Part shown: positions 1 to 64,000 of the stretch, in pieces
Layout of the letters: the number at the start of each line of letters is the position of its first letter
Position numbering within the stretch: position 1 is the first letter of the stretch
Assembly (NCBI GenBank): GCA_002327685.1
Contig: DCXN01000003.1
Location: forward strand, 6,981 to 70,980
Length of the DNA stretch: 64,000 nucleotides
Source of the DNA: Patescibacteria group bacterium UBA2135
GTDB lineage: Bacteria; Patescibacteriota; Minisyncoccia; Phycocordibacterales; UBA2135
Reading direction: 5' to 3'
Notes under the pieces: generated by a model
Told to the model about the DNA's origin: nothing
What the model saw: the letters and a program-made list of their open reading frames with translations, nothing else
Database searches by the model: none
Position numbers and translations under genes: made by a program

Positions 1-153
1 CGGAACTATCCCAAAACAATAGAGTTTGCACGAAAAATAATGCTCCTTTGTAGGCTGCCAGAAGAATCCGAAATCAAAGACGAGATATTCGGCAAGCTCT
101 CACAACCACTACAAGAGCTTCTTCAAGAAGTGATTGCCAAGTGGCGACCATAA
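1..153 (+). CDS. C-terminal fragment of an unknown protein, truncated by the window start
   Basis: Open frame 1 runs from the window start to a TAA at 151-153 (...QELLQEVIAKWRP*). An intrinsic terminator follows. Confidence 0.4.
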   Translation, partial: RNYPKTIEFARKIMLLCRLPEESEIKDEIFGKLSQPLQELLQEVIAKWRP

Positions 154-183
154 TCTACTCTTGCCAACAGTCCACAAAACAAA

Positions 184-216
184 GGCGTCCTCACAACCAC
201 GAGGACGTTTTTTTAC
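184..216 (+). terminator. Rho-independent terminator
   Basis: Hairpin CGTCCTC-N8-GAGGACG followed by TTTTTTT. Confidence 0.6.
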
Positions 217-235
217 ACCCCCCCCTTTTTTTTCT

Positions 236-301
236 CCGCAAGGCCCGGCCTTACATGGGGATAACCTGTTGATAAACTACCCCGCAAGGCCGGGCCTTGC
301 G
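236..301. repeat. REP-like element, family 1 (copy 1)
   Basis: CCGCAAGGCCCGGCCTTAC-ATGGGGATAACCTGTTGATAAACTACCCC-GCAAGGCCGGGCCTTGCG: two inverted arms around the palindromic core AAGGCCCGGCCTT. About 10 copies occur in the window. Confidence 0.8.
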
Positions 302-314
302 AATCAATAAACTT

Positions 315-360
315 TTACAAAAAAGGCTGCCACACAGACACCGTGTCTGTGTGGCAGCCA
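315..360 (-). terminator. Rho-independent terminator for the 392-991 gene
   Basis: Perfect 17-bp stem GGCTGCCACACAGACAC/GTGTCTGTGTGGCAGCC preceded by an A6 run (T-run on the minus strand). Confidence 0.7.
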
Positions 361-391
361 ATGAAACGCGTAGTCTTTAGCCCGTCGAAAC

Positions 392-991
392 CTAACCATT
401 AAGACAACGTTGCTCAAAATATTCCAGTCCAGCAGGCGCAAACTTTCCTTCGCGTGCATCAAATCTCATCATGGAAGAAAATGCGTTTTCGAAGAACCTT
501 GGATCGTGGTGTTTCTCAGCAATCTTACGTCGCCGATCTGAATCTGCAAAAATCGCAATCGGCAAAACATGAAGATCAACAAGTGGCATCTCGAGCAAAT
601 CTCGGATGTCAAGATCATTTCTCGAAAACCCAAACCATCCCTCAGAGAGCCGTGTAAGATTATCTCTAAGGAATGCGTTACTAGAATCTCCCGTCAGGCC
701 TTTAGTGAATTCAACCGATAGAACGTTCGAGTAGAATCCCCTATCAAAGACCATGAGATCAATGTCACCCACCTCGTCGGAATCGTTCGATTTGGCAGTA
801 GAGCCAAAAAGGATGATTTCCACAATACTCGGATCCAGTGCTTCGGTATCCTTATTTTTCATCGCCGACATTATGGAAAGAGTGCCCATAATGGTTTGAT
901 TTGTTGCGGAGGTTCTTTCGACTTGCCGTGAACCAGAGAGAATGAGCTGGGCAATTTTTTCTGCCCATTCAAGAGCTTCCGTACGTTTCAT
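392..991 (-). CDS. Minimal nucleotidyltransferase (Pol-beta superfamily)
   Basis: Motif ILFGSTAKSNDSDEVGDIDLMVF matches the G[GS]-x9-13-DxD signature of nucleotidyltransferases, and a third acidic cluster lies downstream. 199 aa. Confidence 0.6.
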   Translation of the reverse strand: MKRTEALEWAEKIAQLILSGSRQVERTSATNQTIMGTLSIMSAMKNKDTEALDPSIVEIILFGSTAKSNDSDEVGDIDLMVFDRGFYSNVLSVEFTKGLTGDSSNAFLRDNLTRLSEGWFGFSRNDLDIRDLLEMPLVDLHVLPIAIFADSDRRRKIAEKHHDPRFFENAFSSMMRFDAREGKFAPAGLEYFEQRCLNG

Positions 992-1117
992 GGTATTAAC
1001 CTCTCAGCTTTGTTCGTTTTCGGAAAATAAAGCTAACTCCAACTACATTATACACGATAATAAGTATTTGTCAAGAGGCGCCACAGCCTAGACATCAAAC
1101 CCCTATCTCCTACCACC

Positions 1118-1190
1118 CCTCCCTCCAAAACACACCAAATCACCACCAAACACCCTAAAGCCCCAAAATGCCCCGCATTTGGGGGTTTCA
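1118..1190. repeat. C/A-rich ~75-bp intergenic repeat (copy 1)
   Basis: Contains CAAAACACACCAAATCACC ... AAAATGCCCCGCATTTGGGGGTTTC. A near-identical copy is at 12038-12112. Confidence 0.6.
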
Positions 1191-1217
1191 TCTAAAAAAA
1201 CAACGAAAATCCTTAAC

Positions 1218-1853
1218 CTATATCACCCCCATCTTATCCACCAAAACCTCATGCGGATAGTCAAAAACGTCCCGAATAAATTTATCATATACACTTTTCC
1301 TATAGAGAAAATCATCTGTTTTAAGCACTGAATATTGCAATTCCCGCCCTATTTCAGACTCCAAATTCTTAAGAGATACCTTAATAATCCGATGTTTAAG
1401 ATGATCCCCCACCACAAGAACATCAATACGTCCGCGATTTTCAGTCCGCTCAAGCTCATCAACAAATATCCCAGATACCACAAGCAATTTCAATCTCCCA
1501 ACTTTTTTAAAACGATTAACAATATTTTCTTTCTGAAATGAATCACTATTCAAAAGAATATGCCGCAATGGCTCAATATATTGAAAATTCTCATCCAAAA
1601 CCCAGCCACGAACCTTTCGCTTCACAACCTTCTCCCCGCTTTTTGTTTTCTTTACCACTTCTTTAACAAAATTCTTTCGTTTTATGAGCCCAAGACTATG
1701 AATATATGCAAGTTCACGTCTCGTAGTATCAGCAAGTACTTGTGTGCGCATTCGCACATCTTTCGTCTCAAACGACACACCCGGATTAAACAAAAACAGC
1801 CGCATTATTTTCACATACGCAGTACTCCCAAATAATTTAGTAAGAATATCCAT
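1218..1853 (-). CDS. Winged-HTH domain protein, possible antitoxin or regulator partner of the downstream nucleotidyltransferase
   Basis: N-terminal LFGSTAYVKIMRLFLFNPG...RRELAYIHSLGLI resembles an ArsR/PadR-type wHTH. 211 aa. It sits directly upstream, on the same strand, of the nucleotidyltransferase gene. Confidence 0.5.
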   Translation of the reverse strand: MDILTKLFGSTAYVKIMRLFLFNPGVSFETKDVRMRTQVLADTTRRELAYIHSLGLIKRKNFVKEVVKKTKSGEKVVKRKVRGWVLDENFQYIEPLRHILLNSDSFQKENIVNRFKKVGRLKLLVVSGIFVDELERTENRGRIDVLVVGDHLKHRIIKVSLKNLESEIGRELQYSVLKTDDFLYRKSVYDKFIRDVFDYPHEVLVDKMGVI

Positions 1854-1893
1854 GATAGATTTTTAACGAGCGTAGCGAGTATAAAAATCATCA
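1854..1893. promoter_or_regulatory. Duplicated 5' leader/promoter-proximal sequence (copy 1 of 2)
   Basis: GATAGATTTTTAACGAGCGTAGCGAGTATAAAAATCATCA immediately upstream of the start codon. The identical sequence precedes the rplJ start at 4559-4590. Confidence 0.5.
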
Positions 1894-2000
1894 AAATATA
1901 ATCACTTCGCTCATTATTTTATCAATTGTACCACCATTAAAACACCTGCCAACTTGACAACCCACAAAGCTCTCCCTCCCAACACCGTCCCACCCCCCCC

Positions 2001-2063
2001 GCCGCAAGGCCCGGCCTTACATGGGGATAAGTTGTGGAAAACCTACCCCGCAAGGCCGGGCAT
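2001..2063. repeat. REP-like element, family 1 (copy 2)
   Basis: CCGCAAGGCCCGGCCTTACATGGGGATAAGTTGTGGAAAACCTACCCCGCAAGGCCGGGCATT. Confidence 0.75.
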
Positions 2064-2140
2064 TAAAGAGAAACTTACAGATTTTTCACCACCACGCAAA
2101 AGAGCCCCTCTTAACTAGAGGGGCCCTTCACACAGAACAG

Positions 2141-2569
2141 TTATACTCCATACTTCTGCACCAACGCTAAGAATTTTTTTAATTCTTGCAACAGTTCGTT
2201 AAGAGGAACTTCCTTAAAAAGCACGACACGGCTTGCTCCGTCAAAATCTCCTTCATATTCATACCCAAGACGCCTATTAAGACTTTTCTGAAATTCCACG
2301 GAATGCGTTAAGAACGCATCACGGCCATAATACGAGGCAAGCAAGCGAATCCAGATTTCAGCGACACCTTGTCTTATTTTCTCGCCATCATGCCTCACCT
2401 CAAAAGTATCCACAGGGAGAGTCCATTTCTTAGGGAAAGAAGAAGGAATAAGAAACGTTGCTTCTCCGTCACCTCCGTTACGTTCAACACATAAACCCAC
2501 GGACTGAACAATACCTTCAAATGTAGAAAAATATGACATCCTTTCCATCACACACCTCTTCCATGCCAA
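2141..2569 (-). CDS. Hypothetical protein
   Basis: 142-aa ORF with mixed composition and no recognisable motif. Flanked by REP copies. Confidence 0.4.
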   Translation of the reverse strand: MAWKRCVMERMSYFSTFEGIVQSVGLCVERNGGDGEATFLIPSSFPKKWTLPVDTFEVRHDGEKIRQGVAEIWIRLLASYYGRDAFLTHSVEFQKSLNRRLGYEYEGDFDGASRVVLFKEVPLNELLQELKKFLALVQKYGV

Positions 2570-2775
2570 TTATTAACTTTCTAAAATAACCATAACACCA
2601 TAACGCACTGAAAGAAAGGAAACAATAGCCCCACACCGCCGCCGCAGGGAAAAACGAGTTAAGCACAGAGAATTATATCTTGTATACCAACTTCACGAAC
2701 AGAGAAGTTAAAATTGAACAAGAAAAGAAAAGCCACTCAACCGAGAAGGTCAAGTGGCTACTAATCAAGAGTTGA

Positions 2776-3240
2776 TCAAGCAACGGAAGCGTCGTTTTCT
2801 TGTTGAATTTTTTCGGCCAAAATGGCGCGCACTCCTTCGGGCTCCTGCATAAATTGCTTGAAAAGCTCATCCGCCGCTTGTCTATGTTGATCTTCTTCCG
2901 ATAACTGCTGCATCCTGGTTCGCTTCAGAGAGTCGTCAATAGACTGCAGCACTTCAATCAACGGCGTTCTGAGCTTAGCTCTCGGAACATCTTTCGCGTC
3001 CACGCCAAGAGCTTTGAGCATCCAGCGCAAGTTGAGCTGATGTCCACGATAACGCATTTCAGAGATTGTCTGAGACACGAAAAACATTCCGCTGAATGGT
3101 CCATCTCCTCCAGTATCCTCAATAATCTTATTACACAAAGCAATGCATTCATCACAGATATGCACTGCCGGACCAGCAATGAGCTTATGGACTTCATGCT
3201 GACTTTTACCGCAGAATGAACAATCTAAGGCTTTAGGCAT
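2776..3240 (-). CDS. Standalone ClpX-type zinc-binding (ZB) domain protein
   Basis: N-terminus [40 protein letters not shown] closely matches the ClpX N-terminal C4 zinc-finger, but there is no AAA+ domain (155 aa). Start adjusted to ATG 3238-3240, which has an AGGGAG RBS 8 nt upstream. Confidence 0.6.
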
Positions 3241-3357
3241 ATCAAAACTCCCTTTGAACAACAAACGATAGAGTCCTAATCTATTGCTATTGTAACATAA
3301 ATAAAACTAATGTCAACAAGATATGTACACAAAATATTCCTAAAACACCCTAAACCG

Positions 3358-3426
3358 CCGCCGCAAGGCCCGGCCTTACATGGGGATAACCTGTGCATAA
3401 ACCACCCCGCAAGGCCGGGCCTTGCG
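3358..3426. repeat. REP-like element, family 1 (copy 3)
   Basis: CCGCCGCAAGGCCCGGCCTTACATGGGGATAACCTGTGCATAAACCACCCCGCAAGGCCGGGCCTTGCG. Confidence 0.8.
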
Positions 3427-3499
3427 TAAGCTCCTCGCATGCCACACACAAAAAGCCCCTACAAAAGGGACTTTCCGCTCAAACCACTCAAAAAAACAA

Positions 3500-3940
3500 T
3501 TACTTCAACTCAACCTTCCCCCCTGCCTCTTCAATCTTCTTTTTCATATCTTCCGCGTCTTCCTTCTTCACCCCTTCCTTAAGCATAGCCGGCACACCAT
3601 CAACAAGATCTTTCGCATCCTTAAGCCCAAGACCAAGTATCTCTTTTACAGCTTTGATAACCTGTATTTTTTGTTCTCCGCTAGAAGTAAGCTCAACATT
3701 AAATACAGATTTCTCCTCCGCCGCTCCACCAACATCTCCACCTGCAGGAGCAGCAGCAACAGCCGCAACAGCTTGCGCCGACACGCCAAATTTCTTTTCC
3801 AAAACCTTAACCAATTCAGAAAGATCAAGAACACTCATTTTCTCAATCTCCTCAACTAATTTCTTAAATTTTTCAGGAACCTCTACAACCTCGTCCTGCT
3901 GTGATTCCTCTTTAGATTCAGATTTCGTTTCTTCAACCAT
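3500..3940 (-). CDS. rplL: 50S ribosomal protein L7/L12
   Basis: Ala/Glu-rich hinge and the C-terminal domain [29 protein letters not shown]...GGKVELK. Confidence 0.9.
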
Positions 3941-3945
3941 GTTAC

Positions 3946-4027
3946 TAGGCTCTAGATTTTAGGCTCTAGGCTCTAGGAAAGAATCCGTGTTCCGTCCTAA
4001 AGCCTAATGCCTAATGCCTAATGCCTT
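3946..4027. repeat. Short tandem repeats in the rplJ-rplL spacer
   Basis: GGCTCTAG x3 followed by GCCTAATG x3. Confidence 0.5.
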
Positions 4028-4036
4028 TGTTAATTA

Positions 4037-4558
4037 TTAATTCTTCGCCTCCGCGACCTGGTGCAACACACTCACAAACGACTGCGTCATCCCATTTAAC
4101 ACCTGAACAGTCTGCTGAACAGGCGCGTTTATAACCATAACAAATTGCCCAAGAAGAACTTCTCGAGAAGGTATCTTCGCAAGAGCAACAACCTCTTCTT
4201 TCCTCAAATACCTTTTTTCAAGAATACCACCCACAGCCGATACCGCATTTTCAAATTTCTTCTGAAATTCCGCGATACCCTTTGCCGGCAAAACCATATC
4301 CTCACCATAAGCAAGCGCAATTTCTCCCTCAAGCTCCGGCAAATCCCCTTCCATCTCAGCATCTTGAAGTACTCGCTTAAGCAATGTTTTCTTCACTACA
4401 ACATACGAAACCCCCTCCTTACGAAGCGCGCTCCGCATTTCACTTGCGTCAGTTACAGACAACCCATGAAAATTAACAAACACAACAGAGTTCGCATTCT
4501 CCACTACATCAGCAGCCTGTTTGACGATTTCTTCTTTTTTCTGTTTTGTTAAAGCCAT
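4037..4558 (-). CDS. rplJ: 50S ribosomal protein L10
   Basis: MALTKQKKEEIVK...VVFVNFHGLSV...LKR signature of L10. Immediately upstream of rplL. Confidence 0.9.
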   Translation of the reverse strand: MALTKQKKEEIVKQAADVVENANSVVFVNFHGLSVTDASEMRSALRKEGVSYVVVKKTLLKRVLQDAEMEGDLPELEGEIALAYGEDMVLPAKGIAEFQKKFENAVSAVGGILEKRYLRKEEVVALAKIPSREVLLGQFVMVINAPVQQTVQVLNGMTQSFVSVLHQVAEAKN

Positions 4559-4586
4559 GATAGATTTTTAACGAGCGCAGCGAGTA

Positions 4587-4900
4587 TAAAAATCATCACC
4601 CCCTCACTCGAAAATTAATTGGAAATGCTTCTTTTTATTCTCCTCTTTAAACTAATAAGAGCCCCCGCTCTTCGCTTAATTTGCCGTTCTCTTTCACGAG
4701 CATCCTGTTCTGATTTATACGCTTCATAATACACAACATCAAATGGCTTTCTATTTTCTGTTGATGACACATTTCCATTATTATGTTCTTTCACTCTTTT
4801 CTGTAAATCACTGGTATATCCAAAATATAAATCTTTATCTTTCAATGATTGTAATGTGTAGAAAAAGAACATAATAATTAATTTTCGAGTGATGGGGGTT
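4587..4900. mobile_element. Small element bounded by 24-bp terminal inverted repeats and carrying a GIY-YIG nuclease gene
   Basis: Left end CACCCCCTCACTCGAAAATTAATT (4587-4610). Right end AATTAATTTTCGAGTGATGGGGGTT (4876-4900). The same inverted repeats bound the non-coding element at 26880-27034. Confidence 0.55.
4615..4872 (-). CDS. GIY-YIG nuclease superfamily protein
   Basis: FFFYTLQSLKDKDLYFGYTSDLQKRVKEHN matches the GIY-x10-YIG...R...E...N pattern. 85 aa. Confidence 0.7.
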   Translation of the reverse strand: MFFFYTLQSLKDKDLYFGYTSDLQKRVKEHNNGNVSSTENRKPFDVVYYEAYKSEQDARERERQIKRRAGALISLKRRIKRSISN

Positions 4901-5123
4901 AAGAATTAAAAAGAGTCCTTCAAACAAAGGACCGGAGAAACGCTAGCCAACAAAATGGCTAACGAACAATTTCGACCTCGGCAGGACTTCTCGCGAGCTA
5001 CGCTCACGCGCCTACTGTCTCCGATCTTAGATAAAGTAAGTATATTCAATTTAGCCCCCTTGTCAATGCTTCAAATACTTAAACTTTAAATATTTAAACT
5101 CTTCCGTCTTTAACAAGAAACCA

Positions 5124-5144
5124 GCCGCCAATAAATTGGCGGCC
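5124..5144 (-). terminator. Putative terminator hairpin
   Basis: GCCGCCAAT-AAA-TTGGCGGC, with a T-rich tract on the minus strand. Confidence 0.4.
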
Positions 5145-5197
5145 GATAAGCCCATATCCATTAACCCCACTTCTAGCCATCTTCTTAAAATGACCAA

Positions 5198-5413
5198 TTA
5201 AGCGCGGTGGCCATGAACCGGACATCCTGGCCAAAACCTGTGAACACTCGGACAAGTACATTTATACTTCTTCCCCATTCTCTTTGTTTCTTTCCTCATC
5301 CTTTTCTTCATTTTTTTTCTTAACTCTTTCTTCGCCTCCTTCAACTCTTCCCTCATCTTTTTCTTCGCTTCTTTATTCAACTTTTCACCTAGCGTTTGGA
5401 CACCCTTCGCCAT
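5198..5413 (-). CDS. Small Lys-rich protein with a C-terminal Cys/His cluster
   Basis: 71 aa. ...KYKCTCPSVHRFWPGCPVHGHRA. A duplicated 90-bp leader lies directly upstream. Confidence 0.4.
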   Translation of the reverse strand: MAKGVQTLGEKLNKEAKKKMREELKEAKKELRKKMKKRMRKETKRMGKKYKCTCPSVHRFWPGCPVHGHRA

Positions 5414-5503
5414 GATCTTACTCCTCTAGTCTTAGGTTTATGTGAACCAATCTGTCACCTATATAACACAACTTACAATTTAACACCAGCGTTGCAAGAA
5501 AAT
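5414..5503 (-). promoter_or_regulatory. Duplicated 90-bp 5' leader (copy 1)
   Basis: Identical to 5824-5913. Ends ...AGACTAGAGGAGTAAGAT(C/T)AT-ATG, with a GGAG RBS. Confidence 0.55.
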
Positions 5504-5625
5504 TACAAAAAAGCAGGCCGCCCGCTTCGCCACCACCCGCTCCGACGAGTCGGAGACGAGGCGAGAGGCAAGCAAACGACCCGTTACAAGACTTCTTCCC
5601 TATTCTCTTCATCTCTGTGTCTTTA

Positions 5626-5823
5626 TCAGATATCCATGTCATCAATCGACACCCTCATCCCCTCTGCCATTTTTTTATCCGCCTCTTCTTTCTCTTTTAC
5701 TTTAGCCAATTTACCACTATCCACCACCATGATCGAATTAATCCTATCAATCGTCTTCTCCATTTTCTCCATTTTTTTCTTTAATTCTGCCACTTGTACT
5801 TCAATCTCCTCCAAAGTCGACAT
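5626..5823 (-). CDS. Small coiled-coil protein
   Basis: 65 aa, charged heptad-like sequence. Preceded by the same 90-bp leader as the 5198-5413 gene. Confidence 0.4.
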   Translation of the reverse strand: MSTLEEIEVQVAELKKKMEKMEKTIDRINSIMVVDSGKLAKVKEKEEADKKMAEGMRVSIDDMDI

Positions 5824-5913
5824 AATCTTACTCCTCTAGTCTTAGGTTTATGTGAACCAATCTGTCACCTATATAACACAACTTACAATTTAACACCAGC
5901 GTTGCAAGAAAAA
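5824..5913 (-). promoter_or_regulatory. Duplicated 90-bp 5' leader (copy 2)
   Basis: Identical to 5414-5503. Confidence 0.55.
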
Positions 5914-5925
5914 AGGCAGACTACG

Positions 5926-5947
5926 AACAGTCTGCCCTCACATATCT
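5926..5947 (-). terminator. Rho-independent terminator
   Basis: GGCAGACT-ACGAAC-AGTCTGCC hairpin with a T6 run on the minus strand. Confidence 0.55.
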
Positions 5948-6285
5948 TTAGTCGAATGAATCTCAAATCCTTCATCCTGAACATCCTGAGCCCACCGCGT
6001 ATCTTTCCCAAGATACGGATTATGATCCTTACACACCCTATATTTCTCTAATTTTACACTTCCCTCACTTCCGCCACTTCGCAAATCACGTGATGCTGAC
6101 TTACCCGGCGGAATAAAAAAAACGGTAAATTGAGCTTTGTTTAAACATTTTTCTCCCGTATTCGTATGCGGACACTCGCAACAAATCTCCCGCAAAACCT
6201 TGCCCTTCCTAAATTTTCTAAACATCCTAAACTTTCTCAAAAAAGCAAACCAATTCCACAACATCAGCTTACCTCCTTTTTTCAA
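5938..6285 (-). CDS. Hypothetical protein (Cys-containing)
   Basis: 115-aa ORF containing CCECPH...C. Confidence 0.35.
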   Translation of the reverse strand: MKKGGKLMLWNWFAFLRKFRMFRKFRKGKVLREICCECPHTNTGEKCLNKAQFTVFFIPPGKSASRDLRSGGSEGSVKLEKYRVCKDHNPYLGKDTRWAQDVQDEGFEIHSTKDM

Positions 6286-6328
6286 ATCTCCAAACTAACC
6301 ACATCTTACCACCTTATCGCCGCGCTAT

Positions 6329-6397
6329 CGCCGCAAGGCCCGGCCTTACATGGGGATAAACTGTGGAAAACCTACCCCGCAAGGCCCGGCCTTGCGG
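6329..6397. repeat. REP-like element, family 1 (copy 4)
   Basis: CGCCGCAAGGCCCGGCCTTACATGGGGATAAACTGTGGAAAACCTACCCCGCAAGGCCCGGCCTTGCGG. Confidence 0.8.
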
Positions 6398-6720
6398 GTT
6401 TTTATATCCCACCCCTAAACACAAAATCACCTCATTTCCTAGAGCCTATTCACAATCTCGCCGCAAGTGAAAGAAATACTGCTCGCCGGCCAAAATCTCG
6501 AAATTCAGGCTGCAAATTATTCAAGACTCGTCGCCATATCTCGATATGCCTCCTCGTCTTTCATAATTTTCGCTCTGAATTTCGAAATTTATGGCTCGGC
6601 GCGAGATCGTAAACAGGCTCTAACGTCTCAAAATTAAAGCATCATTTTTTAAAAAACAATCCCGAAAATACATTATAAATTAAGGGTATTTTAGGAGCAT
6701 AAACAATCACCAAAAAACAC

Positions 6721-6749
6721 TTGACAAACAGATTTAACCATGATACACT
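6721..6749 (+). promoter_or_regulatory. Sigma70-like promoter (TTGACA-17-TACACT)
   Basis: TTGACAAACAGATTTAACCATGATACACT followed by RBS AGGAGG and ATG at 6794. A near-identical motif is at 14810-14838. Confidence 0.55.
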
Positions 6750-6793
6750 CTACATGGAGACTAGAACTTCACACTTGACTAGGAGGACATCAA

Positions 6794-7210
6794 ATGTCCA
6801 AAAAGGATGCGACGAAAGAAAGACAGCCCAGCGGTCCTTTCAGCGGACTCAGGTCTTGGCTACGTAAAGCCAAAACACCGGAGACCAGCCTAACAGCTAG
6901 CTCCCCAGAGAACCAGCCTGAAAAGCAACCGCCAGAGCTAGTCTTGACGCATCAAACCCATAAGCACAAACGGATCGGCTCGATCAGTGTATCGGTGCCA
7001 GTGCTCGCCAAAGGGAAAATTCTCACCCTTAACTCCCGCCAAGACAAGGGTCAGACACCATTGACTCGTGTCTTATTCAACGAGGTAGCAGGGATCGAGG
7101 GTATGATACTTCGACAGCACAGGGTTCAGATCAGAAGAGTCAAGGGTTCTCACTGGAACCAAATCTTTCCCGATGCAGAAAAAGTTATCCGTCAACATCT
7201 GACGGGCTAA
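6794..7210 (+). CDS. Hypothetical protein
   Basis: 138-aa ORF with a consensus RBS and promoter. Confidence 0.55.
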   Translation: MSKKDATKERQPSGPFSGLRSWLRKAKTPETSLTASSPENQPEKQPPELVLTHQTHKHKRIGSISVSVPVLAKGKILTLNSRQDKGQTPLTRVLFNEVAGIEGMILRQHRVQIRRVKGSHWNQIFPDAEKVIRQHLTG

Positions 7211-7272
7211 TACGCCCGTCACAAAACCAGCCGGCCCACACAGGGTCGGCTTTGTTTTTCACCCCCTCCCTC

Positions 7273-7341
7273 CGCCGCAAGGCCCGGCCTTACATGGGGA
7301 TAACTTGTTGATAAACTGCCCCGTAAGGCCGGGCCTTGCGG
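7273..7341. repeat. REP-like element, family 1 (copy 5)
   Basis: CCGCCGCAAGGCCCGGCCTTACATGGGGATAACTTGTTGATAAACTGCCCCGTAAGGCCGGGCCTTGCGG. Confidence 0.8.
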
Positions 7342-7378
7342 AAACAAAAACACGACCGAACCTTTTGGGTTCGATCGT
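7342..7378 (-). terminator. Rho-independent terminator for the 7401-7823 gene
   Basis: ACGACCGAACC-TTTT-GGGTTCGATCGT hairpin with a T-run on the minus strand. Confidence 0.55.
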
Positions 7379-7400
7379 ATAAAAATTGACACATATCTAT

Positions 7401-7823
7401 TCAGCCACCTGTATTCTCATCACCGTCACCTTGCGCCACAAAATGTTTCTCCGCACCACGACGTGTTACAAAAGCAAACATAAACGCGCCAACATAAAAA
7501 GAAAGAAGAAAGCCAATAATAAGCCAAAGTGGTGTTAAAGACCAAAACGAGATTTCAAAAAGGACTATCGCAAAAAGCATAAGAATGAAAATTTTGACGT
7601 GTGTATAAATCCAAGATTTTTTATGGCGAACTTGCGCCAATAGACCAAAAGCAAACGGGGTAATCAATATACCGATTACTCCAAGAGGTTCTATCGCAAA
7701 ATACATTCCGGTCATTCCGGAAGATTCTATACTTGTTACCGCCACAAAATACATTCTAGCTATCAAACCAAGACCCAAACTGCCCAACAATACCGGAAGT
7801 GTAGACCAGTTAATAATGCGCAT
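7401..7823 (-). CDS. Integral membrane protein
   Basis: 140 aa with four predicted transmembrane segments. Confidence 0.55.
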   Translation of the reverse strand: MRIINWSTLPVLLGSLGLGLIARMYFVAVTSIESSGMTGMYFAIEPLGVIGILITPFAFGLLAQVRHKKSWIYTHVKIFILMLFAIVLFEISFWSLTPLWLIIGFLLSFYVGAFMFAFVTRRGAEKHFVAQGDGDENTGG

Positions 7824-7955
7824 GATAATTTCCTTTCATATCTATTCGCATTTATTCACATTTCTGCGATAAACTCATGAGACTTATGTAACTTCTAAAA
7901 CTAAGTATCCCCAAAAACATTTTTTTGTCAACAGTCAACACACCACCCCACACCC

Positions 7956-8024
7956 CGCCGCAAGGCCCGGCCTTACATGGGGATAAGTTGTTGATAACCC
8001 ACCCCGCAAGGCCGGGCCTTGCGG
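7956..8024. repeat. REP-like element, family 1 (copy 6)
   Basis: CGCCGCAAGGCCCGGCCTTACATGGGGATAAGTTGTTGATAACCCACCCCGCAAGGCCGGGCCTTGCGG. Confidence 0.8.
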
Positions 8025-8079
8025 CATACCCAACCTTTCCCCCCCCACACAACACTGCTCTTACCTAACCACAGCCCAC

Positions 8080-10323
8080 CTACGGCCCCACCCCATACCT
8101 CCAATTCAAAACACCATAATCAAGATGCGGTGGAGCCCCCGCGCCAGTTTTAAAAAACGCCCTAAAATCAGCGACGTCATTATAAGAGAAACTATTACGC
8201 ACCTTATAAATCGCAGCAAACAATCGCTCCCCCTGAATAGGATTCAAAATGTCATCATTTTGCTGAGAACTAGGGCTCGTACCCAAAGAATGCCCATTAA
8301 CAATCGTTGAACTCGCCACAACCCCCCGATATAAATCACCATACACCGTCCCAGATATACCAGAATAAACATACTTGCAAGAGCCACTCTCTGGAATATA
8401 ATATCCCCCTTCAGAAAAACTTGAAGTCTCCGACGGGCAAAAATAACCAATCGCGAGAAGCGAAACACTGTTCTGCGCGCGCGGAGTACCATTAAGCGCG
8501 CCGCCATCCGCATCCGTGCCATTCACGGTAAAAGTATTATTTGATTTCCAATTCGTAGCAAGCGCGCCGTCTACCCCAAAGCTCACCCGCTCCATAGAAA
8601 GATAGTCAGAACCAGCGCTCCCGCCACACCATCCGCCGCCACAATCAGAAAGCGCCGGCGTCTCATCAAGCGTCGTAGTAGCAAAACCACCAAGATACTG
8701 AACAAGACTCAACACCTCGCCGCCATTCCCCAGATCAGAACTGCCGCCCGATCCGCTAAACGCTACTACTAAATCTTCAACAACACTCGTAGTATTACCG
8801 TCAGTCCGCTCTATAAGATAAAATCCGCTTGACGTCGCAGTCGCAGCCCCATCCCCTAACGAAATATCAGGCGCGCCATCTTCAGCGACAAGCGAAACAT
8901 TCGCAAGGGTAATGTCATGATTTGAAGGACTAAACAACTCCACCCACTCATCCGCACTTGACGCGTCCGTTCCTCCCCAGGCAATTTCATTAATAACAAG
9001 CGGGCGCGTAACCACCTCAACAGATTGCGCAGTCGTAGTAGCGCCATTTCCAACGGCATCATAAACAGCAGCTTGTAGATTATACGAGCCATCAGCTGAA
9101 ACCGTTATCGTCCCCGACGCGTCTGTCGTCGTAGCGGTCAACACACCGTCCCGGACGAGCGCGTAATACGCTATGTCAGTTGAAGAAGAACTCCACGAAA
9201 GGTTAAGCGTCATTCCGCCTGACAAACATGTCTCTGACGAAAGAGAATATTCACATTGAAGAACCGAGAACGAGCCAAACACAGGCGCGATGGTGTCTAC
9301 CGAAATAGTTTTCGCCGACGATGTCGCCGTCATCCCCTCACTGTTGGCGGCAATAATTTGAATAGCCGTTTCCCCTTCTGGAAAATTACTCAGCACAAGC
9401 GTCCAACTTTCGTTTTCATCCGCTGTCGTAGTCGCATTATTAAAATTGTTTGAGATGACAAGCGTTGACGAAGCAGTGCCGGAAAACGTGAGCGACGTCG
9501 TCGCGGTGTCAAAAACATCATCCGCGGGAGAAATAATAATCGGCGCGGAAATGACAACAGCCGCTGACTCCTCTTCTTCTTCAGCCTCTTCCTCTTCTTC
9601 TTCCTCCGCAGACTCACTCTCTTCAGCGTCATCCTGCGGCGCCTCCGGCGCCGTACCACCACCCCCACTCCCACCACCAAACCCCGGCTGATACGGTTGC
9701 GGCTGATATGGCTCCGACTCCAACAGGTCATCACCATCAATATCCGTCAATAAATCATCAACATCCGTCGCCACCTCCTCAGACTCAACCGGAATCTCCG
9801 CAAGCGGAGATTCCCCCACAGGCACAACCACAACTTCCGGCGCAACCACATCCACATCCCCCCCAAAAACCTCCCCCACCGACGGCTCCGCAAGCGGAGC
9901 CGTCACACTCACAAGCGGCGCCTCCGGCGCCGCCACAATTGAGAAAAAGGCTTCTTTGTCAGTTTTTTTATCAAGCTCAAAATTTTTTATTCTTTCTATA
10001 ACTTGAGATAGTTGCTGTTCTTGTTTTGCTTTTTCTAAATCACTTTTCATCTCCTCCCTATCATCCGGCAAAAAATACTTACTCGCCAACTCCACATCCT
10101 CCGCCTCAAGCGCTTCAATAAAAAGCGCGAGTGTTTCTTCCGGTGTTGCGCCGCCGAAGGTGTCATTTTCATATTCCTTCTCCAAATTTTCAAAATATTC
10201 AATCGCCGCGCGCTCCTGCCGCCCCTCGGGATTCAAATACGCCACCCCAACCCAAACAAGCAAGCCAACGACAATAATCCCCAAAAACCCTAATAAAAAC
10301 CTTTTACTTGTACCATTTAACAT
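8080..10323 (-). CDS. Large membrane-anchored surface protein with a lamin-tail domain, Ig-like repeats and an acidic/Pro-rich linker
   Basis: N-terminal transmembrane segment. Glu-rich and PQPYQP repeat tract. VINEIAWGGTDASSADEWVELFSP matches a lamin-tail domain. 747 aa. Confidence 0.7.
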   Translation of the reverse strand: MLNGTSKRFLLGFLGIIVVGLLVWVGVAYLNPEGRQERAAIEYFENLEKEYENDTFGGATPEETLALFIEALEAEDVELASKYFLPDDREEMKSDLEKAKQEQQLSQVIERIKNFELDKKTDKEAFFSIVAAPEAPLVSVTAPLAEPSVGEVFGGDVDVVAPEVVVVPVGESPLAEIPVESEEVATDVDDLLTDIDGDDLLESEPYQPQPYQPGFGGGSGGGGTAPEAPQDDAEESESAEEEEEEEAEEEEESAAVVISAPIIISPADDVFDTATTSLTFSGTASSTLVISNNFNNATTTADENESWTLVLSNFPEGETAIQIIAANSEGMTATSSAKTISVDTIAPVFGSFSVLQCEYSLSSETCLSGGMTLNLSWSSSSTDIAYYALVRDGVLTATTTDASGTITVSADGSYNLQAAVYDAVGNGATTTAQSVEVVTRPLVINEIAWGGTDASSADEWVELFSPSNHDITLANVSLVAEDGAPDISLGDGAATATSSGFYLIERTDGNTTSVVEDLVVAFSGSGGSSDLGNGGEVLSLVQYLGGFATTTLDETPALSDCGGGWCGGSAGSDYLSMERVSFGVDGALATNWKSNNTFTVNGTDADGGALNGTPRAQNSVSLLAIGYFCPSETSSFSEGGYYIPESGSCKYVYSGISGTVYGDLYRGVVASSTIVNGHSLGTSPSSQQNDDILNPIQGERLFAAIYKVRNSFSYNDVADFRAFFKTGAGAPPHLDYGVLNWRYGVGP

Positions 10324-10395
10324 AAGTCCTCATATTATATAAAGCTAATAAAAAATAAACTTGACTGACAAAAAATATATACTCTAACAAGCAAA

Positions 10396-10575
10396 CGAAC
10401 GGGAAAGGTCTGACCTTGAGGAAAAAACTGTGTCGCCAGGTCTGGCCTTGAGGAGGAGCGGAGCGACGGGAGAAGACCAGACCTTGCGGTACAGTTTTTG
10501 GGAAAAGGTCGGACCTCGCGGAGTCCATTTGCCGAACTGAGGAGTTTCAGCCCGAGACTGATCCGCCTCAGGCGG
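10396..10575. repeat. Family-2 GC-rich repeat array
   Basis: Units such as GGTCTGACCTTGAGG / CCAGGTCTGGCCTTGAGGAGGAGCGGAGCGACGGGAGAAG / ACCAGACCTTGCGG / GGTCGGACCTCGCGG. The core resembles the family-1 arm (CCGCAAGGYCCGGCCTT). Confidence 0.75.
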
Positions 10576-10595
10576 AAACACAAAACAAAATGCTT

Positions 10596-10835
10596 TTATT
10601 TGAATAGCCTTAATATATCCTCCTTGGTTATAGAAGAATCGCACTTCAAAACAAATTTAGCAATATTATTCACAACCTCACTTTTTATTTTTTTATGTCG
10701 CGGTAATGGACATTTAGTACCAGTATTCTCACAAGGAATTTGATCATGTTTTTTCCCGTTTATAATTGAAAACCCCAGTGTCTCTAGGGCTTTAGTAATT
10801 TTCCTATGGGTACTTTCAAAGAAGTAGTCACTCAT
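10596..10835 (-). CDS. hicA: HicA-family toxin (YcfA-like mRNA interferase)
   Basis: KITKALETLGFSIINGKKHDQ...PLPRHKKIKSEVVNNIAK follows the HicA pattern (LeklGF...kGSHh...vPvH.k.ik.g.lk.Ilk). 79 aa. Confidence 0.5.
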   Translation of the reverse strand: MSDYFFESTHRKITKALETLGFSIINGKKHDQIPCENTGTKCPLPRHKKIKSEVVNNIAKFVLKCDSSITKEDILRLFK

Positions 10836-10838
10836 TTT

Positions 10839-11222
10839 TTAGGCAACAATTTTTTCCATAACAAAATTTCTATCCAAATATTCATTTGGTATTGTCATGC
10901 CAAATTTTTCAACAAGTTCTTGTGACGGCTGATAATGTGTTACAAATTTTCTGTAATCCTCAGGAATTCCCAAGGAAGTATGCATGGCATCGTTCACCAT
11001 TTCAATTATTTCTTTTCCAGAATTTGCTTGTGTTATACAGTTATCAATATTTCCTATTTCAGCAACATAGCCGCCATCTTTAGATGATTGTATTCTGACG
11101 TCTATGGAGTCCGGAATTTTGGAGTTAAAAGCGACGATTAACTCCGGACGAATTGGTTCTTTGGTCCTAAAAAGAAAGTCTGTAAAAGACATATTTATAT
11201 TTATACTACATAAGCAAGACAT
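10839..11222 (-). CDS. hicB: HicB-family antitoxin (UPF0150-like)
   Basis: ...SSKDGGYVAEIGNIDNCITQANSGKEIIEMVNDAMHTSL matches the HicB N-terminal fold pattern. A 4-nt gap separates it from hicA. The true start may be the internal Met at 11192. Confidence 0.5.
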   Translation of the reverse strand: MSCLCSININMSFTDFLFRTKEPIRPELIVAFNSKIPDSIDVRIQSSKDGGYVAEIGNIDNCITQANSGKEIIEMVNDAMHTSLGIPEDYRKFVTHYQPSQELVEKFGMTIPNEYLDRNFVMEKIVA

Positions 11223-11529
11223 TGCAAGAAGCCCATCTCACAAACTTTTCAGCGCACTAACTAAAAGAACACTCTCACACCAAACACAAGAAGCCCGATA
11301 ATGACAACAGCGATAAAAATAAAAACGAGATACAAGAAAACTTCTTTCACAAACGAACGCCCTTTTTTAGACTCCTTTCCTGTTAATTCTTTATCCATAT
11401 TTTTATTTTACCAAAACGATACTCCTCTTCCTACAAACTGCACTCAATTCTGAAAGCAATAAAACGTCTTGCTCTAGAGCAAATTCAGGAGTTTGCTATG
11501 AAGCTCTTTTAAAAAATTTACACTGCCCG

Positions 11530-11817
11530 TCATTCGAAAAATTCAACTTCAATATCAATAGAATTATTTTGTTCGTTAAGAGTCCCTACCATCGCTATAA
11601 TGTGACGTCCTCCAGTTACTTCATTGGCTTGATACATGACAAGCGGACCCTCAAAGCTGCGCCCCTTAGGTAACGCATCTTTAATTCTCTGCACAGCATC
11701 ATCTTTTGAAGTAGCTTGTGCCATCGCTTCCTCCATAGCTTTTTTTGTCGGTACGACAACCTCACGCTTGAATTTTTCTCGTGATGTTTCAACACCAGGT
11801 GCATCTTCTTGTGACAT
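11530..11817 (-). CDS. Hypothetical protein
   Basis: 95-aa ORF with protein-like composition. Confidence 0.4.
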   Translation of the reverse strand: MSQEDAPGVETSREKFKREVVVPTKKAMEEAMAQATSKDDAVQRIKDALPKGRSFEGPLVMYQANEVTGGRHIIAMVGTLNEQNNSIDIEVEFFE

Positions 11818-11929
11818 AAATTTATGTTTAATTATAAATATAAAGTTATATTAACACGATAAGCAAAATTTAATAAATGATAAATGATAGCCCAAAATAA
11901 GGCCAGTCACTTTTTTGCAATTATTAATC

Positions 11930-12033
11930 ACTCGTCTGCCAAATATTATTACACGCCGCGCTTTTCTGCCATCCAGCCGCCATAGCCTCCTCTTCGGCAC
12001 AAAACCACTGCTCCCCTTTCCGCGGGTCAATCC
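11930..12033 (-). pseudogene. Duplicated 3'-terminal fragment of the thermonuclease gene
   Basis: About 105 bp at ~90% identity to 12690-12795, which is the last ~35 codons plus stop of the 12684-13475 gene. Confidence 0.6.
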
Positions 12034-12037
12034 TCAC

Positions 12038-12112
12038 CCCCCCCACTTCAAAACACACCAAATCACCTCCTCCCCAAAAAAACACTATAAAATACCCCGC
12101 ATTGGGGGGTTT
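12038..12112. repeat. C/A-rich ~75-bp intergenic repeat (copy 2)
   Basis: CAAAACACACCAAATCACC...AAAATACCCCGCATTGGGGGGTTTG. Hairpin plus T-rich tail. Confidence 0.6.
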
Positions 12113-12239
12113 GTTTATTCTTTCAAATCATATCCTTGACATATAGCATGTATCGTGCTAGGATTACCGTAGAAAGCCTACATCATGGTAGTTCAAACGA
12201 CAAATATATTGTCCTAATCTGAAACGAAAGGAGTCCATA

Positions 12240-12485
12240 GTGTTGAAAGAGAGAGACGACGAAATCATTAGCAAACACGTTCGCGTTAAGGCATGTGAAG
12301 CACTCGAGCACGGCGATAACGTTGGATGTGTTTGTCATCTTATCGGCAAGGTGGTTAAGATCAAAAAGCGCTACAACGCACCACTCGCTGGCACACCCTC
12401 ATATCACATCAAGGGTATGAATCAGCGCGTCCGGCGTAGTGAAGTCACGCTGCTGAGAGACCAGTCAACACCCTTGAGTAAGTAG
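12240..12485 (+). CDS. Hypothetical small protein (GTG start)
   Basis: 81 aa. AAAGGAG RBS upstream. A hairpin GAGAATCC-GTC-GGATTCTC follows the stop. Confidence 0.4.
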   Translation: MLKERDDEIISKHVRVKACEALEHGDNVGCVCHLIGKVVKIKKRYNAPLAGTPSYHIKGMNQRVRRSEVTLLRDQSTPLSK

Positions 12486-12683
12486 CCCTCGAGAATCCGT
12501 CGGATTCTCAATCGAACTCTCAAGAAGTAACCAGGCGCACGACCTTCGGGTACGGCGTCTTTTATTTTGGAAAATAGGGACAGTTTAGAAAATAAGGTCA
12601 CCCACTTCCCCAACAAACCCCAAAATCACCCCTCCGCGTTACTTAACAAAAAATCAAATCCAAAATCATAAATCATAAATCCC

Positions 12684-13475
12684 TCACCCTTTCGTCTGCC
12701 AAATATTATTACACGCCGCGCTTTTCTGCCATCCAGCCGCCATAGCTTCTTTTTCCGTACAGAACCACTGCTCCCCTTTCCGCGGGTCAATTTTCACACG
12801 TTTGTAATTCGGACATCCCGGAAAGAAATAGTCCTTTTCATAACGCTTATTAATATTCCCCTTTATCACACACTCATCACTAAACGGATCACTCGCTTGC
12901 TCCCGCTCCGCGCTCGCTGACGCTTTTTCATAATCACACGCGCCCCACATTCCCAATTCTTCTTCCTCGGCTTCGCTTTGAGTCGCTTGCAGTTGCGATA
13001 AATATCGCCTGTTGGGTTTCACATAAACGCTCTCCGCATAACCACCACGCACAAGTTCTTTGTTCACAAACACATCATCAATTTCCGGATTCTCGCTACG
13101 CAAAACAACATACCGAAGTAATCTATCATAATTATCACTCGCAGTTTGATCCTTCTCTAAAAGAATCTCTTGTCCTAACACCAATCCAGTCAACTCTTTT
13201 TTAGCTTCCTCACCAAAACACTCCGCGCTCTCCGGAGCATCAATTCCTAACAAACGCACACGAATGTTGTTTTCAATAATTAAAGTATCACCGTCTACGA
13301 CTTGCTCCACAAGATGCAGTCGCTCTTCAAAATTAGCCCCATATTTCCCATAATTTTTAACAACCGTATACCCGCCATAACCCCCAGCCGCCATCACAAA
13401 CGCCAACACGCCCATAATCACCTTGTGCGAAAAAATATTCTTAACCATACCCTTAATTATGCACCATATACTCAC
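12684..13475 (-). CDS. Thermonuclease (staphylococcal nuclease-like, SNc) family protein with an N-terminal membrane anchor and a C-terminal Cys-containing domain
   Basis: VVDGDTLIIENNIRVRLLGIDAPES...DNYDRLLRYVVL...VNKELVRGGYAE is the SNase fold signature. The C-terminus carries ...GEQWFCTEKEAMAAGWQKS. Confidence 0.7.
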   Translation of the reverse strand: MSIWCIIKGMVKNIFSHKVIMGVLAFVMAAGGYGGYTVVKNYGKYGANFEERLHLVEQVVDGDTLIIENNIRVRLLGIDAPESAECFGEEAKKELTGLVLGQEILLEKDQTASDNYDRLLRYVVLRSENPEIDDVFVNKELVRGGYAESVYVKPNRRYLSQLQATQSEAEEEELGMWGACDYEKASASAEREQASDPFSDECVIKGNINKRYEKDYFFPGCPNYKRVKIDPRKGEQWFCTEKEAMAAGWQKSAACNNIWQTKG

Positions 13476-13535
13476 AAAAAAATATCATAAAAAAGCCAGC
13501 TGTTTGGGGCAGAACAACTGGCAAACCATTTTTGA

Positions 13536-13736
13536 TTAAAAAAACAGGTAGAACACTAGGCCGGCAAAGACCATGCCCTCCAATATATAGGTGAATTCGT
13601 GTAATGCCCTCTGAGCCCACCCGTGCGTCTCGTAGTAACTCCGCTTATAGTCAGTCAGGTGGTCAGAAACCATTATAACCCCCATGCTGACCACAGTAAA
13701 AAAGGTAAATATTACGACAATCTTGACGTCTACCAT
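13536..13736 (-). CDS. Small membrane protein
   Basis: 66 aa, two hydrophobic segments. Confidence 0.3.
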   Translation of the reverse strand: MVDVKIVVIFTFFTVVSMGVIMVSDHLTDYKRSYYETHGWAQRALHEFTYILEGMVFAGLVFYLFF

Positions 13737-13875
13737 AACGCCCTCCTTTTCTCGGTTGAACTTTAGGATTACTGGAAAACGAGTCTAAATACATTATACA
13801 CAACGATAAGTATCTGTCAAGTAAAAGCCGCACTTGCATTGCAAAAGTGCGGCTTCATAATTACATGACCCTCGT

Positions 13876-14061
13876 TCAGTCGCTCTCTTTCGTAATGAGC
13901 CATTTCGAGAGAAGATAAGCTGCGACGAGAGCACCGACAGCCACAATGGTCATGTTGATTTTGTCGGTGACCTGGTACGCGGCTAAAACGACACCGCTTG
14001 CGCCCAGCCATACAATAACGAGTGCGATAAGTTCGGTCGGTGAAAAACTTCTCATTGACAT
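13876..14061 (-). CDS. Small membrane protein
   Basis: 61 aa, two hydrophobic segments. An overlapping alternative frame (13817-14086) looks less protein-like. Confidence 0.3.
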   Translation of the reverse strand: MSMRSFSPTELIALVIVWLGASGVVLAAYQVTDKINMTIVAVGALVAAYLLSKWLITKESD

Positions 14062-14129
14062 TGATTGTACTCCTCATAGCTATCAAATAACCTCAATCAT
14101 ATTATCATACTTAAAAGATTACGTCAACC

Positions 14130-14199
14130 CCGCCGCAAGGCCCGGCCTTACATGGGGATAAGCTGTTGATAAACTACTCCATAAGGCCGGGCCTTGCGG
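14130..14199. repeat. REP-like element, family 1 (copy 7)
   Basis: CCGCCGCAAGGCCCGGCCTTACATGGGGATAAGCTGTTGATAAACTACTCCATAAGGCCGGGCCTTGCGG. Confidence 0.8.
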
Positions 14200-14285
14200 A
14201 CAAATGAATTTTTACCAAAACAAAAAAGACCGCCCCCTCGCATACGAAGCGAGGGTTTGGTCTCTCGTTTCGCCGAAGTGGCGGT

Positions 14286-14708
14286 TTAAGGGAACGTCCC
14301 ACAACACTCATAGCAATAGAAGGTGAAACCAACGTGGCTCGGGCCAACGCTACCTCTCGTGTTGCAATGCGGACAGACGGGATACTCCCTCGCCAGCTCC
14401 ATGTCGGTGGCAGTTTCAAATCCCGCTTTGTTGACTCTCCTAAGGAAGATGTTGATACCCACCCTCAGAGAATCTGACAGCGGTTCTACGAAGACATCAT
14501 CCTCCTTTCTAATCAACTGTTCTAGAACACCGATCTGCTGAAACTGGGTCATCGCTTCAACTTGTTCCTTAGTCGTACCGTCGGGAAAAGTTATCCCTTC
14601 TTGAAACACACAATTGATGAGACGGGCAAGCTCATCCTCATCTTGTAAAAGTTTGAGGTTTTGGGCACTCGCCCAATCTCTGATCTTTTGCGCCATTGCG
14701 TCGTCCAT
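14286..14708 (-). CDS. Hypothetical protein with a C-terminal zinc-ribbon-like Cys cluster
   Basis: 140 aa. ...CPHCNTRGS...FYCYECCGTFP. Confidence 0.45.
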   Translation of the reverse strand: MDDAMAQKIRDWASAQNLKLLQDEDELARLINCVFQEGITFPDGTTKEQVEAMTQFQQIGVLEQLIRKEDDVFVEPLSDSLRVGINIFLRRVNKAGFETATDMELAREYPVCPHCNTRGSVGPSHVGFTFYCYECCGTFP

Positions 14709-14809
14709 CGTTACCTCGCTTTCTTTACAATAAATAGGTAATTGACTAAATTGTTTATTCTAAAGCAATTATACTCTATCTAATCCAACATGTCAAGCTC
14801 GCTAAACAT

Positions 14810-14838
14810 TTGACAAATAGATTTAGTTATGACACACT
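14810..14838 (+). promoter_or_regulatory. Promoter motif paralogous to 6721-6749
   Basis: TTGACAAATAGATTTAGTTATGACACACT, 23/29 identical to the 6721 copy. Precedes the 14884 gene. Confidence 0.5.
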
Positions 14839-14883
14839 TTAGATAGACAAAATCGACAAACCCACCTTTTCGGGAGAATCATA

Positions 14884-15177
14884 ATGCCGAAAGAAGCAAC
14901 AACGCGCGAAAGACAAAAATCTTGGGGCTTGGTCATCTTCATGTTAGGATCCGCCGTCTGGATCTTTGTCTATGGAGGAATGTTATACGGAGAAACGCAA
15001 TTCGCGGAATCGGACTACATGACAATAGTTGGAATCATAACCGCAGGCGCACTTCCTCTCGCTATAGCTATCACCATTATCTTCCGGCTTGGAGTTGAGT
15101 ACGGGAGATCGTACGCCGAACGCGCACAGGGGCATAGAGATATCACCACCTGCCACTTCATGAATGATACGAACTAA
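14884..15177 (+). CDS. Small membrane protein
   Basis: 97 aa, two transmembrane segments, GGAG-type RBS. Confidence 0.5.
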   Translation: MPKEATTRERQKSWGLVIFMLGSAVWIFVYGGMLYGETQFAESDYMTIVGIITAGALPLAIAITIIFRLGVEYGRSYAERAQGHRDITTCHFMNDTN

Positions 15178-15268
15178 CCACGCCCATCACAAGCCTCGCC
15201 GACCTCGCCAAGAGGTCGGTTTTTCATTTCCCCCTCTGGCTTCTTTCAAAAAAAATATGGGCGAGATT

Positions 15269-15784
15269 TTACCCTCGCCCATTTATTAGCCTCGCCGCTT
15301 CATCTCCACAATAATGATCACTGTATAAGAATTCAATTATCTTATCACGCTCCCAGTCGGCAATGTCAGGAATCTCATCAAGTCCTAAGGAAAAAGCTGC
15401 CGCAGAAAGATGAATCCTGTCTCTAAGAGGACTCTCAGCAACACTTTCTATCTTGTGACCAGACTCGTGACCAAACCAACCACTCTCGTTTATATATTCA
15501 TAATCGTAATACATAGCAAGCAAGATAGACAATCCGCATTTTGCTTTCTCTTCATAGCCATCCGTTAGCCAAGAGAACACTTTTTCTAGAATACCACTCC
15601 GAAGACTTCTACCACATGAATGCCCTCCAGAATCATAACCACGACATACTTCTATGATGCAATAAAGTGCGATGTCTTTTTTAGAGCCTTCCCTTTCTAG
15701 TAATTTCGCAACTTCTTCTTCAAAATATTCCATTTGTAGTGGAGGAATATTTTTATCCTTGCAAAGAACTTTTAAAGACCTCAT
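15269..15784 (-). CDS. Hypothetical protein
   Basis: 171-aa ORF with no recognised motif. Confidence 0.45.
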   Translation of the reverse strand: MRSLKVLCKDKNIPPLQMEYFEEEVAKLLEREGSKKDIALYCIIEVCRGYDSGGHSCGRSLRSGILEKVFSWLTDGYEEKAKCGLSILLAMYYDYEYINESGWFGHESGHKIESVAESPLRDRIHLSAAAFSLGLDEIPDIADWERDKIIEFLYSDHYCGDEAARLINGRG

Positions 15785-15863
15785 CTCAACCTCCTTAAAT
15801 AGCGCTACTTTCTATCACAGATACTACATATATCTTAGCGAGAGTAAAGAATTAAATTAAACC

Positions 15864-15884
15864 ACGCAGGGCCGGGCCTTGCGG
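15864..15884. repeat. REP-like half-element (family-1 arm) downstream of the RAYT gene
   Basis: ACGCAGGGCCGGGCCTTGCGGG. Confidence 0.6.
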
Positions 15885-15890
15885 GAATCT

Positions 15891-16046
15891 ACGGAATTCT
15901 TTCAGAAGACGTTGGTTGATATGTACGAGCTTCTTTTTGCTCCACGTCAATATATCCGGCAACTAGAGCGCCGACAACGCCAATAAGTACAATGAGCACA
16001 AAACGAGTTAAGAATTTGAGAAATGTTGGAGTAAATACTTCCCTCA
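15891..16046 (-). CDS. Possible 52-aa membrane peptide
   Basis: MREVFTPTFLKFLTRFVLIVLIGVVGALVAGYIDVEQKEARTYQPTSSERIP from a hand translation of the minus strand. Not in the ORF track (under 60 aa). Confidence 0.2.
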
Positions 16047-16054
16047 TCACATTA

Positions 16055-16891
16055 TTATACCACAGTCACCCGTTGTTCTTGTTCTTGTTCTTGTGTTTGT
16101 TGCTGTGATTGTGTGCTTTCAATGTCTTCAGCACCTTCAGCATCTTTAACGTCTTCAACAATCTCAATCCGCGCATCTGCCTGCATATCCACCCTCCCCT
16201 CCTCACCCTCCAATTCAAGAATCTCTTTACTATACGTCAACCACGCGTTGATAAATTCATCAAATTCAGCAAAATCCTCAAAATATTCAGGGAAAAATTC
16301 TTTAGCGTTACTGACAATAGCGCCCTCCGGACGTACTTTCCCGATGAAATCCAAATAGCTTGAATAGTCATAATGCAAAAGCTGTGTGCGAGCTTCTTGC
16401 AGATTTTGAATACCTTTTTCTTTCCATGTTGAGTCAACTAGTTTCACCGGATTTAAATGAATATATGCAAAAAGATATCTCAAGTAATTATCGTGGATGG
16501 CGCGTTTTGACTTAAATCTGCCCTCAAACAACGTACCAGAACGTTCATATTTCGTATTGAAGTACATTGAATACGCCGTCATCAATTTTTGCATGAATCG
16601 TGAAATACCGTTTGGCTGTATTTGTCTTATGAGAATGTGAAAATGATTGGGCATCAAGCAATACGCGCCAATCGCCACAAGAGGTTTTCGTCGTGAAAAC
16701 ATTTTAAGCAATTCAGAAAAAGAAAGCGTTCTTAGAACTTCCATCCTAATTTCACTTTCACCATTACACACATACAATAAACGCATAAAACGATCATAAT
16801 CTTCCCTTTTGAGAAAAATATCACGCTTATCAACACCTCTATTATAGAGATGATAAAATTCATTTTCTGCAAATTGTTCTTTACGAGCCAT
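16055..16891 (-). CDS. REP-associated tyrosine transposase (RAYT; IS200/IS605-like Y1 HUH transposase)
   Basis: YHLYNRGVDKRDIF...AYCLMPNHFHILI (the HUH motif) ...GTLFEGRFKS...YLRYLFAYIHLNPVK (the catalytic Tyr). REP-like elements lie on both sides. Confidence 0.75.
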   Translation of the reverse strand: MARKEQFAENEFYHLYNRGVDKRDIFLKREDYDRFMRLLYVCNGESEIRMEVLRTLSFSELLKMFSRRKPLVAIGAYCLMPNHFHILIRQIQPNGISRFMQKLMTAYSMYFNTKYERSGTLFEGRFKSKRAIHDNYLRYLFAYIHLNPVKLVDSTWKEKGIQNLQEARTQLLHYDYSSYLDFIGKVRPEGAIVSNAKEFFPEYFEDFAEFDEFINAWLTYSKEILELEGEEGRVDMQADARIEIVEDVKDAEGAEDIESTQSQQQTQEQEQEQRVTVV

Positions 16892-16957
16892 ATGTTTGAA
16901 AATTACGCTTAATTACATCATTGTGTTTAATTACATGATTCTATCTTACAAGCACCA

Positions 16958-17031
16958 CCCCCGCAAGGCCCGGCCTTGCAAGTTATCCACAGGTTATCCC
17001 CCAAAAACCTCTCTCAAGGCCGGGCCTTGCA
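16958..17031. repeat. REP-like element, family 1, inverted variant (copy 9)
   Basis: CCCCGCAAGGCCCGGCCTTGCAAGTTATCCACAGGTTATCCCC...CAAGGCCGGGCCTTGC. The central part is the reverse complement of GGGGATAACCTGTGGATAA. Confidence 0.7.
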
Positions 17032-17116
17032 GAAAATCATCCACTCAAAAACCGCCTCACTTATTAGCAAGGCGGTTTTTAATGATTTGCTTTATCTTCG
17101 TATTAGCTTCTTTTCT

Positions 17117-18427
17117 TTATTGCGAAAGCAAAGTTTGCAGTTGCGCCTGAAGTTCTTCTACTTGCTTCAAAGCGTCCTGAATACTCTGCTGAAGCACTGC
17201 GCGTTCTGCAGTCTCCCCGCTTGTTGCCGGAGTTGTCGGCACAACCGGAGCTGTTGGAGTGGTCGGCACAGTAGTACCGCTAAACACTTCCTGCAGTTTC
17301 GCCCGTGTCTTAGGACCAACATACCCATATCCCACATCTCCCGAGCTAGCAACACCATATTTCACTTGGAATTTCTGCACGGCCTTTTCAGTCAAAGAGC
17401 CAAAGAATTCTGTTTCACTGCCCGCCGAACCAACACCTGAAGCCGCAATACTCGTATCAGGATCAGAGTTCAGAAGTTGTTGAAGTCGTTTGATATTAGT
17501 AGATGACATACCGCGACTCATTCCTGTACTAAACACCGGAGAAACTACTGACGCAACTGGACTTGGCGTTGCAACAGATGGCGCCACTGGTGTTACTCCT
17601 GTTGAGAACACTGTGAACAATTTCGCCCGCGTTGCAGGACCAACAAGTCCGTATCCGGTTGTTTCTGGCGTACCAGATGAAGCAAGACCATATTTCGCTT
17701 GAAATTTCTTGACGGCCGCTTCAGTCAAAGAGCCATAATAATTTGTTTCTTTTCCTGGAGAACCAACACCTGAAGCCGCAATGCGCGTGTCAGGATCAGA
17801 GTTCAGAAGTTGTTGAAGTTGCTTAATGTCAGCAGATGACATTCCTTTCTTCATCGTGCTCGTAAAGACAGGAGCAACTGATATCACAACTGGCGTTACT
17901 GTTGGCGTAGTTGCAGTCGGAACTGCCACAGCTGTAGCAGCTGCAGTAGTTGCAGGAGGAGTATATCCTCCTCCTCCACCACCGCCGCCTCCTCCACCGC
18001 CAGAGACACCACCACCACCAGTATTACATGTACCAGAAGATGCTGGTGTGACCGTAACAGTTATCGTACCCGTTCCACTTGGCGGACCCTTCAGGATTAG
18101 GACAGAACTTGATGAGCCGCATTCAAAAGATTCCATTTGGGCAGCTGGGCTAACAGTAAACGTCCTTCGGTTGGTTGAAGTGATTGACATCCCAGAACCG
18201 GTTGGCATATCAACAGTAAAATTACCTGAATTTACCGTAATTGATTCTGCACCTGATTCCTTGACTGTAACAGTCTCGCCATTAGCAGTAATTTCTGTTC
18301 CTATATTGAGGAGCACAGTATCATACGCGGCAAATGTGAGAAGCGGCAGGAAAAGAAAGCTTACCAAGAATACTACGAGGGCATATAGCCACGATTTATC
18401 TGAATTGACTTGAGAATAAACTTTCAT
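17117..18427 (-). CDS. Secreted protein with two peptidoglycan-binding-like (PG_binding_1-type) repeats, a Gly-run and Thr/Pro-rich linkers
   Basis: Signal peptide. Two repeats of ...SSADIKQLQQLLNSDPDTRIAASGVGSPGKETNYYGSLTEAAVKKFQAKYGL.... A G14 tract. 436 aa. Confidence 0.6.
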   Translation of the reverse strand: MKVYSQVNSDKSWLYALVVFLVSFLFLPLLTFAAYDTVLLNIGTEITANGETVTVKESGAESITVNSGNFTVDMPTGSGMSITSTNRRTFTVSPAAQMESFECGSSSSVLILKGPPSGTGTITVTVTPASSGTCNTGGGGVSGGGGGGGGGGGGYTPPATTAAATAVAVPTATTPTVTPVVISVAPVFTSTMKKGMSSADIKQLQQLLNSDPDTRIAASGVGSPGKETNYYGSLTEAAVKKFQAKYGLASSGTPETTGYGLVGPATRAKLFTVFSTGVTPVAPSVATPSPVASVVSPVFSTGMSRGMSSTNIKRLQQLLNSDPDTSIAASGVGSAGSETEFFGSLTEKAVQKFQVKYGVASSGDVGYGYVGPKTRAKLQEVFSGTTVPTTPTAPVVPTTPATSGETAERAVLQQSIQDALKQVEELQAQLQTLLSQ

Positions 18428-18471
18428 GAGATTAATAAATGATTAATTAACAAAAGTAAACGATGGAAACT

Positions 18472-19665
18472 TTACGGAGTTTCACACAAACCTGCCTCTA
18501 TGACAAGGTCAAAGAAATTATCTGTTTGAGAAGCGGGGGTAGTGGTTGCATAGATCCTTACTACCGCACCGTCAGTTGTTCTCATTTGAATACAAGTTCC
18601 AGTATTTGCTGCCCCAGCGTGGAGGCGCAATGTCGTCGTTCCAACAGTACCACCGGCAGAAATGTCACCGTTTACCCCAAGTTTCGCGCCGATATCAGGA
18701 GTTGAGGTTCCTACACCAAGCATGCTACCAAAAGTATTACCACCAAGGGTTGTTGTCGCAAATGTGTCAGCAATTGAAACAGTTGTCGTCGCGTATCCCG
18801 CAACATCAAATGATAATCCTCTTACTGTAAACGCATTTGACGTCGTCGCGTTGCCAGTAATAATAATCGCATCTCCCACAGCATCACCGAGGGTAACCGC
18901 ACCATTTAACGTGGTGTTACCAGTAACGGTTAAAGTACCTTCTGTTTGAATATTACCTGTTGAACCTGAAGTAGTCGCGTATCCGGAAACAACAAGAGCA
19001 TCAGCGACAAGAGCAGTTGTTGACAGCATAGTGGTAGAGGCATTCCCTATTGTATCAATAGAAAACACTTCAGTTTGTAAATAATTGTACGCGTTCAAGA
19101 GATTCCCACCGTATGCACCCTTTCCCATAATGACAAGTGGCACAGATGCTGATGTTGTCGCGTTCACATGCAAAATTGCATTTCCACTATCAACTTCTGT
19201 AACAGGAAGAGTTGATGTTCCAAGCGCCATGTAGCCAGTTGCAATGGTATTAAACCGAACCCCCCTAGAAGCGCCGAGAACGAGTCCCTCGCTTGATGTG
19301 GTAGACGCAACAGTTCTCCAATCCACCCCATCATAAACTTTGATGACACGGTCATCGCTATCAAAGAAAATTGCGCCTGTTGCATCAGCCGTTGGATTTG
19401 CAGCTTGTGACAAAAGAGTAACCTGGTCATAGAAAAATGCCTTACCGGTTACAGCAAGAGTACTAGTTGCAAATACACTTCCAGCTGTTGTCACATCTCC
19501 GGTTAACGTTGATGCGCCGCTAACGGTTAACGTTCCGCCAGTGTTAATGTTTGTACTGATAGTTGTCGCACCATTTACCATTATTGCGACAAATGCAAAT
19601 GAAATAACGACCGCGAGTAATACTGAATAGAAATTTCTATTCGTTAATAATTTTCCCATACTCAT
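18472..19665 (-). CDS. Membrane-anchored Thr/Gly/Ser-rich repeat surface protein (beta-helix-like)
   Basis: N-terminal transmembrane segment, then low-complexity T/G/S/A-rich repeats. 397 aa. Confidence 0.5.
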   Translation of the reverse strand: MSMGKLLTNRNFYSVLLAVVISFAFVAIMVNGATTISTNINTGGTLTVSGASTLTGDVTTAGSVFATSTLAVTGKAFFYDQVTLLSQAANPTADATGAIFFDSDDRVIKVYDGVDWRTVASTTSSEGLVLGASRGVRFNTIATGYMALGTSTLPVTEVDSGNAILHVNATTSASVPLVIMGKGAYGGNLLNAYNYLQTEVFSIDTIGNASTTMLSTTALVADALVVSGYATTSGSTGNIQTEGTLTVTGNTTLNGAVTLGDAVGDAIIITGNATTSNAFTVRGLSFDVAGYATTTVSIADTFATTTLGGNTFGSMLGVGTSTPDIGAKLGVNGDISAGGTVGTTTLRLHAGAANTGTCIQMRTTDGAVVRIYATTTPASQTDNFFDLVIEAGLCETP

Positions 19666-19867
19666 AATGTAACTTTTGAACGCCCAGAAGCGTTCTTAAT
19701 ATTAGAAAGCTAATAATAACTAATAAAAAAGACCTTTAAATTAAGTGACCAATTACTACAGTAAGGAACGCACATATCTTTTAAAAAAGATATACGCACA
19801 GATTACTTCTCATTATTATATAATCTTACTGTAAAGACTCCTAAAAAAACACTGTGGATAACTTCCA

Positions 19868-20065
19868 AAAATTAGGGAGTCCTCCGACCCGAGTCGGAGG
19901 ATGACCATAATTTTTGCGAACCCCCACACCTTTCAAACCGTTGTTTTGCGAAGCAATATCACTATAATTTGAAAAACCAACTTCGTGAGCTATTTTGGCA
20001 CAGAGCGTTTTTTAACAGCAAAACGAAAGCTACGGTTTGAAAGGTGTGGGGGTAATAAAAACATA
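19868..20065 (+). ncRNA. Candidate structured small RNA or MITE-like element with a 21-bp perfect inverted repeat
   Basis: CCTCCGAC-CCGA-GTCGGAGG hairpin, then AACCCCCACACCTTTCAAACCG ... CGGTTTGAAAGGTGTGGGGG enclosing ~95 nt with nested stems. No ORF. A TATAAT-like box at 19819-19824 upstream and a bidirectional terminator at 20118-20152 downstream. Confidence 0.3.
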
Positions 20066-20117
20066 GCCGCTTCACTCCTTATCTTTATTAGCTTTCGTGC
20101 TTTCTACTCATAGCAAA

Positions 20118-20152
20118 AGCACCCCGCCTTACACAGGCGGGGTGCTTTTGTA
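20118..20152. terminator. Bidirectional rho-independent terminator
   Basis: GCACCCCGCC-TTACACA-GGCGGGGTGC flanked by an A-run and a T-run. Lies downstream of the 20165-20869 gene on the minus strand. Confidence 0.65.
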
Positions 20153-20164
20153 AAAGTCTAAACG

Positions 20165-20869
20165 TCAATGGTCAATGGTTGCGCGTAGCGCAGCTTTAAG
20201 CATTTCATCATCCGGAATCTCTGAAATCCCTTTTTCAAGTATACTCTTCGCTTTTTCAGTGCTATCCATCACTTCCACATAAAAATCAGCTATTTGCACA
20301 TAAAGATACGGCAATTTTGGGTCATTTTCAAGCGCTTTCAGGTAGTTTTCCTCCGCAAGAACCGGATTTTGAAGATAATAACCATACAAAACACCTAGAT
20401 TGCCAAACGATAGTGAGTTTTGTGGCCGTATAGCACCTGCGTATTCCCAAACTTGCCGCGCTCCTTCGTAATCTTCAATAGATTTGCGCAAAAGACCCAA
20501 ACCAAGCCATTGATTAAACAAATCAGCGTCTTGCCTCAAAAGTGCAATAATATTCTCTATTTTGTTGGTTATTTCCTCTTTCTGCTCCAAAGAATATGAA
20601 TCTGGGATAATGATCCCCCCATCTAAATCTGGTATGTTAGGCAAAATAACCGCATCGCCTCCATCTTCCGCCCCCACTTCAACAATTTCCACCACTGCAT
20701 CTTCCACTTCTTCCACTAACGTGTTAACAGGTTGCTCTTCAGATAATACTGACGTAGCAACAAAGTCATCTCTCACCATCAGGTCAGTATATATAAAGTA
20801 GCCAATAAAACCTCCTAAAGTAAGCACAATAAGTGCTATAAATATGTTGTTTTTGTTCATGTTAAACAT
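20165..20869 (-). CDS. Membrane-anchored TPR-repeat protein
   Basis: N-terminal transmembrane segment (NIFIALIVLTLGGFIGYFIY), acidic linker, TPR-like repeats. Start placed at the internal Met at 20869 because the 5' extension runs into REP copy 10. Confidence 0.55.
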   Translation of the reverse strand: MFNMNKNNIFIALIVLTLGGFIGYFIYTDLMVRDDFVATSVLSEEQPVNTLVEEVEDAVVEIVEVGAEDGGDAVILPNIPDLDGGIIIPDSYSLEQKEEITNKIENIIALLRQDADLFNQWLGLGLLRKSIEDYEGARQVWEYAGAIRPQNSLSFGNLGVLYGYYLQNPVLAEENYLKALENDPKLPYLYVQIADFYVEVMDSTEKAKSILEKGISEIPDDEMLKAALRATIDH

Positions 20870-20909
20870 ATTATACCTAACAAATTGATTTACGCAACAC
20901 TCATACTCA

Positions 20910-20950
20910 CCCCGCAAGGCCCGGCCTTACATGGGGATAACCTGTGGATA
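20910..20950. repeat. REP-like element, family 1 (copy 10, left arm plus centre only)
   Basis: CCCCGCAAGGCCCGGCCTTACATGGGGATAACCTGTGGATAG. Confidence 0.65.
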
Positions 20951-21105
20951 GTGCCCGGTCTTCGCATTGCTTCGCGTCCCTAGGCAACTTCGTGCCGGGA
21001 TCCCGGCGGTAATGCCGTCTAGGGATTACCATTCGCATCATTTCGCATGGTATATTCGCACCGATTCGCATTACCCGTTCACGTTCTTGCGCTTATCATA
21101 AATAC
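20951..21105. other. GC-rich structured non-coding segment with palindromes and spaced TTCGCA(T) repeats
   Basis: GCCGGGATCCCGGC palindrome, TCCCTAG...CTAGGGA inverted repeat, and five (A/T)TTCGCA(T/C) motifs at roughly 10-bp spacing. About 55% GC in a ~40% GC context. Confidence 0.4.
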
Positions 21106-21107
21106 AC

Positions 21108-21138
21108 ACAAAAAATCCCCCGTGAGGGGGATTTTTTG
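21108..21138. terminator. Bidirectional rho-independent terminator for the 21199-24822 gene
   Basis: AAAAAATCCCCCGTGAGGGGGATTTTTTG. Confidence 0.75.
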
Positions 21139-21198
21139 TGACTCTCCACATCATCTCTTTAGATAAGAGGTGGATCACAAGATAGCCATTTTTAGATT

Positions 21199-24100
21199 TT
21201 AGTGAATAAAGACTCTGTTTGGCAAATCTTGACCAACTGTTGGGAATCCAGGAAGTCCGTAACTGTTTGTCCAGTCAGTCGTCTGATTTGAAGCCGCTGC
21301 TGCTGAAATTGTCGTCGTTGAGTTCGGAGACCATACAAATCGGTCAGTCGTTGACGCACTGTTAAGCACATCATCAACACAACTCATGTGATTATCGTTA
21401 TTGAACCAACATGTCTCTCCTACTCCTGAAGGCTCAGCAGTGTCAGTAAGCAACCTAATACTTAACGTTTCAGTGCTACCCGAAGTAAGTGTAGTTATTG
21501 TGTCTGCGCGCAATGCATATGTCTTTGAAGTTCCTGCTTGAACGATTCGGTCTGGGGCAGTCGGATCAAAGATAATCTTCAATTTCTCCTGCGCGCCAGC
21601 ACCGGCTATAGCCGAAGTTGATGTTGCTACAGTCGTTCCGTTTAAGCTTCCTGATGGGCCGCGAAGTTGGAATCCAGAAATCCCAGACAATCCAACAACG
21701 CCCACGTTAAATGACATTGAGTGCAATGTCACGTCACGCCCCGAAGCAGCAGTTAGCTTAACTTTGTAGAGGTCTGTTCCTGCAGAAAGAGCAGTAGTAG
21801 TGGTAACGTCTTCAATAGTAATCAAGCCGCGGTAAATCTTCGTTGCATTTGACGCTGTATCACTGCTTGAGCCACTAATTGTTACCCCTGAATCAGCGCC
21901 GGTCGCGTAGTTACCATTAAGACCATTGTTGCTTCCGTCATAGTCAACCGAGATTACTGCGCCGAACGCGCCTACAGAGCTGTTTGTGTCTTGCGGTGTA
22001 AAGTCACCCTTAACCGTCAACACAACAGACTCAGATTTCGGAACATGAACCGCAGTCGACAGTGTTGATGTCGCATAGTCAAGGTTCGTGCCCAAACCAA
22101 ATTGTCCTTCACCAACCTTGGTACTTCCCTTCCAGATTGACACTTTTTGGTTAAGGAGGTCATTTGTCGTGTTAGATGCAGTGTTGCCTAACTGAAGCGC
22201 GATTCCTTTAATGTCAATGTCTTCCTGTGCACCCGCGTCAAATCTGTATTTCGCCAAGACAACATCTGTTGCTCCGGCTTGCGCCGCTTTGAAGAGAACT
22301 GACGTGTCGTTTGCAACCGTGTATGAACCACTTGCGGCCGCAGTCATCACCTGACCATTCGCGTCAGTAAATGACTCATTAATTGTCTGGCCAGATGTAA
22401 CTCCTGATGCACCAGTGTACGATGCGTCGCCATCAATACCCCACCAATACAGCGCAGTAACACCAGTCTTGATGTTACATCGGAGAGACAGTGTCTTTGA
22501 AGTTCCCTTTGGAAGGACAAGGCCTGTCCCATCAAATGTAATTGTTGTTGAAGACGCTGTGCCATCCGTTGCCGGGTTTTTCACATTTGAACCAGTTGTC
22601 AATGATGTTGCATTTGTCGCAGTACCATCATAGAGCTGACAGTTGGTAAGGTCAGTTCGCGTACCACTTGTGGAATAATACAGCGGAATAGTGGTAACTC
22701 TAATGTCCTCACCTGACTGCGTTACATCAAAGATGTAGCGAGCAAATTCAAACTGTGTTGCTCCCGCAATAACAGTTCGCGCAGTCGGCTGTGCTGAAAC
22801 AGATACCGCAAACGTTCCGGCTTTCACTGTCTGTGATGAACCAGATACCGCCGATGCCGGCGCCGGTGTAATTGTATTTCCGGTTACCTGTCCGGTTACT
22901 GTGGTGAAGTCTGAACTTGGTGTCGTTGATGCCGCGATTGTATTATCAGACACGAAATCGGTGCCCAACTTTGCCTTCAAGATTGCATTAGTAACACCAA
23001 CTGGGAATGTCACAGTATCGGTAAGTGTTATTGTCCCGTTATTTGCAGTTGCTCCTGCGCCATCTACTGGTCCTGCAAGCACCGAGCCATTTTCGTCAAC
23101 CAAAGTGACATTTGTAACATCCGCCAATCCAAGTGCAGCTGCGCTACCTGTCAAGGTGACGTTAAACGCCATGGACGCAACTGAAATTGGTTCACCCTTT
23201 ACGTCAATGGTAAACCCTGCAATTGGCTGGTCACTCAAGTTTATCGCTACGTTTTGCGCGGGTACTCCCACAGTCCATGAAGATACGTTCAAGGTTCCTG
23301 CAGAAATAGTAACCTGTGCCGCGTCGTAATATGGATTGTTCGAGTTGTTCACGTCAGCGCCATCTGCTGCTGCTGCTGTTCCATCAAATGGTAGTAGGAC
23401 ACCGAATCCATAAGTATTTCCAACCAAATGAATGTCAGTACGCCGTTCAACATCAAAGTCAACTGTTCGATTTGACCCATCAATAAGGTCAGCTCTCACA
23501 GAAACATCCTTTGAAAATCCTTTCTTAATCTCTAAGCCGCCATCAGGGAAGACGGTTGTGTGGAACCGTCCATTTATGACAGTCGGATACTCCACTCCAT
23601 CAAGCAGTGTAACGATATTTGTAAGATCGTCACCTGTTGCTGAACCAGATTGGTACCACCTGATTGACCTAAGAGTTAAGTCTTCGGCTGATCCTGCAGT
23701 TAACTTAACACCTGAGAATATGTAGTTGGTAACGCCAACCTCTTTGGTCTGATTCGCGCCAGGATCAAGTGCACCACGCTGTATCGTAACCGATCCAATG
23801 GAAAGCGATGAGTTCACCGTGTGATTCGCACCAGCAATTGGAAGTGTTCCATAAACTGTTGCCGCGGTATTGACCGCAATGACTGCAAGTGCTGGAACTT
23901 CTCCCGCCTCACCTGAAAGGTTTGAAGCAGTATCCATGTTTCCACCAATGATCACTGTTTTTGTTGTCCCCGCGGGAATAGTGAAGTCTACTCCAATAGT
24001 TGCTTGATGAGATGAATTCAGTGTTTTTTCAATACCGATCAACGTTCCATCATCATTCATAAGGACAATACCGACGAATGAAGTGTCAGAAGCAATGCCC

Positions 24101-24822
24101 CGCCGCTCAACAACCAAACTGTTGACGACAACATCGCCGTCAGCGCTTGCGGTCAAGTCAACTTTGGTAAACGGCACTCGTGTTGCGCTTCCCGGCGCAA
24201 GTGAGTTTGCCGGCTGATTTGCTGACGCAGAAACCGTCAAGCCGCTACCAAGTGGTACAACCACTGGTGTAGTCGGCGTTGTAGGTGTCGTTGGCGTTGT
24301 AGGCGTAGCAACCGCTACAGAACAAAGATCATTTGCTTTCGCGCGTGACATTGTTCCGAAGTATCCGGTACCTGCCGAAAGGCCAATAGGTGTCAGAACT
24401 TCTGAAGCATACTTGTTCTGCCATTTTACAACTCCAGTTTTGGTGATTGAACCAAAGTATGATGTTTCATTTCCTGGAGATCCAGCTCCACTTGAACCAA
24501 GCGAGGTCGTAGAATCTGAATTCAAGAACTGTTGAAGTTTCATAACATCATCTCCAGAGCTACCAGATGTCAGACTGCGAGTCCATGTGTACGGACACAC
24601 ACCCGCACCGACTGTTGCTGTTGTGCCTCCTCCGATTGAAGTAATCTGCGCTTGCAGTGCCGCAATCGTATCAAGCAAACTTTGAATTTGTGCTTGAAGT
24701 GATTCAACGGTTTGTGCTGATGCTTTACCTGGTGCCACCGCTACGAAAGCAGTTGCAAAAAGCAAAACCGCAATAACCAAACCGATGATTTTGACAGTTT
24801 TAGATGAAATAATAGTACTCAT
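21199..24822 (-). CDS. Giant secreted/surface protein (1207 aa) with a PG-binding-like domain and many Ig-like beta-repeat domains
   Basis: Signal peptide. Coiled coil LQAQIQSLLDTIAALQAQI. PG-binding-like SGDDVMKLQQFLNSDSTTSLGSSGAGSPGNETSYFGSITK. TPTTPTTP linker. Long Thr/Ser/Gly/Val-rich repeats. Confidence 0.7.
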   Translation of the reverse strand: MSTIISSKTVKIIGLVIAVLLFATAFVAVAPGKASAQTVESLQAQIQSLLDTIAALQAQITSIGGGTTATVGAGVCPYTWTRSLTSGSSGDDVMKLQQFLNSDSTTSLGSSGAGSPGNETSYFGSITKTGVVKWQNKYASEVLTPIGLSAGTGYFGTMSRAKANDLCSVAVATPTTPTTPTTPTTPVVVPLGSGLTVSASANQPANSLAPGSATRVPFTKVDLTASADGDVVVNSLVVERRGIASDTSFVGIVLMNDDGTLIGIEKTLNSSHQATIGVDFTIPAGTTKTVIIGGNMDTASNLSGEAGEVPALAVIAVNTAATVYGTLPIAGANHTVNSSLSIGSVTIQRGALDPGANQTKEVGVTNYIFSGVKLTAGSAEDLTLRSIRWYQSGSATGDDLTNIVTLLDGVEYPTVINGRFHTTVFPDGGLEIKKGFSKDVSVRADLIDGSNRTVDFDVERRTDIHLVGNTYGFGVLLPFDGTAAAADGADVNNSNNPYYDAAQVTISAGTLNVSSWTVGVPAQNVAINLSDQPIAGFTIDVKGEPISVASMAFNVTLTGSAAALGLADVTNVTLVDENGSVLAGPVDGAGATANNGTITLTDTVTFPVGVTNAILKAKLGTDFVSDNTIAASTTPSSDFTTVTGQVTGNTITPAPASAVSGSSQTVKAGTFAVSVSAQPTARTVIAGATQFEFARYIFDVTQSGEDIRVTTIPLYYSTSGTRTDLTNCQLYDGTATNATSLTTGSNVKNPATDGTASSTTITFDGTGLVLPKGTSKTLSLRCNIKTGVTALYWWGIDGDASYTGASGVTSGQTINESFTDANGQVMTAAASGSYTVANDTSVLFKAAQAGATDVVLAKYRFDAGAQEDIDIKGIALQLGNTASNTTNDLLNQKVSIWKGSTKVGEGQFGLGTNLDYATSTLSTAVHVPKSESVVLTVKGDFTPQDTNSSVGAFGAVISVDYDGSNNGLNGNYATGADSGVTISGSSSDTASNATKIYRGLITIEDVTTTTALSAGTDLYKVKLTAASGRDVTLHSMSFNVGVVGLSGISGFQLRGPSGSLNGTTVATSTSAIAGAGAQEKLKIIFDPTAPDRIVQAGTSKTYALRADTITTLTSGSTETLSIRLLTDTAEPSGVGETCWFNNDNHMSCVDDVLNSASTTDRFVWSPNSTTTISAAAASNQTTDWTNSYGLPGFPTVGQDLPNRVFIH

Positions 24823-25829
24823 AGTTTAAGTTGTTTACACATATTACTCAGATTACTTAGTTTAGAGTGATATATGTTTAATACAATTTTTTACTAACAA
24901 TAAATTAGCTGATAAAGGGTTTCGAGACATGCTCTAACCCCGCGAATAAACTTGTGAACAAATTCAGTGTTCACAGCAAGATAATAAATTTAAAGTGTGA
25001 GTTGTGTAAAATGCGAATGAACATTTTACAACATTTGCACTCTACACAACTCACACAACGATATGTATTTCCACTTCGATCACCGCACACAATAAATGAT
25101 TGGCAATTATAAGCGACGTAGAGCGAGCGCAATCTAAAAGACGAAACGAAGTGGAGTTTTTCAGATTGCCAAGCCGAGGAGCTTATACAAGACGAAGTGC
25201 TTTTATTTTCGACTATTTTCGACCTTTGCTATTTCTCTGTTTTTGAGTGGCAACATACCACTCGACCATTCATTAATTTTAATTTCAGATTTAAGATTTC
25301 AGATTAAATTAAATAAATTTGCAATTTAAAACTTGCAATTATTTTAATTTCTTTTCATTCGGTATCTTTATTTAATTGTCAAAGTGCGCGTACCTATTCT
25401 TTCAATCTTCAAGTATCTTAATTCATTCTACTCACACTCCTATTTCAACCAACCCCAAAAGGGTTACAAGTTACAGAAACTACAGAAAAAATCAGCGCGT
25501 ATTTTTCGCATCAATACTTTTCCATTTCCTACACATTATTATAATACGAATACAATAATGCACAATAATGTTGTACAAAAAAACTGTGGATAACTTCACC
25601 ATTTTTTCGCAACAACTAGTAAGTTATATTACCTCAAAATAAAGGAAAAATACCTTGAAATTATATAGATTTGTGGGATAATTAATTTCAGATTTATGAT
25701 TTAAGATTTATGATTTTGGGAATTTTAGATTTACGATTTTCGATATATGATTTATGCCTTGCGTGATGTTTTACGCGTCGCTACCATTTTCGTCTTTGTT
25801 CGTAAATCTTATATCATATATCTTAAATC
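24823..25829. promoter_or_regulatory. About 1-kb ORF-poor AT-rich upstream region of the giant surface protein gene, with inverted and tandem repeats
   Basis: TTGTGAACA-N7-TGTTCACAG palindrome near 24957-24982. GTGTGAGTTGTGTAAAATG...CATTTTACAACATTTGCACTCTACACAACTCACAC inverted repeat near 24996-25060. AGATTTATGATTT-like tandem repeats at 25680-25760. ATTTCAGATTT repeats near 25290-25320. Confidence 0.4.
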
Positions 25830-26654
25830 TTAAATCAGCGTATACCTACTCCACCGTCTCTCCCCTATACGACTCACTTTCCCTAAGCGTATCAAAGACA
25901 TAAGTTCCCGCTGAATTGTCTTTTCACTACATTCAGAAATAATTTCAGAAATGTCTTTTATATTCGCCTCACCTCTCGTGCGAATTACTTTTAAAATCAT
26001 ATCCCGACGCACTCCCTTTTTCCCTGTCAATGACACATTGTCACTGTTATTGCTGGGGCTCTGCGAGCAAGACACCTTCTCACGATTAGTCCCCTGTTCA
26101 GTATCATAAAGGACATTTCCATCTGCTTTTTGTCCTTTATGATATTGTCTTTTATTTTGTCCTTTATCTAGAGTGTTTGATACCTCGAAAAGATCTTTTG
26201 AAAGAAAAAAGTTGTCAACAATACTTTGGGTTGATAATTGCGCGTGCAGTATGTCATACAATGTACTGTATTCTGACTGCAAAATTGAATAATTCATACG
26301 AGAAATAAGACGTATAGATAGACCTAGCCTCAAAAGAGACATCGTTTCTGAAAGAATAGGAAGTATATCTACAATAATATGTTCTTTTTTGGTTGCAGAA
26401 GAAGCGCTGGAAAAAAGTGTTATAAGAGACAAAAAATGAACAGCTTTCTCTCTAATCTCCCATTTAAATGGTTCTTTAAAATTCAAAAAGTCAGTAATCA
26501 TATAAAGCGCTGTGGTTAATTTTTCTGCCTTTTTCGCCACAAACAACATTTGTTCGTTATATTGTATTAAACCAAGCCTTGATATGCCTTGTTTGTCATT
26601 ATTGTGATATCTCTGCTTCTGGTTGTCTTTTTGATGTCTTTCATTTGAATACAT
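25830..26654 (-). CDS. Putative transcriptional regulator with a C-terminal winged-HTH
   Basis: C-terminus ...ILKVIRTRGEANIKDISEIISECSEKTIQRELMSLIRLGKVSRIGERRWSRY is DeoR/GntR-like wHTH. 274 aa. Confidence 0.45.
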   Translation of the reverse strand: MYSNERHQKDNQKQRYHNNDKQGISRLGLIQYNEQMLFVAKKAEKLTTALYMITDFLNFKEPFKWEIREKAVHFLSLITLFSSASSATKKEHIIVDILPILSETMSLLRLGLSIRLISRMNYSILQSEYSTLYDILHAQLSTQSIVDNFFLSKDLFEVSNTLDKGQNKRQYHKGQKADGNVLYDTEQGTNREKVSCSQSPSNNSDNVSLTGKKGVRRDMILKVIRTRGEANIKDISEIISECSEKTIQRELMSLIRLGKVSRIGERRWSRYTLI

Positions 26655-26879
26655 AGAATTGTCCTAAAGAGAAGAAGGATAATGTAGTGTCCGTTATTCT
26701 GTATTATATAAAAGACATGCATCGTGCATAGTTTACAGTCGCGAAGTTATAGGTTGTAGGAAGTAATACATTTGACCTTTGACAATTGACTCGACGAATA
26801 AGTCACGGGTTAAATGTCAAATGTTGGTAATATGTTATGATTAAATAAAATAACGAACGAAGTGAGTATATTTTGTTAA

Positions 26880-27034
26880 CCCCCCTCACTCGAAAAATTA
26901 TTGACGACGTAGAGCGAGGTAAATGGACGGGAAAGGTCTGACCTTGAGGAGGAGCGAAGCGACGGGAGAAGGTCGGACCTTGCGGAGTCCATTTGCCGAG
27001 CCGAGGAGTTAGTAACTTTTCGAGTGAGGGGGTG
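26880..27034. mobile_element. Non-coding MITE-like element with the same inverted repeats as the GIY-YIG element, carrying a family-2 repeat core
   Basis: Inverted repeats CCCCCTCACTCGAAAA (26881-26896) and TTTTCGAGTGAGGGGG (27017-27032) enclose GACGGGAAAGGTCTGACCTTGAGGAGGAGCGAAGCGACGGGAGAAGGTCGGACCTTGCGGAGTCCATTTGCCGAGCCGAGGAG. Confidence 0.55.
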
Positions 27035-27072
27035 CTCAAAAATTATAGTCGCTCCGCTCCTTAATTTTTAGC

Positions 27073-29355
27073 ATGACAAGAAAATACAAAAAAAGACGCG
27101 GGAAATCTTCTTTCCTGCCCGCATTAAAAGAAGAGACGCGGCGCTTCATATTCTCAATCCTCTCGTTTGTTATCGCGATCTTTTTTCTGCTTGCATACGC
27201 TAATCAAGCTGGAATTGTAGGAGAATCAATACGAAACATATTCAACAAATTCTTCGGTGTCGGATATTTCCTCTTTCCCGCCTTTCTCGTAGGAGCTGGT
27301 ATAGTATTTCTTTCAATAAAACGCACACATATTGCCGCGGCAACTTTTTTAGGCGGTCTTTTATTTCTCACATCCGGCCTTGCGCTAATCAGCACATTCA
27401 ATAGTGAGGCTGGAGGCATTGTGGGAGCGATACTCTCTTCTCCTTTTGTCGCACTCTTTGATACATTTGCCACAAAAGTGATCCTTATCGCTTTACTATT
27501 CGTCTCGTTACTAATCTTATTTGACGCAACCCCTACAAAGATTATTTCCTCTCTCTCCGAGCTGGCAAACTGGTTAAAAAATTTGGTGAGCAGAAAACAG
27601 GAATCACTAGATTCTGATGAATACGAGGAAGATGAAGACGGTGAAGAGGGTGAATATGATGATGAGGAGTATGATGAAGAAGACGAGATAGAGGCACAAG
27701 ACGAATCGGAAGGAGAGACTACGCACAAAGAAGACGCCGAGAAACGTACTGCGCCTTTTGCGCAAACACTATCGCAAACCAAAGAAAACATTCTTTCATT
27801 CGTACAGGCTACCTCAAAAGAGTACACTCCTCCCCCACTATCGCTTTTTGAAACAGACAAAGGCAAACCTGATGTTGGAGACATAAAAGCAAATGCGAAT
27901 ATTATCAAAAGAACGCTTCAACATTTTGGTATAAATGTTGAAATGGACGAGGTGTCTATCGGTCCATCAATTACACGTTACGCGTTAAAACCGGCACAAG
28001 GAGTAAAACTTTCCCGCATTATAGGACTTCAAAACGATCTATCGCTCGCGCTTGCGGCACACCCTCTTCGCATTGAAGCACCAATACCTGGAAGATCTTT
28101 AGTCGGTATTGAAATACCAAATAATAAAAAAACTATCGTTGGTCTTGGTTCACTTCTAAAATCGCCTGAAATAAAGAAAACATCTGCTCCACTTGCGTTT
28201 CCTATCGGACGCAGTATTACAGGAAATCCAATTGTCGGAAACTTAAACAAAATGCCGCACCTGCTAATCGCCGGAGCAACTGGTGCGGGAAAATCGGTTT
28301 CCCTGCACACGATTATTACATCGTTACTCCACCGTAATGCACCTACAAACCTTAGGATTATCATGGTAGACCCTAAGCGAGTAGAATTGACACTCTATAA
28401 CAATATCCCACATCTTCTGACACCAGTCATCACCGATCCTAAAAAGGCAATTTTAGCACTCAAGTGGGCCGGCAAAGAAATGGATCGCCGATATGATGTT
28501 TTAGAAGCAGAATCAGTACGCGATATCGCTTCATATCATAAAAATGTTGTTGAACCTGCTTATGCAGAACAAGCGCAGAACAAGCGCGGAACAAGCGCGG
28601 CGGAACAAGAACAAGAACAGGAAGTAAATCCACTACCAGAAACAATGCCGTATATTGTTGTCATCATTGATGAGCTAGCGGATATTATGAATCTATATCC
28701 ACGAGAACTTGAGTCAGCAATTGTACGCATTGCGCAGATGGCGCGCGCTGTAGGTATTCATCTCATTCTCTCAACACAACGACCACAGGTAAACATCATC
28801 ACCGGACTAATTAAGGCAAACATTCCAACACGCATCGCGCTTCAAGTCGCTTCACAAACCGACTCAAGAACAATTCTTGACATGGGTGGTGCCGAGAAAC
28901 TCTTAGGTTCCGGTGACCTACTCTATCTTTCAAGTGAGATGTCAAAACCGGTACGTCTGCAATCTGCCTATATCGGAGAATCAGAAATAAAGAAGATAAC
29001 TAAATTTCTCGCAAAGCAAAACAAAGACGGTAAATTTGATGTTGACGTACACATTAACTCTCCCAAGAAAGACGTATTATTTGAAGCAAACCTTGAAGAA
29101 AATCTGGAGGACAAAGAAGGCACCGAGGAAGATGAATTGTATGAAGATGCCCGGGAAATCGTCATTCAAAGCAAAAAAGCATCAACAACGTACCTTCAAC
29201 GAAAATTAAGAATTGGATACGCTCGCGCGGCGAGCATCATGGACATGCTTGAAGAGCGCGATGTTGTAGGGCCCGCGGAAGGATCCAAGCAAAGAGAGGT
29301 ATTAATATCCGCTGGTGAGGAGACAGATTATGATGATGAAAACGAAAGTATTTAG
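27073..29355 (+). CDS. ftsK: DNA translocase FtsK/SpoIIIE
   Basis: N-terminal transmembrane segments, an acidic linker (EYEEDEDGEEGEYDDEEYDEEDE), Walker A GATGAGKSV, and a C-terminal gamma winged-helix TTYLQRKLRIGYARAASIMDMLEERDVVGP. Confidence 0.9.
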   Translation: MTRKYKKRRGKSSFLPALKEETRRFIFSILSFVIAIFFLLAYANQAGIVGESIRNIFNKFFGVGYFLFPAFLVGAGIVFLSIKRTHIAAATFLGGLLFLTSGLALISTFNSEAGGIVGAILSSPFVALFDTFATKVILIALLFVSLLILFDATPTKIISSLSELANWLKNLVSRKQESLDSDEYEEDEDGEEGEYDDEEYDEEDEIEAQDESEGETTHKEDAEKRTAPFAQTLSQTKENILSFVQATSKEYTPPPLSLFETDKGKPDVGDIKANANIIKRTLQHFGINVEMDEVSIGPSITRYALKPAQGVKLSRIIGLQNDLSLALAAHPLRIEAPIPGRSLVGIEIPNNKKTIVGLGSLLKSPEIKKTSAPLAFPIGRSITGNPIVGNLNKMPHLLIAGATGAGKSVSLHTIITSLLHRNAPTNLRIIMVDPKRVELTLYNNIPHLLTPVITDPKKAILALKWAGKEMDRRYDVLEAESVRDIASYHKNVVEPAYAEQAQNKRGTSAAEQEQEQEVNPLPETMPYIVVIIDELADIMNLYPRELESAIVRIAQMARAVGIHLILSTQRPQVNIITGLIKANIPTRIALQVASQTDSRTILDMGGAEKLLGSGDLLYLSSEMSKPVRLQSAYIGESEIKKITKFLAKQNKDGKFDVDVHINSPKKDVLFEANLEENLEDKEGTEEDELYEDAREIVIQSKKASTTYLQRKLRIGYARAASIMDMLEERDVVGPAEGSKQREVLISAGEETDYDDENESI

Positions 29356-29432
29356 TATCTGGTATTTAGTATTTAGTATACGATTAAATTTTTTTATACT
29401 AGATACTAGATACTAAATACTTGATACCCATG
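29341..29432. repeat. AT-rich inverted-repeat region built from ATACTAAATAC / GTATTTAGTAT units
   Basis: GTATTTAGTAT x3 followed by ATACTAGATACTAGATACTAAATAC. The same unit family occurs at 33781-33875. Confidence 0.5.
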
Positions 29433-29786
29433 AAATTCAAATCAGGCATCAAAATTGCCCTCGGAGCAATTGTCATCACAACTATACTCGGATATGCTTA
29501 TTCAAAGACTGAATCATTTCTGCGCGGACCAACTATAGACGTTACTACCCCGCAAAGTGGGTCCAGCGTACATCAACAAATTACTGTTATAGAAGGAACA
29601 ATTGAACGCGCGGCGCATATTACGTTAAATGGACGGCAAATTTACACAGACGAAGCAGGCGTATTAAAAGAAGAGGTGTTGCTCGCGGAAGGATACAATG
29701 TTCTTGAACTTTCTGCGAGAGATAGGTTTGGAAGAGAGACGAGGGAGATTATAGAGATAGTGTACAATCAGAGTCTCCAATTTTGA
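29421..29786 (+). CDS. Membrane-anchored hypothetical protein
   Basis: 121 aa with an N-terminal transmembrane segment. Confidence 0.45.
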   Translation: MIPMKFKSGIKIALGAIVITTILGYAYSKTESFLRGPTIDVTTPQSGSSVHQQITVIEGTIERAAHITLNGRQIYTDEAGVLKEEVLLAEGYNVLELSARDRFGRETREIIEIVYNQSLQF

Positions 29787-29789
29787 ATT

Positions 29790-29900
29790 TTTAATTTCGA
29801 ATTTCGAATAAATTTTAAATGAATGAATGTTTCAAAATTAGTACATTCGAATTTGATTCAAAATTCAAAATTAGAAATTCGAAATTAAATGTTAGAGTAA
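29790..29900. promoter_or_regulatory. AT-rich inverted repeat upstream of recA
   Basis: TTAATTTCGAATTTCGAAT ... AGAAATTCGAAATTAAAT arms about 70 nt apart. Confidence 0.35.
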
Positions 29901-29925
29901 TTATATTAATTTATATCCCATATTT

Positions 29926-30930
29926 ATGACAAATAAAAAACAGACAAAACCCAAAAAGGAGACAAACACCGGTCTTGAAAACACCATTGAATCAATTAAA
30001 ACAAAGTTCGGCGAAGGCGCTATTATGAAACTTGGCGACAGGCCAAAGGTTAACATTGATGCAATTCCAACCGGTTCAATTGGACTTGACGCAGCACTTG
30101 GTATTGGAGGACTCCCGCGCGGACGCATTGTTGAAATCTACGGCCCAGAATCTTCCGGAAAAACCACGTTGGCACTCCACGTAGTCGCAGAAGCACAAAA
30201 AAAGGGCGGCGTATGTGCATTTGTTGACGCAGAACACGCCATGGATCCTGAATATTCAAAAAAGCTAGGAGTAGAAACAAAAGAATTACTCATTTCACAG
30301 CCGGATACCGGCGAACAAGCGCTTGAAATCACAGAAAGTCTCGTTCGCTCTGGAAAAATTGACGTAATTGTCGTTGACTCTGTCGCAGCGCTCACTCCTA
30401 GAGATGAGATTGAAGGCGAAATGGGAGCGCACCATGTAGGAAAACAAGCACGATTGATGTCACAAGCGCTTCGGAAATTAACTGCAATTGTCGCGAGAAG
30501 CAAGACCGTCGTTATTTTTATAAATCAAATTCGCATGCAAATAGGCGTGATGTTCGGAAATCCAGAAACTACTCCGGGAGGTAAGGCGCTTAAATTTTAC
30601 ACTTCAGTCCGTATTGATATCAGGAGAATCGCACAGATTAAAAAAGGAGATGATGTGATCGGCTCGCGAACACGAGCAAAAGTTGTTAAGAACAAAGTTG
30701 CCGCCCCATTCAGAAAAGCAGAGTTTGACCTAATCCACAATGAGGGAATCTCTCGCGAGGGAGAAATACTTGTCATCGGAGAAAATATAGGAATTATTTC
30801 AAAGTCCGGAGCATCATACAGTTTCGCAAAAGAAAAATTAGGCAGAGGATACGACGCAGCACGCATCACCCTCAAAGAAAACACCAAACTACGAAACGAA
30901 CTCCTAAAAGAAATTAAGGGACAATTGTAA
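29926..30930 (+). CDS. recA: Recombinase RecA
   Basis: [36 protein letters not shown]...[22 protein letters not shown]. Confidence 0.95.
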
Positions 30931-30942
30931 ACTAAATCATGT

Positions 30943-31070
30943 AGCCAGGTCTAGCCTTGAGGAAAAAACTGTACGGCCAGGTCTGACCTTGAGGAGGAGC
31001 GGAGCAACGGGAGAAGGTCGGACCTTGCGGTATAGTTTTCGGAAGAAGACCAGACCTTACGGACCTTGTC
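30943..31070. repeat. Family-2 GC-rich repeat array
   Basis: CCAGGTCTAGCCTTGAGGAAAAAACTGTACGGCCAGGTCTGACCTTGAGGAGGAGCGGAGCAACGGGAGAAGGTCGGACCTTGCGG...GACCAGACCTTACGGACCTTG. Confidence 0.75.
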
Positions 31071-31230
31071 GGAATAAAACGATAACAATTACTATCACAA
31101 TAACAACGTTATGGTTATAGTTATTAGTTACGGTTATAATTATTGTTTCTCACAAAAACCCATTTTCCTCTTGCTACGCCGCTACCAAAAACTCTCCGAC
31201 TTTCATCGATGAGTTTTCAATTTACAAGCT

Positions 31231-33078
31231 CTAATCCCCTATTGAAAGATTAGGATATTTGGTACGCAGGTCATCTCTTTCCGACAAAATGAGACCACTA
31301 AGATGAACGTTGCCGTCTACACGTTTTGGTAATTTAAGACCTTCGGATGATGTTAAGCCACTAAGATGAAGATTGCCGCTTACATTTTCGGGCAACTTAA
31401 GACCTTCAGATGATATTAAGCCATCAAGATTAAGACCACCGTCCATATGCTCGGGAAAATTGAGGTCTTTAGCTGACGTTAATCTTTCGAGATTAAGGCC
31501 GTCGCCTATATATTCGGGAAGATTGAGGCCTTTGATTGAGGTTAATCTGTTGAGAACCAGATGCCCACCTACATATCCGGGTAGCTTAAGACCTTCGACT
31601 GATGTTAATCTGAAGAAGTCAAGGTTGCCACCTACACGATTAGGTAATTTGAGCCCTTCGAACGAGGTTAAGTTATTGAGATAAAGGTTGCCACCTATAT
31701 ATTCAGGTAATTCAAGACCTTTAGTTGACGTTACGTCTTTGAGGTCTAAATGACCAAGGTGAAAAAGTATGCCACCTTGTAGAGCTTCTTCTTTGGTTAT
31801 ACTTACCTTATCTTTTGGCACATCAAATGCGAAAGATAAATCTTCTTTAACGTCTCTTTGATTTTGTATCTCTTTAATACGCGAGTCTCGTTGATGACCG
31901 AATCCTTCAATCTTAGAATCAATTTCGTAAAGAAATTTTATGTCGTCTTTTGAAAGTTCTTCGCCAGCCCGCCCTGAGTCTTGTCGAAGGGTTTTTCTCT
32001 CAATCTCGGTAAGCCGCTTCATGTCAGAAGTCTTCTTTTTGTATTGCTCTCCGTCAGGGAATTCCTGGAGTTTTTCTTCCACCACAGGAGCAATGTTTGA
32101 ATCAAGGTTTTGCTGTTCAGCTATGCCACGGACTTCTGCGATTTTGCCTTGTTGCATACGAATAGCAGCTCTCGGAATTATTGGTTTCCCATCTTCGTCG
32201 TATGAATAATATACATAAAAGTCACCTCCTTTAAGTTGTGTTTCCGCGGTTGACTCTCCCGCGGTACACCATCCTGTACCATGTCCTTGGAGAGAATGTA
32301 CCAATGGCATATGGTCTGAATTTCTGTCATATTTTATCCATTTTCCTTCTGTTCCGATTAGTTGTTCTTTTGACGCAGGTGTAATGCTTTCTATCGCGAA
32401 AGCATAGAGTTTGGAGAAGTTTTCGCCCTGGAGGAGTTCGTTAAATTTTTTCTGCTTTTCTTCATCAAACAAATACACGTCTAAATCTTCTCCCTTTGCT
32501 TTCTCTTCTATAGAATCAAGGACATAAGCCAAAGCTTCTCTGTTTAAGTCTGGGAATGGTTTTACAGTACCTTTTGTTCGCTTGGTGAATGATTTTTTCT
32601 CTTTGTCGTATTCACCCATTCCAAGCATACTTCGAAATGCGTAGTACTTTAACCAATCGGGGTATGTGGCATCTTTTGATGACAGATAGTCAGTCCATAC
32701 ATCCATGGAGCTTTTTTGGTCTGTGATGATAACTTCTGTCGCCTGCTCGCGAAGTTCTCCGCTAATCTCTACATCGCCGTGTCCTTGTTCACGCGCTATT
32801 CTCTGTTGAGCATCAAAATAGCTTTCGGATATTTCATCTTCCTTTATGACAAACTTGTCATAAAGCACCTTTTTCAGAGCTCGCATGCCGCGTTCGCGTT
32901 TTTCGGGATCTTCACGTTCAATAATCTCCTTAAAGCGATTAAGGTAGTTTTGTATCTGCTCTGTTGGTTTTTGTGGCACACGCTCACCCGTGATGGTTTC
33001 CGCACGCCTTGTAGCAGATTTCACCTCCGGTTTATTATGTAAATCGTATTTTTTCTTTAGAAATTCAGGATTTTCCAT
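31231..33078 (-). CDS. Leucine-rich-repeat protein (unknown N-terminal domain plus ~8 C-terminal LRR-like 23-24-aa repeats)
   Basis: Repeats LKLPxxVGGNLxLxxLTSxEG at the C-terminus. 615 aa. Confidence 0.55.
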   Translation of the reverse strand: MENPEFLKKKYDLHNKPEVKSATRRAETITGERVPQKPTEQIQNYLNRFKEIIEREDPEKRERGMRALKKVLYDKFVIKEDEISESYFDAQQRIAREQGHGDVEISGELREQATEVIITDQKSSMDVWTDYLSSKDATYPDWLKYYAFRSMLGMGEYDKEKKSFTKRTKGTVKPFPDLNREALAYVLDSIEEKAKGEDLDVYLFDEEKQKKFNELLQGENFSKLYAFAIESITPASKEQLIGTEGKWIKYDRNSDHMPLVHSLQGHGTGWCTAGESTAETQLKGGDFYVYYSYDEDGKPIIPRAAIRMQQGKIAEVRGIAEQQNLDSNIAPVVEEKLQEFPDGEQYKKKTSDMKRLTEIERKTLRQDSGRAGEELSKDDIKFLYEIDSKIEGFGHQRDSRIKEIQNQRDVKEDLSFAFDVPKDKVSITKEEALQGGILFHLGHLDLKDVTSTKGLELPEYIGGNLYLNNLTSFEGLKLPNRVGGNLDFFRLTSVEGLKLPGYVGGHLVLNRLTSIKGLNLPEYIGDGLNLERLTSAKDLNFPEHMDGGLNLDGLISSEGLKLPENVSGNLHLSGLTSSEGLKLPKRVDGNVHLSGLILSERDDLRTKYPNLSIGD

Positions 33079-33111
33079 GTGTTTAGGTTATCATAGTTTC
33101 GTTATGTGTTA

Positions 33112-33141
33112 AACATTCCAACATTCTGCAGAATGTTGGAA
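33112..33141. promoter_or_regulatory. Perfect 15-bp-arm palindrome upstream of the LRR gene
   Basis: CATTCCAACATTCTG/CAGAATGTTGGAATG. Confidence 0.4.
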
Positions 33142-33429
33142 TGTTAATGATATGCGAAAAAATCAAAACATATCCTTGATTATACGCTAATCTACATATC
33201 CCATCACTATACGATCGTGAGATAATAGGATATGTGTAGGATGGGCAAAAGAAACTATTGAAGTCCGACTTCAACAATAAGCAATCTAAAATCTAAAGCA
33301 CCTCTACCAAAACAGCCCCGCCATTCGGCGAGGATGTTTTGGTGTTTTTATTTCCACTAACTACCTTTGAGTTATTTAAATCTCTTATCAGCGTTAGTTC
33401 AGCGTTGCTATCAGCGTAATTTCAGCGAT

Positions 33430-33765
33430 CTACACAGGCATAAATGCTTCGGTTGTAATTTTTCGTCTCTGAATAATATCTCGTGCTAGAAGCGCAGTAA
33501 ATGCGATCATACCGAGTACAAGTATTTGCGTCATTACTTCAGTATTCAAAACCGCAGACTCAAGAAATGTAAAACTTCCCGTAAGTCCCCCGTCAAGATT
33601 CCAATTAGCAATGACATGTTTAATTGAAACATATGAAGTAATCTGCCATCCCAAGAGAACAATCAACACAGCTTTTATTGAAAGTGGATTAAATACATGC
33701 CTTAGAAACCACAGAAGATATATTCTCCGCATAATATATGCTTTGTTTTGTTCAGGTGTTTTCAT
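33430..33765 (-). CDS. Membrane protein, possibly the anti-sigma partner of the upstream ECF sigma factor
   Basis: 111 aa with transmembrane segments, immediately downstream of the sigma factor gene on the same strand. The function is inferred from position only. Confidence 0.4.
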   Translation of the reverse strand: MKTPEQNKAYIMRRIYLLWFLRHVFNPLSIKAVLIVLLGWQITSYVSIKHVIANWNLDGGLTGSFTFLESAVLNTEVMTQILVLGMIAFTALLARDIIQRRKITTEAFMPV

Positions 33766-33780
33766 TTTTAAATCAAAGTA

Positions 33781-33875
33781 TCTCGTATCTAGTATCTCGT
33801 ATTTTGTATAAAAACTAAAAAAAATTAACCGTATATACCATACTAAATACTAAATACCAGATACTAAATACTTTC
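33781..33875. repeat. AT-rich ATACTAAATAC-type repeat region
   Basis: ATCTCGTATCTAGTATCTCGTA...ATACTAAATACTAAATACCAGATACTAAATAC. Confidence 0.5.
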
Positions 33876-33876
33876 G

Positions 33877-34434
33877 TTAATTGTTAATTTTACTATTTAC
33901 TTTTTTAAACTCTCGCTTTGCGCGATAAATGCGTGTTTTTACCGCAGATATGGAAATGCCTTCAAGTGCGGCAATTTCTTTCTGTGGCATGCCATCAAGA
34001 AAATGAAGTTTTAACGCCCTACCCAACTGTTTAGGCATTCTCGTCAAAACAGAAGCTACAAAATCATATGTTTCAACATCCTCTACTTTGTCGGGAAATG
34101 CTTCATATACTTCCTTTTCAACCCGTAATAACGCGCCATCACTTTTCTTTAACTTCTGATAGTGTGAAAAGGTTGTGTTCAATAGTATTTTATATCCCCA
34201 TGATTTGAATGAAGCGCCCTGCTGAATTTTAAACCGGCCCGCATTTACATAAATTTTTACAAATGTTTCTTGCACAATATCATCAACTTCTTCCCGAGGA
34301 CCCAATATCCCACGCACCTTATTAAGAAACGGTGTTTGATAACGTTCAATCAACACCTCAAATACTGCCGGTTTTTTTACCGACAGAAAAAGAATCTCCT
34401 CATCACTTTTATCATGAAGTTCTTCGTGTTTCAT
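33877..34434 (-). CDS. RNA polymerase sigma factor, ECF (sigma-70 family)
   Basis: Region 2 (...DIVQETFVKIY...) and region 4 HTH (LDGMPQKEIAALEGISISAVKTRIYRAKREF). Start placed at the internal Met at 34434. Confidence 0.75.
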   Translation of the reverse strand: MKHEELHDKSDEEILFLSVKKPAVFEVLIERYQTPFLNKVRGILGPREEVDDIVQETFVKIYVNAGRFKIQQGASFKSWGYKILLNTTFSHYQKLKKSDGALLRVEKEVYEAFPDKVEDVETYDFVASVLTRMPKQLGRALKLHFLDGMPQKEIAALEGISISAVKTRIYRAKREFKKVNSKINN

Positions 34435-34444
34435 ACCTTTAATA

Positions 34445-34534
34445 CCTACAACATACAACTAACAACCTACAACTTAAAACCGATTGTGTTGATTGCTAGT
34501 CACCAGTTGTTAGTTGTTAGTTGTATGTTGTTGG
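34445..34534. promoter_or_regulatory. Long hairpin (29-bp arms) between rpsR and the sigma factor gene
   Basis: CCTACAACATACAACTAACAACCTACAAC ... GTTGTTAGTTGTTAGTTGTATGTTGTTGG. Confidence 0.5.
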
Positions 34535-34723
34535 TTATTTTGAGACATACGGCAAAAAACCCATAAAACGAGCTCGTTTCACCGCTTCAGAAATTTTTCT
34601 CTGATTGCGAGCGCTCACTTTTGTATATTTCTTTGAGACAATGCGAGCATGCAAATTAATATACTTTTTCAGCGTCTCAGTGTCCTTATAGTCTATATAT
34701 TTTAAGTTTGTGGCGTTATTCAT
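34535..34723 (-). CDS. rpsR: 30S ribosomal protein S18
   Basis: ...YIDYKDTETLKKYI...ARNQRKISEAVKRARFMGFLPY. Start taken at the internal ATG, which has a GGAGCGAAGGAAC RBS. Confidence 0.8.
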   Translation of the reverse strand: MNNATNLKYIDYKDTETLKKYINLHARIVSKKYTKVSARNQRKISEAVKRARFMGFLPYVSK

Positions 34724-34738
34724 GTTCCTTCGCTCCAC

Positions 34739-34873
34739 TCAGTCAAATTAAAAATGTAAAGCTCAAAACGAAAAATGACGGAGTAAAATGTAAAAATTAG
34801 AAAAATTTTAAAATTGTGGTATTTTGAATTTTAAATTGTAGTTTTGATTTTTGATTCTTGCACTTTGAGTTTA
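34739..34873 (-). promoter_or_regulatory. Duplicated ~130-bp leader (copy upstream of rpsR)
   Basis: About 90% identical to 35363-35489. Ends with GAGTGGAGCGAAGGAAC-ATG. Confidence 0.5.
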
Positions 34874-35347
34874 CTAGAACGGTATATCCCCTGGTTTAAT
34901 ATCTTCTTCCGGATATTCAATCGTGTCAAGCTCTTCTTTTTTTTCACCAACTGACTGCGTCTGTCCGGCGGAATCTTTTTGCGAAGACTGGGTCGGTGCC
35001 ATACCACCACCTCCCCCACTTGACCTTGGACCAAATTGCACGCGATCTGCCACAATTTCGGTACGATATTTCTTTTCCCCATCCTGTCCATCCCAACTTC
35101 TGTTTTGTATTCGTCCTTCAATTAAAGCAGAGCTTCCTTTGCGCAAATACTGTGAAACAGTTTCAGCTTGCCGTCCAAATACAACTACATTATGAAAATC
35201 AACACTTTCTTGCTGTTTACCGTCTTTGTCTTTCCAGACACGATTAGTTGCAATAGAAAAATTGGTAACAGGTGTACCTGATGGAAGTGATTTCAATTCA
35301 GGATCACGCGTAAGATTTCCAAATATGAATGCTTTGTTTAGATACAT
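34874..35347 (-). CDS. ssb: Single-stranded DNA-binding protein
   Basis: OB-fold (LNKAFIFGNLTRDPELK...), Gly-rich tail and C-terminal DIPF. Confidence 0.85.
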   Translation of the reverse strand: MYLNKAFIFGNLTRDPELKSLPSGTPVTNFSIATNRVWKDKDGKQQESVDFHNVVVFGRQAETVSQYLRKGSSALIEGRIQNRSWDGQDGEKKYRTEIVADRVQFGPRSSGGGGGMAPTQSSQKDSAGQTQSVGEKKEELDTIEYPEEDIKPGDIPF

Positions 35348-35362
35348 GTTCCTTCGCTCCAC

Positions 35363-35489
35363 TCAGTCAAATTAAAAATAAAAAACTCAAAACTAAAAAT
35401 GACAGAGTAAAGTGTAAAAATTAGAAAAATTTTAAAATTGCGGTATTTTGAATTTTAAATTGTAGTTTTGATTTTTGCGCTTTACGTTT
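35363..35489 (-). promoter_or_regulatory. Duplicated ~130-bp leader (copy upstream of ssb)
   Basis: About 90% identical to 34739-34873. Confidence 0.5.
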
Positions 35490-35996
35490 TTAGTTTCCTA
35501 CAAGTTCTTCAATCGTCTTATCAAGTTCTTCTTCCGAAAGCTGTTTTCCAGGCTTCTGCACCTTTTGCTCTTTTGTTATGCGGCCTGTTGGCTGTTTCGG
35601 TTTAAGAAACGTCATCTTCTTTACTGATGGCAGCTTCTCGCGAGCTATTTTCACTAAAATAAATCGCAATATATGTTTATTATGCTTTAATTCTTTGTCA
35701 AATTCAAGAAGATCTTTTGGAGACATCTGAAATTTAATCCAACCAAAAAGCGCGGTATCAAAATACTTTCGCTTTTGACCCATAATTTTAGACATAGAGT
35801 ACGCAAGAGACATAACTCTAGGCATCTGATCAGAGACCATAGCACCGCTATGTTTTTCAATACCGTCCTTAAGAACCCCCACTTCCTGTGGAATTTCTTC
35901 TTCAGAAAGTGTTGGCAATAGATGATAACCGAGCTCGTATAAGCGCGGTTCTTTGTCGTCTATATTCTCTTGTAATTCTATATCAACTTCTGTCAT
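35490..35996 (-). CDS. rpsF: 30S ribosomal protein S6 with a C-terminal extension
   Basis: YELGYHLLPTLSEEE... S6-like N-terminus. Position is the conserved rpsF-ssb-rpsR order. Confidence 0.65.
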   Translation of the reverse strand: MTEVDIELQENIDDKEPRLYELGYHLLPTLSEEEIPQEVGVLKDGIEKHSGAMVSDQMPRVMSLAYSMSKIMGQKRKYFDTALFGWIKFQMSPKDLLEFDKELKHNKHILRFILVKIAREKLPSVKKMTFLKPKQPTGRITKEQKVQKPGKQLSEEELDKTIEELVGN

Positions 35997-36087
35997 GTGA
36001 AAGAATGGTAACAGAAGGATTATTAAAAGTCAAAACCCGTTCTACGCGAGATCAAAAACGGCGGGCATAATGCCCGCCGTATATACG

Positions 36088-37491
36088 CTACTTTTTCATC
36101 TCAATAGCAACAAATCTAGGCCCAAATTCACTTTCAACGTACAACAACACATCCGTACGCCCAGCTGTACGCAGTTCATCAAGCACACGCAAAACATCAA
36201 CAACATCAGTGACACTCTGATTTTGAATCTTTGAGATGATATCTCCAAACTTCACGCCCTTTTGCTCAGCAGGACTACCTTTTTCAACTGCAATAACCAC
36301 TACACCCTGTTCATTAATATTATATACCTCACGCAATAACGGAGTAACAAGTGAAAGCGTAACACCTAATTGTGGAATTTTTTGCCCTTTAACAACCTGC
36401 GAATCTTCTTCTTTCTCAGAAGAATCGTCCTCAACCTTACCTATGGTAACAAAAACTTTCTTTTCTTCTGACTCGCGCCACACAGTGACAACGACTTTGC
36501 TGTTGGGTTGAATATTCGCAATCATATGAACCAACATGCGCTTTTCAGAAATTTTTTTCTCGCCCACAAAAAGAATTATATCACCCATCTTGATTCCTGC
36601 CTTGTGAGCTGGACCACCCTCAATCACATGTGTAACGATAACGCTAAACGCTTCTTTATTAAAGCCAAATGCCTTAGCTATTCCTAGAGTTATTGTCTGA
36701 AGATGAACACCAAGCCATCCTCGGCGTACTTCTCCATGTTGAATCAGTTGCTCAACAACAGATTGCGCTATTGAACTAGGGATCGCAAATCCGATACCGA
36801 TATTGACACCGGTTAGTGAAAAATGACCTGAGACAATACCAATGACTTTGCCAAAAATATTAAACATCGGGCCACCCGAATTCCCCTTATTAATGGCCGC
36901 ATCAGTTTGAATAAAACCAACGAAGGAACTGTTACTAAGTTTGCGACCGAGTGCCGAAATAATACCCCAGCTCATTGTGTCAACAAAATCAAGCGGACTG
37001 CCAATTACAATAATCAAATCTCCAACCCGAGCTGTATCAGAATTACCAAACCTCACAAACGGTAATTCTTTTTCTGAATTAATCTTCAAAACAGCAAGGT
37101 CTGTCATTGGATCATGTCCAACAAGTTTTGCATCAAATTCTGCACCATCTAGCAGAACAACAACAATTTCCAAAGCATCTCTAATGACATGAACGTTGGT
37201 CACCACATAGCCATCACTACTGATAATAAATCCTGAACCGGAACTTCTTTGTTTGTGTTTCGGAGCTTGCTTTGGTACAGGAAGATCAGGGACATCGGAA
37301 GGAACTTCGACCCGCTTCACTAAAACACGAACCACAGCAGGACGAACTTTTTCTGCCAAGTCAGCTAAATCAGTTAAGCCAACAGGGTTAACTAGCGTAT
37401 CTTTGGTATATATAAAACAAGCAAAAACAATTGCTAAAGAAAGACATACTGATACCAATACAGTAATTACAGGCACAAGATATCGTTTCAT
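36088..37491 (-). CDS. htrA: HtrA/DegP-family serine protease with two PDZ domains
   Basis: Trypsin-like domain with GNSGGPMFN, then two PDZ domains. N-terminal transmembrane segment. Confidence 0.85.
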   Translation of the reverse strand: MKRYLVPVITVLVSVCLSLAIVFACFIYTKDTLVNPVGLTDLADLAEKVRPAVVRVLVKRVEVPSDVPDLPVPKQAPKHKQRSSGSGFIISSDGYVVTNVHVIRDALEIVVVLLDGAEFDAKLVGHDPMTDLAVLKINSEKELPFVRFGNSDTARVGDLIIVIGSPLDFVDTMSWGIISALGRKLSNSSFVGFIQTDAAINKGNSGGPMFNIFGKVIGIVSGHFSLTGVNIGIGFAIPSSIAQSVVEQLIQHGEVRRGWLGVHLQTITLGIAKAFGFNKEAFSVIVTHVIEGGPAHKAGIKMGDIILFVGEKKISEKRMLVHMIANIQPNSKVVVTVWRESEEKKVFVTIGKVEDDSSEKEEDSQVVKGQKIPQLGVTLSLVTPLLREVYNINEQGVVVIAVEKGSPAEQKGVKFGDIISKIQNQSVTDVVDVLRVLDELRTAGRTDVLLYVESEFGPRFVAIEMKK

Positions 37492-37635
37492 TTGTTGCCC
37501 TTTCTACGTATACGACATATCTAATATTCATATTAAAGACAAGAAAGACGCTTGTCAAAAATTCTTGATTTTTCATACATCATCTGGTACTTTCAAGTCA
37601 GAAGACGAGAGAAATTAGACGACAGGAGACATCTC

Positions 37636-38367
37636 GTGAACACATTCAAAGCACTTACTTTATTGGTGTTTCTTGCTATTTTTGCTTTTTCTCCAGTCCT
37701 TGCGGACGAAAGCAACACTATAGCTCCCACACAAGCAACGGATAAAACACCTTCCAGCTACGATCTGGTCAAAAAAATTTTAGGTAAGGATTTCCTTCCA
37801 CCAGAAGAAGTAACAAAAGCGCGCGGCTTCTATTATCTTAAGACACAGCTTGCTAAATTCAAAAAATCACTTCCTTCAAAAGAAGTGCTTGAGTGGCTCA
37901 AAGCAAACGACTATATGCTCGTTGCCGGTCCTCCGTACACACTCTCACTCTTGAGTATGCAAAGACGCGATGACACGCTATTCTATCACGATAGCGAAGA
38001 AGGATGGTACGCAAACTATAAAGAGAGATTTTTCTACGCCGACACCATCAGTCCAGGTTGGCTCGCGCTCCGTAAGTCATCAGTTCCCGGTTCAACGGAA
38101 AAAACATGGGGTGAACAGCAAGCATCACTTTCAGATAACGAACGCGTTCCAAACGCAGCGGAAGTCGCATGGGGATTGACGACATACCAAAAAGTCCGCG
38201 ACACATACCTCATGAGCGGTAATGTCTTGGTACGAACCTCGTCCGTGAGCTCCAGAGGTGTTCAAGTCTACGTTGGCGGCTTCGCCTCACACAAACTAGA
38301 CATCAACGACTGGAAAGGCGAGGCTCCCAATAGCCACTTAGGTGTTGCCGCCGCTCTAAAACTTTGA
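37636..38367 (+). CDS. Secreted hypothetical protein
   Basis: Signal peptide (NTFKALTLLVFLAIFAFSPVLA). GTG start with an AGGAG RBS. The ORF track extends it upstream to 37552. Confidence 0.45.
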   Translation: MNTFKALTLLVFLAIFAFSPVLADESNTIAPTQATDKTPSSYDLVKKILGKDFLPPEEVTKARGFYYLKTQLAKFKKSLPSKEVLEWLKANDYMLVAGPPYTLSLLSMQRRDDTLFYHDSEEGWYANYKERFFYADTISPGWLALRKSSVPGSTEKTWGEQQASLSDNERVPNAAEVAWGLTTYQKVRDTYLMSGNVLVRTSSVSSRGVQVYVGGFASHKLDINDWKGEAPNSHLGVAAALKL

Positions 38368-38458
38368 GCTTTGAATCCTCAAAGCTCAACCCTCAAACCC
38401 CCGAGCCCCGCTTTTAGCGGGGCTCTTTCCTTGATTGAAAAAATATCACCATGTGTGG

Positions 38459-39241
38459 CTAAACACTAAACACCCTCTTCGCATTCGCCACCAACACCTC
38501 CCGAACTTTCTCAAAATCCTCCCCACGAATTTCAGCGATTTTCTTTACCACTTCTTTAACATAAATCGGCTCATTTCGCCGACCACGATACGGAACCGGA
38601 GCAGCAAAAGGACAATCAGTTTCAGATAAGATTGACTCAAGCGGTAAACCACGCACCACATCATCATAGTCTGAAGTGAAAGTAATCACCCCGGGAAAAG
38701 AAATAGTAAAACCTAGTTCCACATATGCATTCGCCTCCGCAAGCGAACCGGTAAAAAAATGAATGTTGCCGAATAATTTTTCTCCATATATTTTTTTCTT
38801 CTCTTGAAGTATTGCTGTTGTTTCTGTATGCGCATCCCGACAGTGAATCATCAGTGATTTTCCTAACTCCACACCAAGTTCAACGTGTTGCATAAACACC
38901 TCTTTTTGTTTTTCAAGTTCTTTCTCACTCCACTCTTTAGTACGAAATAAATCAATTCCGCATTCACCAATCGCAACAACGCCCTCCTTCTGCGCAAGAG
39001 TTTTATAAAAACTTGTAGAAAATTCCTCTTTTAGAGCATCATTTGGATGAAGCCCCACAGCCGCGAATATTCCATCCTTCACAGAAATCATATCGCACGC
39101 CTTCTGCGATGATTCTTTATCAGTCCCAACAACAACAGTAGAGACACTTTCTTCTTTCATTCGTCCCAAAACCTCCGCCAAATCTTCGTCAAAACCGAAA
39201 AATTGAAGATGCGAATGTGTATCAAAATATTTTGGTATCAT
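38459..39241 (-). CDS. tatD: TatD-family metal-dependent hydrolase (DNase)
   Basis: MIPKYFDTHSHLQF...GLHPN...GECGID.... Confidence 0.85.
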   Translation of the reverse strand: MIPKYFDTHSHLQFFGFDEDLAEVLGRMKEESVSTVVVGTDKESSQKACDMISVKDGIFAAVGLHPNDALKEEFSTSFYKTLAQKEGVVAIGECGIDLFRTKEWSEKELEKQKEVFMQHVELGVELGKSLMIHCRDAHTETTAILQEKKKIYGEKLFGNIHFFTGSLAEANAYVELGFTISFPGVITFTSDYDDVVRGLPLESILSETDCPFAAPVPYRGRRNEPIYVKEVVKKIAEIRGEDFEKVREVLVANAKRVFSV

Positions 39242-39261
39242 ATTTAATTTTTTTTCTTTTT

Positions 39262-39300
39262 ATCTATGGGCTAATTCGTGCGAATAAGCCCATAGATACT
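39262..39300. other. Hairpin with core TTATTCGTGCGAATAA (copy 1)
   Basis: TATCTATGGGC-TAATTCGTGCGAATAA-GCCCATAGATA. The same loop core sits in a perfect 18-bp-stem hairpin at 62493-62532. Confidence 0.5.
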
Positions 39301-39800
39301 AGGATCACTCTTGCTCTGCATCGCTGATAAAAAAGCTCCGCTGAAGCGGAGCAAGCCTTGTTTAACGCAAAGAGTTAAACTCATCGGTGGAAAGTCGCGC
39401 CGCTTCAACGGGGGAAATCCTCTCAACAGGGACTTCTCACTCCTCAGCGGTTGCCCAAAGGGGCTCGCGAACAATCCACCGACGCCGAAAAATGGTTCAT
39501 TCAAATTCGATAACAACAGATATTATAATCGCCCTAATTAATTGAATGCTCCTTTGGCTACATCGCTGGAGCAGGACGGGAAACTGCATCAGTGCTCACC
39601 TGCAAATATCCATTGTCATTGTAACATAAAGCAATCAAATTTGTCAGGCAAAACTAACTAACTACTTACCATCCCAAACAAGCCTTGCAATATAAGGGTA
39701 TTTAGGAAGCAGACAAAATTTTCTTTTGTACTTTTTTGAAGTCACCCCTTCCACAAAAAAGGCCCCAAAGAATGCACACGCACTCTTTGGGGCTTAATTT
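39300..39800. ncRNA. Candidate structured non-coding RNA of unknown class
   Basis: About 500 nt with no protein-like ORF and locally elevated GC (~50%). Multiple short GC stems (GCTCCGC-TGAA-GCGGAGC; GTTTAAC-GCAAAGA-GTTAAAC). The only ORF (39271-39516, minus) has an implausible composition. Confidence 0.3.
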
Positions 39801-39811
39801 ACATCCACTTG

Positions 39812-40114
39812 TCATATTCTATCCCCAGGCTTTTCTCTCTGAATATCTCTCCAGCCTTTCCCCTCCTCTATAGGGCAACTCATGCCTTTGGGAGTGGTAA
39901 GCATAATGGTGAAACTTCCTCCAGACGAGATGAAAACCTCTACCAAATTGCCTTTATTGCTAAGTCCGACAGACTTCAGCGCTTCCGAATGTTCCTTTTT
40001 TAGAAATGCGATGACTCTTTTACGTTCGTAGCAATCAATACTAAAACCAGTGTTTGCCGGCGCCGCACAACCATATATTAAAAACAAGAACAACACAACG
40101 AATAAACACCTCAT
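39812..40114 (-). CDS. Small lipoprotein
   Basis: Signal peptide with lipobox LFLIYGC. Start at the internal ATG, which has an RBS. Confidence 0.5.
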   Translation of the reverse strand: MRCLFVVLFLFLIYGCAAPANTGFSIDCYERKRVIAFLKKEHSEALKSVGLSNKGNLVEVFISSGGSFTIMLTTPKGMSCPIEEGKGWRDIQREKPGDRI

Positions 40115-40171
40115 TTCCCTTCTCCTAGCCAAAATTTACGAACTACAACTAACTACTTTCAGTATGTCAAA

Positions 40172-41662
40172 TTAATCCGCTTTTATCAATACAGTCGGAA
40201 TTCTTACAAACAACGGTTCAGGCGCTTTATTTTCCGCAATCGCTTTTTTAATTTTCTCTGCCGTTTCGGGCAAAAATGGCATTAACATACGCGCAACACC
40301 CATTAGCCCATTCACGAGATACACAATGTCGTTTTTTGCTTTATCTTCATCTTCTTTTATTGTTTTAAACGGTTGAGTCTCTTGAACATAAACATCAAGT
40401 TCACCAATTCGCTTCCAGATAATATCAGCTGTTTTTTGAATTTCATACTGCCCCATCAATTGTTCATATTCCCCTTTCGTTACTTCACTCCAGCCTGAGG
40501 CTGGTCCGCCTTGGGCGGAAAATGTCCCGTCACCGACAACGACAGGTTCTTGAAGATGTGTCTCCGCCATTTTCATAACTCTGCTCACTAAATTTCCCAA
40601 ACCGTTGGCAAGGTTCGCATTATACACTTCTCTAAATTTTTCCATTGTGAAGTCAGAATCTTCAAACGGATGAACGTGACGAGCAAGATAATACCGAAGA
40701 GCATCAGTTCCGTATTCATCAATAATTTTGAATGGGTCAACAACATTGCCAATACTTTTGCTCATTTTCTCTCCCCCGCTGGTAATAAAGCCGTGAATGA
40801 CAATTTGTTTTGATGGAGATAATCCGGCAGACAAAAGCATTGCTTGCCACATTGCCGCCTGCTGACGAATTTGATCTTTCCCCGCAAGTTGTACAACTGG
40901 CCACCACATTTCAAACTTTTTCATGTCATCAGGCCAGCCAACTGTAGAGATATAATTAACAAGCGCGTCAAACCAAACAAACATCACATGCTCATCATCC
41001 CCAGGCACAGCAACTCCCCATGGCATTTTTTCCTTTAATCGTGAAATACTGAAGTCCTTTAAGCCGCGCTCTGCAAGCGCTTTTATTTCATTAAAACGAA
41101 AATCTGGAACAACAAAATCCGGCTGTCTTTCGTAAAGTTCCAATAATGGTTTTTGATATTTTGAAAAACGAAAAAAATAATTTTCCTCGTCAATTATTTC
41201 AAGCTCCTGATTAGAATGAAGCGAACAACATCCTTTTTCATTTAATTCTGAATCAGTTTTTTCTAATTCACATCCAACGCAATATTTTACTTTGTAATTC
41301 TTCTTATAAATATCTCCACTTGCATCGCAACGTTTCCAAAATTCCTGCGCCGCTTTTTTATGACGCTCATCTGTTGTCCGTATAAAATTAAGCCCTTCCC
41401 ATAAATTAAGCGCAGGCTGTAAACGTTTGAATTTTTCCGCATACTCATCCACATACGCCTGCGGTTCAACTCCACCCTCTTGCGCCTTCCTATAAATTTT
41501 TATTCCATGCTCATCCGTTCCCGTATTAAAAAAAACTTCATCTCCATTAAGGACATGATAACGAGCAAGTATATCAGCAGACACAATCTCTAAAGCAAAA
41601 CCGACGTGAGGATCGGCATTTACGTACGGTAGAGTCGTTGTAATGTAAAAGGATTTTTCCAT
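40172..41662 (-). CDS. metG: Methionyl-tRNA synthetase
   Basis: Class I aaRS with PYVNADPHVGFALE (HIGH-like), KMSKSIGNVV, and CxxC...CxxC knuckles. Start at the internal Met (MEKSF...). Confidence 0.9.
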   Translation of the reverse strand: MEKSFYITTTLPYVNADPHVGFALEIVSADILARYHVLNGDEVFFNTGTDEHGIKIYRKAQEGGVEPQAYVDEYAEKFKRLQPALNLWEGLNFIRTTDERHKKAAQEFWKRCDASGDIYKKNYKVKYCVGCELEKTDSELNEKGCCSLHSNQELEIIDEENYFFRFSKYQKPLLELYERQPDFVVPDFRFNEIKALAERGLKDFSISRLKEKMPWGVAVPGDDEHVMFVWFDALVNYISTVGWPDDMKKFEMWWPVVQLAGKDQIRQQAAMWQAMLLSAGLSPSKQIVIHGFITSGGEKMSKSIGNVVDPFKIIDEYGTDALRYYLARHVHPFEDSDFTMEKFREVYNANLANGLGNLVSRVMKMAETHLQEPVVVGDGTFSAQGGPASGWSEVTKGEYEQLMGQYEIQKTADIIWKRIGELDVYVQETQPFKTIKEDEDKAKNDIVYLVNGLMGVARMLMPFLPETAEKIKKAIAENKAPEPLFVRIPTVLIKAD

Positions 41663-41666
41663 TCCA

Positions 41667-42764
41667 TTACGTTTTTTTACTAGACCGTCTCTCTTCCTTT
41701 TCAAGACGCTTTTCTTCTTCAAGCTTGTCTTGTTTATCTTTTTGAATGTCGTCAGTAAATTCAACAAGGGCAGCCGCAATCGGTACCGCAAGGATAATTC
41801 CTAAAAGCCCTGCAAGTTCTGCTCCGACAATAAGCGAAATGATAACTAAAATAGGAGAAACACCAACAACTTTTCTCACAACCAACGGATAAATCAGGTG
41901 GTTTTCAAATTGTTGAATAATAACATAAAGTCCAATAACCATAAGCCCTAGAGAAAAGCTTTGAAGAAAACCTAAAGCAATAGCTGGTATGGAGGCAAGA
42001 ATAGGGCCAAACAACGGAATTAATTCAAACAACGCCGCAAGTACCGCAAGTAAAAGCGCGTACGGTACCCCTAAAATAGTGAGTCCTAAATAGACCAAAA
42101 CACCAATAATAACACCCAGAAGAAGTTGTCCCTGCATCCATTTGCCGATTTTCATTTGCGAGCGATTCCACAGGTCCACTATATATTTTTCATGATGCAA
42201 CGGTGTAATGAGACGAAGAAAATTCTCAATTCCTTTTTTTTGAACTGCAAGATAAAAAGATATAACAATAATAAGTACGAAACTAAAAAGACCACCGAAG
42301 ACAGCGCTTAGAGACTGAACAAGCCCACCAGAAATACCTGTAGCAACATTTCTCAATTCTGCAACTGTCTCTTGAATTGAAAATTCCTGTGAAAATTGCT
42401 CAATAAAGGACTGTCCGCTTAAGAACCCACCGGCTTCTGGCGCAAAGAAAGTCAATGACTCAACATATTGCGGAAATGAGGAAAGAAGACCCGATGTCTC
42501 GTTAAGGAGAGGTGGTAGAAAGAGATAAAAGATTCCAATTAAAACAATTGCAAAAAAGAGATAGATAAAAATGACTGCCAAAACACGCGGTATCTTATAT
42601 CGCTCAAACAATTTTGTCATGGGTTCAATTGCTGATGCAATAACAACAGCAGTGAGAAGCACAAGAACAAGATCGCGCAAAATATATAAAACAACAAAAA
42701 GGAGCGCAACTAAAATTGCCTTGAAAAATGCAGCCGCATTGATGTTAATAGTCGTATTTCCCAT
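41667..42764 (-). CDS. AI-2E family transporter (PerM/UPF0118)
   Basis: 365 aa with eight transmembrane segments and a charged C-terminal tail. Typical AI-2E topology. Confidence 0.75.
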   Translation of the reverse strand: MGNTTININAAAFFKAILVALLFVVLYILRDLVLVLLTAVVIASAIEPMTKLFERYKIPRVLAVIFIYLFFAIVLIGIFYLFLPPLLNETSGLLSSFPQYVESLTFFAPEAGGFLSGQSFIEQFSQEFSIQETVAELRNVATGISGGLVQSLSAVFGGLFSFVLIIVISFYLAVQKKGIENFLRLITPLHHEKYIVDLWNRSQMKIGKWMQGQLLLGVIIGVLVYLGLTILGVPYALLLAVLAALFELIPLFGPILASIPAIALGFLQSFSLGLMVIGLYVIIQQFENHLIYPLVVRKVVGVSPILVIISLIVGAELAGLLGIILAVPIAAALVEFTDDIQKDKQDKLEEEKRLEKEERRSSKKT

Positions 42765-42811
42765 TATTTATACTTTATCACACGAAGATACTCCCGCATA
42801 GGGATATTTCA

Positions 42812-44092
42812 CTACAGACTTTTCGCGAGCAAGGAAAGAAATTGCTTATCGTCTTTTGCGGCAATAGGCCCAATAAGCGCGAGGCTCCCTTTCTCCGGTT
42901 TAAATATATCCTTAGCAATTCTTTTCACATCGCTAGCAGAAACCGCCTGTATATCTCGCGCGCGCTCCTGTGGCGTTTTTAATTTCTTCACCATCACTTC
43001 TTCAAGCCCATAGAATTGCGCGCGGGCATGCGAAGTCTCAAGGGATGAAAACAAATTGCCTGTGAGATAATTTTTCACTTTTTTTAATTCCGCTTCAGAA
43101 ACTAAATCTTGTTTTATCAAACGCACTTCATCTAAAATCGCATGGAGTATTTCCGTCACTCGTTTGTTATCAACACCCGTATATATTGTCAGAAGCCCAT
43201 GGTCAGTCAGCGCATCATGTTCAGCGCCGATGTAATACCCCGCGCCCAGCTGATCACGAATACGATGAAACAAACGCGAACTCATACCGCCACCCAACAC
43301 AGCCGCCAGAACAGAAAGCGCGGCATTGTCTTTGTGCCCCGCGCGATATCCGCGAAACCCAAGTGCGAGATGCGTCTGGCTTGTTTTTTTATGCTTGATA
43401 AATACTCGCGGTTTATCCTGCGCATCTTTTGTTTTTTCTTTTTTACCCTTTCTTGATGTGGAAATGTCAGAGAACGCATTTTGTACCGCGCGAACAACTC
43501 CTTTTTCGTCATATTTCCCCGCGACAACAACAACCGTTGAGGAAGCAACATAATGCTCTTGTTTGTACGAAACTATATCTTCACGTTTTATTCGCCGCAC
43601 AGTATCACGAGTTCCTGCGATTGGCCATCCGGCCGGCTGATTACCATACAACAAATCGGTCAAAACGTCCCAAATGTCCCGCCGTGGATCATCTTCGTAC
43701 ATTTCAATCTCGCCAACAATAACACCTCGTTCCTTTTCAATCTCTTCTTTAGGAAGTGTAGAATTAAGATAAATGTCTGACAGCACATCAAGAACGCGCT
43801 TGAGGTGCCGTGACTCTGTTTTTGCGTAATATCCGGTATATTCAAGGCCTGTAAAAGCATTATACTGCGCGCCAAGACCGTCAAGTTCTTCCGAAATAGC
43901 TTTTGAACTCGGCCTTTTTACAGTACCCTTAAAACAAAGATGCTCCAAAAAATGCGAGATACCGTTAATACGTTTTGTTTCGTATTTAGAACCAGTTTCA
44001 GTTAACACCAAAACAGTCGTGGTAAGACTGTTTTTCATGGGAACTAAAATAACCCGCACACCATTTTTCAATGTTTTCTTTTTAAATTTCAT
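42812..44092 (-). CDS. M16-family zinc peptidase (pitrilysin-like)
   Basis: HxxEH motif in GISHFLEHLCFKGT. Confidence 0.8.
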   Translation of the reverse strand: MKFKKKTLKNGVRVILVPMKNSLTTTVLVLTETGSKYETKRINGISHFLEHLCFKGTVKRPSSKAISEELDGLGAQYNAFTGLEYTGYYAKTESRHLKRVLDVLSDIYLNSTLPKEEIEKERGVIVGEIEMYEDDPRRDIWDVLTDLLYGNQPAGWPIAGTRDTVRRIKREDIVSYKQEHYVASSTVVVVAGKYDEKGVVRAVQNAFSDISTSRKGKKEKTKDAQDKPRVFIKHKKTSQTHLALGFRGYRAGHKDNAALSVLAAVLGGGMSSRLFHRIRDQLGAGYYIGAEHDALTDHGLLTIYTGVDNKRVTEILHAILDEVRLIKQDLVSEAELKKVKNYLTGNLFSSLETSHARAQFYGLEEVMVKKLKTPQERARDIQAVSASDVKRIAKDIFKPEKGSLALIGPIAAKDDKQFLSLLAKSL

Positions 44093-44223
44093 CCCGTTAG
44101 AGGTAGGACACGGTCTCCGTAAACCAACCCTACATAATTAAACTTTTGAATTTTTAAACTTTTAAATCTTTAAATAATATGTGCTATGTATGTTCCCATA
44201 ATGACCATGGCTTCGTACGGGAT

Positions 44224-45594
44224 TCATCGTAATTTTGTTGTCAATTCTTTAACAGAAACTCGCTCCTGTTTTCCAGTATCCCTATCACGCACCGTCACAC
44301 TGTCATTTTCAAGAGTTTCAAAATCAATCGTAACGCAATTCGGCGTACCAATCTCATCCTGCCGACGATAGCGTTTACCAATATTCCCATTATCGTCCCA
44401 CATTATTTCAGGAATTTCTTTTTTCAACGCACCAAAAACTTCTTCTGCTTTTTTTACTAATTCCGGCTTATTGCGCATAAGAGGAAAGACAGCCGCTTTA
44501 ATAGGGGCAATGCTTGGCTTCAAACGCAACACAACTCTTTTCTCGCCGTTCATTTCGTCTTCATCGTAACTCTCCGCAAGCACCGCAAGTATTGTGCGAT
44601 CCAACCCCGCAGATGTTTCAACAACATAAGGAATATAACGCTCTTTCGTTTCTTCGTCCATCACCCTGAAATCAACTCCTGAAAACTTTTGATGTTGAGT
44701 AAGATCATAATCACCACGATTATGAACACCCTCAAGTTCATCCCAACCAAACGGATATTTATACTGTATATCCCAGGCGTCTCTTGCATAAAATACCAAA
44801 TGTTCATGTTGCTTCCATCGTAAGTTTTCCTTTTTTATACCAAGATCAATATAATATTGCATACGCTCTTTCTTCCAGTCTTCGTATGCTTTTTCCGCAT
44901 CGCGTGGATGTACAAAATACTGCATTTCCATCTGCTCAAATTCGCGTTTTCTAAAAAGAAATTGTCGCGGACTGATTTCGTTTCTAAATACTTTACCGAC
45001 TTGAGCAATACCAAAAGGAACATTATAAAAACCGGTATTCAGTACATTTTTAAAATTAATAAAAATACCCTGCGCAGTCTCCCCGCGAAGATACGCTTCT
45101 TCGTCTTCTTCCTCAAATTTTCCAAGTGTGGAGGTCGCTAAAAGATTTTTCTGCACAACCTTTCCAAAATTTTTCTTTCCACATACCGGGCATTTGAGTT
45201 TCTCTCGGTTAGTATCAAATAATTCATTCAACTCTGTTTCAGACATTTTTTCATCTGCCTGCACATCTACACTTTCCAAAAGATGATCCGCTCGCAACTT
45301 ACTATGGCAAGAAAAACACACAACCAGCGGATCATTGAAGCCTGACACATGTCCGCTTGCTTCCCACACTTTGGGTGAAGTAAAAATACTTGAATCAAGA
45401 AAAGCCATTTTCCCATGCATCCGCATCGTGCGCATCCACGCATTTACTATATTCTGCCGAAGCGCTACTCCGTGATGCCCATAGTCATACATTCCGGCAA
45501 ATCCGCCATAAATCTCTGACCCTTGAAATACAAAACCCCGCCTTTTAGTAAGACTTACTATTTTGTCTAATTTGGATAAATTGTTGTTTTCCAT
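44224..45594 (-). CDS. glyQS: Glycyl-tRNA synthetase (single-chain class II)
   Basis: Class II motifs and a C-terminal anticodon-binding domain. Start at the internal Met (MENNNLSKLDK...). Confidence 0.85.
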   Translation of the reverse strand: MENNNLSKLDKIVSLTKRRGFVFQGSEIYGGFAGMYDYGHHGVALRQNIVNAWMRTMRMHGKMAFLDSSIFTSPKVWEASGHVSGFNDPLVVCFSCHSKLRADHLLESVDVQADEKMSETELNELFDTNREKLKCPVCGKKNFGKVVQKNLLATSTLGKFEEEDEEAYLRGETAQGIFINFKNVLNTGFYNVPFGIAQVGKVFRNEISPRQFLFRKREFEQMEMQYFVHPRDAEKAYEDWKKERMQYYIDLGIKKENLRWKQHEHLVFYARDAWDIQYKYPFGWDELEGVHNRGDYDLTQHQKFSGVDFRVMDEETKERYIPYVVETSAGLDRTILAVLAESYDEDEMNGEKRVVLRLKPSIAPIKAAVFPLMRNKPELVKKAEEVFGALKKEIPEIMWDDNGNIGKRYRRQDEIGTPNCVTIDFETLENDSVTVRDRDTGKQERVSVKELTTKLR

Positions 45595-45744
45595 ACGCAG
45601 TTTTAATGCACACATCGGCGAGGCTCGCCTCTTAGGCGGCCCGCCTTTTGGCAAGTGAAACTATTTTTGATAATTTATCCATAAATTGCTTACAACTTTC
45701 AACTGTTTCTATGGCGAAAATTAAATCATCACGGTTTCGTTGTT

Positions 45745-45882
45745 CGTCATAGGTCGTAGGTCGTTCGTTGTAGGTCGTTCGTTGTAGGTTGTTTGTCGTA
45801 GGTCGTTCGTTGTAGGTCGTTCGTTGTAGGTTGTTTGTTGTAGGTTGTTTGTTGTAGGTTGTTTGTTGTAGGTTGTTTGTTA
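45745..45882. repeat. Tandem repeat, 14-bp period x ~10
   Basis: (C/T)GTTGTAGGT(C/T)GTT repeated. Lies between the 45880-47808 gene stop and the glyQS start. Confidence 0.8.
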
Positions 45883-47808
45883 CTCGTCTTTAGGCAACAC
45901 TACCTTCCCCTGACTAAAAATAAAGTTCGGGTCAGTGCTAAGCGAAGTATCAAGCGCCTTACTTGAAAGACGCGCGACTGTCTCTGTAAACTCATCAACT
46001 CCTGAAAACGTTGACTCACCAATTACCGTCGGAGTCTGGTTGAGATGCGACAAGCTTGGCATAAGTTTTACCTGAAATGCAACCTCTCGCGGCGGCAATG
46101 TCATACCCGACCCCGCCTCAAGCCGATCAATGTTCCATACCACTTCGCGAGACGATTCATTGTATGAAATATTTTCACTCATTGGCGTAAAAACTCCCAC
46201 CCATTTAACATAAGGAGGTAAAACTGCTTTGACCATTGAGCGAGAGACATGATTTGACGAATTAACAGCCGTAAAAACAACTGTGTATGTTGTTTCGCGC
46301 TCAACTTCCGGCGGTACAGGACCTGTGTTTATAAACGGTCCAACAAAATATACCATACGAGACGTAAATACAACATCAGAGGCAATTTTAATCGTACGCT
46401 CAATTGAATTTTCAACTCGCTCATCAACGCCTGACTCCGAAAGTCGCTTACCACTTGTAGTTACAACAATATCAACAGTTGGATTTTTAAATAGTGAACC
46501 GCTTGTGGTAAAAAGCGGCTGCAACGCAAACCGAAAACTTGTTCTTCCCTGCGCGCCAGACTCAATGTCCGCAAGATCCGGCAGTGAATTCTTATCCCAC
46601 AAAATCGTGTTATCAGCTGAATCAAAGAATCCATTACGCGGCTTCACTGAAAGTTCATTAATAACATCACCTGAAAGCTTTGCTTCAATGCGCGCGTCAA
46701 CAATTTTGGTCGGCAAGTTATTTGTCCATACGACCTCAACGTCAACAAGCGAGCCGCTTCCCACAGCTGGTTCTTTTCTTGTTTCTCCATTGACAAACAA
46801 AAGCGTACTCAAGAAAGGGCGCGCAATTGAAATAGTAGATATTGATGTATTGTATGTAACCCCGAGTTCATTTTCTTTCTCTTTGGATTTAGCGCCGCTT
46901 GAAACCCGGAATACTTTCTCTTCCCCATCTTGCCCTTCAAGAATTCCGCGAACAACAATCACGCGCCGTGCCCGCGGCGCCAAATCACCAATAAGCCATT
47001 TGTTATCGCCAGATACGGCCTGCGGCTCAGCCCCAAGAAATGAAAAACCAAACGGATAGTCTATCTCGACAGCAAGATCACGAGTTATTATGTCGGTATT
47101 TGATATGACTGTAGCTTTAATTTCAAATTCCTGCCCTGCCACCGCTTCAGAAAGTGTCTCTACGGTAAGGCTGGTAGCAGAAGAGCTGATATGTATTTCA
47201 TGTTCTTTTTCTTTTACAAAAATGGCATTAGAATCTTCTACTCTATACTCAAGTGTAATATTAAATTTCTTTTCATCTCCTTCTTGTCCAAACAATACAA
47301 GCCGCAAAGGTTCTTCAATAACCTCCCCTGCTTCAATACGATCAAGCGATTTACGAAAGTTGGAAAGTTCTGTTTTAAGTTTGCCAACACTTCTTGTTCC
47401 TTGCGGATATTCAACCAAAAAATCAACAAATTCAAGAGGGACACTATTGTTATTTTCAATTACAATTTGGAGTTGCACTTCTTCACCCGCGGGCGCCGCA
47501 ACAGGGCCTGAAACAAGAATGTCCACATTTTTTGTGGAGATAACATTAGAATCACGCAGCAAAACAAATGAAGCAACAATCATCGCAAGAACAAAAAAGA
47601 GTATTGAGATAATGAAAAATTTTTTCCAGAATGGCATGATTGGTTTTTTTGCGTCCGCAGGATCCGCTTCTTCGGCTTCCCACCCGCTTTCACCCTCCCC
47701 GTCATGTGTATGAAGCTCAAAGCGTTCACTTGGAGGCAAATTCGCGCCACGCCTATACAAAGACTTTTTAAGCCGCTCTATCTTCCCCTCTTTTTTCACC
47801 TTAGACAT
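45880..47808 (-). CDS. Membrane-anchored large hypothetical protein with repeated beta-rich domains
   Basis: 642 aa. N-terminal transmembrane segment after a charged cytoplasmic head. Extracellular Ig-like repeats. Confidence 0.6.
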   Translation of the reverse strand: MSKVKKEGKIERLKKSLYRRGANLPPSERFELHTHDGEGESGWEAEEADPADAKKPIMPFWKKFFIISILFFVLAMIVASFVLLRDSNVISTKNVDILVSGPVAAPAGEEVQLQIVIENNNSVPLEFVDFLVEYPQGTRSVGKLKTELSNFRKSLDRIEAGEVIEEPLRLVLFGQEGDEKKFNITLEYRVEDSNAIFVKEKEHEIHISSSATSLTVETLSEAVAGQEFEIKATVISNTDIITRDLAVEIDYPFGFSFLGAEPQAVSGDNKWLIGDLAPRARRVIVVRGILEGQDGEEKVFRVSSGAKSKEKENELGVTYNTSISTISIARPFLSTLLFVNGETRKEPAVGSGSLVDVEVVWTNNLPTKIVDARIEAKLSGDVINELSVKPRNGFFDSADNTILWDKNSLPDLADIESGAQGRTSFRFALQPLFTTSGSLFKNPTVDIVVTTSGKRLSESGVDERVENSIERTIKIASDVVFTSRMVYFVGPFINTGPVPPEVERETTYTVVFTAVNSSNHVSRSMVKAVLPPYVKWVGVFTPMSENISYNESSREVVWNIDRLEAGSGMTLPPREVAFQVKLMPSLSHLNQTPTVIGESTFSGVDEFTETVARLSSKALDTSLSTDPNFIFSQGKVVLPKDE

Positions 47809-47862
47809 TACACTTCATTATAGCATTGAATAAGCAAGGTACTAGGTTTTAAGCTAATCGCG

Positions 47863-48053
47863 CCGCCAGGTCTGGCCTTGAGGAGGAGCGGAGCCGAGTC
47901 TGACTCGGCGCAGCGACGGGAAAAGGCCGGACCTTGCGGAACGGTTTTTTCTAATTTGCAGACCTTGAGAAAAAAACTGTGCAGCCAGGTCTGGCCTTGA
48001 GGAGGAGCGAAGCGACGGGAAAAGGCCGGACCTTGCGGAACAGTTTTCCGCAG
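47863..48053. repeat. Family-2 GC-rich repeat array (two large units)
   Basis: CCAGGTCTGGCCTTGAGGAGGAGCG(G/A)AGC...GACGGGAAAAGGCCGGACCTTGCGGAAC(G/A)GTTTT x2, one unit with an inserted CCGAGTCTGACTCGG hairpin. Confidence 0.8.
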
Positions 48054-48150
48054 TTTCCCCCCATTCCATCAGAACCTTGCAAGGTTTTGATAGAATGTTA
48101 ACAATTTAGGCAAAATTCCCCTCAATTTTATATGAATACAGCAATTTTTA

Positions 48151-48190
48151 AACTATTTCAGTTTATCAAAATGAAGGTTCCTCGTGCGCA
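48151..48190. repeat. 36-40-bp direct repeat abutting a stop codon (copy 1)
   Basis: AACTATTTCAGTTTATCAAAATGAAGGTTCCTCGTGCGCA. Copy 2 is at 49075-49113. Confidence 0.6.
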
Positions 48191-48844
48191 TTAGTTCTCT
48201 AAATCAACAACAGTAATATCAGAAAAAACCTCTTGCAATACACGTAATCGTTCTGATGATTCTGTTTGTGACTTCTTTGAAAATTCTTTAATACTGTTTT
48301 CAATGTCATTTGTCATCTCTCCTGTTTTTTTAAATTTTTCTAATTCTCCATTTGGTAACATTGGCCAAAAATCTTTTGGTAAGCCACTCGTACCCTTTCT
48401 AACTCCTCCAATAAATCTCTTGTAGATACGGGATGTATATTTTTCTATTGGTGTGGGGTGAATGTATATAAATTCAAAATCAGACAACGTATCTGAAAAA
48501 ATACTTTTTAATGTATGTGGGTTTGCCATTGAACCTTCCACTACAACATTACCTCGCAATATAGCTTTTCGTAACTCTTGTTGAGCACCGGTAATAAAAG
48601 CTTCTCTCCATTCTGATGGTTCACCAAAACGATATGCCACAACATAAGCTTTAGGAACATCATCTACACCAAATTTTTCAACAACATTTTTTTGTACAAT
48701 TTGATCAAATGAAATCGATACATACCCAAGATCCTCTACTAGTTGATGAGCGAATGTTGTTTTTCCTGTTGAGGTTTTACCACTGATATATACAATCTGT
48801 GGTTTTGTGTTTTTAATCTTCTTATATACTCCCTCAAGATTCAT
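48191..48844 (-). CDS. P-loop NTPase / nucleoside(-tide) kinase-like protein
   Basis: Walker A IVYISGKTSTGKTTFAHQL. 217 aa. Confidence 0.55.
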   Translation of the reverse strand: MNLEGVYKKIKNTKPQIVYISGKTSTGKTTFAHQLVEDLGYVSISFDQIVQKNVVEKFGVDDVPKAYVVAYRFGEPSEWREAFITGAQQELRKAILRGNVVVEGSMANPHTLKSIFSDTLSDFEFIYIHPTPIEKYTSRIYKRFIGGVRKGTSGLPKDFWPMLPNGELEKFKKTGEMTNDIENSIKEFSKKSQTESSERLRVLQEVFSDITVVDLEN

Positions 48845-48909
48845 AAAATTATTATAACGCTGAATACTTAATATATTGAATAAATATAGTACCTCGTGCT
48901 AGCTCTAAG

Positions 48910-48995
48910 ATGCGGAGACTGAGGGATTCGAACTGTCTCGGTCACCCCGATACTAAATGTTAAGTGCGGGGTGTTAGGGATTCGAACACTTCTCG
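48910..48995. other. tRNA-like T-loop motifs (GGGATTCGAAC x2) that do not fold into a canonical cloverleaf
   Basis: Two GGGATTCGAAC motifs 52 nt apart plus a 7-bp stem CACCCCG...CGGGGTG. Manual folding on either strand failed to give T-stem pairing. Possibly a degraded tRNA or att remnant. Confidence 0.2.
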
Positions 48996-49074
48996 TGCGT
49001 AATCACTACGCTCAAATTGCCTAACCTCCTCAAGCTAAAACTTTTGTCGATCAAGCCCCGTAAAGTTTATTTTT

Positions 49075-49113
49075 AACTATTTTAATTTATCAAAATGAAG
49101 GTCCTCGTGTACC
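49075..49113. repeat. 36-40-bp direct repeat abutting a stop codon (copy 2)
   Basis: AACTATTTTAATTTATCAAAATGAAGGTCCTCGTGTACC. Confidence 0.6.
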
Positions 49114-49824
49114 TTAATTTTTAACATCATATTTTAAATGAAGATAGGAATGTTCTAATTGTTTGCAAGATACTAATGTAAGTGGTCTCAACTTCATCAA
49201 CTCGAAGTTATTATGTAATGACTCACCATCAATAAGTGTTGCTGTATTCTTTCCTCCGACTAAAATTGGTGCAACAACAATGGAAAGATGGTCAATCAAT
49301 CCAGCTCTTAACAAAACGGAGTTTAGTGTTCCTCCAGATTGAATTGTGAGCTTGTCAGCCCCATTCTTTTTTAACTTATAGAGTACATCTTGAAAATCAA
49401 TTTCATTATTATATAAAAGAAAAGTAATCTTATCATTCTGACCTGAAAGAATTTTTGCAGGATGATTAGCGTTTGTACTTACAACAAACACGCCTCTAGT
49501 TTTTTCAGCCAAGTATTCAATCCCTTCAGAAGTTAGGTGTGGCTTATTATCAACTACCACGAATGAAACAGGAATACCATCTTGAAATACCTTTTTCTCA
49601 TTTACTCCAATTTTTTCAAAAACTCTACCCGAGTTAAGCGAAAAAGGATCCGTAGTCTGTTCAATATCATAGTATTGTTTCAATCCTTCTTTTACCCCAT
49701 CAACATTAAGGAAATCCTTATCGACATCCATTGCGTCGGTATCTCCAGTCGATATTTTCCCATCGACAGACATAAGCATGAATAGTGTTGTTTCTGGTCT
49801 TTCCATATATTTATCATAACGCAA
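49114..49824 (-). CDS. RibD C-terminal domain / dihydrofolate-reductase-like reductase
   Basis: TLFMLMSVDGKISTGD...VVVDNKPH...IVVAPILVGGKNT. Confidence 0.6.
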   Translation of the reverse strand: MRYDKYMERPETTLFMLMSVDGKISTGDTDAMDVDKDFLNVDGVKEGLKQYYDIEQTTDPFSLNSGRVFEKIGVNEKKVFQDGIPVSFVVVDNKPHLTSEGIEYLAEKTRGVFVVSTNANHPAKILSGQNDKITFLLYNNEIDFQDVLYKLKKNGADKLTIQSGGTLNSVLLRAGLIDHLSIVVAPILVGGKNTATLIDGESLHNNFELMKLRPLTLVSCKQLEHSYLHLKYDVKN

Positions 49825-49894
49825 TCAATAAAATTGCATAACAAATTGCCTACAGATAAATGTGAATAATCGCCATTAATTTTCTGATATTTTT

Positions 49895-51361
49895 TTATTC
49901 CTCTCGCAACTTATCCAACTCAAGAGTTTCGTCTATGCGAATCTGATTTACAAAATCCGAAACGTGAGAAACAAGCACCATGGCCCCTTTATATTGATCT
50001 AGCGCCTTTGCGATGATGGGTAGATGGCGAAAGTTTATATGATTAGTAGGTTCGTCTAAAATAAGCAGGTTCGGTCTCATAAGTGCAAGTTGTGCAAATG
50101 ACACGAGTCCTTTTTGTCCTTCGGACAAATTTCCTATCTTTGTGTATATAAGCTCTCCTGTTATCAAAAATCCTGCCGCCAAACTCCTCATCATCTGTTC
50201 ATCCTCTCTGTCCATTGCCTTCTTCAGCGTGTCATACACAGTCTCATCAAAATCAAGCATGGAAAAATCCTGTCTATAATAGCCCACTCTCACACCATCT
50301 GAAATCTTTGCACCCTGCTCTGTGCCATGCGCCAAATTATTAAGCAAAGTACTTTTTCCTATGCCATTTGGGCCAGTTAAAAGAAGATGCCTATTTTTCG
50401 TTAAAGATACGTCCGCCACTCTAGAAGACAACTTATCGCCTTGCATAATAGAGAGTGCGTGAATCCGCAAAATCTCGCCTACGTGATGCTCCTTAACGTC
50501 TATATCAAATTTTCGTATAGTTTTGTCTTCACGACGCACATCCACTTTGGATTCTTCCGCCTCTTGCGCACTTTCACGCATACGTTTTGCCAAGATCCTC
50601 ATGCGACCTCCTTTGTTTGCGAAAAAGTTTGCCTTGTCTTTTTTCTCTTGAATATGTTTTTCAAATTGAGCGTTTTTTCTACGTTCTTTTTCTACACGAG
50701 CTACTATCTCCTTAACCACGTCTTTGTAGTCACCAACATATTTTTCTATTTTTCTCGTAAAGACATCTAGATACAAAACGCCTTCCGTGAAAGCATTTAA
50801 AAAATCTGCATCATGAGAAATCACGATAACCGTTTTTTTGTAATCAATCAAAAACTTTTTCAAATGTGAAATCCCATCTTTATCTAGATTGTTTGTGGGT
50901 TCATCTAAGAGCAATATGTCAGGGTTCTGTATTAAAGCAGATGCCAAAAGAAGGCGCGCCTGCTGTCCTCCAGAGAAATCTTTTATGAGCTTTTCCTTTG
51001 GGGCGTGTAGGTTTACGACTTCTAAAATCTTATCTATACGCACATCAATGTTATATATTTTCTCCGTGAAGCACTCTTGAAAAAACTCACGCACAGAAAT
51101 TTCAAGCTGGTCACGTGGTATTACCTGTCTAGCTATCGCCACGGAAAGATTCGGCGCGAAATGAATATCCCCTTCTGCAGGCGTACGCTTTTTTGTGATT
51201 AGCTCAAACAAAGTGCTTTTCCCTGATCCATTTTGCCCCATGAGAGTTATTTTTGAGCCACGACGCACAGTAAAGCTCACCTCATCTAATATGGGTTTCT
51301 TTGCGCTGTATTCAAATGACACCTCGTCAAATCTTATTATTACTTCTGTTTTTTCTGACAT
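49895..51361 (-). CDS. ABC-F family ATPase (tandem ABC domains, no transmembrane domain)
   Basis: Two Walker A motifs (GQNGSGKST; GPNGIGKST), two signature motifs (FSGGQQAR; LSEGQKG), and a charged interdomain linker. Confidence 0.85.
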   Translation of the reverse strand: MSEKTEVIIRFDEVSFEYSAKKPILDEVSFTVRRGSKITLMGQNGSGKSTLFELITKKRTPAEGDIHFAPNLSVAIARQVIPRDQLEISVREFFQECFTEKIYNIDVRIDKILEVVNLHAPKEKLIKDFSGGQQARLLLASALIQNPDILLLDEPTNNLDKDGISHLKKFLIDYKKTVIVISHDADFLNAFTEGVLYLDVFTRKIEKYVGDYKDVVKEIVARVEKERRKNAQFEKHIQEKKDKANFFANKGGRMRILAKRMRESAQEAEESKVDVRREDKTIRKFDIDVKEHHVGEILRIHALSIMQGDKLSSRVADVSLTKNRHLLLTGPNGIGKSTLLNNLAHGTEQGAKISDGVRVGYYRQDFSMLDFDETVYDTLKKAMDREDEQMMRSLAAGFLITGELIYTKIGNLSEGQKGLVSFAQLALMRPNLLILDEPTNHINFRHLPIIAKALDQYKGAMVLVSHVSDFVNQIRIDETLELDKLREE

Positions 51362-51371
51362 AGTTAGCAAA

Positions 51372-52090
51372 GCATTTTAATCAATTTAATCAAAAAGAAC
51401 GCACGCGGTGCGTCCTTGCTCCTTGTTGACAGAACTATACTACAAATCCACTACCTACGCAATCATCTTTTTGAAACGCCGTCAGGTCTGGCCTTCCCGC
51501 CTGCCATCGCCCGACTGACCTTTGCGGACGATTAGGCAGTGGCGGGCAGGGAGGAGGAGCGGAGCGACGGGCCTCGGTCTCGGATAATTCTATACCAAGC
51601 ACTACAAGGCTTTTCTGACGGCTTTTAGTTTACTGTTTCAATGCTCCTCGGAACAAAGTGTAAATTGCTTATCCTCGTAAAACAAGCTATCCTTAGATTG
51701 GATGCTTGAGCAGTGCCGAGGCTAATACGGCGAGATCAGCACGCTAGCCCGAATACCTCGACAGTACTTTGACCGGCCTTAGCTTCAAAGTTGAGGAACG
51801 TCGTCCGTAACTATAACGGACCTTCGCTTGAGCATCCACTTTCTTCTAGCCATTTCTTTGGAAGTGGTTTTTCTATTATAAGAAGCTCTTCATACTCTGA
51901 TCATACTCTGAACCTACCCCGAACTACCTGACTGCTTAGAACGATGTTGAAACCTGTTTTATTTTATCAAATTAATCACTCGACAAAGATTCAAATGGCA
52001 GATAATGCTCGAATATTTTAATGAACATCGAGCTGTCCACAGAAACAAGAAAGCCGCCTACTTCAAACATAAAGTGACGGCTTATATTAA
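51372..52090. other. About 720-nt ORF-free region (candidate leader or ncRNA) containing a disrupted family-2 repeat
   Basis: No ORF of 60 aa or more in any frame. Mixed GC. Several stems (AACGCAC-GCG-GTGCGT; CCGCCTGCC...GGCAGTGGCGGG). The family-2 core (51481-51584) carries a 50-nt insertion. Confidence 0.35.
51481..51584. repeat. Family-2 repeat, disrupted copy
   Basis: GTCAGGTCTGGCCTTCC-[50-nt insert]-AGGGAGGAGGAGCGGAGCGACGGGCCTCGGTCTCGG. Confidence 0.6.
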
Positions 52091-52477
52091 TTAGGAATCT
52101 CCGAGAAAAGAATCCAGACTCTCTTTATTAAATTCCATGCAATGACCAACGATAACCAGAACATCACGTGGCTTAAACCACACTGCTTCAAGATTCCGCC
52201 CTTTGAACTTATCTTCGCCTTCACGAAAATTTCGCTGAAATACAGCAGTTGAGGCACCGTGTGTTCCATATTCATGAAAAAACCAACGCTGTCCATCATC
52301 TTCTAAAGGATCCCCTCGAAAGAGGAGGCATGGAACAGTACTTTGTTCACTTGGACCAGAAAACGCGACAGCATCGATTTTTGGAAAAGTACGTCCTTTG
52401 CAATCAAAAAGGTGTTGCCCTTTTACCTCAACCACTTTTAACACAGTAACAAACAAACCTTTTGATATCTCAAACAT
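52091..52477 (-). CDS. Hypothetical protein
   Basis: 128-aa ORF with a protein-like composition. Confidence 0.4.
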   Translation of the reverse strand: MFEISKGLFVTVLKVVEVKGQHLFDCKGRTFPKIDAVAFSGPSEQSTVPCLLFRGDPLEDDGQRWFFHEYGTHGASTAVFQRNFREGEDKFKGRNLEAVWFKPRDVLVIVGHCMEFNKESLDSFLGDS

Positions 52478-52604
52478 TTCTACCTACCTTTAAATTTAAT
52501 ATCAAAATTCTAATACAGTAATAACACTATGTAATTTCTTTTGCAACAGATTACCGCGGGCTAACGAGATAGTTTTTTATGCGACGTAAACGGAAACAGT
52601 CACA

Positions 52605-53459
52605 TTAATTTCTCACATTCTTCCCATCGCTCTTAAAAATAATCGTCCCCTGCTCGTCTGTCCTCAAAATTTCACTTTCAAATTGTTCAAGGCGCGCAAT
52701 CACCTCTTCGTGAGGGTGACCGTATCTATTTGCCACGCCAGCCGATATGACAGAAAATAATGGTGACGCATACCCAAGAAACAAATCGGATGTAGAGGTT
52801 TTTGAGCCATGATGACCAATCTTCAACACATCAACGTCAATCATTTTCCCATCAAGCGAAACAACAAAGTTTTCCATCTTTTGCGACGCGTCACCTGTGA
52901 AAAGAAATGATGTATCTTCATAAATCAGTTTCGCAATAATTGATGCATCATTCGCGCTCACTCCAGACATGTCTCTGTCAGGAAACAAAACAAGTAAGTA
53001 CACTTTTTCATCCAAAAATATTTTCATTCCACGCCGCGCTATAACATTCTCACTTCCCTCTAACGCAATCAAACGCACTAGCTCCTCGTACGCACCTGTT
53101 TCTACCGCAATACCAGGCTCAATAAAATAATCAACTTTAAAATTTTTCAAAACCGCCGGAAGCCCACCGATATGATCTTTGTCCGGATGTGTTGCAAGCA
53201 CAACATCAATTGAACGATCATAAAATGGCATAACAGTGGAAAGCTCCTGCAAAACGCGAGTATTCCCTCCACCGTCTATAAGCATTTGATTCCCATTTGG
53301 CGCTTCAATAAAAACCGCATCCCCCTGCCCCACATCCAAAAACGCAACCGTCAAAATCCCCGCGCGTTCCTCACCAAAAATCGCACACCAAATCAAGGCG
53401 TTCGCAAAGAAAAGCACGCCAAGAAAATACCATTTTGCGTTTTGGCGGATAGATTCCAT
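52605..53459 (-). CDS. Metallo-beta-lactamase-fold protein (ComEC/Rec2 C-terminal domain-like), membrane-anchored
   Basis: LDVGQGDAVFIEAPNGNQMLIDGG...HPDKDHIGG...GHHGS. N-terminal transmembrane segment. Confidence 0.75.
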   Translation of the reverse strand: MESIRQNAKWYFLGVLFFANALIWCAIFGEERAGILTVAFLDVGQGDAVFIEAPNGNQMLIDGGGNTRVLQELSTVMPFYDRSIDVVLATHPDKDHIGGLPAVLKNFKVDYFIEPGIAVETGAYEELVRLIALEGSENVIARRGMKIFLDEKVYLLVLFPDRDMSGVSANDASIIAKLIYEDTSFLFTGDASQKMENFVVSLDGKMIDVDVLKIGHHGSKTSTSDLFLGYASPLFSVISAGVANRYGHPHEEVIARLEQFESEILRTDEQGTIIFKSDGKNVRN

Positions 53460-53533
53460 TTAGGAGAGTATAGCAAAGAGAACAAAAAGAAAAAGCCGTC
53501 TCGCCAAACGACGAGACGACAAATATAAAACTT

Positions 53534-53926
53534 CTAGATATCAAAGAAAAGATACCCAAGCTCCTCACCAGCTGGTTGGCTTGAAAGCGACACGCAATCT
53601 TCACGCGAAGAAAACTGTTTCACTAAACGAAGACATGTCGCTACCCCCTCTACAATATCAGAGTGTAGTGAGAGATTCTGGTTTTGCGTGCTCCAATTGC
53701 ACGGAGCATGTCGTGCCCTTCGCAAGATTCCCAAAACCATGTCGCCGTTGCTGTTTTGGGACACGCCTGCTAACTGCTCAATGAGACGGTCTAGATTTTC
53801 GTGCGAATGGTTGATATCTGGACGCGGAATTGACGGCATTGGTCCCTTCCGAATCAGTTCATCCGCGGCGTTGAATGCTAACAGCGCTAAATCGCTAAAA
53901 ACTAAGGCCACAAGGTCCTCCTTCAA
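53534..53926 (-). CDS. Hypothetical protein in a locally GC-rich, probably acquired segment
   Basis: 130 aa. Local GC is about 50%. Confidence 0.4.
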   Translation of the reverse strand: MKEDLVALVFSDLALLAFNAADELIRKGPMPSIPRPDINHSHENLDRLIEQLAGVSQNSNGDMVLGILRRARHAPCNWSTQNQNLSLHSDIVEGVATCLRLVKQFSSREDCVSLSSQPAGEELGYLFFDI

Positions 53927-54004
53927 GGGTAATTCTGCATTCTTTTTACATGTAACTCAAAAACTTGTCAAGCAACAGTGACGCTCCTGTACATACACAA
54001 AAAA

Positions 54005-54277
54005 TTACCGATAAATATCCTTCCGATTGCCAACGTAAAGAAAATGTACGTTCTTGGCATCAATAAAACGAAATTTGATACGATAGTCTTTATTAATCCA
54101 AAAACTCCACACTTGCTCATGATGTGGTTCCAATTTTTTAGCACGAAGAGACGTGTGAAATGGGTTCTTACGAAATAATTCTGTCTTCATTTCTGCTCTT
54201 CGTTGAACAACAGCTGGTAGCTTCTTATATAACCGAGTAAACGTTGGTGTGATAAAAATCTCCAACATACATATCAT
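54005..54277 (-). CDS. relE: RelE/ParE-family toxin
   Basis: ...LPAVVQRRAEMKTELFRKNPF...KLEPHHEQVWSFWINKDYRIKFRFIDAKNVHFLYVGNRKDIY matches the RelE/StbE pattern. Confidence 0.75.
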   Translation of the reverse strand: MICMLEIFITPTFTRLYKKLPAVVQRRAEMKTELFRKNPFHTSLRAKKLEPHHEQVWSFWINKDYRIKFRFIDAKNVHFLYVGNRKDIYR

Positions 54278-54474
54278 TTACGAAGTTCGCGCAAGGATTT
54301 TATTTTGCGCGCCTTACCTTCTTTTGATTCTTTCAATGATTTGTTGAGAGATTTTAGAAAGTCAGAGTTATACAACCCAAAAACATCCGCCAGCTTTTCC
54401 CACTGGTTGAGGTCAATTTCTATCTTAATTTTTTTCCGTGAGTTTAGTTTATCTAAAATAGTTATTGTTGCCAT
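54274..54474 (-). CDS. Antitoxin (RelB/Phd-like small protein) overlapping the relE start
   Basis: 66 aa. Its stop overlaps the relE start by 4 nt (ATGA). Confidence 0.5.
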   Translation of the reverse strand: MATITILDKLNSRKKIKIEIDLNQWEKLADVFGLYNSDFLKSLNKSLKESKEGKARKIKSLRELRK

Positions 54475-54547
54475 TCGCTTTAATTTATCACACTTTTACC
54501 GATTTCGCAATTTCGTTTCACCCGAAAAATGAAAGGTTGCAATGCCT

Positions 54548-54672
54548 GTTTTACATCCACATCGTCAAAACCGCGCGCTCCTCACCAAAAATTGCGTACC
54601 AAATCAAAGCATTCGCAAAAAAAAGCACGCCAAGAAAATACCATTTTGCGTTTTGCTTAATATTCTTCATAA
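54548..54672 (-). pseudogene. Duplicated 5' fragment (promoter-proximal region plus first ~40 codons) of the metallo-beta-lactamase gene
   Basis: About 125 bp at roughly 85-90% identity to 53327-53459. Forms direct repeats around the 130-aa gene and the relBE cassette. Confidence 0.6.
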
Positions 54673-55581
54673 GGACAGCGATTCAACTACCTTGTTGCCC
54701 ATCTCTAATCCAGTCTGCCAAGCGGCTTTAAGCATTTTAGGGTCAGTAGTTCTTGATCGAACATTAAAATTATTCGGAGGAGCAATAAGTGTTATGTGGG
54801 GATTGTTTTGTATTGATTCCAAGTCCATTTTTAACCTGTCTTCTGTTGTTGCATATGAACGATACAAAGTTGGATCGTCAAACATCCAACTCATAAACTT
54901 TCCCTCAAATATGTTTTTCATCTTGTAACTAAATTTTCTTCGGATTGGGCTGTTCAAAATAATAATTATCTTGCTATTTGGATGCAATTTCAAAAGAGAG
55001 TCCAGCCCGATGATATCCATAATGGCTCCGTCTATATACCGAGAGCCATCAATGACTGGAACTTTATGAACGTATGGAAATGGTTTAACACCAGCTTTTA
55101 GTATCTCCAGGATATCTGGACGACGTGCTTCAATATATTCAACAGTATGAGTCTCTAGGTTGAAAAGCTTCACATACAACGGAATTGACTGAGAAAGAAT
55201 CCGATTGGTATTCAAATACTTTTCGTTTTTCACAACATTCATTAAATAATCAACGTCAAGCGCATCTTGTAACTTATTTTGTGGAACCGATTTTATAAAT
55301 TTATTTTGGAATCGTTGCCAAGTGCCAATCCAAAACCCCTTAGTAGAAATGAAATTTTTATTTAAATCCTCCCAAAACATAGACGACCCATACGGTGTTT
55401 GTCTTGCTAAAAAATATGCTCCGATCAAAACACCGGCGGATGCTCCATAAACAGCCTTTATCCTTGGATAAATACTATGTCGTTCAAATGCTGTGGAAAC
55501 TCCTGCCCCGAATGATCCTGTCATGGTGCCTCCGGCAAAATATATAACAAACTTATCTGAAGAGTCTTTTTTATTATTCAT
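54667..55581 (-). CDS. Patatin-like phospholipase
   Basis: Oxyanion hole FAGGTMTGSFGAGV (GGxxxG) and nucleophile elbow GASAG (GxSxG). Confidence 0.75.
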   Translation of the reverse strand: MNNKKDSSDKFVIYFAGGTMTGSFGAGVSTAFERHSIYPRIKAVYGASAGVLIGAYFLARQTPYGSSMFWEDLNKNFISTKGFWIGTWQRFQNKFIKSVPQNKLQDALDVDYLMNVVKNEKYLNTNRILSQSIPLYVKLFNLETHTVEYIEARRPDILEILKAGVKPFPYVHKVPVIDGSRYIDGAIMDIIGLDSLLKLHPNSKIIIILNSPIRRKFSYKMKNIFEGKFMSWMFDDPTLYRSYATTEDRLKMDLESIQNNPHITLIAPPNNFNVRSRTTDPKMLKAAWQTGLEMGNKVVESLSL

Positions 55582-55745
55582 TAGTCTTCATTTTACAAGA
55601 TTACCTATTTTTTAAAAGAATCTTTTTACCTCACTGAAGTTTTACAAAAGGATTCCATTGCAGATTAACATACATATCAGTACAAAAAGAAAAAGCCGCG
55701 ACTACCCAAAGCAATCGCGGCTCTACCTGGAGGATTTAAAGCAAA

Positions 55746-56399
55746 TCAACCAAGACATTCCCTAATTCTATTCAACGTCTCTCTACCATCTAAATCACGA
55801 ACGCTTGATGCCGGAATATTTACATGAGCTAATGTACGGTATCGTTCAAGTCGCCTTTTAAGCAAAATTGGATAACACCGCCTTAAGGCGTCCTCTTTGG
55901 ACTCACCTGCGTTCATTGAAAAATGACCGCACCAAATAACAGGTTTTGGATTACTAAAAAATTGCTCTATCATGCAGTCTAGAGAATCATTACCAACGTC
56001 AAGGTGAACTACAAGACAACTCTCGTACAAAACCTGAAGAGTCTCTGCATTAAGATGAACAACACTTCCTGTCGTGTCAAGCACAAGGTTTTTACCGCTT
56101 GTCTGAATTGATGCGCGTCTAGTAAGTTGGTCTTCAGATCTTAAATAACATTTTTCACGCTCTTGATAACCTGTATCAGAAGGATGCCCTAGCCATGAAG
56201 ATATATCTGTCATGGAATGAAAATTAAACATTTCCTGGATTTTTTCATCAACATGATGCCAGGAAAAGCCTAGTTTACAACAAAGCACCTTTGATCTATA
56301 ACTTTTCCCTGCATTTGACATCCCGACGAAAGAAAGTCTCAGGGTTTGCCCAGCAACGTGCGTATCAAACTCGCTCTGCTTCAACTGTCCAATGCTCAT
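55746..56399 (-). CDS. P-loop kinase (shikimate/gluconate-kinase-like fold)
   Basis: Walker A FVGMSNAGKSY, then LVLDTTG. Confidence 0.5.
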   Translation of the reverse strand: MSIGQLKQSEFDTHVAGQTLRLSFVGMSNAGKSYRSKVLCCKLGFSWHHVDEKIQEMFNFHSMTDISSWLGHPSDTGYQEREKCYLRSEDQLTRRASIQTSGKNLVLDTTGSVVHLNAETLQVLYESCLVVHLDVGNDSLDCMIEQFFSNPKPVIWCGHFSMNAGESKEDALRRCYPILLKRRLERYRTLAHVNIPASSVRDLDGRETLNRIRECLG

Positions 56400-56623
56400 A
56401 AATTTCCCCTTATGTACTTTTTACAAGAATTATCTGGAGCAATAGTATCAAAGATATATTTTTTAAGCAACGAAATCACAAGAAGAAATGCTTTTGTTCG
56501 GTTTTTAAATCTGAAATTAAATGTTATCCACACCACACGCTTGCGAATTCTACTGTTTAGACTATCATGTTGTTAATTTGTGTCGATTTATAAAAAATTA
56601 AAAGCTAAACAAGCAATATATTT

Positions 56624-57508
56624 ATGCAAGAAACTACATTGCGGAAAAGTGATTCCGTGCAACATAATGTCTCACAATTTATTGACCCCATTGACCCTAT
56701 TGAATTTGATTCCACCGCAAAGAAATTGCGGTATTTTTTTGCCTCACGAGGCTTTATTGAGGTCCCAACGCAACACCGGCTTTCTATTTTAGCGGCCTGT
56801 GAAGACCCGCAAACTATCGCAACATATTCATATCTTGGCACTAAATGGCCCCTCCCTCAGACCGGACAAATGTGGCTTGAACACGAACTCCTGAGACGGC
56901 CGGATATTCCCGGTCTTTTTTGTATAAGCTACAGCTTTCGCGCCGAACCAAACCCTATTCCCGGGCGGCACAATCTTACATTCCCTATGTTTGAGTTTGA
57001 AGCAAAGGGCGATATGGAAACACTTCGCGAACTTGAGATAGATCTCGTAGAATATTTAGGTTTCGGCGCGCGAGATTCTTTCCACGATGCCGACTACGCT
57101 GAAACAGCAGAACGTTACAATACCAAAGAACTTGAAGCTGAACATGAATTAAAACTTTACGATGAGTATGGTCCTGTCGTACTCCTCAAAGATTTTCCAC
57201 AATACACGTCACCATTTTGGAACATGAAAAAAGAAAGAGATAAGGCGCGAAAAATAGATGTTCTCCTTCACGGCGTTGAAACAATTGGCTCAGCAGAGCG
57301 TGGTACAGACCCTGAAGAAATGCGCGAACTCTTTTATACAATTTCAGATGGCATGTATGCTGACATTCTTTTTTCACAATTCGGCCGCGAGCGAGTTGAA
57401 CATGAATTAGAAGATTTCCTTTCGAATGATTTCTTCCCCCGCTGTGGCGGCGGCATCGGCATGACACGAATAATCCGCGCGCTTAATCTAACAAAAAAAA
57501 CGACTTAG
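56624..57508 (+). CDS. asnA: Aspartate-ammonia ligase (AsnA-like class II aaRS paralog)
   Basis: Class II aaRS catalytic core ending ...FFPRCGGGIGMTRI. 294 aa, the archaeal-type AsnA size. Confidence 0.65.
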   Translation: MQETTLRKSDSVQHNVSQFIDPIDPIEFDSTAKKLRYFFASRGFIEVPTQHRLSILAACEDPQTIATYSYLGTKWPLPQTGQMWLEHELLRRPDIPGLFCISYSFRAEPNPIPGRHNLTFPMFEFEAKGDMETLRELEIDLVEYLGFGARDSFHDADYAETAERYNTKELEAEHELKLYDEYGPVVLLKDFPQYTSPFWNMKKERDKARKIDVLLHGVETIGSAERGTDPEEMRELFYTISDGMYADILFSQFGRERVEHELEDFLSNDFFPRCGGGIGMTRIIRALNLTKKTT

Positions 57509-57581
57509 GAAACAACAGCTAATAAGTAAAAAGCCGGAGTTTACGTCCGGCTTTTGCGCAGTATTAAATTTTTGTACAACA

Positions 57582-58859
57582 TCACTCGGAACTGTCTCGT
57601 AAAAGAGAACGCGCCATCTCAAGTTGCGCGTCATAACTAAACGGACCATTAGGATTCCGAGTGTCTTTAACGACATGATTAGGAGAAATACCAAATCCTT
57701 GAACCGACATTCTTGAATTTCCAACCAGAAACTTAAAAGTTGTAAGAATTAACCCTGAATTGTCGGCAAGCTTAAACAATGTCTGTCCTACACCCTTGCC
57801 AAACGATTTCTCTCCGACAACGAAAAAATTACCACTTGAAATACCCCAGTCTTTTATGGTACCTGCATAAATTTCAGATGCGGAGACACTGTATCCATCA
57901 ATCAAAACAGCAACTTTAAAATCGCTGAATTCTCCTGGAGACTTTCTATCTTCCGCGCTCAAAACTTTTTCTCCAGTCTTCGAGTTAGTAGATATTCCAA
58001 GTGGATTTTCAATCGTACGAACATCTTCCCCGTCTCTGGATTTTATGACAAGCATTACATCTTGTGGATTCGCGCTGAAATAATAAAGCATCTTTAGGGC
58101 TTCCGATAATTTACCACCCAAATTGCCGCGAAGATCGATGATAACGCGCGGATTGAGATTCTCCGCACGAAAAGTTCTAAGCGCAATCTCTAAGTCATCT
58201 GCCGTACCCTTTAAAAATTCACTGACACGCGCATATCCGATTCCATCCTTTAGTTCTTTAAAAAATACGGTTTGTGTTTTAGCTTTAATCCTGACTCTTT
58301 GAATCGCCGGTAATCCAATTATGTCTTCACCTCGCTTAATTGTCATGAAAACTATAGACCCAACTAATCCTCCTAGTTTTTCTGTAGCAATTTCAATATT
58401 AGTGATTTGATAAGATTCTGTCTCACCAGCTTGGCGAATATTCAAAATCTTGTCACCTGTTTGTACACCAGCATACCATGCAGGTGTACCGTCTATCACC
58501 TTCGTTATAATCACTTTTCCATTATCTTCTCTAATCTTTATCCCAATACCAACGAAATATCCACGAATATGAGATAGTTTTTTCTTAAGCTCAACAGGAG
58601 TTAAGAATTCAGAATGCCTATCAAGACATACAGATTCATTCTTTTTGTCTCCATCACCCGAAAGCGAACTTCCTGACAATTCTTTTAAAATGTCATCCTG
58701 GCATTTTGTCCAATCAATGTCATATAAATACCTCTCTTTAACAAGTTTTAAAGCATGTTCAATTACGGTAGCTTCTGTTTTCCAGTCAGCATGCGTACTA
58801 GGAATAGAAACTGTAAATAGAAAAATAAAGACTGCAACAACTTTCAAAGCAGTATTCAT
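57582..58859 (-). CDS. ctpA: S41-family C-terminal processing peptidase
   Basis: Signal peptide, PDZ, S41 catalytic region (...IDGYSVSASE... / ...KSFGKGVGQT). Confidence 0.75.
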   Translation of the reverse strand: MNTALKVVAVFIFLFTVSIPSTHADWKTEATVIEHALKLVKERYLYDIDWTKCQDDILKELSGSSLSGDGDKKNESVCLDRHSEFLTPVELKKKLSHIRGYFVGIGIKIREDNGKVIITKVIDGTPAWYAGVQTGDKILNIRQAGETESYQITNIEIATEKLGGLVGSIVFMTIKRGEDIIGLPAIQRVRIKAKTQTVFFKELKDGIGYARVSEFLKGTADDLEIALRTFRAENLNPRVIIDLRGNLGGKLSEALKMLYYFSANPQDVMLVIKSRDGEDVRTIENPLGISTNSKTGEKVLSAEDRKSPGEFSDFKVAVLIDGYSVSASEIYAGTIKDWGISSGNFFVVGEKSFGKGVGQTLFKLADNSGLILTTFKFLVGNSRMSVQGFGISPNHVVKDTRNPNGPFSYDAQLEMARSLLRDSSE

Positions 58860-58991
58860 CTGTCAAACTCCATCACACTAAACTTCTGTTATTGTTTGTA
58901 TCACACAGAGAGCCAATAAACAAAAACATAATCAGCCTCGGGGCGACTTTTCATTATCGGGATCAAACATTAGTTATGTTACAATCAATTC

Positions 58992-59588
58992 ATGCAAAAA
59001 TATAAAGAACAGACATTTAATACCCCTGACTTAGAAGGACTGTCGACGAAACAGATTGAAATACATCTTAAGTTATACGCCGGATACGTAAATCATGTAA
59101 ATTTAATTAGAGAAAAAATCCACGAACTTGAAGCGGAAAGTAGCGAAAAACATGTATACGCTATTGCCGAGCTTCGCAGGAGATTCAGTTTTGAGTTTAA
59201 TGGAATGCGAATGCACGAATATTATTTTGAACAGTGGGAGAACGGGCCCAAAGTACCTGACGAATCGTCAGCGCTTGGACAAGCGATTTCAGAAAAATAT
59301 GGGAGTTGGGAAAAATTTATTGAACATTTTAGAGCAGTTGGTGCGACACGCGGAGTCGGTTGGACAGTCCTCTACTATGACTCTATTGGCATGACTCCAC
59401 ACACGACATGGGTTGGCGAACACGAACTCGGAGTACTCGCGGGACTCCCTGTTATATTAGCAATGGATATGTGGGAGCACGCATTTATGGTTGATTACAC
59501 TCCAATGGAAAAAAATAAATACATAGACGTATTTTTCACAAACCTCAATTGGAGCATCCCTGAAGAACGATTCAATAAAACACAATAA
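58992..59588 (+). CDS. Fe/Mn superoxide dismutase
   Basis: N-terminal HLKLYAGYVNHVN and C-terminal DMWEHAF metal-ligand motifs. Confidence 0.85.
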   Translation: MQKYKEQTFNTPDLEGLSTKQIEIHLKLYAGYVNHVNLIREKIHELEAESSEKHVYAIAELRRRFSFEFNGMRMHEYYFEQWENGPKVPDESSALGQAISEKYGSWEKFIEHFRAVGATRGVGWTVLYYDSIGMTPHTTWVGEHELGVLAGLPVILAMDMWEHAFMVDYTPMEKNKYIDVFFTNLNWSIPEERFNKTQ

Positions 59589-59610
59589 TCATTGAAAAAT
59601 CCCGTCCCGC

Positions 59611-61098
59611 TTACAACTGGACGGGTTTTTTCTTTACAAGATATAAGAGCGCCAGTCCATAGAGAGCGTAAACAACCACCATCACCCACACAGGAAAAGA
59701 TGGCACAGAAACAGAAGCAAACGGTAAACGTGAAAATATATCTACAATGGTAAGCTCATAACTTAAAAGAGCGTAGGCAATATATGCAAATGGTAACGAC
59801 AAAATAATGTGTACAATGCCAAACACGCCGGTTAAAAATCCGAACAACATAGTAAGTGGAATAAATGCAAGAATAAGAATATTGACAACAACGGCGACAA
59901 TACTAAACTGCCCTGTCATATATAAAAGAAGTGGCAAAACAAAAATCTGTGTTGCAATAGTTGCCGTTGCAAACTCTCTTAATCCAAATTTTTTGGGCAC
60001 AAAAGAAAATATGCCCTGCATATGCGGCGCGAGATAAATCAACCCAACCGTAGCAAGAAAAGAAAGCTGAAACGAAGCGTCAAATATTAAAATTTTGGGA
60101 TTATGCACGAGCATTGCAATACCGGCAATTAAAAGTGCTGTTGTAATAGCGTAAAGTCTCCCTGTTGCTCTCGCGAGAAGTACTAACAACGCCATGATGC
60201 TCGCGCGGACAACAGTCGCCCCTGCTCCTGTCATCAAAGCAAAGCCTACAATTCCAAACACTGAAAGCCCTAGTGCAATACCGCGCGGAGCAAATGAGGC
60301 AAGACGTCCGATCCATTCCGCGACAATAGTTACGTTATACCCCGACAAAACGACTATATGGATAATGCCGACTGCGCGAAATGCTTCAAGAAGTTCTTCT
60401 CCAAGCGATTGCTTTGCTCCGAACACGACACCACCTACAAGTGATGCATGCGGTTCAGGAAGTGTAAGCGAAACGCTTTTAAGAAGCTTATTCTTGATTA
60501 AAAAAAGCTTCTGCGCAAATATATTTCCGCCGCCAACCCCAATTTTTTCAACTTCAGGATAAAACATCTGATAAAAAACATTGTCTTTTTTCAGATACCC
60601 AACATAATCAAACACTCGATCAGAGTCGTCTTGAGCAAAATTTTCCGGCTCATCTAAAATGCCCGACACTCGTACAACATCCCCATATTGAAATTCGGGA
60701 TATTTATCTACCACTAATAAAACATTTACCTTTTCCAGAATCTGTCTATCGGGAAGTATGGCATCAGCGCGTACAGTTAATTTTGTATGTCCCTCTCTAA
60801 CATCCGGCTCACGAACAACAGCGCCCTCCAGCACAATCTGTGTATCAATATGTTCTCCAAGTGGTGGTAAAATGTCTCCGATATCAAAACGAATGGTTCC
60901 AAGAGCAAGCGCGAAAATAAAAATTCCTGCCACAACAAAATAGTGTCGATTGCGTATACTCAAAACCGTAAGAATAAAAAACGTAACAGCAAGAAAGGTT
61001 AAAAAATAAACAAAAGTATCACCAAAATCAAAAAACGAACGAAATGCAATTCCGCCCGTAAAACCAACAAACGCAACAAGAAGCCATTTATTTATCAT
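59611..61098 (-). CDS. comEC: ComEC/Rec2 competence channel protein (DUF4131 plus Competence domains; no attached beta-lactamase domain)
   Basis: Polytopic membrane protein with ...AVGIIHIVVLSGYNVTIVA.... The beta-lactamase-like domain is encoded separately at 52605-53459. Confidence 0.8.
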   Translation of the reverse strand: MINKWLLVAFVGFTGGIAFRSFFDFGDTFVYFLTFLAVTFFILTVLSIRNRHYFVVAGIFIFALALGTIRFDIGDILPPLGEHIDTQIVLEGAVVREPDVREGHTKLTVRADAILPDRQILEKVNVLLVVDKYPEFQYGDVVRVSGILDEPENFAQDDSDRVFDYVGYLKKDNVFYQMFYPEVEKIGVGGGNIFAQKLFLIKNKLLKSVSLTLPEPHASLVGGVVFGAKQSLGEELLEAFRAVGIIHIVVLSGYNVTIVAEWIGRLASFAPRGIALGLSVFGIVGFALMTGAGATVVRASIMALLVLLARATGRLYAITTALLIAGIAMLVHNPKILIFDASFQLSFLATVGLIYLAPHMQGIFSFVPKKFGLREFATATIATQIFVLPLLLYMTGQFSIVAVVVNILILAFIPLTMLFGFLTGVFGIVHIILSLPFAYIAYALLSYELTIVDIFSRLPFASVSVPSFPVWVMVVVYALYGLALLYLVKKKPVQL

Positions 61099-61550
61099 AA
61101 AGACAATGACATATTTTCTTTAGAATTTTCCCCTCTGTCCATCGCGTCATTTGCCAGCTTATCCGCTTTTTTATTTTTCTCGCGCCGCACGTGCGTAAAT
61201 GTAATATTTGGAAAATCAGTAACGCGCATGTTGTTCACCGCAATAAATTGCGAAAACAATGTTTCTTTTTTGACTTGATATTCACCGCGCAATTGTTTGA
61301 CAACAAGCTCACTGTCAGTATGCACTTCAACGGAAGATTTTTGGAGTTTTTCTTTTCCTAAAAATTTTTTCAGATATTGAAGCCCTAAAATAATCGCCTG
61401 ATATTCCGCCCAGTTATTAGTACGCGTACCCAAAAATTGAGATATTTCTTTTAAAACGTTCCCCTGCTCGTCCGCGATAACAACACCCGCGCCAGCAGGC
61501 CCCGGATTCCCCCTCGCACCACCATCTGTATAGATAATAACTTTTGACAT
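61095..61550 (-). CDS. rnhA: Ribonuclease HI
   Basis: MSKVIIYTDGGARGNPGPAGAGVV...EYQAIILGL...VHTDSELVVKQ...NKKADKLAN. Confidence 0.85.
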   Translation of the reverse strand: MSKVIIYTDGGARGNPGPAGAGVVIADEQGNVLKEISQFLGTRTNNWAEYQAIILGLQYLKKFLGKEKLQKSSVEVHTDSELVVKQLRGEYQVKKETLFSQFIAVNNMRVTDFPNITFTHVRREKNKKADKLANDAMDRGENSKENMSLSL

Positions 61551-61677
61551 TTAACATTTAACATTTGACACTCAACCAGTCATTTTTTATTGGTTGATCG
61601 TCAAATATCAGATATTAGATCGTTCCAGAGGTTCAATCTCCAAACAAAACCTCCAAACAAATAATTACATTTTTAGT

Positions 61678-61707
61678 GTATCAGAAATTGGCTCCGCGCA
61701 AAGCGCG
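61678..61707. terminator. Strong GC-rich hairpin (13-bp perfect stem) at the edge of the GC-rich island
   Basis: ATTGGCTCCGCGC-AAA-GCGCGGAGCCAAT. Confidence 0.5.
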
Positions 61708-61758
61708 GAGCCAATAGTAAAGTAGCCAAGTACAAGATTCAAGACCACAATTCTCAGT

Positions 61759-62412
61759 TCAACTCGCTGGGACAATAAACGCAAACACGTTGCCAACATC
61801 CCGCCGGTCGCAAGGCTCAAACCAAGTCGCACTGAGCCAAAGACCATCATCGTGTGGACTCAAGCAGAACACGCTCGGACTGCCCTGGCGATCCTTGATG
61901 GGATTATGGGGAACAATAATATGCCGAAATCCCATTTCCTTCATCTGTCGATCCGAGACGGATTCCAGGATGCGCGGCGCAATACCCGCAAGCGGATTTC
62001 CATAGCCGTACTTTTCTGTTCCCCTCTTGCGCAGGTTGTCGTTCGTGCAGTCGGTATCGCACATGATTTCATCGGTGGGCATGAGCACGATTTGGTACTC
62101 CTGTCCCTCGACGAGCCGATGGTTCTTGTCGTAGCCGTCATGCCTCTTGCTCAAGAGGCACGATCGGGGCCAATCGTCCGTGCAGAATCCGGCGGCAGTA
62201 AGCCGCCTAAGCTCCTCCTTGCCCGTAAGGTCAAGCCCTGTGACCTTAAAGACAAAGTGACCGTGCTCGTTGCGCATGAACGAGAACGGGTTCTTGCGCT
62301 GTGTAAACAGCGCAAGTTCGTCGAGCGTAAGACCTCCATGCTGAACCTTGTGGCACAGGTCAGCAAGAAGACCAGCCAAGCGTTCGCCCGGCAAGGTTCC
62401 GATGTCACCCAT
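61759..62412 (-). CDS. Hypothetical protein encoded in a GC-rich (~57% GC) island
   Basis: Start at the internal ATG with an AGGAGAA RBS. Overlapping ORFs in all frames reflect the high GC. Confidence 0.5.
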   Translation of the reverse strand: MGDIGTLPGERLAGLLADLCHKVQHGGLTLDELALFTQRKNPFSFMRNEHGHFVFKVTGLDLTGKEELRRLTAAGFCTDDWPRSCLLSKRHDGYDKNHRLVEGQEYQIVLMPTDEIMCDTDCTNDNLRKRGTEKYGYGNPLAGIAPRILESVSDRQMKEMGFRHIIVPHNPIKDRQGSPSVFCLSPHDDGLWLSATWFEPCDRRDVGNVFAFIVPAS

Positions 62413-62492
62413 CAGAGTTCTCCTGTTTTGCCAGTGGGCTCTCCGACTACCGGAGTTTGCCATAGCAGAAAACCCTGAGCACAATTGCAAGT

Positions 62493-62532
62493 TCGTTGTT
62501 GTAGGCTTATTCGTGCGAATAAGCCTACAACA
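62493..62532. other. Hairpin with core TTATTCGTGCGAATAA (copy 2), perfect 18-bp stem
   Basis: GTTGTTGTAGGC-TTATTCGTGCGAATAA-GCCTACAACAAC. Confidence 0.55.
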
Positions 62533-62722
62533 ACACAGTCTAAGAGCTTTCTGCTACGGCAAACATATTTCAAAATCTGCGCACACTATACCCTACTTAA
62601 TACCACCTTGTCAAAAACTTTTTTTGCACCGCACGCTAAAATCCCAACAGCAACATAAAATCTATTCTAATATTCTCAAGAATTCAAGAATAGATTCAAG
62701 CTCTTGTTTTACATCCCACGTT

Positions 62723-64000
62723 CTACGTTCTCCTTATATCAACAAGTCGCAACCGCGGCTCACGGCTTCCGCGGAAACCATTACGCTCCATGTGGACCGT
62801 GAGAGTTACCCTCTCTCCTTCTTTGAAATCAGTAAGTTTTTTGTCGGCAAAAAAAGAAATTGCTGAAACGATTTTATCATCATTATTTTTAAAAAGAAAT
62901 GTCATGTGATTTTTTTCTTTTCCGAAAAATTGTATATCGTGAATTTTGATATTTTCAAATAAAAATATTGGTTTAGGATTACCCATACCAAATGGTGCAA
63001 GTTGTTCAACAGCAGAAAGCGTACGCTCATTAACTTCGTCAAGTAAAAGTGTAGTATCAACTGGTTTGTCTTTTTGTTCAGATGTATATTTAGGCACCAA
63101 TTCACGCGCGCGCAAAAGAGCTTCTTCAAACGTATGAATCTTTTCATTATGTATTGTAAAACCACCAGCGCGCTCATGCCCTCCGAAGTCACTAAAAACA
63201 TCTCCTTCAACACCCTGCATGAACTCAACAACATGAATACTGCCATCTGAACGACATGAGCCACGAATAATGGGAGACCCTAATCGTCCCCAAAGAAATA
63301 CCGGTCGTTCAAATTCTTTAGAGAGAGTATTCGCGGCAAGACCAAGCACTCCTGGCTGCCAATTAGGATTACCGGCCACAATAATTTCTTTTATTTCATC
63401 CCTGTTTATCTTTTTTCTTGCTTCTTTTACAATACCCGCAACCACACCTTTCCTTTTATCATTCAAACGATTCAATTGTTTAAGCGTTTCCAGCGCCGCC
63501 GTCTCGTCACGTTCAGAAAGAAAATTAAACCCTAAAACAGGGTCATCCATCCTGCTTGCGGCATTAATACGTGGGCCAATCACAAACCCAATGTCATCTT
63601 CAGTTAAAAATCTCTGATTAATATACAAATTTCTGAACAAGCGCATGAGACCGGGACGAGGACTCTTGCGAAGCACTTTAAGCCCAAAGTGAGCAAGTAC
63701 TCTATTCTCTCCAACAAGTGGAACCATGTCCGAGACAGTTGCAATGGCAACCATGTCCAAAAGCCACTTCTCCCAACCATCATGGATATCAAAAATTTCC
63801 TTTTCTTTTCCTTTCTGTATCACGCCTTGAAGAAATTTAAACGCGACACCACATCCGCATAATTCTTTAAATGGATACTCATCCCCTTTTTGATGAGGAT
63901 TTAATATCGCATATGCTTTTGGAAGATCTTCGGAAACTTCACCTGCTTTATCACGAGGCAAATGGTGGTCAGTTATAATTACATCAATATCCAAAGTACG
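62723..64000 (-). CDS. recJ: Single-stranded-DNA-specific exonuclease RecJ (N-terminally truncated by the window end)
   Basis: DHH motif (VIITDHH), DHHA1 (GGHERAGGF), and a C-terminal OB-fold region. RecJ is normally longer, so the gene probably continues past 64000. Confidence 0.75.
   Translation of the reverse strand, partial: RTLDIDVIITDHHLPRDKAGEVSEDLPKAYAILNPHQKGDEYPFKELCGCGVAFKFLQGVIQKGKEKEIFDIHDGWEKWLLDMVAIATVSDMVPLVGENRVLAHFGLKVLRKSPRPGLMRLFRNLYINQRFLTEDDIGFVIGPRINAASRMDDPVLGFNFLSERDETAALETLKQLNRLNDKRKGVVAGIVKEARKKINRDEIKEIIVAGNPNWQPGVLGLAANTLSKEFERPVFLWGRLGSPIIRGSCRSDGSIHVVEFMQGVEGDVFSDFGGHERAGGFTIHNEKIHTFEEALLRARELVPKYTSEQKDKPVDTTLLLDEVNERTLSAVEQLAPFGMGNPKPIFLFENIKIHDIQFFGKEKNHMTFLFKNNDDKIVSAISFFADKKLTDFKEGERVTLTVHMERNGFRGSREPRLRLVDIRRT

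Follow-up and report, generated by a model that had tools for sequence, protein, structure and literature searches.

Background

REPIN-RAYT systems, known mainly from Proteobacteria, have been described as extragenic and vertically inherited and as having unconserved spacers. Mobile DNA is held to be scarce in Patescibacteria, whose genomes are streamlined. In the REPIN/RAYT systems of P. fluorescens SBW25 and E. coli (Bertels & Rainey, PMC3116915, PMC3337134, the latter giving the definition of a REPIN), two inverted imperfect REP palindromes and a spacer make up a long hairpin, the copies are dispersed and mostly intergenic, and a single-copy, vertically inherited Y1/HUH gene is flanked by REPs of lineage-specific sequence. 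The spacers of classical REPINs are not conserved beyond their ability to pair, and every RAYT of Pseudomonas goes with a single REPIN type (PMC3337134). Here we analyse a stretch of 64,000 nucleotides (the window) from the Patescibacteria group bacterium UBA2135 (contig DCXN01000003.1, positions 6,981 to 70,980), which carries REPs of one kind (family 1) and hairpin units of another (family 2). Family 2 resembles these systems in its inverted REP palindromes and long hairpin, in its dispersed and, in the window, intergenic copies, in the lineage-specific REP sequence, and in the presence of a REP-flanked Y1/HUH gene that is vertically inherited and single-copy in the contigs examined. It differs in that the spacer is kept to the letter across phyla, in that copies in other genomes are often intragenic and in frame, in that the RAYT of the window is flanked by the other REPIN type (family 1), and in that the proteins of the present RAYT clade are long (220-280 aa) and do not reach the NCBIfam cut-off for RAYTs.

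The BIMEs of E. coli, reportedly described by Gilson et al. in 1991, are said to be built as mosaics in which REP/PU units alternate with conserved linkers, including one with an IHF site. Similar to BIMEs, the families found here combine REP palindromes with a small set of conserved linker modules, and several mosaic types exist per REP, with DnaA-box-like linkers in family 1 and a purine linker in family 2. However, BIME linkers are enterobacterial and not known to cross phyla, BIME-2 arrays are tandem whereas family-2 units are nested, and BIMEs are extragenic. In behaviour only, family 2 resembles the Rickettsia palindromic elements (RPE), which Ogata et al. in 2000 reportedly found in frame in unrelated, often essential, protein genes: both are in-frame palindromic inserts that add a short peptide without destroying the protein. 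RPEs are 100-150 bp long and restricted to Rickettsia, and we know of no transposase for them. Going by these descriptions, family 2 differs in its length (49-75 nt), its presence in many phyla and its co-occurrence with a RAYT, and the sequence of the RPEs is presumably unrelated. IS200/IS605 elements and their miniature derivatives (PATEs) carry an imperfect subterminal hairpin that a Y1 HUH transposase recognises as single-stranded DNA. Family 2 is like them in its imperfect hairpin and in having neither DDE-type terminal inverted repeats nor an obvious target duplication, but no transposase gene lies next to it, guide or cleavage tetranucleotides could not be defined, and its replication-strand bias is inconsistent.

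Family-2 copies in the window

The window is a chromosome segment of ~42% GC whose + strand is strongly negative in GC skew and whose genes lie mostly on the - strand, and it encodes recA, ftsK and rplJ/rplL together with many orphan ORFs. Its proteins have their best homologues in Patescibacteria MAGs. Exact-protein look-ups recovered marine metagenome contigs (ENA, JGI and Logan records) that are 100% identical to the window and belong to a clonal marine population, one of the records being named after the Tara project PRJEB1787. Nine contigs of the same strain, each from another sample, match the window at 100% identity, so that neither polymorphism within the strain nor ongoing transposition is seen. 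One Logan contig terminates inside a family-2 copy.

To locate copies we used a covariance model (CM) built from 38 family members, which placed six family-2 units, each of them on the + strand, at five intergenic sites and found no further copies in the window. Four of the six are antisense to both neighbouring genes. The left arm CCAGGTCTGGCCTT matches the window 9 times at two or fewer mismatches (0.16 expected). The right arm matches it 29 times (0.03 expected; this count includes family-1 arms). Family-1 REPs score just 15-24 bits in the family-2 model, on both strands and through their arms alone. An earlier note, made from the sequence of the window, had placed multi-unit arrays at these five sites. 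Arm counts and the CM agree that each site holds a family-2 unit, but the structures at 10396-10526, 30943-31066 and 47960-48052 are single multi-tier nested hairpins, and not head-to-tail arrays. The hairpin repeats that the note described are confirmed as real.

At the first site, sequence, CM and folds together delimit a three-tier nested hairpin on the + strand (10396-10526), within which lies the family-2 copy (10430-10494, +, 68 bits; inner unit 10436-10489, loop 10450-10474). The outer arms are CGGGAAAGGTCTGACCTT-GAGGA (10399-10422) and GGGAAAAGGTCGGACCTCGCGG (10500-10521), the middle helix is AAAAACTGTGTCG / TACAGTTTTT, and the whole folds as a single nested hairpin with DNA parameters (-30 kcal/mol, z -4.6) and with RNA parameters (-62 kcal/mol, z -5.9). 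The 3' extension that follows (GAGTCCATTTGCCGAACTGAGGAGTTTCAG..., 10522-10575, +) is not a family-2 unit; sequence comparison finds it again at 26986-27012, both stretches reading GAGTCCATTTGCCGArCyGAGGAGTT and holding no additional units, and the GCGGAGTCCAT... tail also follows copies in the related marine contigs L091-L093.

The second site holds a single complete unit (26928-26985, +; 76.4 bits over 26926-26990) that reads CGGGAA-AAGGTCTGACCTT-[GAGGAGGAGCGAAGCGACGGGAGAA]-GGTCGGACCTT-GCGG and folds as a hairpin; it lies 88 nt upstream of ftsK, within a longer inverted repeat (CCCCCTCACTCGAAAA...TTTTCGAGTGAGGGGG). A nested hairpin occupies the third site (30943-31066, +; 66 bits over 30971-31035; inner unit 30977-31030, with a supporting fold), between the convergent recA (+) and a 615-aa gene (-). 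Two units are found at the fourth site. The first (47863-47942, +; 51.5 bits over 47867-47942) has a 20-nt loop insert at ~47895-47914, composed of the 13-nt palindrome CGAGTCTGACTCG and a second GCGNAGC, and the second (47960-48052, +; 76.7 bits over 47979-48043; inner unit 47985-48038) folds with an A-run/T-run outer helix. The copy at the fifth site (51482-51591, +; 31 bits over 51531-51591) is degenerate: its left arm (51482-51495) is followed by a hairpin insert of ~55 nt (51496-51550) and the loop (51551-51571), and the right arm is lost. The two insertions listed in the earlier note are real. The nested CCGAGTCTGACTCGG at 47895 is the insert at ~47895-47914, which is missing in the orthologous copy of the related contig L087, and the 50-nt one given at 51498 is the ~55-nt insert at 51496-51550.

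Related marine contigs differ in element content

A metagenome scan for the window-type variant yielded 26 more loci, among them nine further copies inside long same-strand ORFs (L098 repeats L025). About 12 loci have the AAGGTCTGGCCTT-type arms of the window, and several of their records carry Tara-type CEPV accessions; five of the loci with such arms align to the window at 89-94% identity. Contig L087 is syntenic with the window and 89-90% identical to it, and differs in element content. It is without the 20-nt loop insert in the orthologue of the 47867-47942 copy, and the same insert variant is found at another L087 site. It is also without the second unit of the fourth site, the boundaries of the empty site being blurred. 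A copy that is absent from the window lies in L087 upstream of its orthologue of the 41667-42764 gene. No clean element ends and no target site can be read from these differences between L087 and the window.

A conserved loop between covarying arms

In a scan of 185,579 species, one genome each, GAGGAGGAGCGRAGCRACGGG was found exactly in 71 stretches, from genomes labelled Patescibacteria, Planctomycetota, Elusimicrobia and others; by our own estimate, random sequence of the scanned size would hold about one. The identity of the spacer spans 21 nt in these 71 stretches, at odds with the poorly conserved spacers of REPINs, although this exactness follows from the design of an exact-match search, and the model-based search weighs more. 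Five matches in high-GC genomes are without hairpin context and look like chance coding matches, and in ~55 of the 71 stretches the loop is flanked by complementary arms.

The arms change from lineage to lineage. They are of the type AAGG-N5-CCTT in Paceibacteria-type genomes and in the window, AACCTCSGAGGTT in Roizmanbacteria and GGGGGTCAGAC / GTCTGACCCCC in three Planctomycetota MAGs, and further lineages have CATCSGATG, ATCCCGGGAT and others. In the alignment of 38 sequences, 13 of 13 arm pairs have changed on both sides, and 88% of cells pair; sliding the 3' partner by 1-3 columns lowers this to ~43%. Pairing, covariation and folds all show the inverted pairing arms of a REPIN. Even where the single arm is no palindrome (L008, L052, L067, L019), the two arms complement one another, which indicates that the arms are inverted repeats, as in REPINs.

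The covariance-model search also found extra copies in the same genomes. These have other small hairpins (CCCCGA...TCGGGG, CCATCC...GGATGG) in place of the apical GA-GCGAAGC-GA or have lost it, but the 5'-GAGGAG and CGGGAA-3' beside the arms stay constant. The outer tier of the nested hairpins in the window has the same GAGGA/GGGAA internal loop. Together these observations imply that the invariant anatomy consists of a helix, a purine 5x5 internal loop and an apical helix. The defining conserved part of family 2 is the loop, and not the arms.

In Rfam 15 neither the window units nor 18 loci had a match at gathering score, and an E-value search with the fourth site returned chance microRNA-hairpin matches only. 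A full-text literature search with versions of the loop core string gave a single irrelevant match, and our literature search found no paper describing REPIN/RAYT in Patescibacteria or such palindromic elements in Patescibacteria genes. Phage, plasmid and IMG/VR collections contained no copy (pattern scan of IMG/VR; BLAST of the 63-nt unit against phages and plasmids).

Predicted fold of the unit

On our best reading, the unit would be a 12-13 bp helix, formed by two inverted REP palindromes of the AAGG-N5-CCTT type, around a 25-nt purine-rich spacer. In the predicted fold of the spacer, again as the best reading, an internal loop of 5x5 purines (5'-GAGGA / 5'-GGGAA) is combined with one G-C pair, with tandem G.A/A.G pairs and with a mini-hairpin, GCGNAGC. 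By inspection, this internal loop does not agree with the consensus of a K-turn or of a loop E. At the apex, canonical loops read GCGAAGC or GCGGAGC and the nested variant GCGCAGC, all of which fit GCGNAGC. A 2026 review (PMC13037366) presents this motif as an extraordinarily stable DNA mini-hairpin. The canonical family-2 apex fits the d(GCGNAGC) mini-hairpin of Hirao and co-workers as given there, but that work is biophysical and concerns no genomic repeat family, and the family-2 apex is replaceable and not invariant.

In the three nested hairpins of the window (10396-10526, 30943-31066 and 47960-48052), the outer arms are followed by an A-run/T-run helix (AAAAACTGT/ACAGTTTTT) and then by the inner unit. 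Nested copies are found in both orientations. The + (purine) strand always folds more stably than the - strand, with DNA and RNA parameters alike. In helix P we counted 26 G.T/T.G pairs and 15 A.C/C.A mismatches (~20 versus 7 after the removal by hand of three misaligned rows), and this excess agrees with the purine strand being the folding strand. A simple scan for intrinsic terminators (a short GC-rich hairpin with a loop of 3-8 directly before a T run) found none at three sites. The A-run/T-run outer helices in the window remain suggestive of a terminator or attenuator function only.

In-frame copies inside conserved genes

Most copies in low-GC genomes are embedded in long same-strand ORFs, and the frame is usually the one that gives ...EEERSDGK... 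(16 of 21); in the wider family ~30 intragenic copies are in frame. Units range from 49 to 75 nt and add 16-25 residues to conserved MAG proteins. About 28 intragenic copies are sense and 2 antisense, and sense orientation was also found for 13 of 13 intergenic copies from other low-GC genomes; orientation is mixed in the window and in the marine contigs related to it. The strong sense bias outside the clade of the window could point to a role at the RNA level. As for replication-strand bias, the loci do not agree in the GC skew of the strand that carries the motif, and the window is opposite to most.

A 63-nt form, equal to 21 codons, is present in frame within UvrB, a ClpC/ClpB-type ATPase, Obg and IleRS of Patescibacteria, and the peptide that it encodes is hydrophilic (GGKRSFLEEERSDGKGKTLRS). 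The insert in UvrB interrupts the alignment to solved UvrB structures for just 21-23 residues. A comparison of 120 UvrB homologues revealed a second genome (P0200, locus L085) whose uvrB has two further copies at other positions, so that the orthologous UvrB genes of two genomes have three independent insertion sites with near-identical 63-nt blocks (GGCGGGAAAAGGTCTTTCCTTGAGGAGGAGCGAAGCGACGGGAAAGGTAAGACCTTGAGGAGC). Uninterrupted UvrB orthologues are without arm sequence at the insertion sites. No empty site was found for uvrB at the nucleotide level, the nearest insert-free relative being only 74% identical.

Neither the three UvrB insertions nor the other copies have a direct target duplication of the kind expected of a DDE-type MITE. 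In place of a direct duplication, the flanks of the copies show short inverted complementarity, seen just outside the 63-nt unit as 2-5 bp of extra pairing specific to each copy (TCCGA/TCGGA, AGGG/CCCT, GGGC/GCCC, CTGG/CCAG). No neighbour gene is shared among the 71 loci, and the host genes are unrelated. The family-2 element behaves as mobile DNA that tolerates coding regions, and "extragenic" seems not to describe the family as a whole.

The RAYT-like gene and the flanking REPs

The candidate trans-acting enzyme is a RAYT-like Y1 (HUH) transposase of 278 aa encoded at 16055-16891 on the - strand. It matches PF01797 (E=6.6e-8, 33.1 bits against a cut-off of 23), and its translation contains the HUH motif NHFHILI and the tyrosine motif YIHLNPV. 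Its sole NCBIfam match, NF047646 "REP-associated tyrosine transposase", scores 39.8 bits, below the cut-off of 80. A single family-1 REP arm (15864-15884) adjoins the 3' end of the gene, and a family-1 REP pair (16957-17035) whose loop carries TTATCCACA adjoins the 5' end. The protein has more than 7,600 homologues, and among the matches listed, all those with a taxon-specific source name are from Patescibacteria. The RAYT orthologues in L083 and L084 are syntenic, each flanked by family-1-type REP pairs, which implies that the gene is vertically inherited and present as a single copy in these contigs.

Among the loci examined, matches to the RAYT HMM occur only in the window, L029 and L081-L085. 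A Planctomycetota MAG rich in family-2 copies has no RAYT in the sampled contigs, which are a small part of the genome. The REPs at each of the six RAYT loci examined follow the pattern AAGG-N5-CCTT, with TAGG...CCTA in L085. No RAYT gene examined is flanked by a family-2 unit, the flanks being family-1-type or simple REPs.

To assess the agreement between elements and local REPs, we compared the element arms with the REPs that flank the RAYT of the same locus. In the window the flanking REP is AAGGCCSGGCCTT and the element arm AAGGYCKGRCCTT. The sister genome L081, whose RAYT is 82% identical, has the flanking REP AAGGTCTGGCCTT, which is identical to the family-2 left arm of the window, and no family-2 copy in the 7 kb examined. 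L085 has a flanking REP with the core AGGTCTTGCCT and the element arm AGGTCTTTCCT; its RAYT is 49% identical to that of the window and lies 370 nt from the uvrB with two copies. In L029 the RAYT is flanked by the local REP variant CCGAAAGCTCGGCTTTCGG, and the element arm is AAAGCTTGGCTT. The element arms of L029 and L085 are within 1-2 bases of the REP flanking the local RAYT, and arms resembling the RAYT-flanking REP are therefore found in three lineages (window/L081, L029 and L085). In the window the right arm was claimed in the earlier note to differ by one base from the family-1 arm (CCGCAAGGTCCGGCCTT vs CCGCAAGGCCCGGCCTT); this is so at 47923 and 48022, but the other copies are 2-3 bases off. 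The suggestion drawn from it, that one RAYT could mobilise both families, gains from the presence of a REP-flanked RAYT and from arms that match local REPs, but the RAYT is flanked by family 1 only. Because the arms match the REPs that flank local RAYTs, one RAYT serving both families is a reasonable proposal.

Explanations for the spread of family 2

We consider it somewhat more probable than the alternatives combined (about 0.55) that the RAYT moves family 2 and that the latter is a non-autonomous mobile hairpin of the REPIN type whose spacer is unusually well conserved and which includes a form tolerant of coding regions. Both the RAYT as the acting enzyme and single-stranded DNA as its substrate are inferred. 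The single-copy Y1/HUH protein encoded at 16055-16891 would excise and insert the element as single-stranded DNA, with the purine strand as the folding strand. The arms would confer specificity for the RAYT and hence change with the RAYT/REP pair of each lineage, and new copies may also land in the apex of older ones, giving rise to the nested "arrays". The window copies would then be part of a family spread over Patescibacteria and several other phyla, in which the 63-nt (21-codon) form probably survives in essential genes because the reading frame is kept and the encoded peptide is hydrophilic.

The RAYT model by itself leaves the cross-phylum identity of the spacer unexplained. Our guess is that the loop may serve as a folding nucleus, a recognition site or both. 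A more tentative proposal, which we regard as possible rather than probable, is that GAGGAG-(GA-GCGNAGC-GA)-CGGGAA is a portable ssDNA/RNA recognition or folding cassette required by a Patescibacteria-wide RAYT clade or by another conserved factor. Combined with the REP of each lineage, it might form undescribed "coding-competent REPINs", 63 nt (21 codons) long, that sit in frame in essential genes and have crossed phyla.

A conserved loop between covarying stems is also the classic sign of a structured, protein-bound nucleic acid, and family 2 could instead be a functional RNA (or ssDNA) motif in which loop and mini-hairpin are a protein-binding site, or a transcript stabiliser or attenuator, while the stem merely pairs; copies would be selected in UTRs and tolerated in ORFs. 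The sense bias outside the window clade, the G.U-compatible changes and the greater stability of the purine strand would fit such a motif, as would the position of many intergenic copies, 15-40 nt upstream of start codons or right after stop codons. The A-run/T-run outer helices of the window resemble bidirectional attenuators, and some REPINs show an attenuator-like A-run/T-run feature too (PMC3337134). We nevertheless think this reading unlikely, as copies are found at arbitrary positions in unrelated essential genes and are translated through, and four of the six window copies are antisense to both neighbours. There is no Rfam family match, the simple terminator scan was negative and the K-turn consensus does not fit the loop. 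Furthermore, the arms track the local REP, which would be needless for a free-standing RNA motif.

We give a similarly low rating to a mobile element that does not depend on the RAYT, moved by another enzyme, by hairpin-driven template switching during replication or repair, or by reverse transcription of a hairpin RNA, with REP-like arms acquired through recombination or gene conversion with resident REPs. The identical loop in phyla without a RAYT in the sampled DNA and RAYT genes that are not flanked by family 2 would both be in line with this. The 2-5 bp of outer complementarity is what outward growth of a palindrome by template switching is expected to leave, and the 13-nt palindrome flanked by a duplicated GCGNAGC also favours a route of this kind. 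However, no candidate gene is common to the neighbourhoods, no copy was found in the phage, plasmid and IMG/VR collections that could point to a vector, and a shared enzyme is the simplest explanation for the match between arm and REP that was found in all three testable lineages. Insertion of the ~25-nt core alone into a pre-existing REP palindrome, with the arms as target-site duplication (P-core-P), would suit arms that resemble resident REPs and, being self-palindromic in many lineages, are also direct repeats, but it is highly improbable and the target-duplication model is rejected, since asymmetric arms are inverted and not direct copies (the L018 arms AAGGTCTTTCCTT / AAGGTAAGACCTT differ by 1 base when inverted and by 4 when direct, and L008, L052 and L067 are alike) and the uninterrupted UvrB orthologues have no arm at the insertion sites.

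Implications

Compared with described REPIN-RAYT systems, what is new in family 2, moved by the RAYT as we propose, is the spacer shared letter for letter across phyla, the in-frame form in uvrB, clpC/clpB-type, obg and ileS genes, and the Patescibacteria as hosts. On the practical side, the hairpins break assemblies and add inserts of 16-25 residues to conserved proteins in MAGs. If the link to the RAYT holds true, families 1 and 2 would provide two defined substrates, alike in their arms and different in the loop, for questions about RAYT recognition. If the link fails, the loop would be a widely conserved nucleic-acid motif in its own right.

DnaA-box-like motifs in the family-1 REP loops

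Each loop of a family-1 REP pair, the other REP palindrome family of the window, contains two DnaA-box-like 9-mers 11 nt apart, combining TTATCCCCA with either TTATCAACA or TTTTCCACA. These pairs lie at 236-302, 2002-2064, 3361-3427, 6331-6397, 7275-7341, 7958-8024, 14133-14199, 16961-17032 and 20912-20951, and one pair loop holds a perfect TTATCCACA at 16983. Across the window, 39 matches to DnaA-box-like 9-mers with at most one mismatch were found against 17 expected. The REP pairs that flank the RAYT (Y1 transposase) gene in three related genomes have retained the TTTTCCACAnnnTTATCCACA loop, and pairs with loops of this kind are located at 1080-1165 in L081, at 9905-9985 and 10673-10750 in L083, and at 9122-9199 in L084.

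Genomic setting and nesting of the family-2 units

The family-2 unit upstream of ftsK is enclosed by a 16-nt inverted repeat, CCCCCTCACTCGAAAA / TTTTCGAGTGAGGGGG, at 26880-26900 and 27013-27032. Strand asymmetry is very strong across the window (1-64000), with a GC skew of -0.1 to -0.36 over most of its length, and nearly all genes are carried on the minus strand, the ftsK-recA block being the main exception. A Logan short-read contig of the same strain (L080) terminates within a family-2 unit, at window position 48012, indicating that family-2 repeats break assemblies.

One family-2 loop (47895-47914) contains a 13-nt palindrome, CGAGTCTGACTCG, with a GCGNAGC mini-hairpin on either side, an arrangement that looks like a 7-nt duplication. 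The palindrome is missing from the orthologous copy in the syntenic relative L087 and is found there in a different copy, at 2378-2462. On a related marine contig (L109, 1880-2030), a nested hairpin has its outer tier and its inner unit facing opposite ways (CCGACCTTCTCCC-AAAAACTGTG...), and therefore nesting occurs in both orientations.

Insertion sites in uvrB and beside tRNA-Ser genes

Patescibacteria UvrB genes (homologues P0135-P0239) have two insertion hot spots, one near consensus position 336 and the other in the linker after VRPxxx. Several further insert peptides, in frame and unrelated, occupy these sites as well (LRHSHSVLEGQVLSGRSEDSS and RRNLRYDQKELALSGQSANDGEDTLGT among them), and they probably derive from other families of hairpin element. 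Immediately beyond the 63-nt unit, the in-frame 21-codon form, we observed 3-5 bp of extra, copy-specific complementarity (TCCGA/TCGGA, AGGG/CCCT, GGGC/GCCC and CTGG/CCAG), part of which is supplied by host codons, in copies at L085 10645-10735 and 11045-11130, L018 4215-4300 and L044 1260-1340. This complementarity could reflect a preference for palindromic targets or outward growth of the palindrome.

On contigs labelled Elusimicrobia or Planctomycetia, inserts of 115-150 nt lie immediately 3' of a tRNA-Ser gene and terminate in the 21-mer of the family-2 loop (L014 4840-5120, L066 5600-5845 and L065 6006-6070, all on the minus strand). After the insert, the 3' end of this tRNA is repeated, from T-loop to acceptor, together with the terminator; in L066 the beginning of another tandem unit is visible.

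Hairpin families with common arms

A Saccharibacteria MAG carries a second hairpin family (L024 1177-1228 and 1856-1907; L028 1300-1350), in which the arms and the outer CGGGAAG/CGAGGAGCC flanks are unchanged and the apex is short and unrelated (AAGATGTTCC). These arm-sharing families parallel the two families of the window, which likewise have common arms.

Follow-up and report, generated by a model that had tools for sequence, protein, structure and literature searches.

Y1 nucleases and their palindromic repeats

The systems closest to the locus discussed here pair a Y1 HUH nuclease – often called a REP-associated tyrosine transposase, or RAYT – with short palindromic repeats. The canonical REP is defined by a 5′ GT[AG]G tag at the foot of its hairpin, and the TnpAY1 subclass 2.1 (Bertels group 1) has been reported to have neither REPs nor REP-like hairpins (PMC6006769). 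Members of this subclass are tabulated with the HuH motif NH[YF]H or NHVH, the Tyr motif Y[IV]HLNP or YIELNP, an ‘SS’ tail and a length of about 238 aa; those of subclass 2.1.2 possess a Bac_DnaA_C-like C-terminal domain, and Quentin et al. state explicitly that no DnaA consensus box was found in subclass 2.1 (PMC6006769). The TIRYT genes of so-called TIRtrons are flanked by inverted repeats, some of which are self-complementary and some of which form modest dispersed families, as dimers or clusters (PMC6006769, PMC3733652). Work on REP/RAYT systems has been confined almost entirely to Proteobacteria, Cyanobacteria and Bacteroidetes, and the published surveys that we consulted mention neither Patescibacteria nor Parcubacteria.

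The locus described here lies in a 64-kb stretch of DNA (64,000 nucleotides, hereafter ‘the window’) from the Patescibacteria group bacterium UBA2135. We conclude, with moderate confidence, that it is a REPtron/TIRtron-like system, inherited vertically and with a DnaA box in its repeats, and that its nuclease apparently services about ten copies of a hairpin repeat. The kind of system is recognisable; the combination of features is new to description.

A RAYT-like HUH nuclease

The nuclease gene (16055..16891, minus strand) encodes a protein of 278 aa containing the motifs PNHFHILI and AYIHLNPVK, which the original prediction had assigned to the Y1 type. This assignment was borne out: the Pfam profile Y1_Tnp (PF01797) matches with 33.1 bits (cut-off 23, E 6.6e-8) and also matches 18 of 18 aligned homologues. 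The HUH motif is formed by H83-F84-H85, the catalytic Tyr143 lies within YIHLNP (143–148), which represents the class-2 Tyr motif Y-x-x-x-N-P, and the YSSY tail is conserved. Invariant among 62 homologues are H83, F84, H85, Y143, N147 and P148; so, among the homologues, are S177 and S178 of the YSSY tail. The C-terminal region is conserved and family-specific, and residues 226–278 make up a low-complexity extension that most homologues lack.

The AlphaFold model (mean pLDDT 84.7) displays the TnpA fold, with the HUH metal-binding motif and, on the helix that follows, one catalytic Tyr, and the closest solved structure is that of the E. coli REP-associated transposase. A sequence search against solved structures returned ISDra2 and E. 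coli TnpA-REP with non-significant E values of 0.09–0.5, so that kinship to the solved RAYT/TnpA chains is seen by fold only. Among the profiles suggested for checking the prediction, Y1_Tnp scores above its cut-off. NCBIfam REP_Tyr_transpos (NF047646), the equivalog model for canonical RAYTs (subclasses 2.2, 2.4, 2.5, 2.7 and 2.8), gives 39.8 bits, below its own cut-off of 80.

In its motifs – NHFH, YIHLNP and YSSY – the nuclease fits the entries for TnpAY1 subclass 2.1, with which the family also shares a length of about 220–240 aa; the placement is made by motifs and not by a tree. It differs from subclass 2.1 and TIRYT proteins in that Bac_DnaA_C, HTH_23 and HTH_28 domains are not detectable in it, and neither is any fold or sequence like DnaA domain IV. 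The invariant flanking motif is GGGGATAA here, in place of their GGGGWSAS, to which it fits at 6 of 8 positions. A further difference from subclass 2.1 is that tight, perfect hairpins flank genes of the type found in the window as a rule; and the link to DnaA is on the DNA side here, in the form of a consensus box, but on the protein side in subclass 2.1.2. With TIRtrons, the locus shares a repeat-flanked gene and the dispersal of the repeat as doublets.

A weak match at 7731–7874 (plus strand) may represent a decayed second Y1 gene, although at 4.7 bits it is too weak to claim.

A large family in Patescibacteria, bracketed by palindromes

Such a system had been thought unexpected in a CPR genome, an expectation that the family overturns. 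The nuclease has more than 7,700 homologues, nearly all of them from Patescibacteria where the source names the organism; they are 217–280 aa long, about 45–55% identical between genomes and nearly always present in one copy per locus. Of 80 Patescibacteria loci, 67 have a GC-rich palindrome no more than 130 nt upstream of the gene, and in these 67 it recurs at or just past the stop codon (50 loci), in frame at +153..+175 (16 loci) and as further dispersed copies (10 loci). A core of the form [A/T/G]AGG-N5-CCT[T/A/C] is kept in 69 of the 80 loci, while the palindrome itself differs between genomes – in the locus L015, for example, it is TCCAAGGTTCGACCTTGGA – and the palindrome class tracks protein similarity, the observed difference being reached in 0 of 1000 permutations. 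As a rule, the genes of this nuclease family are bracketed by a palindrome specific to their genome.

The in-frame site is fixed at codons ~52–62, upstream of the HUH motif, with a semi-conserved peptide, x-E/Q-G-R-T/S-F/L-x-E; the gene in the window has lost this palindrome and reads LRTL (CTA AGA ACG CTT). In-frame REPs are also found in tnpA-REP genes of subclass 2.4 (Quentin 2018, PMC6006769), where, as in the homologues considered here, the coding sequence holds its own palindrome and is not disrupted by it; there, however, the insertion falls between HuH and Y, and not upstream of HUH.

An active, selfish insertion sequence of the IS200/IS605 type, with the 70-nt elements described below as its MITE-like (PATE-like) derivatives, would account for the Y1_Tnp domain, for the compact palindrome–gene–palindrome unit (about 720–760 bp in many homologues, reminiscent of IS200 with its end hairpins) and for the occurrence of two paralogues (L054 and L082) in one MAG. 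It is nonetheless an improbable explanation, given that the Tyr motif is the class-2 Y-x-x-x-N-P (YIHLNP) and not the Y-x-x-x-Q of IS200, and that no gene called next to the nuclease looks like a tnpB partner. The nuclease gene, the only Y1 gene in the 64-kb window, is single copy across these 64 kb and 20 kb of flanks; the identical protein occurs on 16 contigs, with the gene in the same position in all 16, and the locus is syntenic in a relative (L010) at ~86% nucleotide identity. Homologues from different genomes are, moreover, about 45–55% rather than nearly 100% identical, and the family is nearly absent from viral and plasmid collections: 2.9 million viral contigs yielded only one distant relative, and the plasmid relatives are only 25–33% identical. 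The single copy, the fixed and syntenic position and the scarcity in viruses and plasmids also point to vertical inheritance of the gene.

The hairpin element and its dispersal

The ORF had been described as bracketed by a half REP and an inverted variant REP, and both were found. Upstream of the gene lies a hairpin doublet (16958..17032, minus strand; profile match 16961–17032), a longer-spacer variant that is inverted with respect to the dispersed copies, with arms at 16963–16979 and 17014–17030 and its end 66 nt upstream of the ATG. Downstream, a single arm, or half element (15861..15884, plus strand), borders a 6-kb indel. This half arm is missing in L010, so that bracketing in this particular genome rests mainly on the upstream doublet and on the family-wide pattern.

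The palindrome of the gene flanks is the same as that of the repeat dispersed through intergenic gaps, as the original prediction had it: a search for the arm GCAAGGCCCGGCCTTGC that allowed at most 3 mismatches returned 37 strand-matches versus 0.13 expected, a number reached in 0 of 100 shuffles. A profile census of the window with nhmmer agreed with the predicted count of about ten copies and with their positions, except that the copy placed at 20910 turned out to be a truncated half (20912..20950, plus strand) consisting of the left arm and GGGGATAACCTGTGGATA only. Seven copies are full, at ~70 nt, and identically oriented. The dispersed doublets, all on the plus strand, are those at 233..302 (a full 70-nt copy of what we call family A), 1999..2066 (with a degenerate right arm, TTTTCCACA in the loop and an orthologous copy in L010), 3358..3427 (between the rplL terminator and the following promoter, with TTATGCACA in the loop and a 91% identical orthologous copy in L010), 6328..6397 (again with TTTTCCACA in the loop), 7272..7341 (between the terminators of convergent genes), 7955..8024 (with an orthologous copy in L010) and 14130..14199 (within the 6-kb segment missing from L010). 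Of the ten copies, six – and not eight, as had been counted – fall within the first 8.1 kb, and the same census found none between 21 kb and 64 kb. This repeat-free right part of the window carries another, different family of hairpin doublets (family B), which have the same arm core as family A and wholly lack the DnaA box.

Beyond the window, where ~10 kb of contig sequence was covered, an additional copy lies ~450 nt past the left end (L092). An exact 27-mer of the element was also found on five metagenome contigs, four of which are regions outside the window holding ~9 further copies; the family is therefore dispersed beyond the window. A scan of a species-representative genome collection for the exact 27-mer gave no match.

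As predicted, the element consists of two inverted arms around a GGGG-N19-CCCC centre; the arms are 46 nt apart from start to start. The palindrome of this genome is GCAAGGCC-S-GGCCTTGC, and the arms are perfect self-complementary 17–21-mers which, in the form CCGCAAGGCC-S-GGCCTTGCGG, have neither GTAG nor GTGG at the foot. The proposed check for a tetranucleotide guide accordingly came out negative, GT[AG]G being absent beside the hairpin. In single-stranded form, the element folds as one long hairpin (−25 to −28 kcal/mol, z about −7). The C/G pair at the arm centre is broken in about 5 copies, so that neither the long hairpin nor two small hairpins appear to be favoured. The nuclease probably recognises the single arm, given that single palindromes flank the gene in most homologues.

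The elements follow a consistent layout: gene, intrinsic terminator, element, next promoter. We rejected the idea that the element is itself an intrinsic terminator, because it has no T-tract and is placed after separate terminator hairpins. Rfam gave no matches in the window, which indicates that the element belongs to no known RNA family, and a tRNA search found no genes there. The orientation of the elements relative to GC skew, examined as a sign of lagging-strand targeting, is consistent in five contigs, but not in two contigs with weak skew.

Similarities to REPtrons and REPINs

What does this arrangement resemble? The E. coli REPtron (TnpA-REP, PDB 4ER8, subclass 2.2) likewise combines an HUH motif and Y-x-x-x-N-P with a gene that lies beside its own palindromes and is single copy, as the gene of the window is across 64 kb and its flanks, and its repeats are intergenic, downstream of genes and often in inverted doublets. 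The nuclease of the window is, however, only 12–13% identical to E. coli TnpA-REP and has about 60 extra conserved C-terminal residues, while its repeats lack a GT[AG]G tag and have perfect self-complementary arms and a DnaA box in the spacer.

The REPINs of Pseudomonas and Enterobacteria (PMC3116915) share the anatomy – two inverted REP units with a short spacer, forming one long hairpin – as well as intergenic dispersal, long persistence at orthologous sites and, probably, the association with a single-copy, vertically inherited RAYT. They differ in belonging with another RAYT group and in numbering hundreds of copies, versus the tens seen here; in our case, furthermore, the spacer carries a conserved, predicted protein-binding motif, and L010 shows no empty sites.

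The description ‘classic REP/RAYT’ therefore has to be given up: the score of 39.8 bits against a cut-off of 80, the missing GT[AG]G tag and motifs that fit the REP-less class all speak against it. The broader REP/RAYT interpretation is supported in part, in that we find a Y1 HUH enzyme whose nearest structure is an E. coli RAYT, a palindrome shared between the gene flanks and the dispersed repeats, and the anatomy of REPINs.

A DnaA box at the centre of the element

One feature absent from the original prediction is that a DnaA-box module forms the middle of the element. In the gene-proximal doublet, the tandem module TTATCCACA-GG-TTATCCCCC occupies 16983..17002 (plus strand), with a perfect box at 16983–16991, and the extended motif GAGTTATCCACAG equals the E. 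coli oriC box R4 at 13 of 13 positions. The 22 nt AAGTTATCCACAGGTTATCCCC of this module are identical in L010 (22/22), whereas the rest of the spacer has diverged. The loop of the doublet, like the DNA beside the gene-proximal palindrome, carries a predicted DnaA box of the high-affinity type, to which DnaA may bind.

Two box-like 9-mers, 11 nt apart, are found in every aligned copy. Of 23 aligned copies (two of them truncated), 15 fit the DnaA-box consensus TTWTNCACA, next to an invariant TTATCCCC, and 6 read TTATCAACA, which points to drift of the DnaA box in dispersed copies; apart from the gene-proximal copy, no more than a minority of the dispersed ones retain a perfect box. Across the 80 loci, TTATCCACA occurs at 0.44 per kb in gene flanks versus 0.066 per kb overall (binomial p = 1.7e-8), and an unbiased count of 9-mers in the flanks ranks it as the most recurrent, tied with a word from one palindrome class. 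The box is present in 12–24 of the 80 loci (15–30%), and about 70% have none within 150 nt. A second genome (L025) contains at least seven dispersed palindrome-plus-box modules, with a different palindrome.

Could the 9-mer be the recognition or cleavage sequence of the nuclease itself, its identity with a DnaA box being a matter of coincidence or mimicry? The nonanucleotide in the origin loop of CRESS-virus Reps and the cleavage sites beside IS608 hairpins would be precedents. The 9-mer is indeed found 2–13 nt away from the foot of the palindrome, or else within the loop of the doublet, it is preserved where hairpin stems differ – the behaviour of a sequence read by a conserved active site – and the nuclease has its conserved, family-specific C-terminal region. 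We still consider this a poor bet: being present in only 15–30% of loci, the 9-mer is not essential for catalysis, the match extends to all 13 positions of R4, the nuclease has no DnaA-domain-IV-like fold or sequence, and tandem boxes at about 11-nt spacing, which recur, are typical of DnaA arrays and would have no role in HUH cleavage.

Chromosomal clusters of DnaA boxes outside oriC include datA and DARS in E. coli, and clusters in B. subtilis. Like the boxes described here, those in such clusters are consensus boxes, often in tandem, intergenic and away from a visible origin, but they are unique loci and not copies of a hairpin repeat tied to an HUH nuclease. Host-factor sites within palindromic repeats also have a counterpart in E. 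coli, where some BIME spacers hold IHF sites. The box as a sign of oriC or of a dnaA/dnaN neighbourhood was rejected, as GC skew keeps its sign across the window and, in the ten cases considered, the genes downstream encode surface proteins or unknown proteins with no relation to either.

Conservation in a relative, and past mobility

Comparison with L010 bears on whether the elements are mobile. Orthologous copies are 78–91% identical, versus 36–63% for the adjacent 100 nt; the elements are as conserved as coding DNA, unlike their flanks. Every comparable site in L010 is occupied, none having been found empty, and we found no target-site duplications at the elements. The latter finding led us to reject a DDE-type MITE. 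That the elements were mobile in the past is something we infer.

These observations have an alternative explanation, namely that the host selects for the 70-nt elements as cis elements, immobile at present, which serve as DnaA-binding or titration sites or as intergenic insulators between terminator and promoter; the Y1 protein would then be a domesticated housekeeping enzyme that processes hairpins, for instance at replication forks, without transposing. In favour of this are the presence of copies at orthologous sites in a diverged relative, the contrast between elements and flanks in conservation, the finding that paralogous and orthologous copies are equally close to the consensus, the uniform placement between terminator and promoter, the paired box-like 9-mers in every copy, and the high conservation (about 45–55% identity) of a protein family with nearly always one copy per locus. 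We think it unlikely all the same: a perfect box is the exception among dispersed copies, family B doublets share the arm core but do without the box, some 70% of the related loci lack a box within 150 nt, and multiple near-identical copies would still need a process that generates them.

A possible mechanism, and its implications

How, then, might a vertically inherited REPtron/TIRtron-like system with box-bearing repeats operate? Its nuclease would be a single-copy, RAYT-like Y1 HUH enzyme acting on single-stranded DNA, where it most likely recognises a short hairpin built on the core AAGG-N5-CCTT. If it acts as E. coli TnpA-REP and the TnpA proteins of IS608 and ISDra2 do, it would bind the hairpin once extruded, and nearby single-stranded DNA could be cleaved and rejoined through Tyr143 and the metal site at H83/H85. 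Such cleavage and rejoining would explain how the repeats spread and why they are homogeneous, the palindrome having presumably spread, as an inverted, REPIN-like doublet of ~70 nt, to at least ten intergenic sites in the window and to other contigs. The DnaA box may serve as an auxiliary site for a host factor. With DnaA bound next to the palindrome, the reaction could be tied to the onset of replication, or melting of the duplex for hairpin formation could be made easier. Against a role of DnaA, the box is unpaired in the loop once the hairpin has formed, and DnaA domain IV would not bind it in that state.

A bolder version, which we regard as possible but doubtful, is that a Patescibacteria-wide, domesticated Y1 HUH nuclease partners with DnaA and copies hairpin-plus-box cassettes around the chromosome, the R4-type box allowing DnaA to melt the duplex or to synchronise the reaction with the start of replication. 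Were this partnership real, the repeats would be mobile binding sites for DnaA and could titrate the initiator or shift its distribution in very small genomes, and the fusion of a DnaA-domain-IV-like HTH to the nuclease in other phyla (subclass 2.1.2) would find an explanation. If DnaA does bind the elements, the spread of the repeats would change where DnaA binds across genomes of about 1 Mb. The R4-type box that recurs beside the hairpin connects an HUH nuclease family with the replication initiator concretely and testably, at the level of sequence; the only earlier hint of such a link was the DnaA-like domain in distant relatives.

More generally, the locus extends REP/RAYT biology into the CPR, where the motif class described as REP-less has a very large branch: a gene tightly bracketed by, and often interrupted in frame by, a genome-specific hairpin, which has multiplied in some genomes, that of the window among them. 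The hundreds of protein and hairpin pairs provide a comparative system for how Y1 nucleases read hairpins. In the window, a 53-aa ORF with a hydrophobic stretch (15889..16050, minus strand), whose membership in the nuclease system is uncertain, lies between the nuclease gene and the half arm and is conserved at the DNA level in L010.

The Y1 nuclease and its family

The Y1 gene of the window (16055..16891, minus strand) has the form the original prediction gave it: a 278-aa ORF containing PNHFHILI and AYIHLNPVK, with an isolated arm of the repeat on one side (15861-15884) and an inverted variant on the other (16961-17032). Its product exceeds the cut-off of the Pfam Y1_Tnp profile (33.1 bits; cut-off 23) but stays below that of the NCBIfam equivalog REP_Tyr_transpos (39.8 bits; cut-off 80), which bears out its prediction as a Y1 transposase but not as a member of the REP-associated equivalog. 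Against a profile of 62 homologues, solved TnpA chains reach at best E 0.09-0.5. In this profile, H83, F84, H85, Y143, N147 and P148 are invariant, and the modelled protein has a RAYT-like fold with its predicted catalytic set intact. The Tyr helix is followed by about 60 more conserved residues, W156 to W217, including an invariant Y-x-x-S-S, and residues 226-278 form an acidic, low-confidence tail that most homologues lack. This tail (window 16055-16216; 53 residues, also Gln-rich, with pLDDT <50 from residue 254) is shorter in P0003, a homologue 80% identical to the window protein; it looks like read-through beyond an ancestral stop, at the position of the homologues' downstream palindrome.

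An identical protein is recorded as 'hypothetical protein CL630_01455 [bacterium]' in the Tara Oceans MAG GCA_002688065.1, and all 16 contigs carrying it have it at the same position. Homologues of the protein number more than 7,700, mostly of 217-280 aa and about 45-66% identity, and their hosts – where the source gives the organism – are nearly always Patescibacteria (among them Parcubacteria groups and Roizmanbacteria). As 2.9 million viral contigs contained only one, distant, relative and plasmid relatives show only 25-33% identity, we regard this as a CPR-wide chromosomal family; the gene is no oddity of this genome, although such a system had been thought unexpected in it.

The hairpin elements of the window

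The element – a doublet of two inverted arms, about 70 nt long – has the consensus CCGCCGCAAGGCCCGGCCTTAC-AT-GGGG-ATAACCTGTTGATAAACTA-CCCC-GCAAGGCCGGGCCTTGCGG. Its arm GCAAGGCCCGGCCTTGC, with up to three mismatches, gives 37 strand-matches in the window, against 0.13 expected from shuffling. A profile made from the full copies finds seven of these, all in the same orientation (starts 233, 1999, 3358, 6328, 7272, 7955 and 14130), a truncated copy (20912-20950), the isolated arm and the inverted variant, which has a longer spacer and lies 66 nt upstream of the Y1 ATG. It finds none from 21 to 64 kb; a further copy lies about 450 nt beyond the left end of the window. The initial sequence description was accurate overall, except that six rather than eight of ten copies fall within the first 8.1 kb.

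As single-stranded DNA, either strand of the element is predicted to fold into a single long hairpin (-25 to -28 kcal/mol, z about -7), and the arms are individually self-complementary too. A T-tract is absent from the elements themselves, and no target-site duplications were seen at the copies. Window genes lie mainly on the minus strand, where the usual order is gene, small intrinsic terminator, element and, 3-47 nt further on, the next promoter-like site; copy 3358, for instance, follows rplL, and copy 7272 sits between convergent terminators.

Between copies 7272-7341 and 7955-8024, the segment 7731-7874 (plus strand) weakly resembles the family's Tyr-motif region (DNFLSYLFAFIH vs DNYLRYLFAYIH; tblastn E 0.001, window only; profile 4.7 bits) and overlaps an ORF called on the opposite strand (7401-7823). 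It could be the relic of a second Y1 gene between two elements, or chance; no second Y1 gene was found in the window.

Genes and palindromes across Patescibacteria

In 80 loci from species-representative Patescibacteria genomes, words repeated at least three times per locus are concentrated in the 400-nt gene flanks. In 67 of the 80, the 130 nt preceding the start include a perfect GC-rich palindrome, typically 12-50 nt from the start; it recurs at -35 to +30 nt of the stop codon in 50 of these 67 (more often inverted than direct) and more than 300 nt away in 10. Its sequence differs by genome (TCCAAGGTTCGACCTTGGA, TACAAGGTTCAACCTTGT, CTAGGCAAGACCTAG, AGGAAGGCCCGGCCTTCC and others) around a core, [A/T/G]AGG-N5-CCT[T/A/C], common to 69 of the 80 loci. 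Palindrome class follows protein similarity, the observed difference being reached in none of 1000 permutations, a correlation that shared ancestry alone could explain. Judged from sequence, protein and hairpin co-vary throughout the family, as would be expected were every protein to recognise a hairpin of its own, and this pattern is the strongest argument that the window gene and the repeats – a cognate hairpin present next to the gene and in many intergenic places – belong together. In one MAG with two Y1 paralogues (JBBTYD01, contigs 7 and 3; loci L054 and L082), the flanking palindromes are related yet distinct (CTAGGCCTTGCCTAG vs GCGTTAGGCCTTGCCTAACGC).

The palindrome also occurs inside the gene, at +153..+175 (codons ~52-62), as a strict match in at least 16 of the 80 loci; about 32 have a perfect stem of at least 6 bp in this stretch, and stems reach 15 bp. 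The palindrome keeps the frame (encoding peptides such as LQGRTLEE and FNEGRTFIE) and matches the flanking copies exactly in several genomes; such third copies include L015 1122-1140, L023 7098-7117, L036 1220-1242, L039 10157-10183 and L076 ~10157-10190, among others. The window gene has lost the palindrome and kept a peptide remnant, LRTLSFSEL (about 16711-16740, minus strand). In-frame REPs inside tnpA-REP are known for subclass 2.4 (PMC6006769), albeit at another position in the gene.

A DnaA-type box beside the hairpin

The gene-proximal doublet reads, at 16980-17002, arm-AAG-TTATCCACA-GG-TTATCCCCC. Of 23 element copies, drawn from the window and from related contigs, 15 match the DnaA-box consensus TTWTNCACA, and all 23 keep the adjoining GGGGATAA (TTATCCCC on the other strand). 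In L010, a close syntenic relative, 22 nt of the gene-proximal module (AAGTTATCCACAGGTTATCCCC) are unchanged, while the following 14 spacer nt have largely diverged. The 200-nt gene flanks of the 80 loci contain 14 perfect copies of TTATCCACA, a density of 0.44 per kb compared with 0.066 overall (binomial p = 1.7e-8). Of 75 perfect boxes, 26 have a GC palindrome no more than 35 nt away, as against 11% of random windows. An unbiased 9-mer count in the flanks puts TTATCCACA joint first with a word of one palindrome class, and its overlapping neighbours read GAGTTATCCACAG, a 13-mer that is also the sequence of oriC box R4 in E. coli (read from NC_000913.3). Twelve of the loci have a perfect box, and 24 do if one mismatch is allowed; in the window's dispersed copies the box drifts, to TTATCAACA in six.

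The box comes second, 2-13 nt after the palindrome, and a further box-like word follows about 11 nt beyond it in L012 and L087 and 13 nt beyond in L025. In the latter, which is a Parcubacteria genome from groundwater, at least seven dispersed palindrome-box modules are built on a different palindrome, AAGGACGGTCCTT; some of them are ~80-nt doublets whose spacer holds a convergent pair of boxes. Two such doublets (10924-11000 and 11478-11558) stand in opposite orientations either side of ~480 nt, both reading palindrome, TTATCCACA, 17 nt with TTATCGACA, TGTGGATAA, palindrome.

A box of the DnaA type is conserved beside the hairpin, and looks like an accessory site, kept best at the gene-proximal copy. 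An oriC or dnaA neighbourhood was rejected, the genes beside box-bearing loci being unrelated (TPR, PKD/LTD, LCAT, unknown), and no DnaA-domain-IV-like part was found in the Y1 protein. That the 9-mer is a cleavage signal of the nuclease itself would suit its place next to the palindrome, but we think this improbable given the identity with R4. On the reading we favour, the nuclease would bind a single-arm hairpin extruded on single-stranded DNA, Tyr143 would cut and rejoin DNA nearby, and this reaction would have produced the element copies; DnaA would bind the box and either assist in opening the DNA beside the palindrome or couple the reaction to initiation.

Persistence in a close relative

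L010 shares 82-92% coding identity with the window (Y1 gene, 86%) and has an element at every comparable site – 1999, 3358, 6328, 7272, 7955 and the gene-proximal one – with no empty site among them. Orthologous elements are 78-91% identical, the adjacent 100 nt only 36-63%, and window paralogues (mean 88.7%) are as similar as orthologues (80-91%); the copies are therefore old, and held near consensus by selection or homogenisation. This fits REPIN-type long persistence and, equally well, purely host-selected DnaA-binding or insulator sites beside a domesticated nuclease; we consider the host-function reading rather unlikely.

The isolated arm is the right border of a 6-kb segment missing from L010 (window 9829-15898 vs L010 10168-10412). 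Besides element copy 14130, that segment holds a gene with an SNase domain and six small ORFs. Also missing from L010 (window 2603-3345 vs L010 4458-4503) is a ClpX-zinc-finger-only gene of 162 aa (2776-3264, minus strand) with promoter- and terminator-like sites of its own; the edge of this segment adjoins copy 3358.

Relationship to known systems

The Y-x-x-x-N-P motif places the window protein, on sequence grounds, in class 2 of Quentin et al. 2018 (PMC6006769). It agrees with what their table lists for subclass 2.1 in length, in its NHFH and YIHLNP motifs and in the SS motif of the tail – a motif comparison, not a phylogeny. Subclass 2.1 is Bertels group 1 (PMC6006769) and probably corresponds to the TIRYTs that Di Nocera described in 2013 (PMC3733652). 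It has no REP-like hairpins reported near the gene, a C-terminal HTH that is partly Bac_DnaA_C-like, and flanking repeats, GGGGWSAS, described as unlike DnaA boxes (PMC6006769); the CPR branch departs from it on each point: its hairpins are tight, an HTH is not detectable, and its DNA carries a consensus DnaA box. A canonical RAYT is rejected because the REP_Tyr_transpos score is too low and the repeats lack the GT[AG]G tag; the original prediction had proposed comparing the element flanks for a guide tetranucleotide of the RAYT type. IS200 fails on Tyr motif and copy number, and an active IS200-like element with MITEs, which the Y1_Tnp match might bring to mind, is accordingly very doubtful. 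Given these differences and failures, we file the system as a variant of the REPtron/TIRtron kind. Full-text literature searches of incomplete coverage found neither RAYT or REPIN together with Patescibacteria nor, except for the domain remark in PMC6006769, DnaA boxes with REP-type repeats.

Other repeats in the window

A second hairpin doublet, family B (CCAGGTCTGGCCTT-GAGGAGGAGCGRAGCGACGGGA-AAGGCCGGACCTTGCGG), occupies the part of the window avoided by the first (26910-27000, 30955-31045, 47862-47948 and 47963-48053, with a partial copy at 51478-51565) and occurs also in L007 (1659-1735). Its outer stems vary by copy yet remain complementary (AACTGT/ACAGTT vs AAATGGAC/GTCCATTT); the arm core, AAGG-N5-CCTT, is that of the first family, without a DnaA box. 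A perfect 39-nt inverted repeat of ATACTAAAT-like units (29341-29379 / 33840-33878) brackets 4.4 kb, with akin short tandem units at 29396-29422 and 33776-33802. A tandem array at 45722-45903 comprises about 13 units of 14 nt (TTCGTTGTAGGTCG-like), and a 63-nt unit occurs six times at 31295-31735, presumably as a coding repeat.

Follow-up and report, generated by a model that had tools for sequence, protein, structure and literature searches.

The window analysed here, a stretch of 64,000 nucleotides (64 kb), belongs to a Parcubacteria (CPR) chromosome: it encodes FtsK, RecA, an HtrA-like protease, MetRS, ProRS and L10, and the proteins encoded around the repeat described below have relatives in Parcubacteria and Patescibacteria MAGs. 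The repeat sits in the gap between a TPR gene (20165-20917, minus strand) and a gene for a 397-aa protein (18472-19665, minus strand). Relatives with a TPR protein of 56-67% identity keep the gene order around it (1200-aa protein, TPR protein, gap, ~400-aa protein, PG-binding protein, Y1_Tnp), and their gaps retain the terminator, the anchor GAAAGCTAATAA, the DnaA-box motif GGAAGTTATCCACAG, a TATAAT box and the downstream gene's leader; the repeat is missing. Almost nothing lies between the anchors GAAAGCTAATAA and GGAAGTTATCCACAG in two relatives (L005 and L008), and a third (L002) has a ~125-nt block at the syntenic site that holds a short degenerate hairpin. Since the relatives keep the anchors without the repeat, the ~218-bp block between them in the window (about 19868-20085), which comprises a cassette and the modules on both of its flanks and is missing or replaced at the relatives' syntenic site, is specific to the window's genome; the limits drawn earlier from the letters, 19868-20065, come close to it.

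The sequence-only reading had noted a DnaA-box-like motif and a downstream bidirectional terminator beside the element. Both features exist: the terminator is a perfect 16-bp hairpin (20114-20150) that serves the TPR gene, and a perfect DnaA box lies within CTGTGGATAACT at 19852-19863, recurring at 25584-25595 and additionally at 16981-16992. Because both are conserved in relatives that lack the element, we assign them to the host's intergenic region and not to the element. In these three places the motif reads AGTTATCCACAG with the box TTATCCACA (minus strand in the first two, plus strand in the last), and it also occurs in L002, L005, L008, L014, L045 and L018. It lies 26-39 nt upstream of TATAAT boxes, its syntenic spot is conserved in relatives without the repeat element, and it may be a promoter-proximal site for DnaA or an activator; these sites are probably not oriC, because the window contains no GC-skew switch.

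Two further features of the gap are shared with the relatives. A 12-nt long-range complementary pair, GAAAGCTAATAA and TTATTAGCTTTC (19705-19716 and 20085-20096, 368 nt apart), bounds the intergenic region and is found in all syntenic relatives, with a compensatory double change in L008 (GAAAGCTGATA and TATCAGCTTTC); the ~218-bp block is inserted right beside one partner of this pair. The start codon of the 397-aa gene, whose product looks secreted, is preceded by a leader of the form TATTAGCTTTCTAATATT-AGAACG-(hairpin)-CGTTCAAAAGTTACAT (19666-19760, minus strand), which is conserved in all relatives (L002, L005 and L008), is matched by no Rfam family, and could be a cis-regulatory element.

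Architecture of the inverted repeat and its flanks

At the core of the block is a 134-nt palindromic element (19920-20053, assigned to neither strand) with the ends A-CCCCC-A-CAC...GTG-T-GGGGG-T. Its arms form the perfect 21-bp inverted repeat that had been noticed at the outset: the left arm (19920-19940) is ACCCCCACACCTTTCAAACCG, the right arm (20033-20053) is its exact reverse complement, the spacer is 92 nt, and the arms can be extended to 28 nt at 93% identity. With up to three mismatches allowed, the arm occurs in the 64-kb window at these two positions only (0.01 expected), and folding against shuffled controls gave z = -7.45 for the plus strand and -6.30 for the minus strand. Two nested stems had been proposed inside the repeat, of which the helix between GTTTTGC (19943-19949) and GCAAAAC (20018-20024) is real, its 7 pairs being invariant in all copies, but CGAAG and CTTCG, complementary as they are, take part in no predicted fold. 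A 33-nt stretch (19920-19952, in minus-strand reading) is invariant in all five copies, marine and groundwater ones alike, and this conservation of the interior between the two settings could mean that the sequence itself is functional.

The 134-nt element is noncoding, with no conserved ORF and with small ORFs that differ in frame between copies. A small ORF starting via the SD-like TAAGGAGT was rejected on these grounds, some copies having no start codon at all. Neither the plus strand (GGGGGTAATAAAAAC) nor the minus strand (GGGGGTTCGCAAAAA) has a T-run directly after the stem, and a terminator scan around the element calls just the neighbouring hairpins. Nothing lies antisense to 19920-20053, which leaves the idea of a regulatory antisense element unsupported. 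No Rfam family matched: the whole window gave 0 matches at the gathering threshold, and a search at E <= 10 over 19650-20200 returned terminator-driven sub-threshold noise and nothing else, which argues against 6S, SRP and Y RNAs, known ribozymes and similar families. A tRNA/tmRNA scan of the window found none, and blastn against a phage database gave no match. Two other structured elements were considered and rejected: a retron ncRNA, because no reverse transcriptase is encoded nearby, and an integron attC site, because the RYYYAAC/GTTRRRY ends are missing and the stem is perfect, without extrahelical bases.

On its left the cassette is preceded by a module (19872-19919, plus strand) consisting of TTAGGGAGT (19872-19880), the hairpin CCTCCGAC-CCGA-GTCGGAGG (19881-19900) and, 8 nt before A19920, the box CATAAT (19906-19911); the upstream hairpin and the TATAAT-like box of the sequence-only reading are thereby both located. 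Read on the minus strand, the module is a hairpin followed by ACTCCCTAATTTTT and resembles a terminator. It also precedes CCCCC in L014, L015 and L016. To the right of the cassette is a weaker inverted copy (20054-20085, minus strand) of the form ATAAGGAGTG...CTATGT...TTATTA, which reads towards the cassette. Across the copies, the sequence leading up to most arms consists of TAAGGAGT, a spacer or hairpin that varies, GAC, TATAWT, 8-9 nt and then A-CCCCC; other arms have GAGCA plus a hairpin before them. Comparison of filled with empty sites shows that the flank module belongs to the inserted block. The module is found upstream of the interior in either orientation, an arrangement that would fit either an originally symmetrical, longer palindrome or an interior that flips between the arms.

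Copies in other contexts

We scanned metagenome contigs with a 20-mer of the arm and found the ~134-nt element, arms and interior both, in at least four other intergenic contexts on marine and groundwater contigs. One copy lies between dnaB and recR (L014, with a matching copy in L041); another, in L015, is next to a recA-like gene and forms a tandem with a short variant with the same CCCCCACACCTTTC ends but a 32-nt interior; the copy on a contig from Hainich groundwater (L017), 74% identical, lies between secG-like and substrate-binding-protein genes; and that in L016 is at a contig end. Assemblies break inside the element in L016, L043 and L044, and assembly breaks happen at repeats. This is not the picture of arms that occur at one place only, in a locus that is a generic terminator in relatives.

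The window and L041 very likely come from one MAG, because one block of accessions (MAG12249-MAG12884) contains the TPR and GIY-YIG proteins of the window as well as the RecR of L041, which suggests that the element is present at two or more loci of a single genome; the window and L041 copies are 89% identical. With the element (L041), the dnaB-recR gap measures 242 nt; relatives with an 88%-identical RecR lack the element and have a gap of 31 nt, so that, together with the TPR locus, a presence/absence comparison finds the element absent from relatives at two loci. In L042, which comes from another sample and has an identical RecR gene, a different CCCCC cassette occupies the same right-hand junction: L042 1-230 and L041 5680-5975 share an identical right-hand flank, GGGGG-TGCTCAATG..., and carry a 79-nt cassette (arms CCCCCTCACACG) and the 134-nt element, respectively. 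The pattern resembles a swap of cassettes, within one population, at a fixed junction.

Searches farther afield were negative. The GTDB representative genomes, a set that does not contain the window's genome, gave three single-arm matches at chance level in unrelated phyla; viral contigs matched neither the invariant 28-mer nor the two-arm GIY-YIG cassette pattern; and a covariance model of four copies found no further diverged copies in the 162 kb searched. Neither the five copies nor the comparison of filled with empty sites, in which the relatives are diverged and the junctions are not base-precise, reveals a direct repeat that would represent a target-site duplication, and no transposition event or excision footprint was seen.

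Cassettes that share the same ends

The window holds three cassettes with the ends A-CCCCC-W-CAC...GTG-W-GGGGG-T, at 19920-20053, 26880-27033 and 4599-4897. The cassette at 26880-27033 (no strand assigned) lies directly upstream of ftsK, carries the same TATAAT module, and has the arms CCCCCTCACTCGAAAA (25 nt at 88%) around a 102-nt noncoding interior with a nested CCGCAAGGTCCGACCTT...AAGGTCAGACCTT palindrome. That at 4599-4897 (minus strand), upstream of rplJ, has the arms CCCCCTCACTCGAAAATTAATT (22 nt at 95%) around a gene. This ORF (4615-4872, minus strand) encodes an 85-aa single-domain GIY-YIG nuclease (Pfam PF01541, E = 1.3e-15, spanning residues 2-69, with no further domain), whose nearest solved structures are the UPF0213 proteins 1ZG2 (E = 2.8e-7) and 1YWL. 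The arms fit the ORF tightly: its stop codon overlaps one of them and its start codon is 3 nt from the other.

Homologues of the GIY-YIG protein, 58-77% identical, occur across Parcubacteria. In three further contexts, one upstream of rplJ, one within a PrgI/TraC cluster and one between T2SSF and a pilin gene, perfect 17-22-bp ACCCCC[T/A]CACTC[G/A]AAAA repeats enclose the homologue and abut its start and stop codons. In a fifth context the boundary of a 60%-identical homologue is degenerate, and a 20-bp CCCCCACAC hairpin with an intact CCCCC lies beside it, so that perfect flanking arms of 17-22 bp are found in four of the five distinct contexts. Family arms diverge past the first ~10 nt and retain their complementarity, as in L033, where T/A and G/C positions have changed on both sides. 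The arms of 19920-20053 have just these first ~10 nt, ACCCCCACAC, in common with the GIY-YIG cassettes, and the family includes noncoding members with unrelated interiors.

Between the hosts of the window and of L018, identity is 74-75% for the GIY-YIG protein, whereas it is 25% for L10 and 50% for L7/L12, a disparity for which horizontal movement of the cassette would be a fitting explanation. In both hosts the GIY-YIG cassette is directly upstream of rplJ (window 4599-4897, L018 1479-1774), and the shared placement suggests horizontal insertion with a site preference.

A second family of palindromic repeats is present in the window, with 36 matches versus 0.06 expected. It consists of CCGCAAGGCCCGGCCTT ... 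AAGGCCGGGCCTTGCGG doublets ~46 nt apart (240/286, 2006/2052, 3365/3411, 6335/6381, 7279/7325, 7962/8008, 14137/14183 and 16965/17016), with singles at 15868 and 20916 and variants at 47923/48022 and inside 26880-27033; the doublet spacer usually contains two DnaA-box-like 9-mers, for example GGGGATAACcTGTTGATAAAC or GTTATCCACAGGTTATCCCC. Copies lie on both sides of a RAYT-like Y1_Tnp gene (16055-16891), the classic REP/REPIN-RAYT layout.

Origin of the element and comparison with known systems

A ~134-bp noncoding cassette has the inverted repeat as its terminal stem and, with its flank modules, makes up the ~218-bp block. The Parcubacteria-specific family to which it belongs has coding and noncoding members with shared ends, occupies multiple intergenic sites, varies in presence or absence between close relatives, and keeps its arms complementary though diverged. 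We favor, with a probability of about 0.68, the reading that 19920-20053 is a non-autonomous, MITE- or REPIN-like palindromic cassette of a GIY-YIG-associated Parcubacteria family. Such a cassette would be spread or maintained in trans through the hairpin that its arms form in single-stranded DNA, and the GIY-YIG nuclease would be the likely partner, by analogy with Ssn and its NTS/SRM hairpins and with RAYT and REPINs. We infer this link between the nuclease and the noncoding cassettes solely from the ends that they share; to our knowledge, mobilisation of DNA by a lone GIY-YIG nuclease is without precedent, and the protein is not an established transposase. Once inserted, the cassette probably gives rise to a stable hairpin RNA by transcription from the -10-like box that stands 8-9 nt before the stem; this RNA may be a by-product, or may serve as an RNA-end protector or processing site.

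The hairpin RNA might instead be the product itself (a decoy, guide or regulator), encoded by a true small-RNA gene family with a -10 box and a terminator-like hairpin, whose copies move by ordinary rearrangement. We regard this as unlikely, although several features suit it. A TATAAT-like box stands 8-9 nt upstream of A-CCCCC in most flanks; downstream of the element there is a terminator-like hairpin (19877-19890) on the minus strand, and the bidirectional terminator on the plus strand; and the constant distance of the box, with these hairpins, makes transcription on either strand plausible. Both arm transitions (L014 and L017) would give U.G on the minus strand and C.A on the plus strand, and the minus-strand consensus has 97.0% paired cells, three pairs in which both partners have changed, and a score that 5 of 500 shuffles reach, compared with 95.7% and 28 of 500 on the plus strand. 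This strand difference in arm wobble and consensus structure, drawn from four sequences, is a hint and no more: the covariation comes from only four full sequences, in which 19 of the 22 outer pairs never vary. The 33 invariant nucleotides in marine and groundwater copies would also suit an RNA gene, but close relatives do without the element at two loci, the promoter-like module stands upstream of the interior in both orientations, the same ends can also bound an ORF or unrelated interiors, assemblies are interrupted within the element, and Rfam has no match even at E <= 10.

It is very unlikely that the element is a REPIN moved by the RAYT-like Y1 transposase encoded nearby (16055-16891). 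The gene is 3 kb away in conserved synteny, its product belongs to PF01797 (E = 6.6e-8) with weak similarity to REP-associated tyrosine transposases, and the element is REPIN-like in consisting of a spacer between two inverted arms, with an overall length of about 130 nt. The similarity (39.8 bits) is below the NCBIfam cut-off of 80, however, and since a separate repeat family flanks the Y1 gene, this gene is an unlikely driver of the CCCCC cassettes: the repeats at its sides are not CCCCC arms but AAGGCC(C/G)GGCCTT doublets (15868 and 16965/17016), the layout expected of its own REPs, and CCCCC arms enclose GIY-YIG genes in every context examined. A locus-specific structure that is not a repeat (a terminator, attenuator or protein-binding palindrome), or a chance palindrome, has next to no probability; the element does lie in an intergenic gap between a terminator and a promoter, but its stem has no T-run on either strand, it recurs elsewhere, chance would yield 0.01 occurrences of its arm in the window, and it is absent from relatives that retain the flanking terminator and promoter.

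Of the earlier proposal of a small RNA or MITE, the MITE-like half has held up, through recurrence elsewhere, absence in relatives and termini in common with coding cassettes. The element is short and noncoding (134 nt), has 21-bp perfect terminal arms and occupies at least two loci in an apparent single MAG, while the corresponding sites of relatives are empty or filled differently. Since neither a target-site duplication nor a DDE transposase partner was seen, we do not class it as a classical MITE. Classical MITEs share their ends with an autonomous, transposase-encoding IS; here the ACCCCCWCAC ends are common to cassettes that encode just the GIY-YIG nuclease. Correia/NEMIS elements of Neisseria and similar MITEs (ERIC, RUP, RPE) are intergenic elements of 100-160 bp near genes, with terminal inverted repeats of ~26 bp; they are strain-polymorphic, can carry promoter-like boxes and can be transcribed into hairpin RNA. 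The present element resembles them in size class, terminal inverted repeats, intergenic location, polymorphism and promoter-like boxes. Correia elements duplicate a TA target, and we know of no dedicated enzyme gene with the same ends; here, in contrast, no duplication is visible and the ends are common to GIY-YIG cassettes.

In its logic the element comes closest to the Ssn/NTS and REPIN/RAYT systems. In the Ssn system of ~90-aa GIY-YIG-only ssDNA nucleases, the gene is flanked on both sides by inverted repeat copies, additional copies are scattered in intergenic regions and around genes, and the authors themselves remarked on the IS-like repeat-gene-repeat architecture (Chenal et al., Nat Commun 2025, PMC11893778); the main text of that paper makes no mention of Patescibacteria. 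The likeness lies in a single-domain GIY-YIG protein of ~90 aa (85 aa here), a repeat-flanked gene and more repeat copies in intergenic regions. Each SRM, however, is a self-contained hairpin of 20-50 nt, whereas here two flanking arms pair across a gene or other cargo, and the nearest solved relatives of the 85-aa protein are UPF0213 proteins. The SRM consensus HGTCWY..YYVSBRH..WNVSBRG..RNCYNB has 0 matches in the window versus 0.18 in shuffles, which places the CCCCC cassettes outside the published SRM class; the only, loose, NTS lookalike is the hairpin at 19873-19905 (GGTCAT + stem + ACTCC, minus strand). With the REPIN/RAYT system (Bertels and Rainey 2011, PMC3116915) the cassettes share the form of non-autonomous, intergenic inverted-arm doublets with a spacer (~100-130 nt) that make long hairpins, the tie to a small single-copy nuclease or transposase gene flanked by the same repeats, and the maintenance of arm complementarity. 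They differ in that the partner is a GIY-YIG nuclease and not an HUH/Y1 transposase, that the window's RAYT-like gene (16055-16891) is flanked by its separate family, AAGGCC(C/G)GGCCTT, instead of CCCCC arms, and that the GIY-YIG cassette looks horizontally mobile and not strictly vertical.

Small and streamlined as CPR/Parcubacteria genomes are, this 64-kb window holds two palindromic repeat families, each adjoining a small nuclease gene of its own. Pairings of this kind, of palindromic repeats with a small nuclease gene, are already known; the GIY-YIG-linked CCCCC family is undescribed, and the literature searched contains no description of such palindromic cassettes in CPR bacteria. If the GIY-YIG gene drives the CCCCC cassettes, the Ssn story of repeat-nuclease pairs would extend to CPR, the 85-aa enzyme would have a testable substrate in a stem based on ACCCCCWCAC, and the Ssn authors' suggestion of a present or past mobility of repeat-ssn-repeat units would gain backing; interest in the element would rise from moderate to high if the 85-aa nuclease moves the cassettes.

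A bolder proposal, possible though we doubt it, is that the ACCCCC...GGGGGT units are new minimal mobile elements: a long hairpin stem around nothing but an 85-aa GIY-YIG (Ssn-like) nuclease, which would move the hairpin by way of an ssDNA intermediate, with horizontal spread across very divergent Parcubacteria and noncoding derivatives that include 19920-20053. They would then be the smallest self-contained bacterial mobile unit known, and the first case of a lone GIY-YIG nuclease acting as a "transposase".

In practical terms, the CCCCC repeats break metagenome assemblies (L016, L043 and L044) and could pass for sRNA genes in CPR annotation. Intergenic regions elsewhere in the window contain long imperfect palindromes or tandem-like AT-rich inverted repeats, at 34444-34535, 29346-29428 and 25691-25837.
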